Source: Flavobacteriales bacterium
Lineage (GTDB): Bacteria; Bacteroidota; Bacteroidia; Flavobacteriales_D; Sanyastnellaceae
Direction of reading: 5' to 3'
Length of the DNA stretch: 55,610 nt
Assembly: GCA_015663855.1 (NCBI GenBank)
Contig: DQRJ01000006.1
Location: 1 to 55,610 of the forward strand
The first letter of the stretch is position 1, and each line of letters begins with the position of its first letter. A model generated the notes under the pieces. That model searched no databases. It was given only the letters and a program-made list of their open reading frames with translations, and was not told the DNA's origin. Made by a program: the position numbers and the translations under genes. This document shows, in pieces, positions 1-55,610 of the stretch.

Positions 1-50
1 GGACCCCTTGCATGCCATGCAAGTGCGCTAGCCAGCTGCGCCATACCCCC
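1..50 (-). tRNA. tRNA-Ala(GGC), 5' ~50 nt only; the 3' part lies beyond the window edge
   Basis: Reverse complement reads GGGGGTA-TG-GCGC-AGCTGGCTA-GCGC-A-CTTGC-ATGGCAT-GCAAG-GGGTCC. This gives an acceptor strand, a D-arm, a 5-bp anticodon stem and a 7-nt loop with U33 and GGC at positions 34-36. Confidence 0.75.
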
Positions 51-87
51 TTTATTAAGGCCGTAAAGTTATGGCATTAAGCACTGA

Positions 88-645
88 TTAGTACCCATAC
101 CATGAGTTACCAAACTTAATGAAATCCTTTGCCGTATGGGGGGAGAACGTGTAGATTCCGAAAGTAGAATAGACGGAAAGTGTGGGCGAATTAAGTCCCG
201 AACCGAAGGAGTCGAAAATGGTCATTACGAAGCCGTCAGGAACGGATGCCGGAGATGGTAGATGTAATCTATAGCAAGTTCCTAGACAAGTTCCATAATT
301 AGGGATTTCAATGACATTAACATACCTGAAAGCCCCCACTACTATTGTCTCTAAGACTCCATTAAATTGAATCTCAGCGGATGTGTTTTCCTGTAGTGAC
401 TCAAGGTTTGAAATGGAGAGATTGATATTATCTATCACATCACCTAAAGAAATGCTATCAATTAAGATTTCAGCAGGCTGGAATGGATTGCCATAACCGG
501 CCATAAAATCTAATAAATCAGGGAGATTAAGGCTTCCATCAGCATCACCATCGGGATTGTAGGGATAGGTAAGCTGGGTTTGGGCTGAAACACTGAAATT
601 CAACACTACAGTTAAGAAAAATGCAAGAATTGATGTCTGATTCAT
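88..645 (-). CDS. Small secreted protein with one dockerin/EF-hand-like Ca-binding segment near the N-terminus
   Basis: Signal peptide MNQTSILAFFLTVVLNFSVSAQ. The segment DGDADGSLNLPDLLDFMAGYG resembles the two C-terminal segments of the 1212-aa protein at 50833-54471. Confidence 0.6.
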   Translation of the reverse strand: MNQTSILAFFLTVVLNFSVSAQTQLTYPYNPDGDADGSLNLPDLLDFMAGYGNPFQPAEILIDSISLGDVIDNINLSISNLESLQENTSAEIQFNGVLETIVVGAFRYVNVIEIPNYGTCLGTCYRLHLPSPASVPDGFVMTIFDSFGSGLNSPTLSVYSTFGIYTFSPHTAKDFIKFGNSWYGY

Positions 646-667
646 TTTGAGAATTGGGTGATGATTC

Positions 668-2167
668 CTATTCTGTCAAATTTAATGAGAGTCTTGAGAA
701 TAGGCCCGGGGTAGATGATGAACTTATCACCACCACGTATGAGCCAAGTGCAAGGCGGGTGCAATCTATTGATTTTGAGACGCCTGATAGGCATGACTTT
801 CCTCTTAAAGAGTATATAGACCAAACCACTTCCTCATTCGCCACTCCATCTAATCCTTGAATAGTTACTCTACTTGATCGATTGGTAGGGTTAGGGTAGA
901 GGGATATATTAGCGAATAGCGGGGATGCTTGCGAGACTCCAACAGAATTTAAGAACATCGGGTCGTTTTTAATTCCGAGCCCGGGAGTGGTCGAATTAAT
1001 TTCGGGGATCACATCGATGTTGTCGAGGCGGTAAACGCATATACTGGCGGAACCATTTAGGAATCCGTAGGTGGTGCCGATTATCCAGATGCGACCTTGA
1101 GAATCTAGCGAAATATTTGCGGGGGACTCGTCGAAATCGGTTCCGAGAACTCCCGAGTTTACGTACCCTCCGTTAGAGCCGAGGGTCGTGAGTACTATGT
1201 CCGTGCCGGTTTCGATATTTAGGTCAATATGAGCGAGCTTGATTAACTTATCTCCGACCCAAACCATTTTGCACCCCTCGACGAAGATGTCGCCCGAAGT
1301 GCTAACGGGAGTGCCGGGTGTTCCGTCATCGATATTGAGGCTTAATATCCCATGTCCGGCTGGAAGTTCGGGACGGTCGTACGAGTAAAGTAGTCGATAT
1401 CCGTTCGGGCCGAGAGCTATGTCATTTGCTACGTTGTCACCTGTAAGTGCGGTGTCGGGAGAGATTCGAGCCCAAATCGGGGTCCCGTTAGAATCCCAAG
1501 CCCAAATCGTAGATTGTTTGATTCCGTCAATTTCCGTGGATCCCGTAACGACTAGCGTGTCGTTATGGACACGGGCAGACTCTACTTCTTCGGTTCGAAC
1601 AGAATGCCCCCAAGTCGTGTACGACGCGTCGAGAATAGAAAGTGGATCATCTATATTCAATAACCAACCATCACCTTCAGCGGAACCCACCGCCCATCTA
1701 CTCCCCCTCCATTTAACAGCCGCTACGGGTAATTGATTCAAGGGATGCTCAATTTCCACTGTCGATACTATCTCACCCTCATCGACAAGGTTTTTTACAG
1801 TGTGAAGAACCAAATTGTAAGACTGGTTTTGGCCTAACCTCTTAGACATAATGGTTATATCACCATTTCCTTCAGGAACGAAACCCCAAGCATCAATGAT
1901 TTTCTCAACCGGAGAACCGTATGGAGTGAGAAGGCTCCAGGCGAATTGAAAATTTTCATCATAATTGATGATGTAACCCCGAACCGTACCTGCGGCATGA
2001 CTTGAAGTAGAACCTAAAACGTATGTACTATTCGAGAGCGGAATAACCGCTGCACCCTCGTCCACAAGAGGACCTCCGACAATGCGCAACTGAATATCGC
2101 TTTGTGCTGAAACCGTAATTACAGCAAAGGAAAGTGTGAGGAACGCAATCGCGTTAGTTAATTTCAT
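668..2167 (-). CDS. Secreted protein with T9SS C-terminal sorting domain (possible beta-propeller body)
   Basis: Signal peptide ending VSAQ. The C-terminal ~80 aa (ISLYPNPTNRSSRVTIQGL...GSYVVVISS) match the Por/T9SS CTD pattern. There is a 4-nt overlap with kdsA. Confidence 0.7.
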   Translation of the reverse strand: MKLTNAIAFLTLSFAVITVSAQSDIQLRIVGGPLVDEGAAVIPLSNSTYVLGSTSSHAAGTVRGYIINYDENFQFAWSLLTPYGSPVEKIIDAWGFVPEGNGDITIMSKRLGQNQSYNLVLHTVKNLVDEGEIVSTVEIEHPLNQLPVAAVKWRGSRWAVGSAEGDGWLLNIDDPLSILDASYTTWGHSVRTEEVESARVHNDTLVVTGSTEIDGIKQSTIWAWDSNGTPIWARISPDTALTGDNVANDIALGPNGYRLLYSYDRPELPAGHGILSLNIDDGTPGTPVSTSGDIFVEGCKMVWVGDKLIKLAHIDLNIETGTDIVLTTLGSNGGYVNSGVLGTDFDESPANISLDSQGRIWIIGTTYGFLNGSASICVYRLDNIDVIPEINSTTPGLGIKNDPMFLNSVGVSQASPLFANISLYPNPTNRSSRVTIQGLDGVANEEVVWSIYSLRGKSCLSGVSKSIDCTRLALGSYVVVISSSSTPGLFSRLSLNLTE

Positions 2168-3006
2168 AATCGAACAGATTCGTGGATGGCTGAAAGCGAC
2201 TTGAGAAGAGATGGAAGGTCATCAAGATGAAGCATATTAGCTCCGTCAGAAAGCGCTTCCGAAGGTCTTGGATGTGTTTCAATGAAAACCGCATCAGCAC
2301 CAGCTGCTACAGCTGCTCTGCCTAATGGGGCTATAAAGTGAGGAGTTCCGCCAGTAACACCAGAAGTTTGGTTCGGACGTTGCAGACTATGAGTCAGATC
2401 CATGACAGTAGGGGCGAAAGATCTCATCACAGGTATCCCTCTCATATCGACCACTAAATCTTCGTATCCGAAAGTCGTTCCCCTTTCTGTAACCCAAACG
2501 TCTTCGTTTCCTGCATCTCTAACCTTTTGAACCGCGTGAATCATAGATTCTGCCGATAAAAACTGACCTTTTTTAATATTGACCGTTTTTCCAGTTCGAG
2601 CTGCAGCTATTAAAAGATCGGTTTGGCGACATAGAAATGCCGGGATTTGTAGTACATCAACGTACTCGGACGCCATCGCCGCCTCCTCAGCGGTATGTAT
2701 ATCAGTTACAACTTTAACCCCGTAACGTTTACGCACTTCACCTAAAAGTTTAAGCGCTTCTACATCTCCTATCCCAGTAAAACTATCTATCCTGGATCTA
2801 TTCGCCTTTCGATAAGACGCCTTAAAAATCACAGGAAGTCCTAAATCACGACACGTTCCTATTACTCTTTCCGCGACCTCGAAAAGGGGCTTCTCCCCTT
2901 CTACAACGCACGGCCCCGCAATGACTAACAGCTTACCTCCTGATACCTCTTGAAAAGCCGTTTTCTGCCCTTGAGTCCAACGATTTGGAAATGCTTGCGA
3001 ATCCAT
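2164..3006 (-). CDS. kdsA: 3-deoxy-8-phosphooctulonate synthase (KDO-8-P synthase)
   Basis: LLVIAGPCVVEGE, FKASYRKANRS, QIPAFLCRQTDLL and NIKKGQF motifs are typical of KdsA. The 280-aa length fits. Confidence 0.9.
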   Translation of the reverse strand: MDSQAFPNRWTQGQKTAFQEVSGGKLLVIAGPCVVEGEKPLFEVAERVIGTCRDLGLPVIFKASYRKANRSRIDSFTGIGDVEALKLLGEVRKRYGVKVVTDIHTAEEAAMASEYVDVLQIPAFLCRQTDLLIAAARTGKTVNIKKGQFLSAESMIHAVQKVRDAGNEDVWVTERGTTFGYEDLVVDMRGIPVMRSFAPTVMDLTHSLQRPNQTSGVTGGTPHFIAPLGRAAVAAGADAVFIETHPRPSEALSDGANMLHLDDLPSLLKSLSAIHESVRL

Positions 3007-3019
3007 TATTAAATAATTA

Positions 3020-4345
3020 TTACTTACAAACCGATTTAAACCTACCTCCTAAAGCTGACCATCCGGAGCCGGCTAAGCGTTCTAAGCGCACCGTCACCCC
3101 TCTCCCGTATGAGAATTCTGCCATATCTGCGCCCAAGAATAATCCTATTGGGTTCTCAACTTCTACAACTAACATCCTTCTACAGCTGAATCGCCATTGA
3201 GCCCAAACCGCAGGCCGCATACCTCCCCATCCACCATATCTAGCTTCCACTCCGAATGCAATCTTATCAATAGGCTTCCAACCTACACCCGCCGTATAAA
3301 GCGGTTCTGGCATCCACCCTCCTGATGATATCGACATCTCTATCAATACATCAGGCGAAGGCTCGTAAATAATATTCGCCGACAGTTTCGAGGGCAGGAG
3401 AGTCATTCTCTTCACTGAATTACCCGTTAGAATTATGGAGTCCGTACTAACCCCTTCATCTAATACTGACTCCCAGGTAAGTGAATCACCTAAAACGGGA
3501 AGCCCCGTTGTAGCGATCCCCTCCGAGAACCAAGCGACAGATGAACCCCCAGGTTCGAATAAAACACCCAAATCCTTGAAGTTAATTTCGAATCGAATCG
3601 GCAACGCTTCAGACGCTAGAGGAAGTCTCCCGGAAATCCCAATTCCATACGCTGGAAGAAGAGACAACTGAGAACCTGCGGCCGCAGTTGTATCATAAGA
3701 AGCATGTAATCTCGCCTCTGATTGAATGTACGTGTCGAGCGAATCAGCATTCTCCGATACCCAAAAATAACCATAAGGAACACTCCACTCAAACCCTGCA
3801 AGACGCTGAACCAAAGATATTTCCAAGCGCTGTCTAGTACTTGTACTCTCAAGGCCTAATCCGAATCTATTGAACACTCCAGCCCTCACACCAGTACCAC
3901 TCAGCACGTCCACCCTTCCGGTATGACCTCCATTTCCATACCAAACTAGCTCAAACAAATCTGAAGTCCACGAAGCATCATAAAGCACCTCACTCCCATG
4001 CGATCCACACAATGCCCAATCTCCATTTCCGAAGGGTTTCGCTGCCCATTCTCTCTCCCATCCGATACTACCGCCGAAAGCTCCCATCCCGCCTTTATGA
4101 GCATCTAGAACAGGATCTAAAATATCATGGCTGATAAATCCACCGCGAGCAATTGAGCTGATGAATCCTGTTGAAATCACGTTACTGTTTTGGTTACCCC
4201 AAACCGACCATGACGCATCGCCGTTCTTATTCTTCACCCTAGTAGAATCACCTCGAGTCTCTCCATCTCCCCCCAGCACGGCATCTGAAGCGACTAGGCT
4301 TACAATCGCAATAACTAACAAAACACCTGATTTTAAGTACTTCAT
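3020..4345 (-). CDS. Hypothetical secreted / outer-membrane-like protein
   Basis: 441-aa ORF with N-terminal signal sequence (LLVIAIVSLVASDA). It is Gly/Ser/Trp-rich with alternating strands, and is packed 2 nt from the upstream gene. Confidence 0.5.
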   Translation of the reverse strand: MKYLKSGVLLVIAIVSLVASDAVLGGDGETRGDSTRVKNKNGDASWSVWGNQNSNVISTGFISSIARGGFISHDILDPVLDAHKGGMGAFGGSIGWEREWAAKPFGNGDWALCGSHGSEVLYDASWTSDLFELVWYGNGGHTGRVDVLSGTGVRAGVFNRFGLGLESTSTRQRLEISLVQRLAGFEWSVPYGYFWVSENADSLDTYIQSEARLHASYDTTAAAGSQLSLLPAYGIGISGRLPLASEALPIRFEINFKDLGVLFEPGGSSVAWFSEGIATTGLPVLGDSLTWESVLDEGVSTDSIILTGNSVKRMTLLPSKLSANIIYEPSPDVLIEMSISSGGWMPEPLYTAGVGWKPIDKIAFGVEARYGGWGGMRPAVWAQWRFSCRRMLVVEVENPIGLFLGADMAEFSYGRGVTVRLERLAGSGWSALGGRFKSVCK

Positions 4346-4347
4346 AG

Positions 4348-5904
4348 TTATTCTACTTCAATAAGTTGCGTTCCTTCAATCCTAACCTGAACGCGAATAT
4401 TTTCATAACCAGTAAAGATTTGGGCCCCATCTGTACGCACAGTTAAGACCAAATGAATAGTTCCTCCAGGTTCAATAATCGCTTGATTTACTGGTATTTC
4501 GATATGCGAATAAGCTGGCGTGTCAGGGAAAGATCTTCCCGCTTCAATAACAGCATCTACACTAACAATGGTGCTAATAGAGTCATTCACAACGTAATCA
4601 ATGTCCGCTATAACTTCAACTGGGAAAGTGCTTGTAAAATCGACGAGAAGTCTACCGTCGAACTTAGGAAAGTCCATAGGGTCTATAGTATAATTTTCTT
4701 CTAACACTACTCCATCGACGCCCATGTTGAACGGTATTTCTATTTCAAGTTCGACCTCGGGTATGTAGTCAACGTCGACATAGTCGTTTCCGAATGACAC
4801 ATCACCGAAAGGATTGAGCTCGACACTACCCGCCATTCGAAGAAGCTGGGGGAAGGTCTCCATAAGGTCGAAAATATTAGACCCTGGCTCTCCTAAATCG
4901 ATTTCCATAACCGTTGAGTTTATGAGATCACCATCAATCCATTGGGCTCTAGGAAGGTCGTGCGCACCGTACAAAGTCGGGTGATCTACCACTGACCCAT
5001 CGACTAAAAGAGTGTCAAATATCATTCTTAAATCCATCCCTATTAGATTGTCTATGCGCAATTTAGCTACCGCCCCCTCAAGGTTTAGTATAGGGTTTGG
5101 AACTGGCACTGTGTCTATTAATGAAACCTGGGTTCCATAATCAAGATTCACATTACCGAAATACCCTTTTGCCTTAGCGGCCTTCATACCATGCATCTCA
5201 ATCTTAACTCCTAAACTATCGAGATTCGTGATGTAAAACACTTCCGAATTCAGAGGACTATTAATAGCCGTGAAGGATGATTGGATGATGTTATTACTCG
5301 TCCCATTTGATCCAGTCATATCAAAAATCGCCCCTGTAAGATCCACGGTTGAAGTCGCTATTCCGTTAACTCCTCCTGCCGCCGCTGGAACCTCAAGATC
5401 AATTCCTACTGGCTCACCATTCACAGTCACACTCGTAAGGAAATAACTCATATTCAGAATTCCACTAACGGTACTCTCAACTGTAAACGTCATAGTTCCC
5501 TCACCTAAAACAAGATTGCGTATGTAGGCACCAGATTCTTCTCCTAAATTTGTAACAAGCATATCACTTGTAATATCCATAAATGGATAGTCTGCAGGAA
5601 CAGGGATGGCTATCGGCAGTTCATTCCCCATAGAGAATATGTTTAACAAAGTAGTATCGGGTAAAGCCGGGATATCGTCTTGAGAGAACATATCGAATGG
5701 ACCTCTATAGACCAAACGTGCCGGCTCCCCTCCTTCCCCTAATTCTAAAAGCGAATCCGGGATAAGTGAAGACCACGTAATATTATCATCTATCAGTGGC
5801 AGAAATATCTCTGACTCCCAGCTTAACGCTTCCCTATCCCCGCAGCTGTGGAAAGCAATGATGACGATGAGTGCGGCAAGAACTAGTTTGGTTTTACCTA
5901 ACAT
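4348..5904 (-). CDS. Hypothetical lipoprotein
   Basis: 518-aa ORF with a lipoprotein signal (LIVIIAFHSC, with the Cys in lipobox position). No recognisable catalytic motif. Confidence 0.55.
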   Translation of the reverse strand: MLGKTKLVLAALIVIIAFHSCGDREALSWESEIFLPLIDDNITWSSLIPDSLLELGEGGEPARLVYRGPFDMFSQDDIPALPDTTLLNIFSMGNELPIAIPVPADYPFMDITSDMLVTNLGEESGAYIRNLVLGEGTMTFTVESTVSGILNMSYFLTSVTVNGEPVGIDLEVPAAAGGVNGIATSTVDLTGAIFDMTGSNGTSNNIIQSSFTAINSPLNSEVFYITNLDSLGVKIEMHGMKAAKAKGYFGNVNLDYGTQVSLIDTVPVPNPILNLEGAVAKLRIDNLIGMDLRMIFDTLLVDGSVVDHPTLYGAHDLPRAQWIDGDLINSTVMEIDLGEPGSNIFDLMETFPQLLRMAGSVELNPFGDVSFGNDYVDVDYIPEVELEIEIPFNMGVDGVVLEENYTIDPMDFPKFDGRLLVDFTSTFPVEVIADIDYVVNDSISTIVSVDAVIEAGRSFPDTPAYSHIEIPVNQAIIEPGGTIHLVLTVRTDGAQIFTGYENIRVQVRIEGTQLIEVE

Positions 5905-7900
5905 TTATAAATGGTTTAATAGGGGTTAATGCCAAAATTACGGATATCGCGGCGCCCCACAATGAAATAGATGTGAACTGAGGCAATATTCCGGGGCTTA
6001 ATAGTAAATAGGTTGCTATTAAGACGACTGACACATAGGTCATGGTTGCTTTCATCTTAAATTTAGTGGGGACGAAGTACACTAATGCGGGAAGGGACCA
6101 AAGTAAATTACAATTCGCCCATGTGTCCGTGTGATCCGTCAAAGTCCACATTACGAGAAGCATAACTCCTAGTGCGGACGCTACGATTAACACGACAGAG
6201 CGAGCGATTTTGAACAACTTGAAATTTACGTTCGGGCTCGATTGGGGCGTCGAGGTACGGGATTTGAATCGGAGGAATGCTATAATTAATGCCAGAAGAA
6301 CCATAACTATAGTAGGGACGAGACGCGCCACAGATTCAGGGGGCGCACCTGAAAGCCAAGCTCCTTCAACAATCAAGAGGTCAATCTTGTCAGCTTCGCT
6401 CGTTAAGGGTTCGCCATTTACAGTCATACTCAAAAGAGCTTTAGAAAGATCGTCTGGAATATAGGCCGAACCGCAAGGAGGCATGACATTATCGGCGCGA
6501 GAGCCTAAAACGAAATCCATACCGAAAGCCGTCCATGGAGAGCCGTCAATGTATGGGTCCAAACCATCACGAAAAGTTCTACCATCGGCAATACAATTGG
6601 TTTGGAACCCCTCGCCAAGAGCATTCTCTAACACGACAATCACTCGCGAAGCACAGTTATCTCTAAAGAATTCATATCGATACCCTGCATTCTCTTCCTG
6701 TAAATTCCACGACAGGTATTTAGCCACGCTTCTGACTTCGTCAGTAGACAGGCGTAAAATCTGTTCAAACAATCCGCGTCCTTCATCTAAATACGATTTG
6801 TTAAACATATGAAACGGAGCCGCTGTTAGAGTATAATCGAGGTGTCCCTTCAAAAATTTCATATAGAAATCATCCGAAAAAGAAAACGTCCCATAATTAA
6901 AAACCCAATCCACCACTGGCACCTCTGATGGGTCATAAATTCTGATGGCAGTATGCCCGAATGCGGAATACGTATCAGCACCGGGGCTTCCAGTCAGAAC
7001 ACTAACCACAGCCTCATCACTCAGGTTATCAAACCATTGAGCTTGAAGTGGCGCTTGAAGCAGCCCCATCCCCAGAAGTAACAACCCTAAAATCTTCATC
7101 ACCCCCCTTCTCATTTCACTCGCCTTCCCGGAAAGCCAAACCTCATCAGGTTTATCAAACTCGACGAACAAATCCCCTCCCTCCATCTTCACTTTACGTT
7201 CCTTATCGCCAGCATTTATAGAAAAATCCGTCAAAGCCGCAGCAACTGCACCTGTTCCACACGCTTTCGTTTCAGCCTCAACTCCCCTTTCATAAGTGCG
7301 CAGACTTATCTCTCCTACCCCTCTTACAAGAACTGCATTAACATTCGAGCCATCAGGCGAATACATATCGCTATACCTCACCTTCCTACCAAACCCATCA
7401 ATATCAAATTCTCTCAACTCAATTTCATCCTTTACGTAATGTAAATGATGCGGAGAACCTGTGTCGAGGAAGAAATCACCCGAAAATTCCCCTTCTAAAA
7501 TACGACGGGGCTCCCCCACAGGTCGGAACTTTACAGATGGAAGCTCGTAATTTGAATTCTGTTTCACCTCGTGCAGTCCGTCACACGCTTTAAAAACCGC
7601 GCGCTCTCCGACCCACCCCTCTCGTCTCGCATATGCATATGACGCCCTCGTCCCATTCCCACAAAAAGACCTCGATCCGTCAGGATTCCTGTAATCACAT
7701 CTCATGTCTACACCTAATTCCGACGACTCTCCTAATACGATTAGCCCGTCCGTATTTTCTTTCCTGCATATCTCCTCCACAACACTATCCTCTAAAGAGA
7801 ATAAATCGACATCCTCACCACACCCTAAAGCGTTGATTATTATGAACGTATTACCTGTCCCCTCCCACTTTTGAAATTCGATTTGCAACTCTTCAGCCAT
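5894..7900 (-). CDS. dapF: Diaminopimelate epimerase domain continuous in frame with a DUF4105-like periplasmic plus multi-TM domain (may really be two genes; internal ATG at 7099)
   Basis: Residues 1-265 carry the DapF motifs GTGNTFIII, FCGNGTRA and ACGTGAVAAA. From residue 268 there is a signal-like MKILGLLLLGMGLLQAPLQAQ. This is followed by SVLTGSPGADTYSAFGHTAIRIYDP (DUF4105-like) and C-terminal TM helices. No stop codon lies between the two parts. Confidence 0.7.
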   Translation of the reverse strand: MAEELQIEFQKWEGTGNTFIIINALGCGEDVDLFSLEDSVVEEICRKENTDGLIVLGESSELGVDMRCDYRNPDGSRSFCGNGTRASYAYARREGWVGERAVFKACDGLHEVKQNSNYELPSVKFRPVGEPRRILEGEFSGDFFLDTGSPHHLHYVKDEIELREFDIDGFGRKVRYSDMYSPDGSNVNAVLVRGVGEISLRTYERGVEAETKACGTGAVAAALTDFSINAGDKERKVKMEGGDLFVEFDKPDEVWLSGKASEMRRGVMKILGLLLLGMGLLQAPLQAQWFDNLSDEAVVSVLTGSPGADTYSAFGHTAIRIYDPSEVPVVDWVFNYGTFSFSDDFYMKFLKGHLDYTLTAAPFHMFNKSYLDEGRGLFEQILRLSTDEVRSVAKYLSWNLQEENAGYRYEFFRDNCASRVIVVLENALGEGFQTNCIADGRTFRDGLDPYIDGSPWTAFGMDFVLGSRADNVMPPCGSAYIPDDLSKALLSMTVNGEPLTSEADKIDLLIVEGAWLSGAPPESVARLVPTIVMVLLALIIAFLRFKSRTSTPQSSPNVNFKLFKIARSVVLIVASALGVMLLVMWTLTDHTDTWANCNLLWSLPALVYFVPTKFKMKATMTYVSVVLIATYLLLSPGILPQFTSISLWGAAISVILALTPIKPFINVR

Positions 7901-7915
7901 GGCTTAAAGGTAACG

Positions 7916-7923
7916 TACCTTTG
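7916..7923 (+). promoter_or_regulatory. Bacteroidota-type -7 box TAccTTTG
   Basis: Matches the TAnnTTTG consensus. It lies 5 nt upstream of the ATG at 7929. Confidence 0.35.
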
Positions 7924-7928
7924 TTTCG

Positions 7929-9998
7929 ATGTCGCAACACTCCTCTACTTCAATTTCAACAGACAAACTTGTAGCTGCGTATAAAACTATGCGCACCGCA
8001 AGGAGCATGTCTGACCTTTTCGAGGAGCACGCAAAACTCACTTCTAAGTACGTTCACGCGTGCTCAAACGGGCACGAGGCGATACAAGTAGCAGCAGGAT
8101 CTATGTTGAAATCTCAGGACTGGCTCAGTTGCTATTACAGGGATGATAGTATGCTACTTTCTATGGGATTGAAGCCTGAGGAATTGATATTACAGCTTTT
8201 TGCAAAACGTGATGATCCGTTTTCTGGAGGCCGAACCTATTATTGCCACCCCTCATTAAACAGGCCTGATCTTCCTAAAATCCCCCACCAAAGTTCAGCA
8301 ACAGGTATGCAAGCCATTCCAGCAGCTGGAGTTGCCATGGGGCTTCAATACCGAGAACAACAAAGGTTAGACAAATGGGATAAAGGAGAGGCCCCAGTCG
8401 TAATGTGCTCTCTTGGAGATGCAGCCATTACCGAAGGTGAAGTTAGCGAGGCGCTTTATATGACGGCGCTGAAGAAATTACCTATGATTTGGCTTGTCCA
8501 GGATAACGAATGGGATATCTCGGCACACGCATCAGAAATCCGGTTCGGGGATGCAACAACCATGGCAGCTGGATTCCCACCCATAGAAGTACGCAAGGTT
8601 GACGGAACAGACCTCCCGGCTTGCTTAGCATTAATGCAAGAGGTCTTTGACATCGTTAGAGAAGAACGCAGACCGTTCTTAATACATGCAACAGTTCCGC
8701 TTTTAGGACACCACACCTCAGGAGTGAGGAAGGAATTCTATAGAGACGACTTAGAAGAAGCTAGTGCTCGCGACCCTCTTCCTCGTATAGAGAACTATTT
8801 ATTAGATGGCGAAATACTAGATTCCACTTCTCTCGCTTTATTAAAAGCAGAAATAGAGAACGGGGTAGTTGAATCTTTTGAGAAAGCTCGTAATGCCGAG
8901 GAACCGATTTTCACCGAACTTCTAGAACATATTTACGCTCCCACTCCGATTACCGAGGAGAAAGGTACTCGCGAACCTAAAGACGGAGAAACAACACTCA
9001 TGGTCGATTGTGCGCTTCATGCGATACAAGAAATCATGACCGAATATCCCGAATCTCTCTTGTATGGACAGGACGTAGGAAAGCGACTTGGCGGAGTTTT
9101 CCGTGAAACCGCTACTCTTGGAAACAAGTTCGGAGACGACAGAGTATTCAACACACCTATCCAAGAAGCGTTCATCATCGGATCTACTGTAGGGATGTCG
9201 TGTGTGGGACTAAAGCCCATAGTTGAAGTCCAATTCGCGGACTACTTATGGCCTGGTTTAAACCAACTGTTCTCTGAGCTCAGCCGTTCATATTTCCTAT
9301 CTAACGGCAAATGGCCAGTCCATTCTCTAATAAGAGTTCCTATCGGAGCATATGGATCCGGCGGACCTTATCACAGCTCATCTATAGAATCTGTTCTAGC
9401 CAACATTCGAGGAATTAAAGTAGCATATCCATCAAACGGTGCAGACTTAAAAGGACTTCTGAAATCTGCCTTCCACGACCCTAACCCGGTAGTTGTGCTT
9501 GAGCATAAAGGTCTTTATTGGTCAAAAATTCCAGGAACTGAAGCGGCCAAATGCATTGAACCTTCTGAGGATTACATCATTCCGTTCGGAAAAGCAAGAA
9601 CTGTCATTAGCGCTACTGATACAGAGAACCCATGCTGTTCTATTATCACATATGGGCGTGGAGTTTATTGGGCTATAGAAGCCGCAAAAGAATATCCAGG
9701 AGTAGTTGAAATCATTGACCTCAGAACCATTGTTCCTGTCGATTTCGAGGCTATTTCCTCAAGCATCAAACGCACAAATCGCTGCTTAATTCTTTCCGAA
9801 GAATCTATTTCAAACAGTTTCGCTCAAGCCCTTTGCGGGAGAGTTGCAAAAGAATGTTTCGAGCACTTAGACGCTGCCCCTCAGACGCTTGGAAGCGTAG
9901 AGTTACCTGCCATTCCGCTTAATGAAGCGATGGAACAGGAGGTCTTGCCTAACGCTAAAAAAGTGGCTGCCGTTATTGGCACGTTGCTTGATTATTAG
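7929..9998 (+). CDS. Fused alpha/beta E1 component of a 2-oxoacid (branched-chain-type) dehydrogenase, TPP-dependent
   Basis: 689 aa. The N-terminal half has a TPP-binding GDAAITEGE...QDNEW motif. The C-terminal half has a transketolase-like pyrimidine-binding domain (NTPIQEAFIIGSTVGM). Confidence 0.8.
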   Translation: MSQHSSTSISTDKLVAAYKTMRTARSMSDLFEEHAKLTSKYVHACSNGHEAIQVAAGSMLKSQDWLSCYYRDDSMLLSMGLKPEELILQLFAKRDDPFSGGRTYYCHPSLNRPDLPKIPHQSSATGMQAIPAAGVAMGLQYREQQRLDKWDKGEAPVVMCSLGDAAITEGEVSEALYMTALKKLPMIWLVQDNEWDISAHASEIRFGDATTMAAGFPPIEVRKVDGTDLPACLALMQEVFDIVREERRPFLIHATVPLLGHHTSGVRKEFYRDDLEEASARDPLPRIENYLLDGEILDSTSLALLKAEIENGVVESFEKARNAEEPIFTELLEHIYAPTPITEEKGTREPKDGETTLMVDCALHAIQEIMTEYPESLLYGQDVGKRLGGVFRETATLGNKFGDDRVFNTPIQEAFIIGSTVGMSCVGLKPIVEVQFADYLWPGLNQLFSELSRSYFLSNGKWPVHSLIRVPIGAYGSGGPYHSSSIESVLANIRGIKVAYPSNGADLKGLLKSAFHDPNPVVVLEHKGLYWSKIPGTEAAKCIEPSEDYIIPFGKARTVISATDTENPCCSIITYGRGVYWAIEAAKEYPGVVEIIDLRTIVPVDFEAISSSIKRTNRCLILSEESISNSFAQALCGRVAKECFEHLDAAPQTLGSVELPAIPLNEAMEQEVLPNAKKVAAVIGTLLDY

Positions 9999-10004
9999 TC
10001 GAAT

Positions 10005-10676
10005 ATGATTAAGACTAGACACATCTTTTTTGCGCTCGCTATTAACATCTCTCTTTTGAGCTTTAACAGTCTTTCAGCCCAAACAGATCAATCTTCGGCA
10101 TCATTCTCAGGAGTAATAACATACTCTTGCGAGCCCATTAAGAAGAACGGGTTCGCTCCTTTCGAAGTAATAGTCGTAACCCACAATGGTCAATTTCGCA
10201 TCACCGAGAGTTCCGAATCCGGAAAATCCCAATCATTCCTACTGCTTGGCTCCGCTCAGGGATCTGTAAATCAATTCACCTTTTTCGGTACTGAAATAGC
10301 TTTAACAGGACCCCTTCCTAAAGCGACTCTCGACTCTCCTTCTAACCCCGAAATCGGAATATCCTCGACCCCTCAAATCATTGCCGGTACTTCGTGTATT
10401 CCTTGTGGTGGAAATAACTGGTGCGCCCCCTCTTTAGGTCTCGCCCCAGCAGGATGGCCGGGCTCGAGCCTCCCTTTAAAGGCGACCATCATCTATGGCG
10501 AAGTCTCGTACATGATCATCGCTACGTCAGTTCTTCAGCTCGACCCGAAGGAATTTCGACGAAACGCCACCTACGGCGACTCGTTCATTATCGACAAAGA
10601 CAGAACCATTGTCGATGCGAAGGGATTCGTAGAGCTATTTCAGCTCACTCCCCCAACTGACGCGATACGCTATTAA
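10005..10676 (+). CDS. Hypothetical secreted protein
   Basis: 223-aa ORF with signal peptide (LLSFNSLSAQ). No recognisable domain. Confidence 0.45.
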   Translation: MIKTRHIFFALAINISLLSFNSLSAQTDQSSASFSGVITYSCEPIKKNGFAPFEVIVVTHNGQFRITESSESGKSQSFLLLGSAQGSVNQFTFFGTEIALTGPLPKATLDSPSNPEIGISSTPQIIAGTSCIPCGGNNWCAPSLGLAPAGWPGSSLPLKATIIYGEVSYMIIATSVLQLDPKEFRRNATYGDSFIIDKDRTIVDAKGFVELFQLTPPTDAIRY

Positions 10677-10697
10677 GCACGTTTCAGCTTTCGAACC

Positions 10698-11822
10698 TTA
10701 GAACGAGAGCTCAAATTGAATACGACCCATATAAGTAGCGTCCCCGCCTCCCTCTTGAATCATAGAGAAGTCTGACTGCACCTTTAGATTGTGGCCGTCC
10801 AGGTATTTCGACACACCTAAAGTGTACATCGAAATATCATCCTCGCCGATAACAACCTCATGCGTAATCGACGTAAACCTTGCCGACACCTCACAGTTAC
10901 TCATAAACAAATACCCCGCCTGCACATTCGCTCCAGAGCCAGTATAAAAATACTCTACTCCGTCTACGGGTGTATAAACAACTGGACCTCCTTTAGCTGA
11001 CTTGACAGCATACTCAGCCATAACCGATAGACCTTGATACTTAAACATCATATCAGCAAATACGGTACTTAAAGTCCTCGTGCTGAATAAGAAACTCCCT
11101 GTATTACCTCTCTGCCTAGAAGCGTTATCGTTATAGTCATAAGTGACACCTAGAGACAACTTCGGGTTCTCTTCTCTTTTAAGATCGGCCCCGAAATAAT
11201 CGCCTTTTCCGGCAAATGCACCGAACGGCAGCAGCTCAACCCTCCCCGTATAATCAAAACCTCCGTAGTTCCCTGTCGTAATATTCCTGCCTTCTCCTTG
11301 AGAAATAGAAACCGCAGCTTCCCCTATCATTCCACCTAATTCAAAATTATGATGTATCTGAATCCCCATGTCTCTATCGATATTGTACTTAGAATTAAGG
11401 AGCGATCTATCTACAAACTGAAGCTTCGCTGAGCTCATTACACGCTCTCTATTTCCTGGAAGCTTCGTCTGTCCAAACCACAGCTGAGTTTTCGGCCCCA
11501 TATTATACATGACTACTGCATCCAGTATCATTCTTGCGGAGTTGTTCGTCTCAGGAATAGGACTTCCGTGATCTCTATTAGTCAACCCTAGCTCTAACTT
11601 GTAAGAAAACTTGGGATTGATAGCTACACCTTGAAACTTAAGTCTTGCACGTCTAACGAGGATATTAGTTTCGAATTCATCACCTGTCATCTCAACAGAA
11701 GCAAGACTTTGTATTCTACCACTAAACTTCATCGTTGATGAACCCGCCAAGTTTTGCGCTGCCGCACTATTGACGTAGCAAAAAGAACAAACTGCTGCAA
11801 TAGAAAGTAAAAATTTATTCAT
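10698..11822 (-). CDS. Outer-membrane porin, phosphate-selective porin O/P-like
   Basis: Signal peptide ending AAAQ. RRARLKFQG, LDAVVMY and WFGQTKLPGNRE match the porin O/P pattern. The C-terminus ends in F. Confidence 0.65.
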   Translation of the reverse strand: MNKFLLSIAAVCSFCYVNSAAAQNLAGSSTMKFSGRIQSLASVEMTGDEFETNILVRRARLKFQGVAINPKFSYKLELGLTNRDHGSPIPETNNSARMILDAVVMYNMGPKTQLWFGQTKLPGNRERVMSSAKLQFVDRSLLNSKYNIDRDMGIQIHHNFELGGMIGEAAVSISQGEGRNITTGNYGGFDYTGRVELLPFGAFAGKGDYFGADLKREENPKLSLGVTYDYNDNASRQRGNTGSFLFSTRTLSTVFADMMFKYQGLSVMAEYAVKSAKGGPVVYTPVDGVEYFYTGSGANVQAGYLFMSNCEVSARFTSITHEVVIGEDDISMYTLGVSKYLDGHNLKVQSDFSMIQEGGGDATYMGRIQFELSF

Positions 11823-11894
11823 CTTAACAATTAATCGTGGTGCAAAGAAACGCTCAAAATTTACACCTAATGTTAAGTGTACGTTATATTCATC

Positions 11895-12509
11895 TTATCG
11901 TATCCCCAGATACTTATGGGTCTGAATGCTTAGTGACCAAACCGCACCCTTCTGGGTCTTCAAAAAGTCCAACATCATATCCGTCACCTTCTCCTTCCTA
12001 CTCCATTCTGGCTGAAGATAAAGGAGGGTGCTCTCTCCCACTTTCATCGCATGCTCCTGCGACCAAGTCAAATCTTGCTTATTTACCACAACGACCTTTA
12101 ACTCATCCGCTCTTGCGTAACTCTCTTCTAGACACGCCTTAAATCTCTTAGGAGAAAGCGTAATCCAATCAAACTCTCCTCTTATCGAATACGCCCCTGA
12201 AGTTTCTAAATGAACCCTCAGACCCGCCGACTTCAACTCCGAGGTAAGCGCATGAAGATCATACATACAAGGCTCACCACCAGTTATTACGACCATCGAG
12301 ATCTTACTCTCCACAGCTCCTTTTACGATCTCCTCCACCGAAACCTCTTCATGATCACCAGCCTCCCAACTTTCTTTCACATCGCACCAAGAACAGCCTA
12401 CATCACAACCTGCAAGCCTTATGAAATATGCCTGAACACCTGAATATCTCCCCTCACCCTGAAGTGACGGAAAAACTTCCATAATGGGATATTTCGTTTC
12501 TAAAGACAT
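11895..12509 (-). CDS. queE: 7-carboxy-7-deazaguanine synthase (radical SAM)
   Basis: FPSLQGEGRYSGVQAYFIRLAGCDVGCSWCD is the characteristic QueE N-terminus with the CxxxCxxC-type cluster. Confidence 0.85.
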   Translation of the reverse strand: MSLETKYPIMEVFPSLQGEGRYSGVQAYFIRLAGCDVGCSWCDVKESWEAGDHEEVSVEEIVKGAVESKISMVVITGGEPCMYDLHALTSELKSAGLRVHLETSGAYSIRGEFDWITLSPKRFKACLEESYARADELKVVVVNKQDLTWSQEHAMKVGESTLLYLQPEWSRKEKVTDMMLDFLKTQKGAVWSLSIQTHKYLGIR

Positions 12510-12516
12510 TAATTCA

Positions 12517-13830
12517 CTACGCTAATTCACCGTCTAAATCGAAAGCAGTAGCTCCAGTGATTTTCACCTTCACGAAATCACCGACTCTTAAATGCAAATC
12601 ATCAGCTACAGGAATACGAACCTCGTTATCTACATCAGGTGAATCATACTCCGTCCTCCCAAGCCAAAACCCACCTTCACACCTATCAATCATCACCTTA
12701 AAAACCTTACCTATATGCCTAAGGTTTAATTCCTCTGAAATGCCCGCTTGAAGCTCCATCACTTCATCAACCCTTTTCTTCTTTACCTCCTCTGGCACAT
12801 CGTCCTCCAAATTGTATGCGTGAGTGTTTTCTTCGTGAGAATAAGTAAAACACCCGAGTCTCTCGAACTTCATTCTCCCGATCCAATCTAGCAAGTTTGC
12901 GTGATCGTCTTCAGTTTCTCCAGGAAATCCGACAATAAGCGTCGTACGAATAGCAATCCCAGGCACTCTAGCTCGGATATCGGCAAGAAGTGATTCAGTT
13001 TTCTCCTGAGTTATTCCTCGACGCATTGATTTCAAGATGGAATCACTCGCGTGCTGAAGTGGCATATCTAAATAATCACACACCTTCTTCGACTCCGCCA
13101 TAACATCAATTACGTCCATAGGAAACCCCGATGGGAACGCATAATGAAGACGTATCCAGTCTATCCCTTCTACCCCCTCTAACGCTCTAACTAACTCCGC
13201 TAATCGACGCTCTTTATAAATATCAAGCCCGTAATAAGTCAGATCCTGAGCAATTAAAATCAGCTCCCTAACTCCTTGATTAGCAAGAGCCTCAGCCGAC
13301 TTAACTAAATCTTCAATTGGAGTCGAAACATGCTTCCCTCTCATAAGTGGAATCGCACAAAAAGCACACGGTCTATCACACCCCTCAGCGATCTTCAAAT
13401 AGGCATAATGAGCTGGCGTCGTAAGCAACCTCTCTCCCACAAGCTCCTTTTTATAATCAGCCCTCAACGTCTTTAAAAGTCTCGGCAAATCCCTAGTACC
13501 AAACCAAGCATCCACTTCCGGTATCCCCTCAGACAACTCCTCCTCATATCTCTGAGACAGACATCCCGTAACGTAAACCTTCTCTACCGCTCCCTCTTTC
13601 TTTGCCTGAGCAAATCGTAAAATAGTGTCAATACTCTCTTGCTTCGCTGATTCGATAAATCCGCACGTATTAATTACCACGATTCCGAAGTCATCTACCC
13701 GTGACTCGTGCTCGACATCGAAGTCATTTGCACGAAGTTGAGCCATTAATTGCTCCGAGTCGTACATGTTTTTCGCACACCCTAGAGTTACAACGTTTAC
13801 TTTACGTGGGTTTGAAGATCTTGCTCTCAT
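12517..13830 (-). CDS. rimO: Ribosomal protein S12 methylthiotransferase
   Basis: N-terminal VNVVTLGCAKNMYDSE (UPF0004 domain), radical SAM CDRPCAFC, and a C-terminal TRAM domain. Confidence 0.85.
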   Translation of the reverse strand: MRARSSNPRKVNVVTLGCAKNMYDSEQLMAQLRANDFDVEHESRVDDFGIVVINTCGFIESAKQESIDTILRFAQAKKEGAVEKVYVTGCLSQRYEEELSEGIPEVDAWFGTRDLPRLLKTLRADYKKELVGERLLTTPAHYAYLKIAEGCDRPCAFCAIPLMRGKHVSTPIEDLVKSAEALANQGVRELILIAQDLTYYGLDIYKERRLAELVRALEGVEGIDWIRLHYAFPSGFPMDVIDVMAESKKVCDYLDMPLQHASDSILKSMRRGITQEKTESLLADIRARVPGIAIRTTLIVGFPGETEDDHANLLDWIGRMKFERLGCFTYSHEENTHAYNLEDDVPEEVKKKRVDEVMELQAGISEELNLRHIGKVFKVMIDRCEGGFWLGRTEYDSPDVDNEVRIPVADDLHLRVGDFVKVKITGATAFDLDGELA

Positions 13831-13845
13831 AAGTAAATACTTGAG

Positions 13846-14865
13846 TTATTTTTCATCTAGAGATTCCGGAAGAAGCGAGTCTATAAAGTCGAGTGGATGA
13901 AAATCCTGAAGATCCTCCATTTTCTCTCCTACTCCGATGTATCGAACTGGAATCTTTACTTGATCGCAAACAGCTATAACGGCACCGCCTTTAGCTGTCC
14001 CGTCAAGCTTAGTCACGATAAGACCGGTAATATCTGTGGCTTGAGCGAATTGGGTGGCTTGAACAAGCGCGTTTTGGCCTGTAGAACCATCAATAACGAG
14101 CCAAACCTCATGAGGAGCGTCCGAAACAATCTTATCCATCACCCTCTTAATCTTCGTCAACTCCGCCATCAAGCCTACTTTATTGTGCAAGCGGCCGGCC
14201 GTGTCAATGATTACCACATCTGCTCCCTGTGCTTTCGCTGACTCTAGAGTATCGAACGCTACAGCAGCTGGGTCGGCTCCCATACCTTGCGAAATCACAG
14301 GGACTCCGACTCTTTCAGCCCAAATAGTTAATTGTTCCACCGCAGCAGCTCTGAAAGTATCCGCCGCACCTAAAACGACCTTCTTCCCTTCCGACTTATA
14401 CCTATGAGCAAGCTTCCCTATGCTTGTAGTCTTTCCCACTCCATTCACACCTACAACTAGAATAACAGCGGGGCCTTCTGCCGGCTTTACGCTTTCTACA
14501 GAAAAGGGTGGGTGGTTCGTGAGAGCAGATTCAATATCGTCTCCTACAAGGAGATAAGCGATTTCTTCGCGGAGCATCTTAACAAGCTCGTTTTGGTCTA
14601 CATATGCTTCCCAAACAGCTCTCTTCCTCAATCTCTCAATAATCCTTTCCGTGGTATCTACTCCTACGTCTGACATCATCAGCGCCTCCTCTAAATCTTC
14701 AAGGAGATCATCATTAATTTTTCTTTTCCCGGTAAAAACACGTGCGATACGACTAAACACACTGCGCTTTGATTTCTCAAGCCCAGCGTCCAATGAAGCT
14801 TTTTTCTCAACCTGATCCTCAGATTGCGGCTTCTCTTTTCCGAATAATCGTTTAAAAAAACTCAT
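13846..14865 (-). CDS. ftsY: Signal recognition particle receptor
   Basis: SRP-GTPase motifs GVNGVGKTT, DTAGRL and TKLDGTAKGG, with an acidic/basic N-terminal region. Confidence 0.9.
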   Translation of the reverse strand: MSFFKRLFGKEKPQSEDQVEKKASLDAGLEKSKRSVFSRIARVFTGKRKINDDLLEDLEEALMMSDVGVDTTERIIERLRKRAVWEAYVDQNELVKMLREEIAYLLVGDDIESALTNHPPFSVESVKPAEGPAVILVVGVNGVGKTTSIGKLAHRYKSEGKKVVLGAADTFRAAAVEQLTIWAERVGVPVISQGMGADPAAVAFDTLESAKAQGADVVIIDTAGRLHNKVGLMAELTKIKRVMDKIVSDAPHEVWLVIDGSTGQNALVQATQFAQATDITGLIVTKLDGTAKGGAVIAVCDQVKIPVRYIGVGEKMEDLQDFHPLDFIDSLLPESLDEK

Positions 14866-14880
14866 ACTTACCTTTTTTAC

Positions 14881-14912
14881 AAAAAAAAGGCCGGCTCGAT
14901 TAAGAGCCAGCC
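14881..14912 (-). terminator. Rho-independent-type hairpin after the DUF4295 gene
   Basis: On the minus strand: GGCTGGCTC-TTAATC-GAGCCGGCC followed by T8. Confidence 0.5.
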
Positions 14913-14948
14913 AAAGTCAATAAAGCATGGCTACTGCCATAGGAAAGA

Positions 14949-15101
14949 TTACTTCGCGAAGAAGTCCTTTACCTTATCGTTGTGAACGATTAACTCTACA
15001 AATGAATATGCACCTGATTGCTCACTGCGCACCATCTTGATCACTTTCGTGTGTTGCTTTCCTCCACCTTTCTGGAGTGACGCTACTACTTTCTTAGCCA
15101 T
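14949..15101 (-). CDS. DUF4295-family small protein (not in the supplied ORF track)
   Basis: Hand translation gives MAKKVVASLQKGGGKQHTKVIKMVRSEQSGAYSFVELIVHNDKVKDFFAK (50 aa). This is the conserved Bacteroidota small protein found between rpmG and ftsY. Confidence 0.75.
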   Translation of the reverse strand: MAKKVVASLQKGGGKQHTKVIKMVRSEQSGAYSFVELIVHNDKVKDFFAK

Positions 15102-15119
15102 AGTCTTACAGTTTCAGGG

Positions 15120-15302
15120 TTACTTAATCTCTTTATGAACTGTGTACTTGCGTAACACAGGGTTGAACTTCTTGAGTTCCATACGATCAGGCGTGTTCTT
15201 CCTGTTCTTTGTTGTCACATAACGTGACGTACCTGGACGGCCTGAGTCTTTATGCTCAGTACACTCTAGGATTACTTGTACACGGTTGCCTTTCTTGGCC
15301 AT
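15120..15302 (-). CDS. rpmG: 50S ribosomal protein L33
   Basis: [60 protein letters not shown] (60 aa). The track ORF extends 17 codons upstream, which I regard as spurious. Confidence 0.9.
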
Positions 15303-15387
15303 AGCTTCGAGAATTGGAGGGCAAAGATAGTCAAACTTTCCTTTAAAAACCAACGATTCACCAACCTCTTGATTTGAACACTAAAAC

Positions 15388-18045
15388 GTGAACAAGGAGA
15401 GCGCAATGTACTACGCAGACAGACTTTACCGTTTAATTTTACAGATTAGCACCATGCGCACATTATTTTCCTCCTCAACAAACAAGAGCAAGCCAGCTCG
15501 AAACGTCCGAAAAGTAGCGAGTTCGAAAGATTCTACAAAAAAGGCTTTCAAGTCTTCCCGCAAAAAATCAAATATTGATATTGAAAAATCAACGGTTTCA
15601 TTTTTTGAATACTGGGAAGATGAAAGGGTGAGGTCTACCATAGGGCTTCTCACCCTAGGAACTGCCATTTTTCTGTTATTGAGTTCTGTTTCCGCCATTT
15701 TCACTGGTGTTTATGACATCATTTTAATTAAAGCAGAAACCCCAACCCTACCCGCCCACAATCTTGGGGGAAAGCTTGGCGCGTTAGTGGGGCATTACTT
15801 AGTGAGAGGAACTTTTGGGTTTGGTTTTCTAGCTGTTCCATTTATTCTAACACTGCTCGGGTGGAAAGCTCTCACGGGAAGAATATTACTTCCTATCTGG
15901 AAGTCAATAAGCTGGTCATTGCTAGCAATGATTACCCTCCCTTGGATTACTGCTTTCTTCTTCCATGAAGCAATGGATGAATCTCTTGAAATCAACCTTT
16001 TTGTAGGAGACCACATAGTGGGACTTGGCTCTGTTTATCTTCTTAAACTTACCCTAATGTATTTCGGGCATTTAGGAACAGGAATACTCATAAGTGTTTT
16101 TGCATTAATAACTTTATATCAATTTGCTCCCAAATGGCATGAGAACATTAAATCCGATAAAATTCGATCATTCTTTAATTGGGCTTCTTTTTTCTCAAAA
16201 CGAATTGATGAGGATGGGGATGATATAGCTGAAACGTCTTCTGAAACTACTCAGCAGCCGCAATCGCAGCCGCAGCCACGAAACACATTTATTAATCCAA
16301 ACAGCAAACTTGATGATATCGTAGACGATCTTTTGTCGGATGCTGATGACAAACCCGAATCGGAGGACAAAACTGAAATAAAGAGTCCTGAACTTTCAGT
16401 AAAAGAAAAAATCGAAGACCCCGAAATTAAACTGGAAATAAAGGAAACGGGAGAGGAAGAATCGCTAAGTAAGGGTGAGGTGAACGAGTTAACGCAGGAG
16501 TTTGGAGAGTATGACCCATCACTAGAATTAGGATCTTATAAGATGCCAGGCCTAGAGCATTTAGCAAATCATGGAGATGGGAAAAATAAGGTTAGCGACG
16601 AAGAGTTAGCTGTGAATAAGGATAAAATTCTCGCCACTCTTGCAAACTTTAAAATTGCTGTAGATAAGATTTCTGCAGAAGTAGGACCTACCGTTACACT
16701 TTACGAAATTATCCCTGCTCCCGGAATTAGAATCTCGAAGATTAAGAATCTTGAGGATGACATCGCTTTGAGTCTTGCCGCTCTAGGAATCAGAATCATT
16801 GCCCCTATCCCGGGACGTGGTACTATCGGTATCGAAGTGCCGAACTCGAAACCTGACGTTGTAAGTATGCAGACTCTAATTGCGTCTGAGAAATTCCAAA
16901 ACTGTGATTATGAACTGCCTATTGCTTTAGGTAAGACCATATCAAACGAGACTCACATCTTCGACTTGGCAAAAATGCCCCACTTATTAATGGCGGGAGC
17001 AACAGGTCAGGGTAAGTCGGTGGGACTTAACGCTATGCTAGTGAGTTTGCTTTATAGAAAGCACCCGAGCGCTTTGAAGTTTGTCCTAGTAGATCCTAAG
17101 AAAGTGGAGTTATCTGTTTATAACCAAATCTCAAGGCATTACCTGGCTCAATTGCCCGGTTCTGAAGATGCAATCATAACGGATACGGATAAGGTAGTGG
17201 CAACTTTGAATTCGCTTTGCAAGGAGATGGATCAGCGCTATGACCTCTTGAAGGACGCGCATTGCAGAAATTTGAAGGAATACAATCAGAAGTTCATCAA
17301 CAGAAAGATTATTCCAGAAACGTGTAAGGATCTTCATCCAGAGAGAGGGCACCACTTCCTTCCTTATATCGTCCTTGTTATAGATGAATTCGCCGACTTG
17401 ATAATGACTGCAGGGAAAGAAATTGAAACGCCTATTGCTCGTCTTGCGCAGCTCGCTCGTGCAATCGGGATTCATTTGATCATCGCAACTCAACGCCCGT
17501 CTGTAAACATCATCACAGGAACTATAAAAGCGAATTTCCCGGCTCGTGTGGCTTTCCGTGTGACTTCGAAGATTGATTCCCGCACCATCCTCGATGCTGG
17601 GGGGGCTGATCAGCTCATAGGTCGTGGTGACATGCTTATGAGTACAGGTAATGACCTTATCCGCTTACAATGTGGATTCGTGGACACGCCTGAGGTGGAA
17701 GCTATTTGCAATCATATAGGAGGCCAAAGAGGTTTTCCTGAAGTTTTCGAACTTCCAGAATTTACGGTTGAAGGCGTAGCAGATCGTGGTGCAACATCAA
17801 TAGATGAGCGTGACGAGCTATTTGACGAGGCGGCACATATTATTGTGATGCACCAACAAGGCTCGACTTCTCTCCTTCAACGAAAACTTAAGCTAGGATA
17901 CAATAGAGCGGGCCGCCTAGTCGATCAATTGGAGGACGCCGGGATTATCGGACCTTTCGAAGGATCTAAAGCGAGGAAGGTATTAATTCCGGACGCAGTA
18001 AGTTTGGAACAACTTTTGCGTAGACCATTTGAGGGCGAGGTTTAA
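15388..18045 (+). CDS. ftsK: DNA translocase FtsK/SpoIIIE (start uncertain; GTG 15388, ATG 15406 or 15454)
   Basis: N-terminal TM helices, an acidic/PQ linker, Walker A GATGQGKS, Walker B LVIDEFADL, and a C-terminal gamma winged-helix (LLQRKLKLGYNRAGRLVDQLE). Confidence 0.9.
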   Translation: MNKESAMYYADRLYRLILQISTMRTLFSSSTNKSKPARNVRKVASSKDSTKKAFKSSRKKSNIDIEKSTVSFFEYWEDERVRSTIGLLTLGTAIFLLLSSVSAIFTGVYDIILIKAETPTLPAHNLGGKLGALVGHYLVRGTFGFGFLAVPFILTLLGWKALTGRILLPIWKSISWSLLAMITLPWITAFFFHEAMDESLEINLFVGDHIVGLGSVYLLKLTLMYFGHLGTGILISVFALITLYQFAPKWHENIKSDKIRSFFNWASFFSKRIDEDGDDIAETSSETTQQPQSQPQPRNTFINPNSKLDDIVDDLLSDADDKPESEDKTEIKSPELSVKEKIEDPEIKLEIKETGEEESLSKGEVNELTQEFGEYDPSLELGSYKMPGLEHLANHGDGKNKVSDEELAVNKDKILATLANFKIAVDKISAEVGPTVTLYEIIPAPGIRISKIKNLEDDIALSLAALGIRIIAPIPGRGTIGIEVPNSKPDVVSMQTLIASEKFQNCDYELPIALGKTISNETHIFDLAKMPHLLMAGATGQGKSVGLNAMLVSLLYRKHPSALKFVLVDPKKVELSVYNQISRHYLAQLPGSEDAIITDTDKVVATLNSLCKEMDQRYDLLKDAHCRNLKEYNQKFINRKIIPETCKDLHPERGHHFLPYIVLVIDEFADLIMTAGKEIETPIARLAQLARAIGIHLIIATQRPSVNIITGTIKANFPARVAFRVTSKIDSRTILDAGGADQLIGRGDMLMSTGNDLIRLQCGFVDTPEVEAICNHIGGQRGFPEVFELPEFTVEGVADRGATSIDERDELFDEAAHIIVMHQQGSTSLLQRKLKLGYNRAGRLVDQLEDAGIIGPFEGSKARKVLIPDAVSLEQLLRRPFEGEV

Positions 18046-18063
18046 TTCTTTCAAAATTTAAAA

Positions 18064-18708
18064 ATGACACGTACTTTATTTTTCACTTTACTATCAATTT
18101 CGTTCGTAATTAACGGATATTCACAAGACTCTGACGCACTATTATTAAAATTAAGTGAGCGGGCTAAGACATTCGAAAACATCGAAGCTACTTATTCGTC
18201 AAAGATGGTGGACCTTAAAAACGATTTCGAGGAAACGATGTCGGGGAAAATCTATATCGAAGGTGATAAGTTCAACCTAAATCTAGGGGAATTCGTGATT
18301 ATTTCGGACGGCATTACGGTTTGGACTTACGAACCCGAGTCAAACGACTGCTACATCGACGACGCAGATATGCTTATCGATGAAGGAATGGATCCATCTC
18401 GAATCTTCACAATATGGGAGGACGAATTCAATAGCGAATGGAAAGGCCGTGAAATGGTCGGCGACCGCGACTGCGTCCAAATCAACCTCTACCCTATCGA
18501 CGGCGACGAGAAGCCCTACCACACTCTCAAGATGTATATAGACGATGTTAAGCTCGAAATAGTACGCTTAGTAGTAAAAGGGCGTGAGGGGATGGATACG
18601 GACTACTTAATCGAGAGATTCAATACCGGAGTTACTTTGCCTAATTCGAGCTTCGACTTCGACGAGTCTAAGTATCCCGGCGCGTTGATGATAGACAATC
18701 GTATTTGA
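18064..18708 (+). CDS. lolA: LolA-like outer-membrane lipoprotein carrier protein
   Basis: 214 aa with a signal peptide. The size and the position immediately after ftsK are conserved in Bacteroidota. The fold assignment is not verified. Confidence 0.6.
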   Translation: MTRTLFFTLLSISFVINGYSQDSDALLLKLSERAKTFENIEATYSSKMVDLKNDFEETMSGKIYIEGDKFNLNLGEFVIISDGITVWTYEPESNDCYIDDADMLIDEGMDPSRIFTIWEDEFNSEWKGREMVGDRDCVQINLYPIDGDEKPYHTLKMYIDDVKLEIVRLVVKGREGMDTDYLIERFNTGVTLPNSSFDFDESKYPGALMIDNRI

Positions 18709-18709
18709 T

Positions 18710-20035
18710 TTATCGCCTGATAAAGAACCCCTCGTCGTCGAGTTCGGGCAATACGAACTCTGGAAGAATCGGTACAGTATCGGTGTCACACCATTGACCA
18801 TGGTGGAATGTCGATAGATCCCACGCTTTATTCACGTAGCCCGAGAAAGTATCTACTGACTGCCAATCGTATTTGGTCGATAATTGAGCGGGTAGGATAG
18901 AAAAATCTAGGTCGCCCAATTCCTTTTGCATCTTTCTTAAAAAGGCATCGAGGAATGCATCGTGCGCTCGGAGGGAATATTTCGAAGGATCCGACTTATA
19001 CATCTTTCGGAATACCTTAATCGCGGCGATAGAAGAAGAATCGTTCCAAACTATAACTTCACTTACAGGGATTGTAGTGCGAGATCTCTCTAAGAATTTC
19101 ACATCAATAAAGCCCAAATCTTGAAGTTCAGGATGAGAGTAAACATAGATCTCGGTAGAATCATTGATTTGGACAGCCATTTGAAGATTCGAAAGCATAG
19201 ATCTTGCAGATCTTCCCGCTACTGTAACAACAACATTTCGCTCGTAGAAATTGATCTTCTCAGAAAGAGACCCAACAGAATGTTTCGAACCGTGCACTGT
19301 ATCGAACATCAAGGTAATTGTAGAGTCCTTCAGATTAGATAAAGAGAAAAGCTGACTAGAAAGCTTATCCATAAAACGAGTTTCTAAATCTAGATCTACC
19401 CCATCCGTCATCACGAAAATAATATGATCGTTACTGTGATTTTTAGCAATATCAACGGCAAGTATGTCAACGGCAAACTTCTCTGAAGGGATAATGGATC
19501 TTATTGCATCAGACCCCTTAAGGATACTCTCGTTTACTGGGGTAAGAAGTACGTGATCTGCACCTGAACGCTCAATAATTCTTAAGCTTTTTGTCAAAGA
19601 ACTCATCTGAAGAGGACCTAATACTACATCTGAGCCATTAATATCTGAGACGTCCCAAGTTACATTTCCTATAGTGTCTGGTACTTCATCTAAAAAAGTC
19701 AGATCTATCAAATATCCTTCCTTTCTTAGTCGTTCTGCACCCCAACGTACCCCCATCATATTCTCCATAGCTATTTCACGCATCCTTTCCTCGCGTTTAG
19801 AGGCTGGATGAAGCTCATCGTTAACAGAATTACTAAAAAACGGGAGAATAGCTACCGCCTGAAAATCCACAAGGGACGTTTGGGAAGTACTGTCTAAAGA
19901 GTTGAGATCTTGTGTAGGAAACTGTGCTTGGGTATGCGCTGATACAAGCCATAACGACAACAGAGCGATAGCATTTAGTGCGAAAGCACTAGACGTAAAA
20001 GCAATCGAATAGGAATATCTTTTTATGAAGGACAT
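18710..20035 (-). CDS. Hypothetical exported protein (possibly periplasmic-binding-protein-like)
   Basis: Long ORF with a hydrophobic N-terminal segment ending AHTQAQ. I prefer the ATG at 20035 (MSFIKRY...) over the track start, which overlaps guaA. Confidence 0.4.
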   Translation of the reverse strand: MSFIKRYSYSIAFTSSAFALNAIALLSLWLVSAHTQAQFPTQDLNSLDSTSQTSLVDFQAVAILPFFSNSVNDELHPASKREERMREIAMENMMGVRWGAERLRKEGYLIDLTFLDEVPDTIGNVTWDVSDINGSDVVLGPLQMSSLTKSLRIIERSGADHVLLTPVNESILKGSDAIRSIIPSEKFAVDILAVDIAKNHSNDHIIFVMTDGVDLDLETRFMDKLSSQLFSLSNLKDSTITLMFDTVHGSKHSVGSLSEKINFYERNVVVTVAGRSARSMLSNLQMAVQINDSTEIYVYSHPELQDLGFIDVKFLERSRTTIPVSEVIVWNDSSSIAAIKVFRKMYKSDPSKYSLRAHDAFLDAFLRKMQKELGDLDFSILPAQLSTKYDWQSVDTFSGYVNKAWDLSTFHHGQWCDTDTVPILPEFVLPELDDEGFFIRR

Positions 20036-20049
20036 ACTAGTATTTGGCT

Positions 20050-21603
20050 TTACTCCCATTCGATGGTTGCTGGTGGTTTAGAGCTAATATCGTACACAAC
20101 TCTATTAACTCCCCTAACTTTATTAATGATATCGTTTGAAACCTTTGCAAGGAAGTCGTACGGCAGATGAGACCAGTCGGCTGTCATCCCATCCGTACTG
20201 GTCACAGCACGAAGCGCTACAGTATTTTCATAGGTACGCTCGTCACCCATCACGCCCACGGATTGGACAGGTAGGAGCATCGCTCCTGCTTGCCAAACGG
20301 AGTCGTATAGGCCGGCCTCGCGAAGTCCGTTAATGAAAATAAAGTCGACTTCTTGAAGGACTCTCACTTTTTCTGGAGTCACATCGCCAAGGATACGTAT
20401 TCCGAGGCCGGGACCGGGGAATGGGTGGCGTGCGAGAATACGTGGCTTAATGTTTAATGCCTTGCCTACCCGACGAACTTCGTCTTTGAAAATCGAGCGC
20501 AAGGGCTCGACAACTTTGAGAGTCATATAATCGGGTAGTCCACCCACGTTGTGGTGACTCTTTATTGTAGCGGAAGGTCCGCCCGTTGCGCTCACCGATT
20601 CTATAACGTCCGGATAAATGGTGCCTTGACCTAGCCACTTCGCTCCCTCTACTGCTTTAGAAGCCTCGTCAAATACCTCAACGAAAACTCTACCTATTGC
20701 TTTACGCTTTAACTCAGGATCACTCAACCCCTTCAAAGCCTCCATAAACTGATCTCCTGCCCTCACCCCTCGAACATTCAACCCCATATGCTCGTAATCA
20801 TCTAAAACCTGATCGAACTCCCCCTTCCTCAATAGACCGTTATCTACGAAAATGCAGTGAAGCTTATCTCCGATAGCACGATGAAGAAGCTCAGCAGCTA
20901 CAGTCGAATCTACACCACCAGAAAGGCCGAGGATGACGTGTTCGTCAGAACCGATTTGGTCTTTAAGTTCAGAAATGGTCGCATCTGCGAAGTTGTCAGG
21001 AGTCCACTCACCTGTACATCCACAAATGTCTATGATGAAATTCTTAATAAGAACAGGCCCCTCTGTGCTATGAAAAACCTCCGGGTGGAACTGAATCCCC
21101 CACACCTTTTCATTAACATCCCTAAACCCAGCAAATTTCACATCGCTGGTGCTACAGAGAGTTTCATACCCATCGCCTAAACCTAATATGGTGTCACCGT
21201 GACTCATCCACACCTGACTTCCAAGAGTCATGCCATTAAGAAGCTCATCCTCGGTATTCACCTCACTAAGATTCGCACGGCCGTATTCTCTTGTATCACT
21301 CGCCTCAACGCTACCGCCATTTTTCAAAGCCAAATATTGCGCTCCATAGCAAACCCCTAAAAGAGGAACTTTTCCGATAATCGCTTCAACATCAGGTTGC
21401 GGAGCGTCGACATCTCTTACACTATATGGGCTACCCGAAAGAATTACACCTTTACATCCTTCGGGAATACCCGTGAATTTATTCCAAGGAATAATCTCAG
21501 AATAGACATTTATCTCCCTTACTCTCCTCGCAATCAATTGAGTATACTGCGAGCCAAAATCTAGTATTAAGATATTTTCAGCACTAGGACGAAGTTCAGA
21601 CAT
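20050..21603 (-). CDS. guaA: GMP synthase (glutamine-hydrolysing)
   Basis: [36 protein letters not shown] (PP-loop) and a C-terminal ...KPPATIEWE. The likely start is MSELRP at 21603. Confidence 0.92.
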
Positions 21604-21679
21604 ATCGAAAATTTGAAAGTACAATTAGCCGTCGCGAAGTTAGCTATTCAACTCTTTCTGATTACGACTGAAAAGACGC

Positions 21680-21687
21680 TAATTTTG
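21680..21687 (+). promoter_or_regulatory. Bacteroidota-type -7 box TAatTTTG upstream of maf
   Basis: Matches TAnnTTTG and lies 22 nt upstream of the ATG at 21710. Confidence 0.4.
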
Positions 21688-21709
21688 CATTGTTTTCACA
21701 CATTTACTC

Positions 21710-22303
21710 ATGCTATATCCACATCTGTCTTCAAAGCGCATTATTCTAGCTTCTAAAAGCCCTAGAAGACTAGAACTAGTTAGAGGTTTGGAACTAAATC
21801 CTGTTGTGATGGTGAGAGATGTTGATGAAAGCTATCCTGTTGGAATCACAGGCGAAGAAGTTGCGGAATATGTTACTAAAGCAAAAGCAGAGGGATATAG
21901 CGATTTAATAGGAGAAGACGATATTCTAATCACTGGTGATACCGTAGTTATCTTAGACAATCAAATCCTTGAAAAACCTGCGAACAATGATGAAGCCGTT
22001 TCTATGCTCAAGCGTCTTAGCGGAAGGTCTCACATTGTAGCTTCAGGAATAGCTGTTTCTACATTAGAAAACGGAGAAATAAATACGATTTGCGAAGTAG
22101 ATACATGCGAAGTTCACTTTGAGGAACTTTCTGACAAGATGATCCGCCACTACATAGAAATCTACAAACCATTTGATAAAGCGGGCAGTTACGGCGTGCA
22201 AGACCTCATCGGGTATGTAGGAGTAAAGGAAATCAAGGGGTCGTTTTACACCGTTATGGGGCTCCCTGTTCACATTCTTCACAGAATGCTTGAGTCCTTA
22301 TGA
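21710..22303 (+). CDS. maf: Maf-like nucleoside triphosphate pyrophosphatase
   Basis: ILASKSPRR.EL, GDTVV, KAGSYGVQD and MGLP are typical Maf motifs. Confidence 0.85.
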   Translation: MLYPHLSSKRIILASKSPRRLELVRGLELNPVVMVRDVDESYPVGITGEEVAEYVTKAKAEGYSDLIGEDDILITGDTVVILDNQILEKPANNDEAVSMLKRLSGRSHIVASGIAVSTLENGEINTICEVDTCEVHFEELSDKMIRHYIEIYKPFDKAGSYGVQDLIGYVGVKEIKGSFYTVMGLPVHILHRMLESL

Positions 22304-22338
22304 AATAGAAATAAGTCCTATTATAATTCTTTTATATT

Positions 22339-22956
22339 TTAAAAGAAATTCACTTCACCTGTCTCGACAGAGTACATCCCTCCTACAAAAAGAACTTCTT
22401 TTGACAGTTCCAATTCTTGCAAAATAGGACTCTTTTTTCTGATTAAATTCTTCATTACATCCACATTTGTTTCAGCAACACGGTTGACGAATGACAAGTT
22501 TTTAGAGGTCCTATCACCCTGCTCAACGACTTTATTAATCGATGGTTTTATCTTATCTAATAAGCCCGTCAATTCACCTAAGTTGACATCATCACAGGCT
22601 CCTTTAATAGCTCCACAACTAGTATGTCCCAATACCAAAACCAACTTTGCTCCAGCAACTTTACACGAAAATTCTAAACTGCCTATAACATCTGAATTAA
22701 CAACGTTTCCTGCCACTCTAATACAGAAAACATCCCCTATTCCTTGGTCAAAAATGATTTCTGTTGGCACTCTTGAATCTATGCAACTTAATATAACGGC
22801 ATACGGGAATTGCCCTCTTGCAGTTTCTTCAATTTGTTTTGCAAAATCCCTAGAGACAAAATCTTTTTCAATAAAACGCCTGTTTCCAGATTTGAGTATC
22901 TCTAATACATCCTCTGGAGTTAAATACGACCTAGAATCTTTTGTCTGTGTGATCAT
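22339..22956 (-). CDS. Beta-class carbonic anhydrase
   Basis: Zn-ligand motifs SCIDSRV and GHTSCGA. The 205-aa length fits. Confidence 0.85.
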   Translation of the reverse strand: MITQTKDSRSYLTPEDVLEILKSGNRRFIEKDFVSRDFAKQIEETARGQFPYAVILSCIDSRVPTEIIFDQGIGDVFCIRVAGNVVNSDVIGSLEFSCKVAGAKLVLVLGHTSCGAIKGACDDVNLGELTGLLDKIKPSINKVVEQGDRTSKNLSFVNRVAETNVDVMKNLIRKKSPILQELELSKEVLFVGGMYSVETGEVNFF

Positions 22957-22966
22957 TTCTCATTCT

Positions 22967-24691
22967 TTACATTCTATAAGCCACCTTCGCTATTTTCACT
23001 TTAAGTAACTCTTCTGCGATTTGTAATATCCCATCTTTATCCGATGATAAATTTTGTTTAAGCCAAACTTCACAATCACTAAATGAATCGAAAACATGCA
23101 TTTCTGGTACTAGAATTGGAATTACTCCGATACTAGTCAACATATCATGTGGTTGTATCTGCAAAGCAGCAAATACAACGACAATATTGTCCCGCTGTAA
23201 GTCCAAGATAGCTTCTTCGAGTGCATAAAGTCCCGATTGATCTATATATGGCACTTCATCCATTCTGATTATCAGAACCTGTATATCACTTTTCAATTCT
23301 TGAATGAGCTCTTGAAACCTAAATGTAAATCCAAAGAATAATGGACCGTATAAATGCTTAATAAATATTTTATTTTTATATTTTTTGTATGCCCCCCCCT
23401 CGTCATCCCACGTTTCTTCTCCATCAAAACTGCTCATCGCTTTAAGTGAAGAACCTCTCTCAACTAAATCACTAGATTTTTTCATGAAAAGCACACAAGC
23501 CAAAACCACACCGACACCTACTGCATGTAAAAGGTTGCCAAAAACTGTGATCAGTAATACGATTAATAAAACAGCGGCATCAGCTTTCGGGACTCTTATA
23601 AGATGCCTCAAACCTTTATAATCTATAATCCCTAGCCCCACAGTAATCAAAATTCCCGCTAGCACACTTAATGGGATGAATGCTGCAAACTTACCTAGCC
23701 CAAATAAAATTGCAGCTAGAAGAAGTCCATGTATTACCCCCGACAAACGAGTTGTACCTCCGGCATTTACATTAACAACCGTTCTCATAGTTGCACCTGC
23801 TCCTGGGAGCCCTCCTACTAATGATGCCGCTATATTTCCTATCCCTTGACCTATCAACTCTTTATTACTGTCATGCTTAGTTTTCGTGATGTTATCCGCA
23901 ATAACCGAAGTTAATAGAGAGTCTATAGCGCCTAATGCTGACAACATAACAGCAAACTCAATTATAATCCAATACATTGCTGGATCGACATGGAATATAG
24001 TGCTGAACTTTAACTCCGGTATCCCTATCGGAATCTCTCCAATAGTAGGAACATTTAATCCAAGTACGTAGGAGAGAGTACTTACAACAAGTAAAGCGAC
24101 TAATGCACTAGGGATTGACTTTGTGATTTTAGGGAATAAATAAATTATCGCTATTGTCAAGGCGCCTAACCCTAAAGCATTGAAATTAATTTGTGAGAGT
24201 GGCTCATTAAGGTTTAAAAAGATGTGTACGGTATTATTTGCGGATGGATGACCTAAAAATGGATAGATTTGGAATAGAATAATGATCACACCGATACCAC
24301 TCATGAATCCAGAGAGTACAGGGTATGGAATATACTTTATGTACTTTCCTATCTTTAATAGCCCGTAAAGGATTTGAAAACCACCTGCTAGAATAAATGA
24401 TGCAATTATTATTCCCATCCCCGCTTGTAGACTTCCTGAGACTTCAATAGCTGTGGCAACTACCATTGCAGAGATAACAGTCATAGGCCCAGTAGGCCCA
24501 CTAACTTGTGTTGAAGTACCACCAAACACCGCTGCAAAGATTCCTAATACCATTGCCCCATACAATCCCGCGATAGCTCCCATGCCCGATTGAACTCCGA
24601 AAGCCAAGGCTAAGGGAAGCGCAACAATACCAGCAGTTAACCCGCCGAAAATATCACCTTTCAAATCTTTAAAATCAAAAATTTTATTCAT
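22967..24691 (-). CDS. SulP-family anion transporter with C-terminal STAS domain
   Basis: DIFGGLTAGIVALPLALAFG, about 10-12 TM segments, and a C-terminal STAS-like region (IIRMDEVPYIDQSGLYALEE). Confidence 0.85.
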   Translation of the reverse strand: MNKIFDFKDLKGDIFGGLTAGIVALPLALAFGVQSGMGAIAGLYGAMVLGIFAAVFGGTSTQVSGPTGPMTVISAMVVATAIEVSGSLQAGMGIIIASFILAGGFQILYGLLKIGKYIKYIPYPVLSGFMSGIGVIIILFQIYPFLGHPSANNTVHIFLNLNEPLSQINFNALGLGALTIAIIYLFPKITKSIPSALVALLVVSTLSYVLGLNVPTIGEIPIGIPELKFSTIFHVDPAMYWIIIEFAVMLSALGAIDSLLTSVIADNITKTKHDSNKELIGQGIGNIAASLVGGLPGAGATMRTVVNVNAGGTTRLSGVIHGLLLAAILFGLGKFAAFIPLSVLAGILITVGLGIIDYKGLRHLIRVPKADAAVLLIVLLITVFGNLLHAVGVGVVLACVLFMKKSSDLVERGSSLKAMSSFDGEETWDDEGGAYKKYKNKIFIKHLYGPLFFGFTFRFQELIQELKSDIQVLIIRMDEVPYIDQSGLYALEEAILDLQRDNIVVVFAALQIQPHDMLTSIGVIPILVPEMHVFDSFSDCEVWLKQNLSSDKDGILQIAEELLKVKIAKVAYRM

Positions 24692-24986
24692 GTCCCTTAT
24701 TTCTTAATTGTACCCAAAACCATTCCTATAAAGAAATCCATAATACTACACTCACAACTCGTTGTACTATTCTCTTCTAGACAGCAAACACCTCATCGGC
24801 ATTATCTGCATCTACACCCTTAATAAAATAGTGATTTCTGAATCCTCAAGTCAGACGAATCTGGGCTCTTTATAAATAAGCCCTCATTGACTTTTATCGT
24901 TATTTGACTTGATAACTATTTCAACGCGAAGCGCTAATATAATAGTATTACTATCAATATCTAAATGATTCATATCGGCTTAGGCA

Positions 24987-25607
24987 TTAAACTCGTTTAA
25001 AAACACAGAACACGAAGTTCTGAGTCGAATTAAACGGAGTGATATGCACTGTATCCATTGTCTTGACAAGTTTGAATCCTTTTCTAAATACTTTTTCAAG
25101 AGATTTGGCGGAGTACTGAACAATATCCAAATTGCTGCATCTTTTAGGGCCTGAAAGTGAAAAGGTTGAAATAATTATATAACCACCCATTTTTGTAGAA
25201 TCCATCGCCCACTTTGCATACCTCTCAACATCATCAGGGTTTGTAAGAAAATGGAAAGCCGCTCTATCGTGAATAAGCTCATACTCGTTATATGACTCAT
25301 AATCAAGGATATCAGACACAACCCAAGTAACTCGGCTTGCGAGGCTACCCATTTTTTTCTTTGTCCGGTTGAGAGCACTGCTGCTAATATCAAGAACGGT
25401 TAGGTTTGAAAAGCCTAATCCCGTTAATTCAAAAATCAAATTAGAATTTCCACCTCCAACATCAATTACAGAATCATTTAACCCCAGCCTAAGCTCTTCA
25501 ATCAATTGTAATGACGTTACGGGCGTATCCTGATACCACCCCACTTCGTTATCTCCTTTGGTGTTATATACGTTATCCCAGTGTGTTTTACTTCCGTTAT
25601 CTCCCAT
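24987..25607 (-). CDS. Class I SAM-dependent methyltransferase
   Basis: HWDNVY...W N-terminus and SAM motif I VIDVGGGNS. Substrate unknown. Confidence 0.65.
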   Translation of the reverse strand: MGDNGSKTHWDNVYNTKGDNEVGWYQDTPVTSLQLIEELRLGLNDSVIDVGGGNSNLIFELTGLGFSNLTVLDISSSALNRTKKKMGSLASRVTWVVSDILDYESYNEYELIHDRAAFHFLTNPDDVERYAKWAMDSTKMGGYIIISTFSLSGPKRCSNLDIVQYSAKSLEKVFRKGFKLVKTMDTVHITPFNSTQNFVFCVFKRV

Positions 25608-25657
25608 TAGTGCGGTTATTTATACCAAATCAGGTTTATAAAAATACACCACTAGTA

Positions 25658-26707
25658 TTAAAGTAACTTAATGACATGTGAATTCGGATGTGTTTCCGTT
25701 AGATAGCCGATAACTTCCGCGGAAAGGCCACTAGAAGTAAGGATTGACTTGACTTCATCTACGCTCGAATCGTTAGCTACGGAAACGAGAAGTCCTCCAC
25801 TGGTTTGTGGATCGCAGAGTAGGTCGCGAGTGAAACCCTCAGGAATATCGAGGTACTTTCCGTAGCTCTCGAAATTACGGCGCGCACCTCCGGGAACGCA
25901 ACCCTGAGCGTGGTATGACTCGAGGGCTTTTCGATCTAAAGTAGGGACAGCATCGAAATCGATAACGGCGCCGGTACCTGAACCCTGACAGAGCTCAAGT
26001 AAGTGCCCCATCAACCCAAACCCCGTTACATCAGTCATAGCGTGAACGCCCTTAATCTCGGATAGTCGAGCTCCGACAATATTAAGCCTAGTCATGGATT
26101 CTATTGCTGAAGCGATATGCTCTTTAGAAACGAGCCCTTTCTTCTCTGCCGTTGTTACCATTCCTACACCGAGGGGTTTGGTCAGAAAAAGAACATCGCC
26201 CACATGAGCTGTAGCGTTTTCCTTCAGGTTAGCGAGCGAGACCCTACCAGTTACAGCCAGTCCGAAAATAGGCTCAGGAGAATCAATACTGTGCCCTCCC
26301 GCAAGTGGAATACCCGCCTCAGCACAAACAGTCCTCCCTCCCTCTAGCACGGCCCCAGCAACCTCAGGATCTAACTTATTTATCGGCCACCCAAGGATAG
26401 CAATCGCCATAAGGGGAGTACCTCCCATGGCATATATGTCAGATATAGCATTTGCAGCAGCTATCCTCCCAAAAGTATGAGGATCATCAACAATAGGCAT
26501 AAAAAAGTCCGTCGTACTAACGATACCAGTACCATCACCTAAATCCACTACCGCAGCATCGTCCTTAGTATCGTTCCCCACCACTAAATCCGGATATACC
26601 GTGTCGCGATTCATGCAAGACAACATAGAATTAAGAACACCCGGAGCTATTTTACAACCGCATCCAGCTCCATGAGAGTACTGTGTAAGACGAATTATTT
26701 CAGACAT
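25658..26707 (-). CDS. selD: Selenide, water dikinase (Cys-type)
   Basis: [16 protein letters not shown]-terminus plus AIR-synthase-like domains. The catalytic residue is encoded as Cys, not UGA. Confidence 0.9.
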
Positions 26708-27801
26708 GGAAAATTAGTTAGAAAATTACTTAAATGCGAAGCACACTCAGTGGGGGTAAGGTTGCGACAATCAACATCCGTTCTAAGGGTTTCGTTACGT
26801 TTTGTCAATCCGTGAGCATAGGTTTTATCGTAGTAGACCAAAGCAATCCGAGCTGCCGTCGCTAAGTCACTATTCTCCAAAGCCTTTTGAGCTTCCTTCA
26901 CATTATCACCACCCAATTTCTGAGCAATATTATTAAAAGCAGTAGCTAATAAATCGATATCGATCTCACCATACATCTGCACCAGATGTTTAACTCGATC
27001 GTCATCAGTTCTTTGCATCTCAAAACATCGAGACGCAATAAGCTGAGTGAAAATAGGTTCAGGCATATCAACCATCCCGATAGTTCGACTCTCGTTCTCA
27101 ATCCAAATGGGTCTAGTTCTAGCTGGGTTTCTTTCGTTCCAAGCATTAAGCTCTCGCAACTTGAAATAAAGGTCATTCGAAAATTGTTGAGTCGATGGTT
27201 GTTGAATTTTCTCTAGATTCCCGAATGCGGACCCGAAATGCTTTGCCATACCCTCCAAATCAATCACAGACTCTCCATCGATTTTCTCCAGTTCAAGTAG
27301 AGTGTCCGTTTTCGACGATCCGGTCAATCCACCCAGAACCGCAAAATCAATTTTCTTATCGAACTGCGATCTCGCATACGATCTAAATCCCTTGTATCCA
27401 TCCTCTAAAACGACAGCAGGAATTCCAGCCGTCCTCAAAAGCCAAGCCACCGATTCCGACCTCATGCCTCCTCTCCAACAATGAATAAGTAATGAATTAC
27501 GCCCTGGCGTACCATCCTCTGAAACTTGAGACTCGAATAATGCTCGGCCATACTTTGCCATCTCAGCCATTTTCGGTCCTATTATTTCTAGGCCGAGATC
27601 CACTGCTTTTTCACGAGACTTTTGCTTATATAACGTACCGATTCTAGCTCTCTCGTCATCCGAAAACAAAGGCCAAGACCGAGCTCCAGTGATATGTCCA
27701 TCTGCAAATTCCCTAGGACTTCTAACGTCCAAAATCACGCCACCTCTATCCGCTTCCAGGAGGAATTCATCGGGAGAGAGTGTACGTGCAGGGATGACCA
27801 T
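26695..27801 (-). CDS. selU: tRNA 2-selenouridine synthase
   Basis: Rhodanese domain with active-site HCWRGGMRS, a P-loop-like GLTGSSKT, and a 13-nt overlap with selD. Confidence 0.85.
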
Positions 27802-27916
27802 TAAGAAACTGTTTACTTGCTTTTAGGACAGCAAAGTTACGGCATGAAAAACGCGTCACAGTATATGGGACGCGCTTCATGATTAGAAAGACCTGTTCAA
27901 TGTCAATCTTAGGGTT

Positions 27917-28405
27917 TCATTCTTCTTGGTAAACTTTAACAACCACCTCAGGTGGTGAATTTGGTTCTTCGGCAACAGCAACAGTAGTTTCATCAGAAGA
28001 TGCACTTCCGTATGCGTCTGATACTGTTAATTTAAAGGTATATTCTCCTGGGTCAGCAATAAACGTAGCAGTATTGCCGTCTGAACCTTCTTCATATTCA
28101 AGGTAGACATCGCTTCCTGATATTTGGGTCCAAGAGTAAGAAATGGAATCACCCTCCACATCGTATGAATCGCTTCCGTCTAATGACACAAGAATATCTG
28201 TGGTATTAGCATCACGATCGTGGGGAATGGTAAATCTGATTTTTGCAGCTTCTATTTGTTCTGCTTCTTCAACAGCGGCGGCTTCTACAGCGGCGGCTTC
28301 TGAGGCTTCATCGTTTGCGGCGTAAAGCTCAAGTTGCTCCATCTTTAGGTAGCCTAATGCAGCTACACTGGCGACGAGCAACACTATGGTTGCGTAGCGT
28401 TCCAT
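27917..28405 (-). CDS. Membrane-anchored PKD-domain protein
   Basis: N-terminal TM helix and an Ala/Glu-rich linker. This is followed by a PKD-like domain (LDGSDSYDVEGDSISYSWTQ...YTFKLTVSDAYG). Confidence 0.6.
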   Translation of the reverse strand: MERYATIVLLVASVAALGYLKMEQLELYAANDEASEAAAVEAAAVEEAEQIEAAKIRFTIPHDRDANTTDILVSLDGSDSYDVEGDSISYSWTQISGSDVYLEYEEGSDGNTATFIADPGEYTFKLTVSDAYGSASSDETTVAVAEEPNSPPEVVVKVYQEE

Positions 28406-28452
28406 GGGAAAGGGGTTAATTCTTTTTCGAAGACGATATGAGATTATAAAGC

Positions 28453-28475
28453 GCGGTCCGGCAATACCGGACCGC
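28453..28475 (-). terminator. Perfect 9-bp GC-rich hairpin downstream of the small membrane-protein gene
   Basis: GCGGTCCGG-CAATA-CCGGACCGC, with T-rich flanks on both strands. Confidence 0.5.
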
Positions 28476-28500
28476 CTTTATATCATTTTAGGCAGATCTA

Positions 28501-28728
28501 TTACTTGCGATCAAGTATAGACCAAAGTATTAGCAAGGCAACTAAGCCTACGAATCCTCCATTACCGAGTTGAGCGATTAACCCCGTGAGGTTATCAACA
28601 ACTTCCATACCTGGGAACATGGCTGTTCCGAATACTACTTCAGTAACAACTGCAAGAGCAGCGAAACCGATCATCAGTTGGGTAAGACCTTTAAAAAAGC
28701 CGCCCATAAATTTAAACACGTTATCCAT
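28501..28728 (-). CDS. Small two-TM membrane protein (hypothetical)
   Basis: MDNVFKFMGGFFKGLTQLMIGFAALAVV... has two hydrophobic helices. I prefer the ATG at 28728 over the TTG at 28761. Confidence 0.45.
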   Translation of the reverse strand: MDNVFKFMGGFFKGLTQLMIGFAALAVVTEVVFGTAMFPGMEVVDNLTGLIAQLGNGGFVGLVALLILWSILDRK

Positions 28729-29212
28729 TGTATAAGGGTTTTGGTTTACAACTGAGGCCAATATTTGTAATAATAACCAAGCAAGCGGATAGTCCTTATA
28801 CTTTTAAATTCACGATAAATTGTTAAAATCCTCTACGCGCACCTAAAACACTGGTGTTAAGCCGTAAACTAGCACATGTCAAAAAGGCCCTAAAAGAGCC
28901 AAATATTTGATTTTCAGAAGGTTTTCAGGGTAGGCAAAGTAGCTAAATCACGTCGTTTCGAAGCTTTTTCATTAAAAACATCGTAAAAACAGGGGTGATT
29001 TGACAATATAATACGTGTATTAACTGTCGATTTATTATCAATTACGTAAAACCTCCAACTATCTTGTAGGTAACAGCACTAAAACAGCGCGAGCTGTCAA
29101 TTGAATTCCCCAAAAAATTGCCCAGCTTAAAGCTGCTAAGAAGTATATTGATATAAAAGTTACGTTGTCCATATCTATGTAACGCATAAAACGACTAAAT
29201 AGTTTCAGTAGA

Positions 29213-31459
29213 TTAAAAAATATTTATCGCTATCCTTAAACTCATACTTCTTCCTGCTTGTGGAATACCTAGATTCTTTATTAAAGACAGGTGAGGTATA
29301 TACTCTTTATTAAACAAATTATTTGCTGCCACGCCTATAGTTACGTGATGAGCAACCGTAGCTCCGAAGCTAAAGTTGGCAACACCATAACCTGGAGACA
29401 CGGACTCTCCCACTGACACACTAATAGCTGAAGCAACTAAATCACTACTTACATTAATGTACACATCTGTTAAACTCTTAAAAACAGGACGCTCGTAGAT
29501 TACTTCTGAATGTAGATTAAGTGGAGGGATTAAAGGGAGGTTCCCATCGACACTTCTGCCTCTAACATAAGACAGTGCGTTTGAGAAGTGTAGACCTGGG
29601 ATTTGGTTTGGTCTAAATGATAGGCCTAATTCGAGTCCGCTTAATTCAGCATCAGTGGAATTGAATTCAAACACCTTATAGTCTTCCACTGTATAGCCGG
29701 TGGGTGACAAGAAAATGTAATCTTGGATAGCGTTGCGATATAGCGAGCAGTCGAAAGCTACGTTTTCAAGCTGTAGCTGATATCCTAAATCCAAACTATT
29801 GCTTCTCTCCTCTTGGAGATCAATATTTCCGATCTCATACCTATAAGCACCATTATGAAGACCGTCTACAACTAGCTCTGAAAGTCCGGGGGCTCTATTT
29901 CCGCGAGAAAAATTCGCCCGAATAGATGACAAATCGCTCAGATCGTAAGTCGCCCCTAGTGAATATGATGGATATGCATAATTTATTGACATATCAATTG
30001 TCGAGATGGTTCTAGTATCATAACGTACCGCCGCTTGAAATACAAGGCCCTTTCTTTCCCAAGTCGAAATAGAATATGCGCTCACTTCATTTACTGAGGC
30101 GTCCGGAATGAAGATATCCTCAGCATCATTTAAATTTGTCGAGATAAAACCCTGTGAGCCGATACGCCAAGTGAACTCGCCTTGAGATTTTAATGCTTGA
30201 GCGTCGAACCTTAGAATCCTGAGACTTAAATCCACCTCCCCCACATTCGTTTCTGTGGTGTCTGAATTACCACTCGTATTATAAAAACCAAGTGGACTAT
30301 CAAATTCTTTCCTGTGGTTTAATTGATAGCCGATAGTAGGCTTTATCAGCCAATCGCCTGAAATAACTGTTGCCGTAGTAGAAAGAAGATGATCTCCTGA
30401 CTGCTGCCATCCATCACCACCCATTAATCCTGAGGTATTGTAAGAAGATGAGTAAACTCCTTCAATTTTCCCCCAGTCCTTTATATAACCCCAAACCCCT
30501 TGAGCAAAAAACTGTTTATATCGAGAGTTTTCTGCTACTAACCCGCTTGGAAGCACATAATCGTTATGATAATTATAACCACCGCTGAAAGCGTGATGAG
30601 CGTGGCGAGAACGTTTTTTTGTTTGGAATGAAGCCTGAAGACCTAAAGTTGAAGAGAAACCTCTCAGAGAAATATTTGTCTCCCTACCTGCGTCAACCAT
30701 AGGGTTTTCAGGAAGGAAGTTTAATACCCCACCAAAGGCGTCAGAACCATAAACCAAAGCGCTAGGGCCTCTAATGATTTCAACTCTATCGATTCCCTGT
30801 TCGGGGAAATAAATCCCGTGTTCTGCTCCCCATGCTTGACTTTCTATTCTAGTGCCTCTGAAGAGCGTCGCAACTCTCAAACCCGACAAGCCCCTAATAA
30901 CAGGCTTTAACACCCCAGCACCCATTGATATCATCTCAACTCCTGGTTCACTTGACAACGCCTCAATTCTAGATGGGGAACTCGACCTATCTAGCGTCTC
31001 GACCTTTATTGTGGCAATTTTCACTAAACAAACACCCTCTGATATATCAGATTGGGTTTCAATTACAACTTCGTTTAGCTCTAGTACATCTTTGTCTAAC
31101 CTAATCTTTAGAGCCGAAGCCGAAATTTTTGACCTAACAAGCTTAGTTCTATATCCAACAGAACTGATTTGGCATATAACGATATACGAAGGACCACAAT
31201 TAACAGGTCCCAGGGTGAACTCTCCAGACTTATTTGTAATAGCACCCAGCTTTAAGATGTGGGAATACACATTAGCTCCAGAAACCGGGATTCCCTCTTG
31301 TGACATAATAGTACCCGATAACGAGTAAGATGATGTTTGGGCTACTAGAGTTAAAGGAGAAAATATGGAAAGGCACATCAAAAATGCCGACACCAATAAT
31401 GAAAACACAGTAATTGCTGAATTTGAATTTTTGCCCTCAGAACACTGTTGTAGATTCAT
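29213..31459 (-). CDS. TonB-dependent receptor with N-terminal carboxypeptidase-regulatory-like domain
   Basis: SLSGTIMSQEGIPVSGANVY (CarbopepD_reg-like), a plug region (IEIIRGPSALVYGSDAFGGVLNF), a long beta-barrel, and a terminal aromatic residue (...AINIF). Confidence 0.85.
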   Translation of the reverse strand: MNLQQCSEGKNSNSAITVFSLLVSAFLMCLSIFSPLTLVAQTSSYSLSGTIMSQEGIPVSGANVYSHILKLGAITNKSGEFTLGPVNCGPSYIVICQISSVGYRTKLVRSKISASALKIRLDKDVLELNEVVIETQSDISEGVCLVKIATIKVETLDRSSSPSRIEALSSEPGVEMISMGAGVLKPVIRGLSGLRVATLFRGTRIESQAWGAEHGIYFPEQGIDRVEIIRGPSALVYGSDAFGGVLNFLPENPMVDAGRETNISLRGFSSTLGLQASFQTKKRSRHAHHAFSGGYNYHNDYVLPSGLVAENSRYKQFFAQGVWGYIKDWGKIEGVYSSSYNTSGLMGGDGWQQSGDHLLSTTATVISGDWLIKPTIGYQLNHRKEFDSPLGFYNTSGNSDTTETNVGEVDLSLRILRFDAQALKSQGEFTWRIGSQGFISTNLNDAEDIFIPDASVNEVSAYSISTWERKGLVFQAAVRYDTRTISTIDMSINYAYPSYSLGATYDLSDLSSIRANFSRGNRAPGLSELVVDGLHNGAYRYEIGNIDLQEERSNSLDLGYQLQLENVAFDCSLYRNAIQDYIFLSPTGYTVEDYKVFEFNSTDAELSGLELGLSFRPNQIPGLHFSNALSYVRGRSVDGNLPLIPPLNLHSEVIYERPVFKSLTDVYINVSSDLVASAISVSVGESVSPGYGVANFSFGATVAHHVTIGVAANNLFNKEYIPHLSLIKNLGIPQAGRSMSLRIAINIF

Positions 31460-31541
31460 AACGCAAAATTATAGAGCGCCAGAGTACTCAAGTCAGATTA
31501 ATGTCAGGTTTTCAACTTAATTAAACTGCTTCACAACAGTA

Positions 31542-31919
31542 TTAATGCTTGTTTAGATGTTGACTCCAAGCAGCTGAAATCCCTAAAATAGCACCAACAG
31601 AAGCAAGCCCACCTAGTATCCAAGCTGGATTATCGTGTGACTGCGCTTGGAAGGCAAACACTCCTAAAACACAAAGTAGACTTACCAAGGGTACAAATTG
31701 TAGCCATGACTGTTTATTTGCGAAACGATTCACAGCTTCAGTCCTCTCATTCCAAACAAGACGACTTAAAGCATCTTGCATGTCCCTTCCGAATGCTGGT
31801 GCTTTATAAACCTCACCATTAGACTCCTGTATTGTAACTTCATAACGAAAATAACCAGAGGTGATTTCACTAGAACCAATCAGCTTACAATCAAGCGCCT
31901 TTCTCGACTTTCTTTTCAT
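31542..31919 (-). CDS. Hypothetical protein with two C-terminal TM helices
   Basis: 125-aa ORF, 82 nt upstream of the TonB-dependent receptor on the same strand. No known motif. Confidence 0.4.
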   Translation of the reverse strand: MKRKSRKALDCKLIGSSEITSGYFRYEVTIQESNGEVYKAPAFGRDMQDALSRLVWNERTEAVNRFANKQSWLQFVPLVSLLCVLGVFAFQAQSHDNPAWILGGLASVGAILGISAAWSQHLNKH

Positions 31920-31952
31920 GGGACAAAGGTATCAGTATATTTACAACCTACA

Positions 31953-32954
31953 ATGAGCAATACTCAAAAAATAACAAAGGGTCTATTGCACCTAATTCCA
32001 TGGGTGATTTTACTAATCGGTCCGTTTTCTAGCGTTTTCTCAGATCCTGAGATTACAACTGCTATTCAGATAAGGGCAGTAATCATTTTCCTCATTTTAA
32101 TTGGGTCATTTTACCTGAATTATTTGGTCCTAATCCCATTATTACTTTTAAAAAGTAAATTCACTGCTTATATAGTTTCTGTATTGTTAATGATGGTCGG
32201 GCTTGGCGCTTTTAATGCAATGTTCAATTGGACTTTAGGAGATTTGGCAATGTTCCGATTCGCTCCCGCTGCGGTAATGATGTTGACTATTTTCGGGGTT
32301 GCAGCAAGGATGACTAATCGATGGATGAGTCAGTCGGCAGCTAACAAGGAGATCGTTTTAGAGAAATTGAATACTGAGCTTGCTTTTCTTAAAAACCAAA
32401 TAAGTCCTCATTTTCTCTTTAACACTTTGAATAACATTTACTCCCTGACAGAAACAAATCCTGAGAAAGCGAGAGAGGTAACACACGGGTTGTCGAAGTT
32501 ATTGCGTTACTTACTTTATGAAAGTGAGAAGCACAAGATGGTGACGCTAGGACGAGAGGTGGCGTTCTTGAATACCTATATAGAGTTAATGAAGATTCGG
32601 TTGCCCGAAAATGTAGAGGTTAATTTCGATCACGGGTCCGAGCTCGATAACACCGAGCTCCCACCTTTGCTATTCATTCCTTTTGTAGAAAATGCATTTA
32701 AGCACGGGATTAGTTTACAAGAGGATTGTACCGTTAAAATTTCTTTGCAAAGAGTGGGGGGAAATATCGAGTTTTCGGTAATTAATTTGATCCCTGCACA
32801 TAAAGAGTCGGACGGGGTAAGTGGCGGTTTGGGATTAATAAATATTAAACGACGTCTAGAACTTCTTTTCGGAAATGATGGATATGAACTTAATATTCAC
32901 GAAAACGAACTTGCTTACGACGTGCAACTAAAAATCCCCGCCCGTGTCAATTAG
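31953..32954 (+). CDS. LytS/YehU-type sensor histidine kinase
   Basis: Multi-TM N-terminus, then FLKNQISPHFLFNTLNNIYSL (His_kinase/PF06580-type H-box) and an HATPase region (FVENAFKHG, GGLGLINIKRRLE). The start is moved to MSNTQK at 31953. Confidence 0.8.
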   Translation: MSNTQKITKGLLHLIPWVILLIGPFSSVFSDPEITTAIQIRAVIIFLILIGSFYLNYLVLIPLLLLKSKFTAYIVSVLLMMVGLGAFNAMFNWTLGDLAMFRFAPAAVMMLTIFGVAARMTNRWMSQSAANKEIVLEKLNTELAFLKNQISPHFLFNTLNNIYSLTETNPEKAREVTHGLSKLLRYLLYESEKHKMVTLGREVAFLNTYIELMKIRLPENVEVNFDHGSELDNTELPPLLFIPFVENAFKHGISLQEDCTVKISLQRVGGNIEFSVINLIPAHKESDGVSGGLGLINIKRRLELLFGNDGYELNIHENELAYDVQLKIPARVN

Positions 32955-33663
32955 ATGCATAGCCGTAGATGACGAGCCGCCAGCACTTCAGCTCATCAAG
33001 GGATACATAGAACGAACCCCTTTCCTAGAACTAGTGGGCGTATTTCACGACCCTCTCAAAGCTATTGCCGCCGTTAAGGAGCACGACATCAAGCTCATAT
33101 TTCTAGACATCCATATGCCGGGACTCACTGGGATGCAAGTCTCCCGCCTGCTACCCGAATCGTGCAAAGTGATTTTCGCAACGGCTTACGAAGATTACGC
33201 CCTCGAGAGCTACAGAGTGGCTGCGTTAGATTACTTAGTAAAACCATATAATTTCGAGGAATTCTCCTTGGCAGCAAAAAAAGCTAAAGACTATTTCGGT
33301 TTGGAGTTTAAAGGAGATAAACCTCATGCTTCGGGAAGAGCAAACTCCGAAAAAAACGAATTTATCTTCCTCAAAGCCGACTACAAACTTCACAAGGTCT
33401 ATTTCTCAAAAATCCTTTATATCGAGAACATCAAGGATTATGTGCGTATTTTCTTTGAGGATGGAAGTAAACTAATGGTTCTAATGAGTTTAAAGTCACT
33501 CGAAGACATGTTACCCGAAGGATTTATGAAAGTCCACCGATCCTTCATCGTCAGATTAGAAACAGTGGAAGTTGTTGAGAGGGGCCGGATAGTTTACGGA
33601 GGTGTTTACGTACCTGTTTCCGACAGATATAAAGAGGAATTCCAACAGTTTTTACTTAGCTAG
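32944..33663 (+). CDS. LytTR-family response regulator
   Basis: Receiver domain (IAVDDEP...FLDIHMPGLTG...VKP) and a C-terminal LytTR DNA-binding domain (KVHRSFIV). It has a GTG start overlapping the kinase stop. Confidence 0.85.
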   Translation: MSIRCIAVDDEPPALQLIKGYIERTPFLELVGVFHDPLKAIAAVKEHDIKLIFLDIHMPGLTGMQVSRLLPESCKVIFATAYEDYALESYRVAALDYLVKPYNFEEFSLAAKKAKDYFGLEFKGDKPHASGRANSEKNEFIFLKADYKLHKVYFSKILYIENIKDYVRIFFEDGSKLMVLMSLKSLEDMLPEGFMKVHRSFIVRLETVEVVERGRIVYGGVYVPVSDRYKEEFQQFLLS

Positions 33664-33738
33664 GCCTAAACGTCGAGGAAAACCCCCCAAACGTAGATTC
33701 TTTTTTTTTCTCCTTTAACAATTGAGTTACTTCGAATT

Positions 33739-33990
33739 ATGAAACTCAATAGTAACGTAGCGGTCAGTGATTCTGGGTTCGTTTTTAACCCGGCCACAGG
33801 GAATTCTTACTCGGTAAATCCCGTAGGAGCACATATCATAAAACTTATTCAAGAGGATCTTACCGATTCTGAAATCGGGAAAAAGATTGCAGAGGAGTAC
33901 ATTATTGATGCAGCATCTGTAGAAATCGATTTATACGACTTCAAGCAACTGCTTGAAACGTATAAACTTTTGGCCCCAGTAGAGAAGTAA
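33739..33990 (+). CDS. PqqD-like small protein (peptide-chaperone / RRE-type fold)
   Basis: 83 aa. The pattern VFNPATGNSYSVNPVGAHIIKLIQEDLTDSEIGKKIAEEY..DAASVEIDLYDFKQLLETYKLL matches the PqqD winged-helix family (binding strand, helix, ...D...F...L....L). Confidence 0.6.
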   Translation: MKLNSNVAVSDSGFVFNPATGNSYSVNPVGAHIIKLIQEDLTDSEIGKKIAEEYIIDAASVEIDLYDFKQLLETYKLLAPVEK

Positions 33991-34002
33991 ATTATCTGAA
34001 AC

Positions 34003-35055
34003 ATGTCTACAAAACCCACCTACACAATTGCCGTAACAGGCCTTAATGCTATCGATAGCCCAGGATCTGGGCTCGCTGTCATAAAGGGTCTGCGAGAAGC
34101 AGAGGGTTTTGATGTACGGATTATCGGATTCGCATACGAGAGCATGGAACCAGGTGTGTACATGCATCACCTCGTTGACAAGAGCTACCAAGTGCCCTAC
34201 CCTAATGCTGGGCAAGACGTTTTATATGAGAGAATTAGCTACATTAATTCTGTGGAGTCCCTCGACATTATCATTCCTAATTACGATGCCGAGCTTTTCA
34301 ACTACATACGCATTCAACAGAAGTTGAAGACTGAGCTTGATATTAGCATGGTTCTTCCTACAGAGGATCAGTTTGAGGAACGCCAAAAAAGTAATTTATC
34401 CGATTTCGGCGAAAAACACGGTATTCAAGTTCCATCAGCGGAGATGGCTTTCTCTATGGAAGAAGCTAAGGAGATAGCAAGTGATTTGGGCTTCCCTGTG
34501 GTCGTAAAGGGTAAGTTCTACGATGCGAAAATCGCTTACACCCCTACACAAGTATCACAATACTTCTCGCAAATTGCTGCAGAATGGGGCATGCCGATTA
34601 TCATTCAGGAATTCATCAACGGACATGAAGTGAATGTTTGCGGGATAGGAAACGGAAAAGGCGACACTCTGGGAGCTGTACCTATGAAGAAGATTTATGT
34701 GACTGACAAAGGAAAGGCATGGTCTGGAGTGACTCTTGAGGACAATGAACTACTCGAAATTTGTGAGGATGCTGTCGCTTCTACAAAGTGGAATGGTCCC
34801 TTTGAGTTCGAGTTTATGAAGACCTCGGAGGACAAATACTACCTACTTGAAATCAACCCCCGCTTCCCGGCTTGGTGTTATCTAGCTGTAGGTGCAGGCC
34901 AAAACCAAACAGCTACTCTCATCGAACTCGCTACAGGGATAAAAGCGGAAAAGCTACCCGCTTATGTTGTGGGTAAGATGTTTATTCGTCATTCAGACGA
35001 TATGGTAATTGATATGAAAGAATTTGAAACTATTTCGACAACAGGAGAATTATGA
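34003..35055 (+). CDS. ATP-grasp family ligase
   Basis: Pre-ATP-grasp N-terminal domain, FPVVVKGKFYDA, IIIQEFINGHEVNV and YLLEINPRFPAW (the Mg/ATP-binding E-x-N signature of ATP-grasp enzymes). Confidence 0.8.
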   Translation: MSTKPTYTIAVTGLNAIDSPGSGLAVIKGLREAEGFDVRIIGFAYESMEPGVYMHHLVDKSYQVPYPNAGQDVLYERISYINSVESLDIIIPNYDAELFNYIRIQQKLKTELDISMVLPTEDQFEERQKSNLSDFGEKHGIQVPSAEMAFSMEEAKEIASDLGFPVVVKGKFYDAKIAYTPTQVSQYFSQIAAEWGMPIIIQEFINGHEVNVCGIGNGKGDTLGAVPMKKIYVTDKGKAWSGVTLEDNELLEICEDAVASTKWNGPFEFEFMKTSEDKYYLLEINPRFPAWCYLAVGAGQNQTATLIELATGIKAEKLPAYVVGKMFIRHSDDMVIDMKEFETISTTGEL

Positions 35056-36413
35056 GTGATAAGAAAACATATGAACGTCCAGTAATTGTTCCGTTGAATA
35101 CTGGGCTTATGAATAAGTTCGGAACTAGAACTGAATATCAACCCGTTATTGATATTGATGGTAATCCCGTTAAGGATCTTCTCGCTAAGTACGGTTCTCC
35201 CCTATTCGTCTTGTCTGAAAGGAAGATTCGCGAGAACGTTCAATCTGCAAAGCGAATTTTCGAGACTCGTTACCCGAAAGTTCAGTTCGCTTGGTCTTAC
35301 AAGACGAACTATATAAATGCGGTATGTAACGTTTTCCACCAAGAGGGGGCTTGGGGAGAAGTGGTATCTCGTTTCGAGTACGACAAAGCAATCAAGAACG
35401 GCGTTCCTGCAGATAAGATCCTTTTCAACGGTCCCGATAAAAGCCGTGAAGATCTCGAGCTCGCAGTAAAAGGTAACTCACCTATTCATATCGACCATCT
35501 CGATGAACTTTACCTACTTACCGAGATCGCTACCGAGCAAAACGTGAAACCTCGAGTTGCCATTCGTGTAAACATGGATACCGGGATTTACCCGATGTGG
35601 GATAGGTTTGGATTTAACTATGAAAATGGCCAAGCCTGGAACGCCATTAATAAGATCATCGCAACGGACAAACTCAACCTAATCGGACTCCACTGTCACA
35701 TCGGTACTTTCATGCTTTCCGCCGAAGCTTACGGGGTGGCGGCATCTAAATTAGCTGAGCTTGCGATTAGCATTAAGAAGCATCACGGAAAAAGCATCAC
35801 CTATATCGATTTAGGGGGTGGATTTGCATCTACGAACACTTTAAAAGGATCGTACGGCATAGGCGCAGACGCGATTCCGTCTATGAGTCAGTATGCCGAA
35901 TCGATTACTACAGCGCTTCTAAATGCCGGTTTCGATAACGACGATTTACCTTGGCTATATCTCGAGACTGGACGAGCTTTAATTGACGATGCCGGATTCC
36001 TATTAGGAACTGTTCTTTCGAACAAGCGTCTAAGTGACGGACGAAGAGCTACGATTCTAGATTTCGGGCTCAACCTCATGTTTACTTCGTTCTGGTACGA
36101 TCATAAAATTTCGCCAGCTCAACCTTTCGGCTCTCATACTGAGGATTGCGTCTTATACGGCCCGCTCTGTATGAACATAGACATAGTTCGTCAGCACATC
36201 ACATTACCGCCCTTAAATCCTGGCGACCACGTAGTGGCTCACCATATGGGTGCTTACAACATAACTCAGAGTATGCAATTCATCTCTTTAAGACCTGCAA
36301 TTGTGATGATAGACATGGACGGAAAGCCGCACATTATTCGTAAGAAAGAGATGTTAAGTACACTCGAGAAAGACGAAGTGATGCCTGAATACTTAGACAC
36401 ATTTAATCTATAG
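35052..36413 (+). CDS. PLP-dependent decarboxylase, Orn/DAP/Arg (group IV, alanine-racemase-fold) family
   Basis: FAWSYKTNY (PLP-lysine region), GLHCHIGT, IDLGGGF, LETGRALI, YGPLCMNID (active-site Cys) and MGAYN. The start has an ATGA overlap with the ATP-grasp stop. Confidence 0.8.
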   Translation: MSDKKTYERPVIVPLNTGLMNKFGTRTEYQPVIDIDGNPVKDLLAKYGSPLFVLSERKIRENVQSAKRIFETRYPKVQFAWSYKTNYINAVCNVFHQEGAWGEVVSRFEYDKAIKNGVPADKILFNGPDKSREDLELAVKGNSPIHIDHLDELYLLTEIATEQNVKPRVAIRVNMDTGIYPMWDRFGFNYENGQAWNAINKIIATDKLNLIGLHCHIGTFMLSAEAYGVAASKLAELAISIKKHHGKSITYIDLGGGFASTNTLKGSYGIGADAIPSMSQYAESITTALLNAGFDNDDLPWLYLETGRALIDDAGFLLGTVLSNKRLSDGRRATILDFGLNLMFTSFWYDHKISPAQPFGSHTEDCVLYGPLCMNIDIVRQHITLPPLNPGDHVVAHHMGAYNITQSMQFISLRPAIVMIDMDGKPHIIRKKEMLSTLEKDEVMPEYLDTFNL

Positions 36414-36421
36414 TCCCGGCT

Positions 36422-38605
36422 TTGCTTAAGCAAACAAAACACATATTAACACTCTCGTTTTGCGGGCTTACTGCTAGCTACGCTCAGGTATTCTTCTCGA
36501 ATAGCCGGGCGTTTGGCGCGCTATTAATGCTCGTGACTTTCGCTGATGTCGGTGTGGGACTATCTGGTATAGGGGCTGTTTTGCTTGTCCAATTAACTGC
36601 TCTATTATTCAACTTCAACGAGCAGTTGATAAAGGACGGGGCGTACACCTATAACGCACTAATGGTGGGGCTCGCGCTTGGTGGAATCTACGAACTCAAC
36701 TTATCGCTAGCCCTTGTCTTAACGTCGGTTTCTATACTCACGTTCTTTATCACGCTTTGGTTTATGAACGTTCTAGGAGCGAAGGCGCTACCTTATCTGA
36801 GCATTCCGTTCTTACTTGGGGTTTGGGTTATACTATTAGGAGCAGGTAATTTCACTGCGCTTGAATTGCACGATAAAGGTGTATTCTCAATGTCAGAATG
36901 GTGGCCCGGACTTTATTCCGGAACCACCGAGTTTATAGGGACCCTTCCCTTCCATAACGCGATATTTCTGTACCTCAGATCTCTTGGGGCAATATTATTC
37001 CAATACAGCGATGTAGCTGGAATCATAATCTCTATAGGACTTATTCTTCATTCACGTATATCATTCGTACTCAGTATATTCGGGTTCACTATCGGATATC
37101 TGTTTTACCATTATATGGAGGGTGACTTTTCGCAGTTAATCTACTCATACATAGGATTTAACTTCATTTTAACCGCTATAGCACTGGGAGGATTTTTCGT
37201 AGTGCCTTCGCGCCGTTCTTTCGCGCAGCTCATCTTTACTATTCCTTTAATAACGCTATTAATATCCGCACTTCACTCGCTATTCAGCATTTTCGAGCTA
37301 CCACTTTATTCCTTACCGTTTAACATAGTCGTACTCCTCTTCCTCTCCGCTATGTATTTGAGGTCCAAATCTTCCGGCCTCAACCTGGTAACCATTCAAC
37401 AATTCTCCCCCGAAAAACACCACTACAGTTACACTGATAATCTCGAGCGTTTCAGACGAGATACTTATGTGCATATAGCTCTCCCTATTATAGGTGAGTG
37501 GAATGTTTCTCAAGGATACGATGGAGATATTACACATCGAGGTGAATGGAAGCACGCATTGGATTTCGATGTCAGAGACATAGACGGGAGCACCTACCAA
37601 ATGCCTGGCGGCAAGAAAGAAGATTTTTTCTGTTTTGACCTACCTGTTATAGCTCCAGCAGACGGTAAGGTGGTGAAAGTGGAAAAGGGGATTCACGATA
37701 ACGAGGTAGGAAATGTCAATCTGGAGGACAATTGGGGGAATGCGGTGGTAATTAAACACGGCGACCATCTGTACAGTAAATTTTCGCATCTCAAGAAAAA
37801 CACTCTCAAGCTAGAGGTGGGTGATACTGTGAAGAAAGGTGAAGTTATTGCCAAATGTGGCAGTTCTGGCCGATCGCCTGAACCGCATTTGCACTTCCAA
37901 CTTCAATCCACTCCCTATATCGGTTCGAAGACACTTTATCACCCTATTAGTTATTTCGTAAGTAAGAAAAACGGGAAAAACACATTCCATGCTTTCGAAA
38001 TTCCGAAAGAGGGCGAGACCGTGTGTAACATGAAAACTTCGAAAGCTCTTACAAAGGCATTCAGTTTCATTCCAGGCAAGAAATTCAACATCGAAAGCAC
38101 CGAAAACGACAAGACAGAAACTTGGGAAGTTCTCAGTTCTTACACAAACGAAACCTATATCTGGTGTCCCACTTCAGGTTCGACAGCTTGGTTTAAGAAT
38201 AACAACAACGTATTCTACTTCACAGCTTTTAAGGGCAACAAAAATTCTTCGCTCTACAAATTCTTCCTCGGAGCGTACAAAGTTCCTCTAGGATATTATG
38301 AAGAAATGGCACTAAAAGACAATATGAATATCATGTCGGTAGTAAATCCCTTCATAAGATTTATCCACGACTTTACAGCGCCCTTCTTCCATTACATCAA
38401 AGCACGTTATTCATTCCGTTTCACAGAAACAGATAACGAGCACGATCCATACATTATTCAGTTTGAGTCACAAATAACTGAAAGCGTGTTTGGTCTAAAA
38501 CGCGCGACTTCAAAATTCCACATAAAACTGTGGGACAATAAAATAGCACTTACATTTGCAACGAAAAATAAAAAGCACACAATAACATGCGTACCAATTT
38601 CTTAA
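36422..38605 (+). CDS. Fusion protein: urea-transporter (UT)-like ~10-TM channel domain, M23 metallopeptidase domain, and an unknown ~220-aa C-terminal domain
   Basis: N-terminal SYAQVFFSNSRAFGALLML and YTYNALMVGLALGG resemble UT-family signatures. The central part GNAVVIKHGDHLYSKFSHLKKN...GEVIAKCGSSGRSPEPHLHFQL is an M23 (LytM-type) core with HxH. It has a TTG start 8 nt after the decarboxylase stop. Confidence 0.7.
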   Translation: MLKQTKHILTLSFCGLTASYAQVFFSNSRAFGALLMLVTFADVGVGLSGIGAVLLVQLTALLFNFNEQLIKDGAYTYNALMVGLALGGIYELNLSLALVLTSVSILTFFITLWFMNVLGAKALPYLSIPFLLGVWVILLGAGNFTALELHDKGVFSMSEWWPGLYSGTTEFIGTLPFHNAIFLYLRSLGAILFQYSDVAGIIISIGLILHSRISFVLSIFGFTIGYLFYHYMEGDFSQLIYSYIGFNFILTAIALGGFFVVPSRRSFAQLIFTIPLITLLISALHSLFSIFELPLYSLPFNIVVLLFLSAMYLRSKSSGLNLVTIQQFSPEKHHYSYTDNLERFRRDTYVHIALPIIGEWNVSQGYDGDITHRGEWKHALDFDVRDIDGSTYQMPGGKKEDFFCFDLPVIAPADGKVVKVEKGIHDNEVGNVNLEDNWGNAVVIKHGDHLYSKFSHLKKNTLKLEVGDTVKKGEVIAKCGSSGRSPEPHLHFQLQSTPYIGSKTLYHPISYFVSKKNGKNTFHAFEIPKEGETVCNMKTSKALTKAFSFIPGKKFNIESTENDKTETWEVLSSYTNETYIWCPTSGSTAWFKNNNNVFYFTAFKGNKNSSLYKFFLGAYKVPLGYYEEMALKDNMNIMSVVNPFIRFIHDFTAPFFHYIKARYSFRFTETDNEHDPYIIQFESQITESVFGLKRATSKFHIKLWDNKIALTFATKNKKHTITCVPIS

Positions 38606-40128
38606 TACTAACCGTGGTTGCCATAGCAAACCTATGCTCTATCAATACTGCCAACGCGCAGGATGAAGTGGCCACGACGAACCTTGCGGTTGACTCATTA
38701 ACTTATATCTCAGTTGACAGCACTAGCTGGGCTCTCTATCAATTAGAAGAGTGGAATGATTTGAGAAAATTCGGCGCCCTAGCTGAAGAAGGTGGGTTCG
38801 AAACCTACTTCTTAAATCTTAGACTTGGAATTGCTAATTTTAAAACTGGCCATTTCCATAAAGCTGAGGCTTTTCTGTTGAAAGCTTATGACCAAAACCC
38901 TGCTGCTCTCACTGCAAAAGAGTATTTATTTTGGATCTACTCGCTATCGGGGAACGTCAATGCTGCTTCTGACATGTACGATATGCTAAGCGAAGAGCTT
39001 AAGAGCGAAATCGATTTCGATTTAAGCCAAGGACTAAAAAGCGTTTATGCTGAAGCTGGTCCTATGCTATCGGATAACGAAGATGTAGCTGGAACGTCTC
39101 TTTACGGGAATGTTGGAGCTCGTTACCGCCTTAACGATAAGCTAAGTATCTACTCAAGCTACACTTATCTTGAAAATGGTAATATGTCTTGGGGTGGTTA
39201 TTCTCAACATCAGTTGTCTGTAACTCCTACTTTGCTTCTTGATAATGGTTGGTTGCTATCTGCTGGGTTGAATTACTTTAATTACTCAAGGGATATTTAC
39301 CAGTCTTTAGACCAAACAATAACAAGTTCATTTCAATACACTGAAGAAGGGATTTGGTTTGATGAAGCAACAGGAACAGAGTACACTTGGGAAACACCTG
39401 AAACAATCACTTCAACTGTTGTTTACAACGACACATACGAGGGTACATTATCTGAAAATTCCGTGGGCATCAACTTGAACGCTACGAAGACTTTTAGAGA
39501 CTTTAGCATCTCTCCACACGCTGTGTTTTATGGAGAATTCCTCAATACTAACTACGTGAAAACGAACTCAGACATCTACGATGTAAACACGTCTTGGGAC
39601 TACACAGATTACTTTTTCACAGGGTTTTATGTATCAACAGATAGCACACCGGGATCTGTCGACACGACATATACATTGACTACCACTGAGCAAATCGATA
39701 CATCGATGTTTATTTACTACATGCAAGTAGGTACATCTTTTGACTACACATACCGCCTCAACGAATCAACTTCACTGACTCTTGGAGCAGAGGTCACAGC
39801 ACTTATTAATGGAGATAGCTTACAGGATATTTCTAATTCAATGAAATTCATCTACACTCCTTACTTGGCTATTAAAGCTGGAGATAAGTTCGGAATCAGT
39901 GCATACTACACGTCTAAAGGGAACTATCCAGTTTCTATGTTCGGAGGATCTAAAATGTTAAACGGTTATGATGCCATTAACTCTAGAATTAGTGTTACAG
40001 CTAAATACGATCTCAATGATAGATTTTCAATCTACGCAACTGGAATGATGGACGAAATAGAAGATGGCGTTTCTCTTTCTACATACAATAACTACGCAAT
40101 CCTAACAGGTCTAAACATTAAACTATGA
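38587..40128 (+). CDS. Exported protein: N-terminal TPR-like head plus predicted outer-membrane beta-barrel
   Basis: Signal peptide ending NAQ. A TPR-like segment (FLNLRLGIANFKTGHFHKAEAFLLKAYDQNP) is followed by ~380 aa of Tyr/Thr/Ser-rich alternating strands (SIYSSYTYLE, LLSAGLNYFNY, ISVTAKYDLNDRFSIYATG). There is a 19-nt overlap with the upstream gene. Confidence 0.55.
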   Translation: MRTNFLILTVVAIANLCSINTANAQDEVATTNLAVDSLTYISVDSTSWALYQLEEWNDLRKFGALAEEGGFETYFLNLRLGIANFKTGHFHKAEAFLLKAYDQNPAALTAKEYLFWIYSLSGNVNAASDMYDMLSEELKSEIDFDLSQGLKSVYAEAGPMLSDNEDVAGTSLYGNVGARYRLNDKLSIYSSYTYLENGNMSWGGYSQHQLSVTPTLLLDNGWLLSAGLNYFNYSRDIYQSLDQTITSSFQYTEEGIWFDEATGTEYTWETPETITSTVVYNDTYEGTLSENSVGINLNATKTFRDFSISPHAVFYGEFLNTNYVKTNSDIYDVNTSWDYTDYFFTGFYVSTDSTPGSVDTTYTLTTTEQIDTSMFIYYMQVGTSFDYTYRLNESTSLTLGAEVTALINGDSLQDISNSMKFIYTPYLAIKAGDKFGISAYYTSKGNYPVSMFGGSKMLNGYDAINSRISVTAKYDLNDRFSIYATGMMDEIEDGVSLSTYNNYAILTGLNIKL

Positions 40129-40754
40129 AGCAGTTATTCTCAATCTCGACGACACTACTCGTCATCGTTTTTCTTTCAGCTTTCAACACTCAGGCGAACG
40201 CGCAAAACGAAACTATAGATGCTTTCTCTTCAAGCTACACTTCAGAGACAGCTCAAGACTACAACGAAGCAATAAATGTTTTGACAGCGATCTACGACAA
40301 AGATTCGTACTCAATCAACTTGCGTCTTGGATGGTTAAATTACCTGAAAGGAGATCTCTCTACATCTCAGACTTATTACTCAAAAGCAATTAATCTTGAG
40401 CCATCTTCAATAGAAGCTCACTTAGGTTATGCTTATCCGACAGCTGCGATGGGCAACTGGAAAGACGTTCTAGAATCTTACCTAATGGTATTAGAAATAG
40501 ATCCTAACAACTCGCTCACGAACTATCGTACAGCTTCCATCTACCACTACTCCTATGGAGAAAATGATAAGGCTCTCGAGTACATTAATAAAGTACTTAG
40601 CAACGCCCCATTCGATTACAACAGTAACTTTCTCAAGGCATCTATAGAATTAAACTTAGGAAACATATCCGAAGCTCTAAACTCTATTACAACTGCACTT
40701 GAGGCATCACCGTCTTCAATAGAGGCGTTGAAAATTTACGATGCGGTAAAGTAA
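40125..40754 (+). CDS. Secreted TPR-repeat protein
   Basis: Signal peptide ending ANAQ, with repeated 34-aa TPR-like units (INLRLGWLNYLKGDLSTSQTYYSKAINLEPSSIEA...). There is an ATGA overlap with the upstream gene. Confidence 0.65.
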   Translation: MKQLFSISTTLLVIVFLSAFNTQANAQNETIDAFSSSYTSETAQDYNEAINVLTAIYDKDSYSINLRLGWLNYLKGDLSTSQTYYSKAINLEPSSIEAHLGYAYPTAAMGNWKDVLESYLMVLEIDPNNSLTNYRTASIYHYSYGENDKALEYINKVLSNAPFDYNSNFLKASIELNLGNISEALNSITTALEASPSSIEALKIYDAVK

Positions 40755-40771
40755 ATCGGTAAAGAATTTTT

Positions 40772-42352
40772 TTACGATAGCGGAGGGATGTTAACCATAC
40801 ATCTCTCCGCTATTGCTGTTATAGAAAGTGATGGATTGACTCCTGGGTTAGCGGAAATCATTGACCCGTCGACTACAAGCATGTTCTTATACCCGAAAAC
40901 TCTATTGTTCTTATCAATCACTCCCCCTGTGGCGTCTTCACCCATAACTGCTCCGCCTAATACGTGAGCGGTGGAGGGTATCCCTGAGATAGTTTCCAAA
41001 GCAAAAGACGTAGGCTTTCCGTTGACAATTTTGCTGAATTTTTTCGTCAATTCATTTGACGCAGGGATGTTAGGTGTGGGGGCTTTCCCACTACTCACTC
41101 GCGATGATAAGCCGCCGAATAGGCCTGGCTTAAAACGCAACGTGCTGTCTATAGTCTGCATAAACAATAGAACTACCGTCCTTTTAGACCAAACATTAAA
41201 AAAGTACACTCTCACATATGACCAAGGCGATTTCGCCATTGAAACGACCATTCGAAGTAGGCGTACGAACACGTTATCGCCGTGTGAAACAGGAAGATGG
41301 AGTAACTTCCAAAACCCAGAGCCCTCGGAATATCGAACTACTTCGAGGTGACTGTTTTCGTCAGTGTGCAGGAGAGATCCTATCGCCACGCCTTTCGACA
41401 TGTCGATATTATCATCGAGTGAACTCACGCTAATTATCGTTTCGTTATTAGTACGGATATCCATCCCCACTCGATCTGAAAGTTTCGATAGAGACCCCTT
41501 CTTAAGCTTGAGCAAAAGATTAATTGTACCGAGTACCCCCCCGGAAAACACAACCCCCTTAGTCATGAACGACTGCCCTTTCTTAAAAATTTTCGTACTA
41601 GACTTTACGACCACTTCATATCCCGCCCCTCCATCTTCGCCCCCAAGTGGTTTTACATCTACCACCTCGTTTTCGGCAAGAACTTCCGCTCCTCGCTTCT
41701 GCGCGAAATAGAGATAGTTCTTATCTAAAGTATTCTTCGAATTATATCGACATCCGGTCATACATCCTCCACAATAAACACACCCCGTTCGAGAAGGCCC
41801 CTCCCCTCCGAAATACGGATCCTCTACCTCTCTACCTGGGTCGCCGAAATATACCGATACGTTTGGTTTACGAAAATCTCCTTCTTTACCTAGGGATTTC
41901 GCTAGTTTCTCGAGCGCCAAATCGGCATCGAACAACTTAGGATTCTTAGTAGCCCCTAACATGCGAAGAGCTTCCTTGTAATGTGGGTCCAGCTCCTTCT
42001 CCCAGTCTGCCAAACCTGCCCAACTTCCTGAATTAAAAAACGGCGACTCTGGACGAGGCAAAGTATTCGCATAAACGAGCGATCCGCCACCGACCCCGGT
42101 ACCCGAAACAATGGTAACGTGCCGTAGAAGAGTCATCTTCATAATTCCGAAAAATCTAAGGCCAGGAATCCAGAGCCACTTCCGAAGATTCCAATTCGAC
42201 TTCGGAAAATCTTCAGATTTATACCACTTCCCTTTCTCCACCACAAGAACTTTATATCCCTTCTCGCTCAACCTTAAAGCACTAACGCTACCTCCAAATC
42301 CGCTTCCTACGATAATATAATCGTAATCAAAAGTAATTTTCGGGTGTTCCAT
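40772..42352 (-). CDS. GMC-family FAD oxidoreductase (cholesterol-oxidase-like)
   Basis: YDYIIVGSGFGGSVSALRLSEKGYKVLVVEKG Rossmann motif, VGGGSLVYAN, and a C-terminal GMC region (HVLGGAVMG...GVNPSLSITAIAER). Confidence 0.8.
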   Translation of the reverse strand: MEHPKITFDYDYIIVGSGFGGSVSALRLSEKGYKVLVVEKGKWYKSEDFPKSNWNLRKWLWIPGLRFFGIMKMTLLRHVTIVSGTGVGGGSLVYANTLPRPESPFFNSGSWAGLADWEKELDPHYKEALRMLGATKNPKLFDADLALEKLAKSLGKEGDFRKPNVSVYFGDPGREVEDPYFGGEGPSRTGCVYCGGCMTGCRYNSKNTLDKNYLYFAQKRGAEVLAENEVVDVKPLGGEDGGAGYEVVVKSSTKIFKKGQSFMTKGVVFSGGVLGTINLLLKLKKGSLSKLSDRVGMDIRTNNETIISVSSLDDNIDMSKGVAIGSLLHTDENSHLEVVRYSEGSGFWKLLHLPVSHGDNVFVRLLRMVVSMAKSPWSYVRVYFFNVWSKRTVVLLFMQTIDSTLRFKPGLFGGLSSRVSSGKAPTPNIPASNELTKKFSKIVNGKPTSFALETISGIPSTAHVLGGAVMGEDATGGVIDKNNRVFGYKNMLVVDGSMISANPGVNPSLSITAIAERCMVNIPPLS

Positions 42353-42379
42353 TCAAGCAATTTAGCTTAATATTGTTTT

Positions 42380-43018
42380 ATGAGTACAATTTCTATATCA
42401 AATATCGTTTCCGAAGCGTGGGCACTTTTCAAGGAGCACGCAAGTTCAATAATCGTAATTATGCTAGTTTATTTTGGCACAACAATTCTAATTAGCCTAA
42501 TAGGAATAGGTGTTGCGGGTGCAAACATTATTATGTCTGTACTATTTCAAGTACTTCAGTCTGTAATTGGGGTCATCCTCGCGCTAGGCTTTTACAAGAT
42601 ATTCCTGAATATCTTAGATGGGCAAACGCCTGATATCCACACTCTTTTCTCCCAAACCAGTCCAAACTTAATCATCCACTCATTTGTAGGATCGATAGTG
42701 ATGGCTTTAGCTGTTATGGTAGGTCTTATTTTCCTAATAATTCCAGGGCTGTACATTGCCTTCCGACTACAGTTTTTCAATTTAGTTCTTTTAGATCAAG
42801 ATGAACCGAACTTCTCCGAAGCTCTAAAGTCCTCATGGGAAATGACTCGCGGTTACGTTATAGATCTATTAGGAATAGCAATTATTTCGGCATTCATCGT
42901 AATTGCTGGAATATTAGCGCTTTTCGTAGGGATATTTATTGCAATACCTGTGGTTTCGCTAATGGGGGTTTTGGTTTATAGAAAATTGAAGGCTAACTAT
43001 ACCGAGTTGCCCAAATAG
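42380..43018 (+). CDS. Hypothetical multi-TM membrane protein
   Basis: 212 aa with about 5 hydrophobic helices. Family not recognised with confidence. Confidence 0.45.
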   Translation: MSTISISNIVSEAWALFKEHASSIIVIMLVYFGTTILISLIGIGVAGANIIMSVLFQVLQSVIGVILALGFYKIFLNILDGQTPDIHTLFSQTSPNLIIHSFVGSIVMALAVMVGLIFLIIPGLYIAFRLQFFNLVLLDQDEPNFSEALKSSWEMTRGYVIDLLGIAIISAFIVIAGILALFVGIFIAIPVVSLMGVLVYRKLKANYTELPK

Positions 43019-43095
43019 CCTTAACCCACATCTATCCTATCTTCAGCCCTCATTATCAATTAATTTGCGGAGTAAACCGAATTAAAAAATAAAAT

Positions 43096-43437
43096 ATGTC
43101 AGACGAATTGAAGCCGTGCCCTAAATGCGAGTGCCCTTACGGTTACGAGTTAAGAGAGAATTTTTACGCATGTCCGGAGTGTAGCAATGAGTGGGATGCT
43201 AAAGAAGCCGCAGAAGAAACCGGACTTGTAGTGAAAGACATTAACGGTAAAATTCTGCAGAACGGAGACTCCGTTATAGTCATTAAAGATCTTCCAGTAA
43301 AAGGAGCTCCGAAACCTGTTAAAGCAGGCACGAAAGTGAAGAACATTAGATTACGAGATGCTGAACACGATATCGACTGTAAAATAAAAGGATTCGGACA
43401 AATGGGGCTTAAGTCTGAATTCGTAAAAAAAGCCTGA
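43096..43437 (+). CDS. yjdM: PhnA/YjdM-family zinc-ribbon protein
   Basis: CPKC...CPEC zinc ribbon followed by [15 protein letters not shown]...VKNIRL...[17 protein letters not shown], the conserved PhnA C-terminal domain. Confidence 0.85.
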
Positions 43438-43463
43438 TACGATTTCTCGTTTCAGGCTTTTTG
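43431..43463 (+). terminator. Rho-independent-type terminator after yjdM
   Basis: AGCCTGA-(14 nt)-TCAGGCT followed by TTTTT. It abuts the att-like repeat. Confidence 0.5.
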
Positions 43464-43478
43464 TGATCCCACAGGGAC
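43463..43478. repeat. 16-nt direct repeat of the tRNA-Arg 3' end (distal att-like site)
   Basis: GTGATCCCACAGGGAC is identical to 47489-47504 in the same orientation. It lies 150 nt from an integrase remnant. Confidence 0.7.
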
Positions 43479-43630
43479 GTCATACTATGTGGAAAACGTT
43501 AAAATACTGTGCATAACCGAGTGCTAAAAACTCAGTAAAACCAATACATACAGCGTATCTTATAAAAGCTTAACTAAAGCTAACAAAAGGTTATATAACT
43601 AAATGTAAGCACATATGTAGACACAGCAAT

Positions 43631-44500
43631 ATGACAACATCATACTATATCCGAAACCACTCCAATTCAAGTTCATCATCTATTTATGTAAGGATAAATG
43701 AAGGACGATATAAGCAGTTCAGATTTGCTACTGGTTATGATATAAATAAGGATACGTCTTGGAAGAAAAAAACACTCAAAGTGTCAGAACAAATAGTATT
43801 GAACCATTTGATTTAATCAACCTTCAGTTAAAGCGTCTTATAGCATTTATAGAGACTCAATACGTCTTTGCTAAATCTAAAGGTATTCCAAGGAGTAAAC
43901 TATTCTATAAATCTATTGTTGAGCAGTTTCAACTTAGTGAAATGACCGTAAGTAGTGAGACTAAGTTGTTAACTGTTGGTGATGCTTTTCAACTTTACAT
44001 TGATGAAGCAAATAAAAATGGAATTCGACTTGCACCAATGACAATAAGGACTATTTCCTATTCATTTAATCACATAAAATACCTCAGGATGCATACTATC
44101 CTTATCTCTGAGCTGGACATGGATTGGTATTATGAGTTTATTAAACGTTCTGAACAATCAGGTAGAAATGGGGAGCCTTTAAGTATGAACTACATCAGCA
44201 CTCATATCAAGAAGATTAAAAGGGTTCTGAGGTATGCTGAAGACAAAGATCACGCAGTTAACAGCTCGTACAAATCAATGTCATTTAAAGCGCCTCAAGA
44301 AACCGCATCAGAGATATACCTCAATGAAGAAGAACTAAGTCAAATTAGAGCGCTTGAATTAAGTCATGAACAGCACTCACTTGCTCTCACAAGGGATCTA
44401 TTTATAATTGGTGCATATAGTGGATTAAGGGGTGTCTGACTACAATAGACTAACTAATGACAATCTTCATACTCACAACGGGTCTGAGATGCTTGAGGTG
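43631..44500 (+). pseudogene. Tyrosine recombinase / integrase pseudogene (Bacteroidota Arm-binding plus SAM-like N-terminal domains; catalytic domain lost)
   Basis: YIRNHSN....IYVRINEGRYKQFRFATGY.I....W is an Arm-type N-terminus. There is a frameshift in an A7 run (43766-43772) and a second frameshift at a G4 run (~44431). After that the shifted frame reads GLR-VSDYNRLTNDNLHTHNGSEMLEVR. Homology ends near 44500, before the H/R/Y catalytic residues. Confidence 0.75.
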
Positions 44501-44501
44501 A

Positions 44502-44636
44502 GATGCCAACTATTTACTAGCATCGATAAATCTAGCTATGGGAGATATCTCTGGAGCTTTAGAAGCTGTTACATTAGCACTATCTGCTATCCCTAGCTCT
44601 CAAGCGGCTTTAGAGATATACAACGCTGTCAAGTAG
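44502..44636 (+). pseudogene. 3' remnant of a TPR-protein gene paralogous to 40125-40754
   Basis: The in-frame translation DANYLLASINLAMGDISGALEAVTLALSAIPSSQAALEIYNAVK* aligns without gaps to the last 44 residues of the 209-aa TPR protein (...NSNFLKASIELNLGNISEALNSITTALEASPSSIEALKIYDAVK*). By hand count 19 of the last 32 residues are identical. Both sequences stop at the same position. Confidence 0.7.
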
Positions 44637-45627
44637 CGCCTTTAGAGCTTTTCTCTGCCCAGGTAACCGTTTTCTTCAGCCCCACTTTTAAGGGAGTGAC
44701 AGAATACCCTAGATTATTTTTTGCTTTATCTACACACACCTCCCAGTGGTAGTTTCCTCTACGTATCCACTTTATTGTGACAGCAGGTGTGACACCCCGT
44801 AAGCGCGCGAAAAACAAAACTATATGGGCAAACAGTTTTTGGATAAAAACAGGCATCTTTATTAAAAAGTAGTCCGAACCTGACACCTCTTTTAGAGTTG
44901 CGAAAAACTCATTGTAAGTATAGTTATCGCCACCTAAAATATAAGTTCCTCCAGGTTGACCATTAAGCATAGCTAACAGATGACCTGAAACAACATCGTC
45001 AACAAAAACGTAATTCCCAATCTTAGTCCCATCTCCAGGAATAAACCTCCATTTACCCTGAATAAATTTTGAAATAATAAGTGTGATCGATCCAGGTTGA
45101 CCTGCAATGTATGGACCGTAAACTCTAGTTGGAGAAACTATAACAGCATCAAGTCCAAAATCGGTAACATAACTTTTCACTAAAGATTCAGCATGAGCCT
45201 TTGATGACTCGTACTCGTTAAAGAAGTCAATATCTCTAGATTTAGACTCGTGAACCACGCCACTTATGGATGGCCCTAAGACACCCGCCGTTGACGTGAA
45301 TACCACCTTTTCAACCTTATGATGAATAGCTGCGTCCAAAACATTCCGAGTGCCCTCTACATTGATTGTATAATATACTCTGGGATCTCTCTCCCAAACT
45401 GAAGCACATCCACCCATATGATATACTTGTTTACACCCTGACATGGCTTTCATCACAGCAGATATGTCAGTAAAATCTCCATTAAATATATCAATCCCTG
45501 GTTTAATCAAATGCGTAGCACGTGAGGGAGTCCTAACTAAAGCATGTACAATATGACCTTGAGAAATAAGAGACTCTATCAGATGAGTGCCGATATATCC
45601 CGATCCACCAGTTACTAAGACTTTCAT
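44629..45627 (-). CDS. NAD-dependent epimerase/dehydratase-family (extended SDR) protein
   Basis: MKVLVTGGSGYIGTHL Rossmann motif, YESSKAHAE (YxxxK), 332 aa. Confidence 0.8.
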   Translation of the reverse strand: MKVLVTGGSGYIGTHLIESLISQGHIVHALVRTPSRATHLIKPGIDIFNGDFTDISAVMKAMSGCKQVYHMGGCASVWERDPRVYYTINVEGTRNVLDAAIHHKVEKVVFTSTAGVLGPSISGVVHESKSRDIDFFNEYESSKAHAESLVKSYVTDFGLDAVIVSPTRVYGPYIAGQPGSITLIISKFIQGKWRFIPGDGTKIGNYVFVDDVVSGHLLAMLNGQPGGTYILGGDNYTYNEFFATLKEVSGSDYFLIKMPVFIQKLFAHIVLFFARLRGVTPAVTIKWIRRGNYHWEVCVDKAKNNLGYSVTPLKVGLKKTVTWAEKSSKGAT

Positions 45628-46376
45628 TTTTTTAGGTTAAAAGTCATATCCGGATGATGAAATACTGAAGAAAAACTATTCGCCCAAGCCATGACTATAT
45701 GCACTACGATCGCTATCCACAAAGTACCTGTCATAAGAGTAAGAAGGCAGAGCACGATTCCAAGAGGAACAGCTCCTACAGCCTCATTTAGGCCTTTAGG
45801 TATGTGAGTAGCTGAGTACATAGCTGTGTTGATAGCGATTGCAGGCCATACTCCTATCTCAGAAACTAATGGAAAAAGGAGAATGCCACGAAAGAGAAAT
45901 TCATATCCAATTAAATACAGTGTCCACCCTAATGCGTTTTTCATCACAAGTCGCAGGCCCCAAGACTTAACTCTTATTTGTGGATAGGTTAAAAGGTGCT
46001 CCGATTTCTTTGAACTAAAAAACGCCATTGGAACTACTAACATGCTCAAGACTAGAATGGAAATTATAGTTAGGGTTCTCGTGTCAGCATTAACTGCAAC
46101 ACCGTAATCAGCGAGAGAATATGAGGGCATAAGTCGAAATGCAATAATTGCCGGCAAAACGCCCATAGAGACAAAACCCACATGTTTAGTAAAAATAATA
46201 TGCTTGATCGAGGCATTTTCAGAATCAAGTTCGTCATAAAATCTAGATTTGATTTTTTCAGAGTGAGAAACAAACCAAAAAATAGAAAAACCTAGTAGGG
46301 TTAATATAAGAGGCAAAAAAAGATTTATATCCCCATTACTCCAACTCAGATCTATACCAGTAGTTTTAAAATTCAT
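45624..46376 (-). CDS. CPBP-family intramembrane glutamic endopeptidase (CAAX protease / Abi-like)
   Basis: Multi-TM protein with GYEFLFRG (EExxxR-type motif 1), YSATHIP (motif 3) and HIVMAWAN (motif 4). There is a 4-nt overlap with the downstream gene. Confidence 0.7.
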   Translation of the reverse strand: MNFKTTGIDLSWSNGDINLFLPLILTLLGFSIFWFVSHSEKIKSRFYDELDSENASIKHIIFTKHVGFVSMGVLPAIIAFRLMPSYSLADYGVAVNADTRTLTIISILVLSMLVVPMAFFSSKKSEHLLTYPQIRVKSWGLRLVMKNALGWTLYLIGYEFLFRGILLFPLVSEIGVWPAIAINTAMYSATHIPKGLNEAVGAVPLGIVLCLLTLMTGTLWIAIVVHIVMAWANSFSSVFHHPDMTFNLKK

Positions 46377-46382
46377 GGTAAA

Positions 46383-47165
46383 TTATTTATTCGTCTTATG
46401 GTGCTGGTTCACAGCTATTTGAGCTACGATGGCTCTGGGGATAATATTTATTAATCCTAAAACAAGACTGTTTTTAAAACCCGTCGTTATAACCCTTTTG
46501 CCTATAAGAGCTTTTGCAATTCCTATCCTAGCCACCTCAGAAGGAGACATAACTGATACTCGTGCGGCGAAATTACCTTTCTTGATTTGGTCTGTAACAA
46601 CTGGGTTTGTGGGAGTCGCACCGGGAAGCAAAACGCTAACACTCACGCCTTCGGTCTCCAGCTCATATGACAGTGCTATTGTTAAATTTTTTACATATGT
46701 TTTTGTCGCTGAATACATTGCCTTGTACGGGGCAGAAACACCCGCCATGATGCTTGCTGTGTTCATTAAGAAAGACGGTTTATTTCTAATTAAATCCGGA
46801 ATAAATTGCTGTTGCATCAATGTTGTAGCTCTAACATTTAAATCTATCATAGACTTCACATAATTTGCTGAATGTTCTGCAAAAACACCAGCACCACCAA
46901 AACCTGCATTATTTATAAGGAAATCAACTTGATAATTATTCTTCACCACCCATGAGTGAATTTGTTCTGGAGCTTTATGGTCGGTTAAATCAATTTCTAT
47001 TGCATCAGTTATTACTCCTGAATCTTCAGCAATAACATCCGCTTTTTCACACAAGTCTTCTCCAGGCAAAGAAACCATAAGAACATTCCTTCCGAGCCTA
47101 GCACATTCCCTGCTAAGCTCAAGCCCTATCCCACTGCTAGCGCCAGTTATCAACGTGAATTTCAT
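46383..47165 (-). CDS. Classical short-chain dehydrogenase/reductase
   Basis: ITGASSGIG cofactor motif, NNAG, and YSATKTY (YxxxK) catalytic motif; 260 aa. Confidence 0.85.
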   Translation of the reverse strand: MKFTLITGASSGIGLELSRECARLGRNVLMVSLPGEDLCEKADVIAEDSGVITDAIEIDLTDHKAPEQIHSWVVKNNYQVDFLINNAGFGGAGVFAEHSANYVKSMIDLNVRATTLMQQQFIPDLIRNKPSFLMNTASIMAGVSAPYKAMYSATKTYVKNLTIALSYELETEGVSVSVLLPGATPTNPVVTDQIKKGNFAARVSVMSPSEVARIGIAKALIGKRVITTGFKNSLVLGLINIIPRAIVAQIAVNQHHKTNK

Positions 47166-47435
47166 ACTTTAAGTCTTATAGCTATTCTCAAACACAACTA
47201 ACAAAGAAAACACACTGCACGCGGATTGAACTATTTTAATAGAAAATATTTCAGATTGAGCCACCTTCGCTCAATGAGCAGAACGATATTGTATCTTACG
47301 TTCCTTGTTGATTCAACTTGATACCAAGCCTCCTATGCGTTCAACTTTCGCCATAGATTCTAGCTTTGTAGAAAACCCATTCTAGCTAGTTTATCAATGT
47401 TGTCGAATCGAGACCAATTGTCTGTGACGCACAGT

Positions 47436-47475
47436 AAAAAAAAAACCCTCGCTATCTCAATGATAACAAGGGTTT
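47436..47475 (-). terminator. Possible terminator downstream of tRNA-Arg
   Basis: On the minus strand: AAACCCT-(loop)-AGGGTTT followed by T10. The loop is long, so the call is tentative. Confidence 0.35.
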
Positions 47476-47486
47476 ATCTTTTATAG

Positions 47487-47563
47487 TGGTGATCCCACAG
47501 GGACTCGAACCCCGAACCGCCTCCTTAGAAGGGAGGTGCTCTATCCAGTTGAGCTATGAGACC
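47487..47563 (-). tRNA. tRNA-Arg(TCT), CCA encoded
   Basis: Reverse complement reads GGTCTCATAGCTCAACTGGATAGAGCACCTCCCTTCTAAGGAGGCGGTTCGGGGTTCGAGTCCCTGTGGGATCACCA. The cloverleaf folds, with anticodon stem CCTCC/GGAGG and loop CTTCTAA. Confidence 0.9.
47489..47504. repeat. 16-nt att-like core inside the tRNA-Arg 3' end
   Basis: Identical to 43463-43478. Confidence 0.7.
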
Positions 47564-47706
47564 AAACTACTCTCTTAAACATCTCTATTTTTAAGAGGGT
47601 GCAAAGATGCACAAACTTTCGCGCTAATCACGAATGAAAAATAAGAAATTTGGTATAAAAAAAGAGCCCCAAAAAGGAGCTCTTTAATATTTTACGAAAA
47701 GTAGTC

Positions 47707-48228
47707 TTAGTTAGACAGACCAGCGTCAGTTGACTTACCCTTCTTCTTCTTCTTTTTATCAGCGTCTGAGCTCTTATCAGAACAAGATGCTTTCTTATCT
47801 CCAGACTTCGAGCAGCAAGACTTTCCAGCCTTCTTACAAGCAGCCTTCTCTTCAGCTGTACAAGACTTCGCGTCTCCTTCGCCCTTTTTAGAGCAACAAG
47901 CTTTTCCGTCTTTCTTACCTTGGCAAGCAGCCTTTTGCTCTTCAGTGCAAGCAGCCTTCTTCTCACCAGAGCAAGACTTAGCGTCGCCTTCAGCTTTCTT
48001 AGAGCAACAAGCTTTTCCGTCTTTCTTACCTTGGCAAGCAGCTTTTTGCTCTTCAGTGCAAGCAGCCTTCTTATCGTTAGACTTTGTGCAAGCAGCTTTC
48101 TTCTCACCAGACTTTGTGCAAGCCGGTTTTTCAGTTTTTGCTTTGCCGTCTGTTGCAGGTGCGTCAGACTGAGCCGATGTTGTGAACGCGAATAATACTA
48201 GCGCTCCGAGTAATAAAATATTCTTCAT
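47707..48228 (-). CDS. Secreted Cys/Lys-rich low-complexity repeat protein (possible metal-binding protein)
   Basis: Start taken at MKNILLLGALVLFAFTTSAQ (signal peptide). The mature part has 16 Cys by hand count in recurring KKAAC, KACCSKK and KSC contexts. It also has a 37-aa tandem duplication and a K6 tail. Confidence 0.6.
   Translation of the reverse strand: MKNILLLGALVLFAFTTSAQSDAPATDGKAKTEKPACTKSGEKKAACTKSNDKKAACTEEQKAACQGKKDGKACCSKKAEGDAKSCSGEKKAACTEEQKAACQGKKDGKACCSKKGEGDAKSCTAEEKAACKKAGKSCCSKSGDKKASCSDKSSDADKKKKKKGKSTDAGLSN
47860..48075. repeat. 111-nt tandem duplication inside the Cys/Lys-rich gene
   Basis: 47891-47961 and 48002-48072 are identical except for one base (71 nt compared by eye). 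The period is 111 nt, i.e. 37 codons. Confidence 0.8.
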
Positions 48229-48370
48229 TTTAAAAATAGTTGTTTCGTTTAATGAGCATAAAGATACAACTTCGTTTCTGATTTTGAGCCAAACCTCGCT
48301 TTTCACCACTTATTTTTCATTCATTTAACAAATTGCCTCTTCCTTTTATTCATTATCTATCAGAATTGTG

Positions 48371-48378
48371 TAGATTTG
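48371..48378 (+). promoter_or_regulatory. -7 box TAgaTTTG upstream of tRNA-Ser
   Basis: Matches TAnnTTTG, 43 nt upstream of the tRNA 5' end. Confidence 0.4.
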
Positions 48379-48420
48379 CAGTCCGATTTCGTGGAGTGCT
48401 TCACTTGATTTGGTTTTTCT

Positions 48421-48502
48421 GGAGGGATGGCAGAGTGGTAATGCAGCAGATTGCTAATTTGTGACCGGTTTCGGTTCCTGAGTTCGAGTCTCAGTTCCTC
48501 CG
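48421..48502 (+). tRNA. tRNA-Ser(GCT), class II with long variable arm
   Basis: GGAGGGATGGCAGAGTGGTAATGC..., anticodon loop TTGCTAA, variable arm GACCGGTTTCGGTTC, T-arm CTGAGTTCGAGTCTCAG, and acceptor 3' strand TTCCTCC. Confidence 0.85.
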
Positions 48503-48517
48503 CATAATAAAGCACTA

Positions 48518-48541
48518 ACGCCCGCAACAGCGGGCGTTTTT
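48518..48541 (+). terminator. Rho-independent terminator after tRNA-Ser
   Basis: ACGCCCGC-AACA-GCGGGCGT followed by TTTTT. Confidence 0.75.
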
Positions 48542-48593
48542 CATGCTCGATAAAAAATATTGTTGTTTGAGTTTGATACCTGAAAATCTTACG

Positions 48594-48601
48594 TATCTTT
48601 G
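48594..48601 (+). promoter_or_regulatory. -7 box TAtcTTTG upstream of tRNA-Pro
   Basis: Matches TAnnTTTG, 16 nt upstream of the tRNA 5' end. Confidence 0.5.
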
Positions 48602-48617
48602 CGACCGCATTAACGAT

Positions 48618-48692
48618 CGGGGCGTGGCCCAGCCCGGTTAAGGCGCCTGGTTTGGGACCAGGAGATCGCAGGTTCGAATCCTGCCGCCCCGA
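48618..48692 (+). tRNA. tRNA-Pro(TGG)
   Basis: CGGGGCGTGGCCCAGCCCGGTTAAGGCGCCTGGTTTGGGACCAGGAGATCGCAGGTTCGAATCCTGCCGCCCCGA, with anticodon stem CCTGG/CCAGG and loop TTTGGGA. Confidence 0.9.
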
Positions 48693-48702
48693 CGAAAGAA
48701 TA

Positions 48703-48735
48703 ACCGCCCTGACGAAAGTCAGTGGCGGTTTTTTC
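48703..48735 (+). terminator. Nested hairpin terminator after tRNA-Pro
   Basis: AACCGCC-[CTGAC-GAAA-GTCAG]-T-GGCGGTT followed by a T-run. Confidence 0.6.
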
Positions 48736-48968
48736 GTTTAGACCGAGCCCAAGCTTGCTTGAGGGCGAAGGGATGGATGAAAAAACCGCCGTGGCTACGC
48801 GAAGCGTAGAGGCGGTTATTCGATTTCAGTCCTCCCCCACGACCAGGATCACAACTGAGATGCGGAGCAACGAGGGCGTAATCCTGCCCTCAAACAAAGG
48901 TCATTATACATCTAATAAAAAATAATAGTATCTTGTCCCTGAATTGAAACCTCTAAACATTCATTAAT

Positions 48969-49763
48969 ATGAAAACATTATTTACTAGTCTTCTTGTAGT
49001 TGCAGCATCTTTCGGCACTTTAGCCCAAACCTCTCTTACACAAGCTGTTGATTTCACCGTAACATTCACGGACGGGGAACAGTTTAATCTCTTTGATAAG
49101 CTTGCTGAAGGGAAGCACGTAGTTATCGATTTCTTCTTTACTACTTGTGGACCTTGCCAAGACAACCAACCTTCTTACACTGGAGCTTTCCAAAACTTCG
49201 GTTGTAATAGCGGAGATATTTTCTTCCTCTCTCTAGAGTCAACTGTAGGCGATGCTGAAACAATCGCTTACGAAGAGACTTTCGCAGGCGACAACGCTCC
49301 TCCTGCTGCTTCAGGAACTGATGGAGACGGAATCGAAGCTACCGCTTTATACGGAATAGGCGCATTCCCTACCTTTATCCTTATCGCACCTGACGGAACG
49401 ATTTTAGAACAGGATATGTGGCCGTTAACTAACGGTGCAGATACTTTCACAGACTACCTTTCTGGTGGTCATGGCCTCAACCTTCAGCCCTGTACGTCTG
49501 AAATTACAACTGCAGATGCTTCAGAGGTGGAAGTAAACATCTACCCTAACCCGGCTACAGATAACGTAACTATTGATTTGGGCTCTGTTTCTGGAACAGC
49601 CCTCGTTTGTATCTACAATATCGTAGGAGAGAAAGTTGCATCAGCTTCTACAGATAATGCTATCGTTAAATTCGACGTTGCCGAATTGCCTGTTGGAAAC
49701 TACATCGCGAAAATTATCGGAACGAATCAATCTACACAGAGACAATTCTCCGTAATACACTAG
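48969..49763 (+). CDS. Thioredoxin-fold (TlpA/redoxin-like) protein with T9SS C-terminal sorting domain
   Basis: Signal peptide, the CGPC active site (FFFTTCGPCQ) and a C-terminal VNIYPNPATDNVTIDL...GNYIAKI T9SS CTD. Confidence 0.75.
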   Translation: MKTLFTSLLVVAASFGTLAQTSLTQAVDFTVTFTDGEQFNLFDKLAEGKHVVIDFFFTTCGPCQDNQPSYTGAFQNFGCNSGDIFFLSLESTVGDAETIAYEETFAGDNAPPAASGTDGDGIEATALYGIGAFPTFILIAPDGTILEQDMWPLTNGADTFTDYLSGGHGLNLQPCTSEITTADASEVEVNIYPNPATDNVTIDLGSVSGTALVCIYNIVGEKVASASTDNAIVKFDVAELPVGNYIAKIIGTNQSTQRQFSVIH

Positions 49764-49782
49764 GAGACTTATTCCTAAAATA

Positions 49783-49816
49783 AAAACGGGGCTCTTAATT
49801 GAGTTCCGTTTTTTTA
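49783..49816. terminator. Bidirectional hairpin between convergent genes
   Basis: AAAAACGG(GG)-loop-(TT)CCGTTTTTTT, with A- and T-runs on either side. Confidence 0.45.
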
Positions 49817-49823
49817 TGCCTAA

Positions 49824-50615
49824 TTACTCAAGAATCATCTGCGAAGAGTGTGCGCCAACTTTTACGGTATAAATACCTCTTGCATAAGCGCTAACATCTA
49901 TAGTCACCTGCTCCTCAAAAGTTGAGTAAACTTTGCTTCCGAGAGTGTTGAAAATCGTTACCCTCTCTTTTCCAGGATTTTTAATGGTTACCTGTGAAGA
50001 TGCGGGGTTAGGGAAAAGTTTGAAGCTAAGCTCTGTACCTACACCTCCTACCGCATCTGGAGAACTACAATTACACTCTGCATCGTAGACCTCGTCCGTA
50101 GTAGCCGGATCTCCATCATCGCAAGTCATTCCTTCAAACGCACAACTCCCATCATCCACAGTAGCATCCGCATTAAAATTACACGCTACCGCATCCATAC
50201 ATCCTTGAACGTCTCCTCCTCCTGCGACAACAGTCAAAGAGGCAACCATCCCATTGGCAGCATGGCCATAACCAGAACAATCATAATTATATACTCCCTC
50301 AATAGTAAATGTATGGGTACCTATACACACTCCCATTTTTGAACCCTCAATCAGAGGAAAGTGGAATGATTCTGGATTTCCGAAAGACATGCTAGTGAGA
50401 ACACTTATATCTCCGTTTGCATTGTGAGTTCCCTCGATATTCACCCAACCTACTGTAGTTCCCACAGTTATTTCTAGTTCAGATGGTGCAAAGTATACGT
50501 CTCCTGTTTCGATGAGGACATCCGCTCCTGGACAGATATCTGCTTGGGCTTGAGAAGTGCTCGTAAAAGCAAGAGAAGTTGTTAACGCGAGAAAACTAAG
50601 TAGAATATTTTTCAT
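49824..50615 (-). CDS. Type-1 (blue) copper cupredoxin-domain protein with one Cys module and a T9SS C-terminal sorting domain
   Basis: Signal peptide and plastocyanin-like ligand pattern (H in EGTHN, then C-x4-H-x4-M in YDCSGYGHAANGM). It also has the module GCMDAVACNFNADATVDDGSCAF and the CTD FKLFPNPASSQVTIKN...GIYTVKV. Confidence 0.7.
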   Translation of the reverse strand: MKNILLSFLALTTSLAFTSTSQAQADICPGADVLIETGDVYFAPSELEITVGTTVGWVNIEGTHNANGDISVLTSMSFGNPESFHFPLIEGSKMGVCIGTHTFTIEGVYNYDCSGYGHAANGMVASLTVVAGGGDVQGCMDAVACNFNADATVDDGSCAFEGMTCDDGDPATTDEVYDAECNCSSPDAVGGVGTELSFKLFPNPASSQVTIKNPGKERVTIFNTLGSKVYSTFEEQVTIDVSAYARGIYTVKVGAHSSQMILE

Positions 50616-50832
50616 ATCAAATTTATTAAGTATAAAACCAAATCTAAGTCATTTTTCCTATCAAAGGAAGGTTTGGTGGATTTTAAAATCGAATCAAGAG
50701 TTAATTCTATTGTCACATTACCATTCTCTACTTTGTTAGACCTAACAACCTGATTTTCAACAATCATGTAACTTACCACATAAAATTTAAGAATAATGAC
50801 TATATTGCATCGACTAATCAAATTGTGTCGCT

Positions 50833-53800
50833 TTGTTTCTAATCTTACCAAATACCGATTTTCTAAAGTACCTGCGTTACAAGACAGCCGTTAAACCGCT
50901 GACCCTCAGTGTAATGCTTGTGTTTACGGTACTTTTAACTAGTAATGTATTTGGTCAATATCAATACACGTTAACTATTGAGTCTAGCCCCGCTTTAACT
51001 CCTGAACTTACAACGTATAGATTCTACGTTGACATGCAAGACCCTACCGATAGGATGAGTGCCGTTTACGGCAATGATACTTTTCCGTTAGAAGTAAATG
51101 CACCTGACGGAGTTTTCAACTCCGCATTCAACTCAAGCTGGAATGCGTCGGGGATTATACCTGCTTTTATTGCAGTGTTTCCCGAGATGGTAGATGACAC
51201 CTATGCCACCATCGGATTAGACATGGCTGCTTCTGAATCTGGAATTGCAAATGCCGCCGACCCTTCTTTAGTACAAGATCCTAGCCAGCCGATTTCTACA
51301 TTCTTCGATACTGATGGGGCTACTCAATTGCTTTCTAACACTTTCACCGGTAGTTCTTGGTATGTATTGAATGGCTCTGACAATGCTTTGCCTGACGCGA
51401 ACCTAAGGGTGTTAATCCTTCAGGTGACTACCTCTAATACTGGTGGTATCTCAGGAAGATTGAATGTCCAGTTATTTCCTCTTGGCTATGGACCAAACCA
51501 AATCAATACTATTTATTTATTCGATGGAGAAGGCACCTTCTATCATTACGACGGGTTTATTCACGGATGTATGGATCCTCTTGCCTGTAATTTTATGCCT
51601 GAAGCTGAGGTAGATGAGTATTGCGATTACTTTTCTTGTCTCCCTATAGGTTGTACTGATTCTACGGCTTGTAACTACGACCCTTTAGCCGATTTTGAGG
51701 ATGGTACTTGTGAGTATGCTTTAGCCGGATATAATTGTGATGGTTCGTGTTTTAACGATAGTGATGGAGATGGGATATGTGATGTCGAGGAGATTGCGGG
51801 ATGTCAGGACTCCGAGGCATGTAATTTCAATTCTCTCGCGACAGATTCCGACGGAAGTTGTGTTTATGCTGAGGTGGGGTATGATTGCCAAGGCATTTGC
51901 ATCCTCGATGAGAATGAAAATGGCGTGTGTGATTTTGAAGAAGTTTATGGGTGTAGTATTCCTACCGCTTGTAATTACAACCCTGCAACTACTGTCGATG
52001 ATGGAAGTTGTGAGTTCGTCTCGTGCTTAGTTCCGGGCTGCGTAGATATCGAAGCTTGTAACTTCGATGCTGGTGCAGAAATCGATGATGGCAGTTGTGA
52101 ATACCCTCCTACAGGTTATGACTGCCTCGGGGCTTGCTTGCTCGACACCGATGGCGATGGCGTATGCGACCCCTTTGAAGTTTTAGGGTGTACTAACTCG
52201 ACAGCGTTAAACTTCGACCCATCGGCAACCGATGACGACGGTTCGTGTACATATCCGCCCGACCCAATTCTCCCTCCTGAAGAATTCGACTTTACCCCTA
52301 CTCCTTTCGCCGGAACTATGCTTGGCAATATCACTCTAGACGGAGCGGCTTGTGAAGAAATAGACTGGGTAGCAGCGTTCGACCCTGATGGAAACTGTGC
52401 TGGTTCTGCTCCACTCTTTATGGATGGAGGAACGGCTTACATTATTTTGACTATTTATGGCGATGAGTCTTTGACTACATTAATAGACGAAGGACTTTCA
52501 GACGGCGATTATTTCACCCTGAAGTTATTCGACGCAAGCACCCTAAATATTTATGAGTACTATGAGGATACGGGAGTAGTGGAGTTCCAAGGGTGGTCAA
52601 ACACGAATGGCGCACCTATGCCTGGATATGCGAACCCTAATGTGAATTACGACTTCCTTTCTATAGCTTACGTTCCAGAATGTCTTGATCCTCTAGCATG
52701 TAATTTCGACCCGTCTTCAACATCGAATCTAAATTGTATTTATCCAGACACGGGATATGATTGTGACGGAATTTGTCTCAACGATTTCGATAACGACGGG
52801 GTATGTGACGAGTTCGAGATAGAGGGATGTACAGATCTTTCAGCATGTAATTTCGACTCTTTAGCTACGAATGACGACGGCACCTGTGCTACCCTTGACG
52901 AATGTGGCATATGCGGAGGAACGGGCATTCCCGATGGCAACTGTGATTGTGCCGGAAACCAACTCGATGCCCTTGGCGTTTGTGGTGGAACTTGCTTAGT
53001 AGATGCTGACGCAGACGGAATTTGTGATGACGTTGACGACTGCGTAGGTACTCTCGACGAGTGCAGCGTATGTAACGGCCCAGGTGCGATTTACGAATGT
53101 GGATGTTCAGATATCCCAGCAGGCGATTGTGACTGTAACGGAAACCAGCTCGACGCTCTCGGAGTCTGTGGTGGTTCCTGCGTGGCCGATGCCGACGGAG
53201 ATGGAATCTGTGACGACGTGGACGACTGCATAGGAGCACTCGATGAGTGTGGAGTTTGTAACGGACCTGGTGCGATATACGAGTGTGGATGTTCTGATAT
53301 CCCAGCTGGAGATTGCGACTGTAGTGGAAATCAACTTGATGTATTAGGTGTTTGTGGTGGCTCGTGCCAGGCAGATGCTGACGTAGACGGAATTTGTGAC
53401 GACGTGGACGAATGTGTAGGCGCTCTCGATGAGTGTGGAGTTTGTAACGGCCCGGGAGCAGTATATGAGTGTGGATGTTCTGACATTCCTACGGGAGACT
53501 GTGATTGCGCAGGAAACCAGCTCGACGCCCTCGGAGTTTGTGGAGGGGATTGCCTTAACGACACAGACGGTGATGGGATTTGTGATACCGACGAAATTCC
53601 TGGATGCACAGACTTAACAGCTTGCAACTTCAACCCTCTCGCAACGGATGAAGATGGGACTTGTGCTGTAATCGATGAATGTGGAATTTGTGGCGGTTTA
53701 GGAATTCCAGAAGGTGATTGCGATTGTAACGGAAACCAATTAGATGCACTTGGAATATGTGGAGGCGACTGCATCGAAGACCTCGATTTAGATGGAGTAT

Positions 53801-54471
53801 GCGATGTAGATGAGGTTTTAGGGTGTGATGACGAGACAGCTATTAACTTCAACCCAGAAGCTACCGAGAATGATGGGAACTGCAACTACGACACGTTAGG
53901 ACCAGAAACATTTACCTACACCCCTACTCCTACGTCGGGAACTTTATACGGAACTATAAAGGTTGACGGGATAATGGCAAACGGGCTAGACTGGATTGCC
54001 GCTTTCGATGAGAGCGGGAATTGCGCTGGAGCGAATTCTATATTGATGAATGGAGGAGTGGCGTACGCGAACCTTACTATTTATGGGGACGACGGTACCA
54101 CGAACTTAATTGACGAAGGGATGAACGTCGGGGATAGCTTCCAGCTCGTGCTATACGATGCAAGCGAAGACGTATATATTACGTATCTCGACGATCTCGG
54201 AAGCGACCTCCTTTCAGGGTGGGAAAACACCTACGGAGCTCCTATACCTGCTTGGAATAACCCTCTATACGTATTCGATTTTATCACTTCCGTTCCTTGC
54301 CCCGGCGACTATAACGAAGACGGACAAGTGCAACTTACCGACCTCCTTGACTTCTTAACTGCATATGGATCCTCGTGTACTGGATGTCCACAAGATTCAA
54401 ATAACGACGGACTCGTACAACTAACCGACCTACTAAATTTCCTTGGACTTTACGGCAATAACTGCCCTTAA
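50833..54471 (+). CDS. Giant secreted Cys-rich modular protein with a C-terminal dockerin-like pair (start codon uncertain; TTG at 50833)
   Basis: 1212 aa with a signal-like KPLTLSVMLVFTVLLTSNVFGQ and about 93 Cys by hand count. There are ~10 GC.D..ACN(F/Y)...DDGSC modules interleaved with Ca-binding-like D.D.DG.CD loops. There are three-plus CG.CGG/CNGPG...GDCDC.GNQLD repeats. There are two ~130-aa paralogous domains. The protein ends with two DxNxDGxVQLTDLLxFL segments. Confidence 0.75.
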   Translation: MFLILPNTDFLKYLRYKTAVKPLTLSVMLVFTVLLTSNVFGQYQYTLTIESSPALTPELTTYRFYVDMQDPTDRMSAVYGNDTFPLEVNAPDGVFNSAFNSSWNASGIIPAFIAVFPEMVDDTYATIGLDMAASESGIANAADPSLVQDPSQPISTFFDTDGATQLLSNTFTGSSWYVLNGSDNALPDANLRVLILQVTTSNTGGISGRLNVQLFPLGYGPNQINTIYLFDGEGTFYHYDGFIHGCMDPLACNFMPEAEVDEYCDYFSCLPIGCTDSTACNYDPLADFEDGTCEYALAGYNCDGSCFNDSDGDGICDVEEIAGCQDSEACNFNSLATDSDGSCVYAEVGYDCQGICILDENENGVCDFEEVYGCSIPTACNYNPATTVDDGSCEFVSCLVPGCVDIEACNFDAGAEIDDGSCEYPPTGYDCLGACLLDTDGDGVCDPFEVLGCTNSTALNFDPSATDDDGSCTYPPDPILPPEEFDFTPTPFAGTMLGNITLDGAACEEIDWVAAFDPDGNCAGSAPLFMDGGTAYIILTIYGDESLTTLIDEGLSDGDYFTLKLFDASTLNIYEYYEDTGVVEFQGWSNTNGAPMPGYANPNVNYDFLSIAYVPECLDPLACNFDPSSTSNLNCIYPDTGYDCDGICLNDFDNDGVCDEFEIEGCTDLSACNFDSLATNDDGTCATLDECGICGGTGIPDGNCDCAGNQLDALGVCGGTCLVDADADGICDDVDDCVGTLDECSVCNGPGAIYECGCSDIPAGDCDCNGNQLDALGVCGGSCVADADGDGICDDVDDCIGALDECGVCNGPGAIYECGCSDIPAGDCDCSGNQLDVLGVCGGSCQADADVDGICDDVDECVGALDECGVCNGPGAVYECGCSDIPTGDCDCAGNQLDALGVCGGDCLNDTDGDGICDTDEIPGCTDLTACNFNPLATDEDGTCAVIDECGICGGLGIPEGDCDCNGNQLDALGICGGDCIEDLDLDGVCDVDEVLGCDDETAINFNPEATENDGNCNYDTLGPETFTYTPTPTSGTLYGTIKVDGIMANGLDWIAAFDESGNCAGANSILMNGGVAYANLTIYGDDGTTNLIDEGMNVGDSFQLVLYDASEDVYITYLDDLGSDLLSGWENTYGAPIPAWNNPLYVFDFITSVPCPGDYNEDGQVQLTDLLDFLTAYGSSCTGCPQDSNNDGLVQLTDLLNFLGLYGNNCP
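52897..53562. repeat. In-frame 186-nt (62-codon) tandem repeats, ~3.5 copies
   Basis: The motif TGTTC.GA.AT.CC...GG.GA.TG.GA.TG recurs at 53103, 53289 and 53475 (period 186). The protein units GDCDC.GNQLDALGVCGGSC.ADADGDGICDDVDDC.GALDECGVCNGPGAIYECGCSDIPA are nearly identical. Confidence 0.85.
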
Positions 54472-54499
54472 AATGAATTTTCAAATAAAACATATAACC

Positions 54500-55610
54500 A
54501 TGAAGAAGCTTCTACCCCTTCTATTTTGTGCATTTTTCAGCACTCCGTTCTTTGCCCAAACCGGTACTGGTATAGTACTCCTAACTGGGCCTACTCACAC
54601 ATTTACTCCTACTACAGTAGACTCAGCCTCCAGTTTTGATTTCCAGCTGGTAAATACTGTTGCTATAGAGCAAACTGTATTATTCGGCGGTCTGAACGCT
54701 CCGTTTGCTTTGGCCGATAACACCCCTCAGGTTGTTGCGGCTTCAGACACGTTGGATCTTTCCATCTCCTTTACCCCTTCATCTATAGGTGCCTTTTCGG
54801 ACACTTTGAACGTAGTAGGTACCATATTCGGTGACGCTATGCTCGTGGTTAGTGGAGACGGGATTCAGGTCCAGCTCACATGGGTTTCGGACACTTTACA
54901 ATTTGCTACTACAGCTATAGGCCAAACCGATACAGTAGCTCTTTCCCTTTCTAGCGTTGGCGATGGCACAGCTGTAATCTCAGACTTACAGTTCAGCAAT
55001 TCGATATTTACGGTGGATTCTGCGGCATCTCAATTTAATATCGCACAGGGAACGACCGACAATATAACTTTCGTATTCGCTCCCATCAACGCTGGTGAGT
55101 TTAGCGAGACCGTCACCATTTCTACTAACGATCCCAATAACTCGCAGATTGTAATTACTCTTCTCTCGACTGGGATTTCTGAAGTGAGTGGTGAAGTCTG
55201 CGATTTGGTTTGGACTGTAGTAAACTCACCATTCACTCTTGTGGGCGACATAGTCGTACCCGAAGGATGTAGCTTAACTATAGATCCAGGTGTAGAAGTA
55301 AATATGGGTGGACATAAACTAACTGCAAATGGAGAATTTGTATGTCTAGGAACCTCAGAAGCTCCCATTACAATACAAGGAGGTGTTGTTCACTTAGGTC
55401 CTGGAGCTCCTGCTCTCATAGAATACCTCGTATATGAAGGTTGGGGAGGTGATGTAAATGTTGACAGCCCATACGCTCTTCTTTACTACAACAACTTTGG
55501 GTCAATTGAAGGTCAATATGATTTTGATTGCTATGATCAATATTATAACAATTACCATACTGGTACTACAACATCCTATAGTTCTTATGGGTGTCAAAAT
55601 TTCTATAGAA
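54500..55610 (+). CDS. Secreted protein, 3'-partial (runs off the window): Ig-like choice-of-anchor-D/HYDIN-type repeats followed by a beta-helix-like region
   Basis: Hand translation from the ATG at 54500 gives MKKLLPLLFCAFFSTPFFAQ (signal), then repeats of the pattern F..T.V.S.....F.L.N......V.F... (e.g. ITFVFAPINAGEFSETVTISTNDPNN). The frame is open to the window end, and this ORF is absent from the supplied track. Confidence 0.6.
   Translation, partial: MKKLLPLLFCAFFSTPFFAQTGTGIVLLTGPTHTFTPTTVDSASSFDFQLVNTVAIEQTVLFGGLNAPFALADNTPQVVAASDTLDLSISFTPSSIGAFSDTLNVVGTIFGDAMLVVSGDGIQVQLTWVSDTLQFATTAIGQTDTVALSLSSVGDGTAVISDLQFSNSIFTVDSAASQFNIAQGTTDNITFVFAPINAGEFSETVTISTNDPNNSQIVITLLSTGISEVSGEVCDLVWTVVNSPFTLVGDIVVPEGCSLTIDPGVEVNMGGHKLTANGEFVCLGTSEAPITIQGGVVHLGPGAPALIEYLVYEGWGGDVNVDSPYALLYYNNFGSIEGQYDFDCYDQYYNNYHTGTTTSYSSYGCQNFYR

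Follow-up and report, generated by a model that had tools for sequence, protein, structure and literature searches.

Six forward-strand genes, packed into one tight cluster at positions 33739–40754 of a Flavobacteriales contig, occur in identical order in 57 of 60 evaluable genome loci. The best explanation is that they form one functional unit with two modules, one cytoplasmic and one in the envelope. Tentatively, with a probability of about 0.3, this unit is a system linked to metal stress, which would ligate and decarboxylate a small product, then release and export it. The window, the whole 55,610-nucleotide stretch of DNA analysed, holds the following features:

31950..32954, + strand: LytS-type histidine kinase (Pfam His_kinase PF06580, 94.5 bits)
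32944..33663, + strand: LytTR response regulator (Pfam Response_reg and LytTR)
33664..33738, + strand: 75-nt gap 5' of the first gene (sequence read)
33739..33990, + strand: PqqD-family (RRE-type) protein, 83 aa (PF05402)
34003..35055, + strand: ATP-grasp ligase, 350 aa (PF15632, PF02655)
35052..36413, + strand: alanine-racemase-fold PLP decarboxylase, 453 aa (Orn_Arg_deC_N, Orn_DAP_Arg_deC)
36422..38605, + strand: UT-M23 fusion protein, 727 aa (UT and Peptidase_M23)
36473..37351, + strand: UT pore domain, fusion residues 18-310 (PF03253)
37499..37909, + strand: M23 metallopeptidase domain, fusion residues ~360-496 (PF01551)
37907..38602, + strand: C-terminal domain of the fusion, 232 residues, mostly β-strand (AlphaFold)
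38587..40128, + strand: secreted protein, 513 aa (signal peptide, TPR region, β-rich C-terminal part)
40125..40754, + strand: secreted TPR protein, 209 aa (many TPR Pfam families, signal peptide)

A conserved cassette and its neighbours

Gaps of 12 nt and 8 nt separate genes 1 and 2 and genes 3 and 4, respectively; genes 2 and 3 overlap by 4 nt, genes 4 and 5 by 19 nt, and genes 5 and 6 by 4 nt. Each 4-nt overlap necessarily reads ATGA. An earlier note on this DNA had reported these same-strand ORFs and junctions, which re-reading of the ORF coordinates bears out. The motifs that it quoted (EINPRFPAW, WSYKTNY, and YGPLCMNID) are present, and Pfam confirms its domain identities, the barrel call being the weaker item. 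The 75-nt upstream gap, presumably the promoter region, is too short for a precursor-peptide gene and has no Rfam match.

The note also held that the genes form one conserved unit, and the comparative evidence agrees. PqqD is still detected by tblastn in two of the three exceptional loci, for an overall count of 57–59 of 60. Tight junctions are kept: the UT-M23 gene overlaps the next gene in 72 of 75 loci. Across the compared genome loci, the flanking genes show no conservation. The cassette occurs with unchanged gene order in hundreds of Bacteroidota and in some Myxococcota/deltaproteobacterial genomes. Remote relatives, including Persicimonas sp. and Deltaproteobacteria bacterium, retain the order of genes 1–4 with UT-M23 identities of 29–35%, on contigs that reach 72.5% G+C. 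(The distribution beyond Bacteroidota, like the heavy-metal and copper surroundings, had been missed by the earlier note.) No existing pathway was found for close homologs, nor any curated family or paper that assigns the cassette a pathway or supports any step.

One lineage (P0005, L008, and L164-L166) has lost the three cytoplasmic genes, and its TPR gene is broken into 67-aa and 121-aa pieces. The P0005 pore lacks residues 124-128; elsewhere in this lineage the pore has instead lost residues 246-299, and M23 its D381 region. Where the cytoplasmic genes have gone, the pore, the M23 site, and the TPR gene have thus decayed too.

Copper and heavy-metal genes flank or interrupt the cassette in several lineages. 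A multicopper oxidase gene is inserted within the operon in L004 and L006, and genes for SCO1 and YHYH proteins in L056. In L102, L106, L115, and L116, the cassette lies amid genes for Metal_resist, YHS, a TAT-signal multicopper oxidase, a P-type ATPase, and a CDF transporter. Raw counts show that 16 of 80 loci in set 1 (20%) and 7 of 80 in set 2 (9%) have metal-homeostasis genes within 10 kb. At 35 of 64 other loci, the gene just before the operon encodes an HMA-AraC regulator; its HMA domain reads NMVSxSC, leaving a single Cys of the CxxC motif. In the window, the only neighbour with a metal connection, a cupredoxin, lies 9 kb off. Here, as in only two other loci (L002 and L017), the histidine kinase and LytTR pair stands upstream, and these are candidate local regulators outside the conserved core. 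(The histidine kinase ORF, as listed, begins at 31776.) The apparent metal link of the operon comes from its neighbourhood alone.

The cytoplasmic enzymes

The decarboxylase matches Orn_Arg_deC_N (108.9 bits) and Orn_DAP_Arg_deC (46.2 bits). Among solved structures, its matches are FigC (7kh2, E 1e-53), DAPDC (1twi, 1e-39), BtrK (1e-24), and SbnH (6knh). On these scores it ranks among FigC, BtrK, and SbnH, closest to FigC/FslC; its NCBIfam FslC score, 219, falls short of the cut-off (500). FigC, BtrK, SbnH, and MccE form one clade acting on conjugated or carrier-bound amino acids (PMC7857480). This kinship makes "ligate then decarboxylate" the most reasonable chemistry for the cassette as predicted from sequence. 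The earlier note had proposed such a conjugate; its chemistry remains the likeliest, and its overall interpretation is partly supported.

Residues K84, C373-M374-N375-I376-D377, T345, W348, and Q406 are invariant in 72 + 50 orthologs. T345 and M374 occupy the positions of the DAPDC Arg and Glu, and I376 and Q406 those of FigC H357 and R387, in all 122. The predicted pocket is therefore invariant and hydrophobic, with neither the distal ligands of DAPDC nor the citrate ligands of FigC. In the rhizoferrin pathway (FigA/FigC, or FslA/FslC), as with SbnH and AcsE/PvsE, the amino acid is decarboxylated once joined to another moiety, as would be the case here. FigC and the cassette enzyme share a C-M-x-x-D loop and the absence of the DAPDC distal Arg and Glu, and both systems have a metal link, a putative one in the cassette. 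However, the cassette has an ATP-grasp enzyme in place of a NIS (IucA/IucC) synthetase, replaces the FigC citrate ligands with invariant Ile and Gln, and lacks an MFS exporter and a conserved TonB receptor.

The ATP-grasp protein scores above the Pfam cut-offs (PF15632, 36.7 bits versus 29.1; PF02655, 31.1 versus 23.2). Its best NCBIfam match, PRK12767 ("CPS-like"), reaches 75 bits where the cut-off is 390, and profile comparison with the PDB retrieves only CPS, 2pn1, and biotin carboxylase, all remote. By these measures it is remote from every characterised member of the superfamily, with a motif, G(L/I)NAxDSPGxG, invariant among its orthologs. Its nearest relatives (CPS, biotin carboxylase, and PurK) activate bicarbonate, so the enzyme may use carboxylation chemistry.

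The PqqD-like protein scores 36.5 bits (gathering cut-off 23.4). Its orthologs keep an N-terminal core, SDSGFxFNPxTGDSxSxNPxG, and have variable C-terminal tails; what is conserved corresponds to the face with which an RRE canonically binds peptides. The variable tails argue against a LysW-type or BtrI-type carrier. Of the two roles that had been suggested for this protein, carrier or recognition subunit, recognition (or an adaptor role) is thus the more likely.

No conserved precursor-peptide or scaffold gene was found in about 160 loci, nor any conserved small ORF in the upstream gaps of 35 loci (median gap 132 nt). A missing precursor gene is unusual among RRE-dependent pathways. As noted earlier, IucA/IucC, radical-SAM, and NRPS genes are likewise absent by Pfam. 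PQQ and mycofactocin biosynthesis share with the cassette the concept of a PqqD-family chaperone plus a dedicated peptidase that excises a small product, but the cassette has neither a radical-SAM enzyme nor a precursor gene, and its peptidase is a channel-fused M23.

The cassette also resembles BtrI/BtrJ/BtrK, which make the butirosin side chain in Bacillus circulans. Common to both are an ATP-grasp enzyme, a PLP decarboxylase of the same clade, a partner of ~85 aa, and the "ligate then decarboxylate" logic. In contrast, the cassette partner has a PqqD/RRE fold whereas BtrI is an acyl carrier protein; the downstream Btr enzymes are absent; periplasmic TPR proteins and a channel fused to a peptidase are added; and the hosts are Gram-negative Bacteroidota and Myxococcota, in which the cassette has metal-related surroundings.

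The channel-peptidase fusion and its secreted partners

A single 727-aa protein contains both UT (174.3 bits) and Peptidase_M23 (68.3 bits). The UT match spans profile positions 6-290 of 292 and aligns with residues 14-310 of 340 in Desulfovibrio UT (3k3f). Like dvUT, UT-B, and Yut, the domain has the full-length fold and both L(S/T)xPF pore motifs; unlike them, it continues into M23 and a novel domain within one protein. Its score is under the Yut equivalog cut-off (102.6 versus 274.6). Urease genes were never found beside it among the loci examined.

In the M23 domain, H372, H446, H456, H489, and H491 are invariant (80 of 80) and D381 nearly so (79 of 80), so the domain appears catalytically intact. 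The earlier note took it for an envelope enzyme. However, the UT fold is complete, no extra transmembrane segment is present, and Lys plus Arg average 6.0 per sequence in the tail past the last transmembrane segment and about 0.1–0.2 in outward loops. These features predict instead that the M23 domain and the 232-residue β domain lie on the cytoplasmic side of the pore. Other systems join a peptidase to an export route and couple cleavage with export, such as PCATs and prodrug-activating peptidases like ClbP. The cassette conduit differs in being an unenergised UT-type pore, with an M23 peptidase rather than C39 or S12.

The C-terminal domain, found almost only within the ~720-aa fusion, has no Pfam or PDB sequence matches by profile. 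Its AlphaFold model is confident (pLDDT 93.5) and mostly β. Foldseek against the PDB returned nothing at E<=1e-3, with weak FABP/LolA-like matches at TM<=0.47; as modelled, the domain belongs to no known family or fold.

The 513-aa protein has a Sec-type signal peptide and profile TPR matches at residues about 60-125, followed by ~350 poorly conserved C-terminal residues. It occupies the same position in 75 of 80 loci. Its β-rich C-terminal part may be an outer-membrane barrel, as the earlier note proposed. The signal peptide stands; against the barrel are an unreliable AlphaFold model (pLDDT 39), orthologs with only sporadic porin or autotransporter Pfam matches, and replacement in remote clades by a small barrel-like protein or an all-TPR lipoprotein. 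The 209-aa protein matches multiple TPR families, with a signal peptide ending ...ANA/QNE; a TPR protein of ~200–220 aa lies 3' of the cassette in both locus sets.

This pair resembles the TPR plus β-barrel outer-membrane exporters PgaA and BcsC in its signal peptide, N-terminal TPR, and β-rich C-terminal region. However, the putative barrel is replaced in remote clades, the cassette lacks a glycosyltransferase or polymer synthase, and NCBIfam matches to PgaA/BcsC fall on the separate TPR protein (40125-40754) only, far under cut-off. The 513-aa protein matches no NCBIfam family.

A proposed pathway and its alternatives

The features described above suggest an order of events. The ATP-grasp enzyme, with the PqqD-like protein as recognition or adaptor subunit, would form an amide bond that leaves one α-amino-acid end free, and the FigC/BtrK-type decarboxylase would strip the α-carboxylate from that end. 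Given the invariant hydrophobic pocket, the attached group would be neutral or hydrophobic, neither citrate nor a second diaminopimelate centre. The intermediate may be carried on a peptide-like handle, since this is the sole model that employs both RRE and peptidase. A trimer-type UT pore would bear the active M23 and novel β domain at its cytoplasmic mouth, where M23 would release the finished product to exit passively. Periplasmic TPR proteins would receive the product or hand it on, joined in Bacteroidota by the TPR/β-rich outer-membrane protein.

Several points count against this proposal: there is no conserved precursor, the barrel is not universal, metal genes lie near a minority of loci, the HMA domain keeps one Cys of its CxxC motif, the window copy has LytTR rather than HMA-AraC, and the bicarbonate-activating relatives of the ATP-grasp enzyme leave room for carboxylation. 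Moreover, known UT pores conduct very small neutral amides only, and a dedicated outer-membrane partner would be odd for such a product.

The most serious alternative, itself doubtful, is a route through free small molecules, as for FigA/FigC or SbnH, in which PqqD and M23 are only structural, regulatory, or trimming. Free Orn, Lys, Dab, or Dap would receive a free carboxylic acid on its side-chain amine, or Glu/Asp would be joined to an amine, and the resulting N-acyl-diamine or ω-amino-acid amide would be a metallophore, polyamine-like metabolite, or osmolyte. This accounts for the absent precursor gene; FigC, closest to the decarboxylase among enzymes of solved structure, uses a free small molecule; free citrate or amino acids are substrates of certain ATP-grasp ligases, RIMKLB among them; and the metal context suits a chelator. 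However, it leaves the invariant M23 and conserved RRE jobless, and the citrate-binding residues of FigC are missing. A UT pore would not pass charged chelators, and a TonB-dependent receptor or uptake system lies near only 1 of 80 cassettes, which makes a classical siderophore unlikely.

Peptidoglycan-precursor editing, with wall remodelling under envelope or metal stress, is improbable. The tethered M23 and a lipid-binding-like domain would act on lipid- or UDP-linked stem peptides, the decarboxylase would convert peptide-bound meso-DAP (free D-centre) into lysine, and a Ddl-like ATP-grasp would add a residue. All three enzyme families do have peptidoglycan prototypes (Ddl, LysA, and MepM/Pgp3), binding of peptide-embedded DAP would require that the distal charged ligands of DAPDC be lost, as observed, and the C-terminal domain is weakly FABP/LolA-like. 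But that fold match is not significant, the decarboxylase is nearer FigC than any DAPDC, and the ATP-grasp is not Ddl-like (E 6e-3, versus 4e-11 for CPS). The pore, PqqD protein, and periplasmic TPR proteins would have no role, and the cassette is accessory, having been lost by one lineage.

Less probable still is a PqqD-like carrier, by analogy with BtrI or LysW, whose acidic C-terminal tail is loaded, decarboxylated, and cut by M23. Its 83 aa approach the size of BtrI (87 aa; PMC7857480), most tails contain Asp or Glu, and the decarboxylase is homologous to BtrK; yet the tails vary in length and sequence, some without acidic residues near the end (L034, ...HKLINA), phosphopantetheine-type and LysW-type motifs are absent, and the conserved part is the peptide-binding face.

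Uptake of urea or an analogue amide through the outer-membrane protein and pore, for assimilation by cytoplasmic enzymes including a carboxylating ATP-grasp (like CPS, PurK, or biotin carboxylase), is very improbable: UT channels are bidirectional and the nearest ATP-grasp relatives activate bicarbonate, but urease, allophanate hydrolase, biotin-carrier, and amidase are all absent from the cassette, the UT domain is well under the Yut cut-off, and the decarboxylase, RRE, and M23 domain would have no role.

For the proposed system of ligation, decarboxylation, release, and export, the gene neighbourhoods suggest a probable connection between its expression and stress from copper or heavy metals. 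The product would then probably serve metal buffering or detoxification.

Organization and distribution of the cassette

The junctions between the six plus-strand open reading frames of the cassette (33739-40754) are exactly those given in the earlier note: the first two genes are 12 nt apart, the second and third share 4 nt (ATGA), 8 nt separate the third from the fourth, and the last two junctions are overlaps of 19 nt and 4 nt. Pfam searches bear out its domain calls: PqqD; ATP-grasp; two Orn/DAP/Arg decarboxylase domains; UT and Peptidase_M23 within one protein of 727 aa; and TPR repeats. A neighbourhood comparison showed that these genes form a conserved unit. Of 80 loci fetched, 60 could be evaluated, and 57 of these contain the six genes in the same order; in two of the remaining three, tblastn still detects PqqD. 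Across loci the tight junctions persist, unlike the neighbouring genes on either side.

More than 2,800 homologs of the UT-M23 fusion were scored. With one genome per species, a scan yielded at least 548 loci confirmed by tblastn, and about 575 further loci come from metagenomes, part of them outside the Bacteroidota. In a second locus scan, seeded with remote relatives, the order PqqD, ATP-grasp, decarboxylase, and UT-M23 is kept at only 29-35% UT-M23 identity. Contigs from these remote clades reach 72.5% G+C, and the relatives bear such names as Persicimonas sp. and Deltaproteobacteria bacterium. Their downstream genes are rearranged: a TPR protein of about 215 aa comes first, and after it stands either a barrel-like protein of 271 aa or an all-TPR lipoprotein of 535 aa. 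Genes one to four, with one or more periplasmic TPR proteins, therefore make up the universal core. Clustering of all ORFs of 70 aa or more over 80 metagenome loci revealed no extra conserved gene. The cassette is large and ancient.

None of the six proteins, the ATP-grasp included, reaches the curated cut-off of an NCBIfam model, so no named pathway claims them; the earlier note could assign none either. None of the six matches an anti-phage defence component in PADLOC. An Rfam search of the window found no riboswitch or leader RNA, its sole matches being three tRNAs elsewhere, and promoter and terminator scans of the window gave counts no higher than those for shuffled sequence. The window looks like ordinary chromosome (FtsK, GMP synthase, and others) of stable G+C, with no sign in it of a mobile island around the cassette. 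Its other features are as follows.

Features of the window outside the cassette
668-5904, minus strand: three ORFs of 441-518 aa side by side, without a Pfam match at E<=1e-5
5894-7900, minus strand: ORF of 668 aa with DAP_epimerase, Lnb_N, and 5TMH_Lnb domains (Pfam)
43759-44439, plus strand: integrase fragment of 226 aa, SAM-like domain only, a few kb from the three tRNA genes
47490-47563, minus strand: tRNA gene (Rfam)
48421-48502, plus strand: tRNA gene (Rfam)
48618-48692, plus strand: tRNA gene (Rfam)
50833-54471, plus strand: ORF of 1212 aa, no Pfam match at E<=1e-5

The 668-aa ORF represents an unusual fusion, or else two genes have been read together. The integrase fragment may be a leftover from an element that integrated downstream of the cassette.

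The cytoplasmic enzymes and the search for a precursor

The decarboxylase belongs to the alanine-racemase-fold family (PF02784, 108.9 bits; PF00278, 46.2 bits), and both its PLP lysine, K84, and its catalytic-loop C373 are invariant in 122 orthologs. The nearest solved structure is that of the N-citrylornithine decarboxylase FigC (7kh2, E 1e-53), followed by an archaeal diaminopimelate decarboxylase (DAPDC; 1e-39) and BtrK (1e-24). FigC, SbnH, AcsE, MccE, and BtrK form one clade, whose substrates are amino acids already joined to something (PMC7857480). This agrees with the precedent invoked in the earlier note, and the chemistry probably belongs to that known kind: ligation, then decarboxylation of the conjugated amino acid.

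Two specific identities were considered and rejected. For LysA, the TIGR01048 score is 217.9 bits against an equivalog cut-off of 297.9, and the distal Arg and Glu of DAPDC are replaced: T345 stands where DAPDC has the Arg of the N-D-x-x-R-P helix, and M374 where it has the Glu of the C-E-S loop. For FslC/FigC, the NF041039 score is 219.3 bits against a cut-off of 500, and the citrate-binding residues of FigC, H357 and R387 (PMC7857480), give way to I376 and Q406. Across 72 orthologs of Bacteroidota type and 50 remote ones, T345, M374, I376, Q406, and W348 never vary, and F344 and F347 hardly do. Because the distal and citrate ligands are both replaced, and by invariant residues, the decarboxylase is, judged from its sequence, a distinct subtype, neither LysA nor FslC, with a predicted pocket that is hydrophobic and uncharged. 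Presumably, this subtype handles the same substrate across phyla.

The decarboxylase also carries a conserved N-terminal extension, KYERPxI..G(L/F)xNKFG (residues 6-24; window 35067-35123), seen as well in the fetched loci L095, L115, and L142. The FigC alignment leaves it out, it sits at the outermost margin of the DAPDC alignment, and even remote clades keep it. This extension may serve the PqqD-like protein as a docking peptide.

The second enzyme belongs to the ATP-grasp superfamily (PF15632, 36.7 versus 29.1; PF02655, 31.1 versus 23.2) and is remote from all characterised members. Sequence and profile searches of the PDB returned nothing beyond remote CPS-type matches; CPS, 2pn1, biotin carboxylase, and PurK are all that a profile built from 25 sequences recovers. 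The PqqD-like protein belongs to the PqqD family (PF05402, 36.5 versus 23.4), its RRE (PqqD-type) core canonical and its tails variable. Scores against the NCBIfam models for PqqD subtypes (lasso, ScmD, HPr-rel-A, and WgkC) all fall far under their cut-offs. The carrier role entertained in the earlier note was rejected in the form of a LysW-like carrier tail, since the tails are variable.

The same note had reported neither a precursor gene nor IucA/IucC, and both absences persist under closer search. Among small ORFs (12-79 aa) of the 80 genome loci, PqqD alone is conserved, and the 35 gaps between regulator and PqqD hold no precursor ORF; the window's own gaps measure 75 nt upstream and 17 nt downstream of the cassette. 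The precursor-peptide gene that marks a RiPP cluster is thus missing in and beside these clusters. A precursor could be encoded away from the cassette. The Pfam search of the six proteins found no IucA/IucC domain, which sets the cassette apart from NIS siderophore loci, and a TonB-dependent receptor stands next to the cassette in one of 80 loci. At one remote locus, L106, a PilZ-domain protein is encoded immediately upstream of PqqD (L106 2570-2905).

The pore-peptidase fusion and the envelope half

The fusion contains a full-length UT fold (PF03253, 174.3 bits, profile positions 6-290 of 292; alignment to Desulfovibrio UT 3k3f, residues 14-310), with both L(S/T)xPF pore motifs conserved. Assignment to the Yut urea transporter equivalog was rejected (TIGR03441, 102.6 against a cut-off of 274.6). 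The protein has no signal peptide and no hydrophobic segment beyond residue ~310. Lys plus Arg number about 6 per sequence after the last transmembrane helix, versus about 0.1-0.2 in the two preceding outward loops. In UT proteins, both termini are cytoplasmic. From these three features we infer that the M23 and C-terminal domains lie on the cytoplasmic side.

The peptidase domain is recognized by the Peptidase M23 model at 68.3 versus 28.7 bits. Its catalytic set, as read from sequence, is preserved: H372, H446, H456, H489, and H491 are invariant (80/80), and D381 is present in 79 of 80. The His-to-Asp spacing is 8 residues, not that of HxxxD. The last 232 residues, modelled by AlphaFold at pLDDT 93.5, match no Pfam family, PDB sequence, or PDB fold, and show only weak FABP/LolA-like similarity. 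The M23 and C-terminal module occurs almost solely in the fusion of ~720 aa (595 clusters at 50% identity, E<=1e-30); no other architecture was found, and the shorter matches look like fragments. The database labels given to the fusion, 'urea transporter' and 'peptidoglycan DD-metalloendopeptidase', are both probably misleading.

The fifth protein (513 aa) is the least secure of the six domain assignments. The signal peptide claimed for it stands, followed by an N-terminal TPR region; the outer-membrane barrel is less certain. The C-terminal part is beta-rich, with a Phage_OMP score of 24 versus 27 and sporadic porin-type similarity in orthologs, and the AlphaFold model, from a shallow alignment, is unusable (pLDDT 39). 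Word-based searches returned one and three homologous proteins.

One flavobacterial lineage (homologs P0005 and the 656-aa variants P0059-P0074; loci L008 and L164-L166) lacks the PqqD, ATP-grasp, and decarboxylase genes; at these loci, leucyl-tRNA synthetase is the upstream neighbour in their place. The TPR gene is split into pieces of 67 aa and 121 aa. The UT domain of P0005 lacks part of the first pore motif. The 656-aa variants have suffered two in-frame losses: residues 246-299, which span a pair of transmembrane segments along with the second pore motif; and residues 373-384 of the M23 domain, including the otherwise invariant D381. This pattern suggests that the envelope half decayed step by step. 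Decay following enzyme loss argues that the pore and peptidase would serve the product of the lost enzymes.

Metal context and a possible mechanism

In 35 of the 64 loci that could be evaluated, the gene just before the cassette encodes an AraC-type regulator of ~196 aa. By profile search its N-terminal domain is an HMA domain, matching the metal-binding domains of ATP7B and CopZ, and it keeps only one Cys of the usual CxxC. The HMA-AraC fusion appears to be an undescribed regulator type. Copies upstream of loci L003-L073 mostly have the second Cys only (NMVSxSC); that of L161 (6604-7209) reads CDCC. At other loci the upstream genes encode an ECF sigma factor, an anti-sigma factor, and a Metal_resist protein.

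Several cassettes have copper-related genes inserted in them: a T9SS-tailed multicopper oxidase between PqqD and ATP-grasp (L004, L006), or SCO1 and YHYH proteins between ATP-grasp and decarboxylase (L056). At four remote loci (L102, L106, L115, L116) the cassette lies among metal-resistance genes, with Metal_resist and YHS proteins upstream; L115 and L116 also have a TAT-signal multicopper oxidase upstream, L115 a P-type ATPase, and in L106 and L115 a CDF transporter follows the cassette. Metal-homeostasis genes occur within 10 kb in 16 of 80 genome loci and 7 of 80 metagenome loci, or in 44 and 14 if the HMA-AraC regulator is counted too; these are raw counts, with no matched random-locus baseline. 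In L043, L046, and L051, a Met-rich secreted protein (MMPSSM...MMIKM...GGMME) is encoded divergently upstream of PqqD.

In the window, as in L002 and L017, a LytTR two-component system precedes the cassette; the one metal-related gene near the window's copy is that of a cupredoxin, 9 kb off.

Two T9SS-tailed secreted proteins of the window
48969-49763, plus strand: AhpC/TSA-like redoxin
49824-50615, minus strand: plastocyanin/azurin-family cupredoxin

These two proteins confirm a Bacteroidota host and are the sole predicted copper-related genes near the window's cassette.

A four-step reading, to which we assign a probability of about 0.3, runs as follows. The ATP-grasp, assisted by the RRE, would carry out a ligation that leaves a free alpha-amino-acid end; this end would be decarboxylated; the cytoplasmic M23 domain would free a small neutral product at the mouth of the pore; and the UT pore would let the product out passively, to TPR partners in the periplasm and partners in the outer membrane, the whole forming part of a metal-stress response. 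This reading suffers most from the lack of a peptide handle. Its chief rival, a route through free small molecules like that of FigA/FigC, accounts for the absent precursor but leaves the RRE and peptidase idle, and is a tentative possibility. Editing of peptidoglycan precursors fits fewer parts of the cassette and is unlikely; the PqqD protein as its own carrier, which also fits fewer parts, is distinctly so. Uptake or assimilation, fitting fewer parts again, is highly improbable.

The four-step reading has a fuller and rather doubtful form: a previously unrecognised, metal-stress-responsive small-molecule system of Bacteroidota and Myxococcota-type lineages, in which the RRE-guided ATP-grasp and new decarboxylase subtype would build a small amine or amide on a peptide handle not encoded in the cluster, and M23 on the pore would cut it free to exit by that pore. 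The literature on the domain set, HMA-AraC regulators, and annotated gene names yielded no paper describing the cassette. What is new is the decarboxylase subtype; an RRE without a precursor; a predicted cytoplasmic M23 on a urea-channel pore, together with its domain of no known fold; and the metal context.

Even if the mechanism is wrong, the cassette is small enough for heterologous expression and metabolomics. If it is true, these proteins would represent a new subtype of decarboxylase for conjugated amino acids; the first M23 peptidase to act at a urea-transporter pore from its cytoplasmic side; and a new export principle, peptidase plus passive pore. The product would be a new class of metal-protective metabolite, an unrecognised one in the copper and heavy-metal handling of abundant environmental bacteria.
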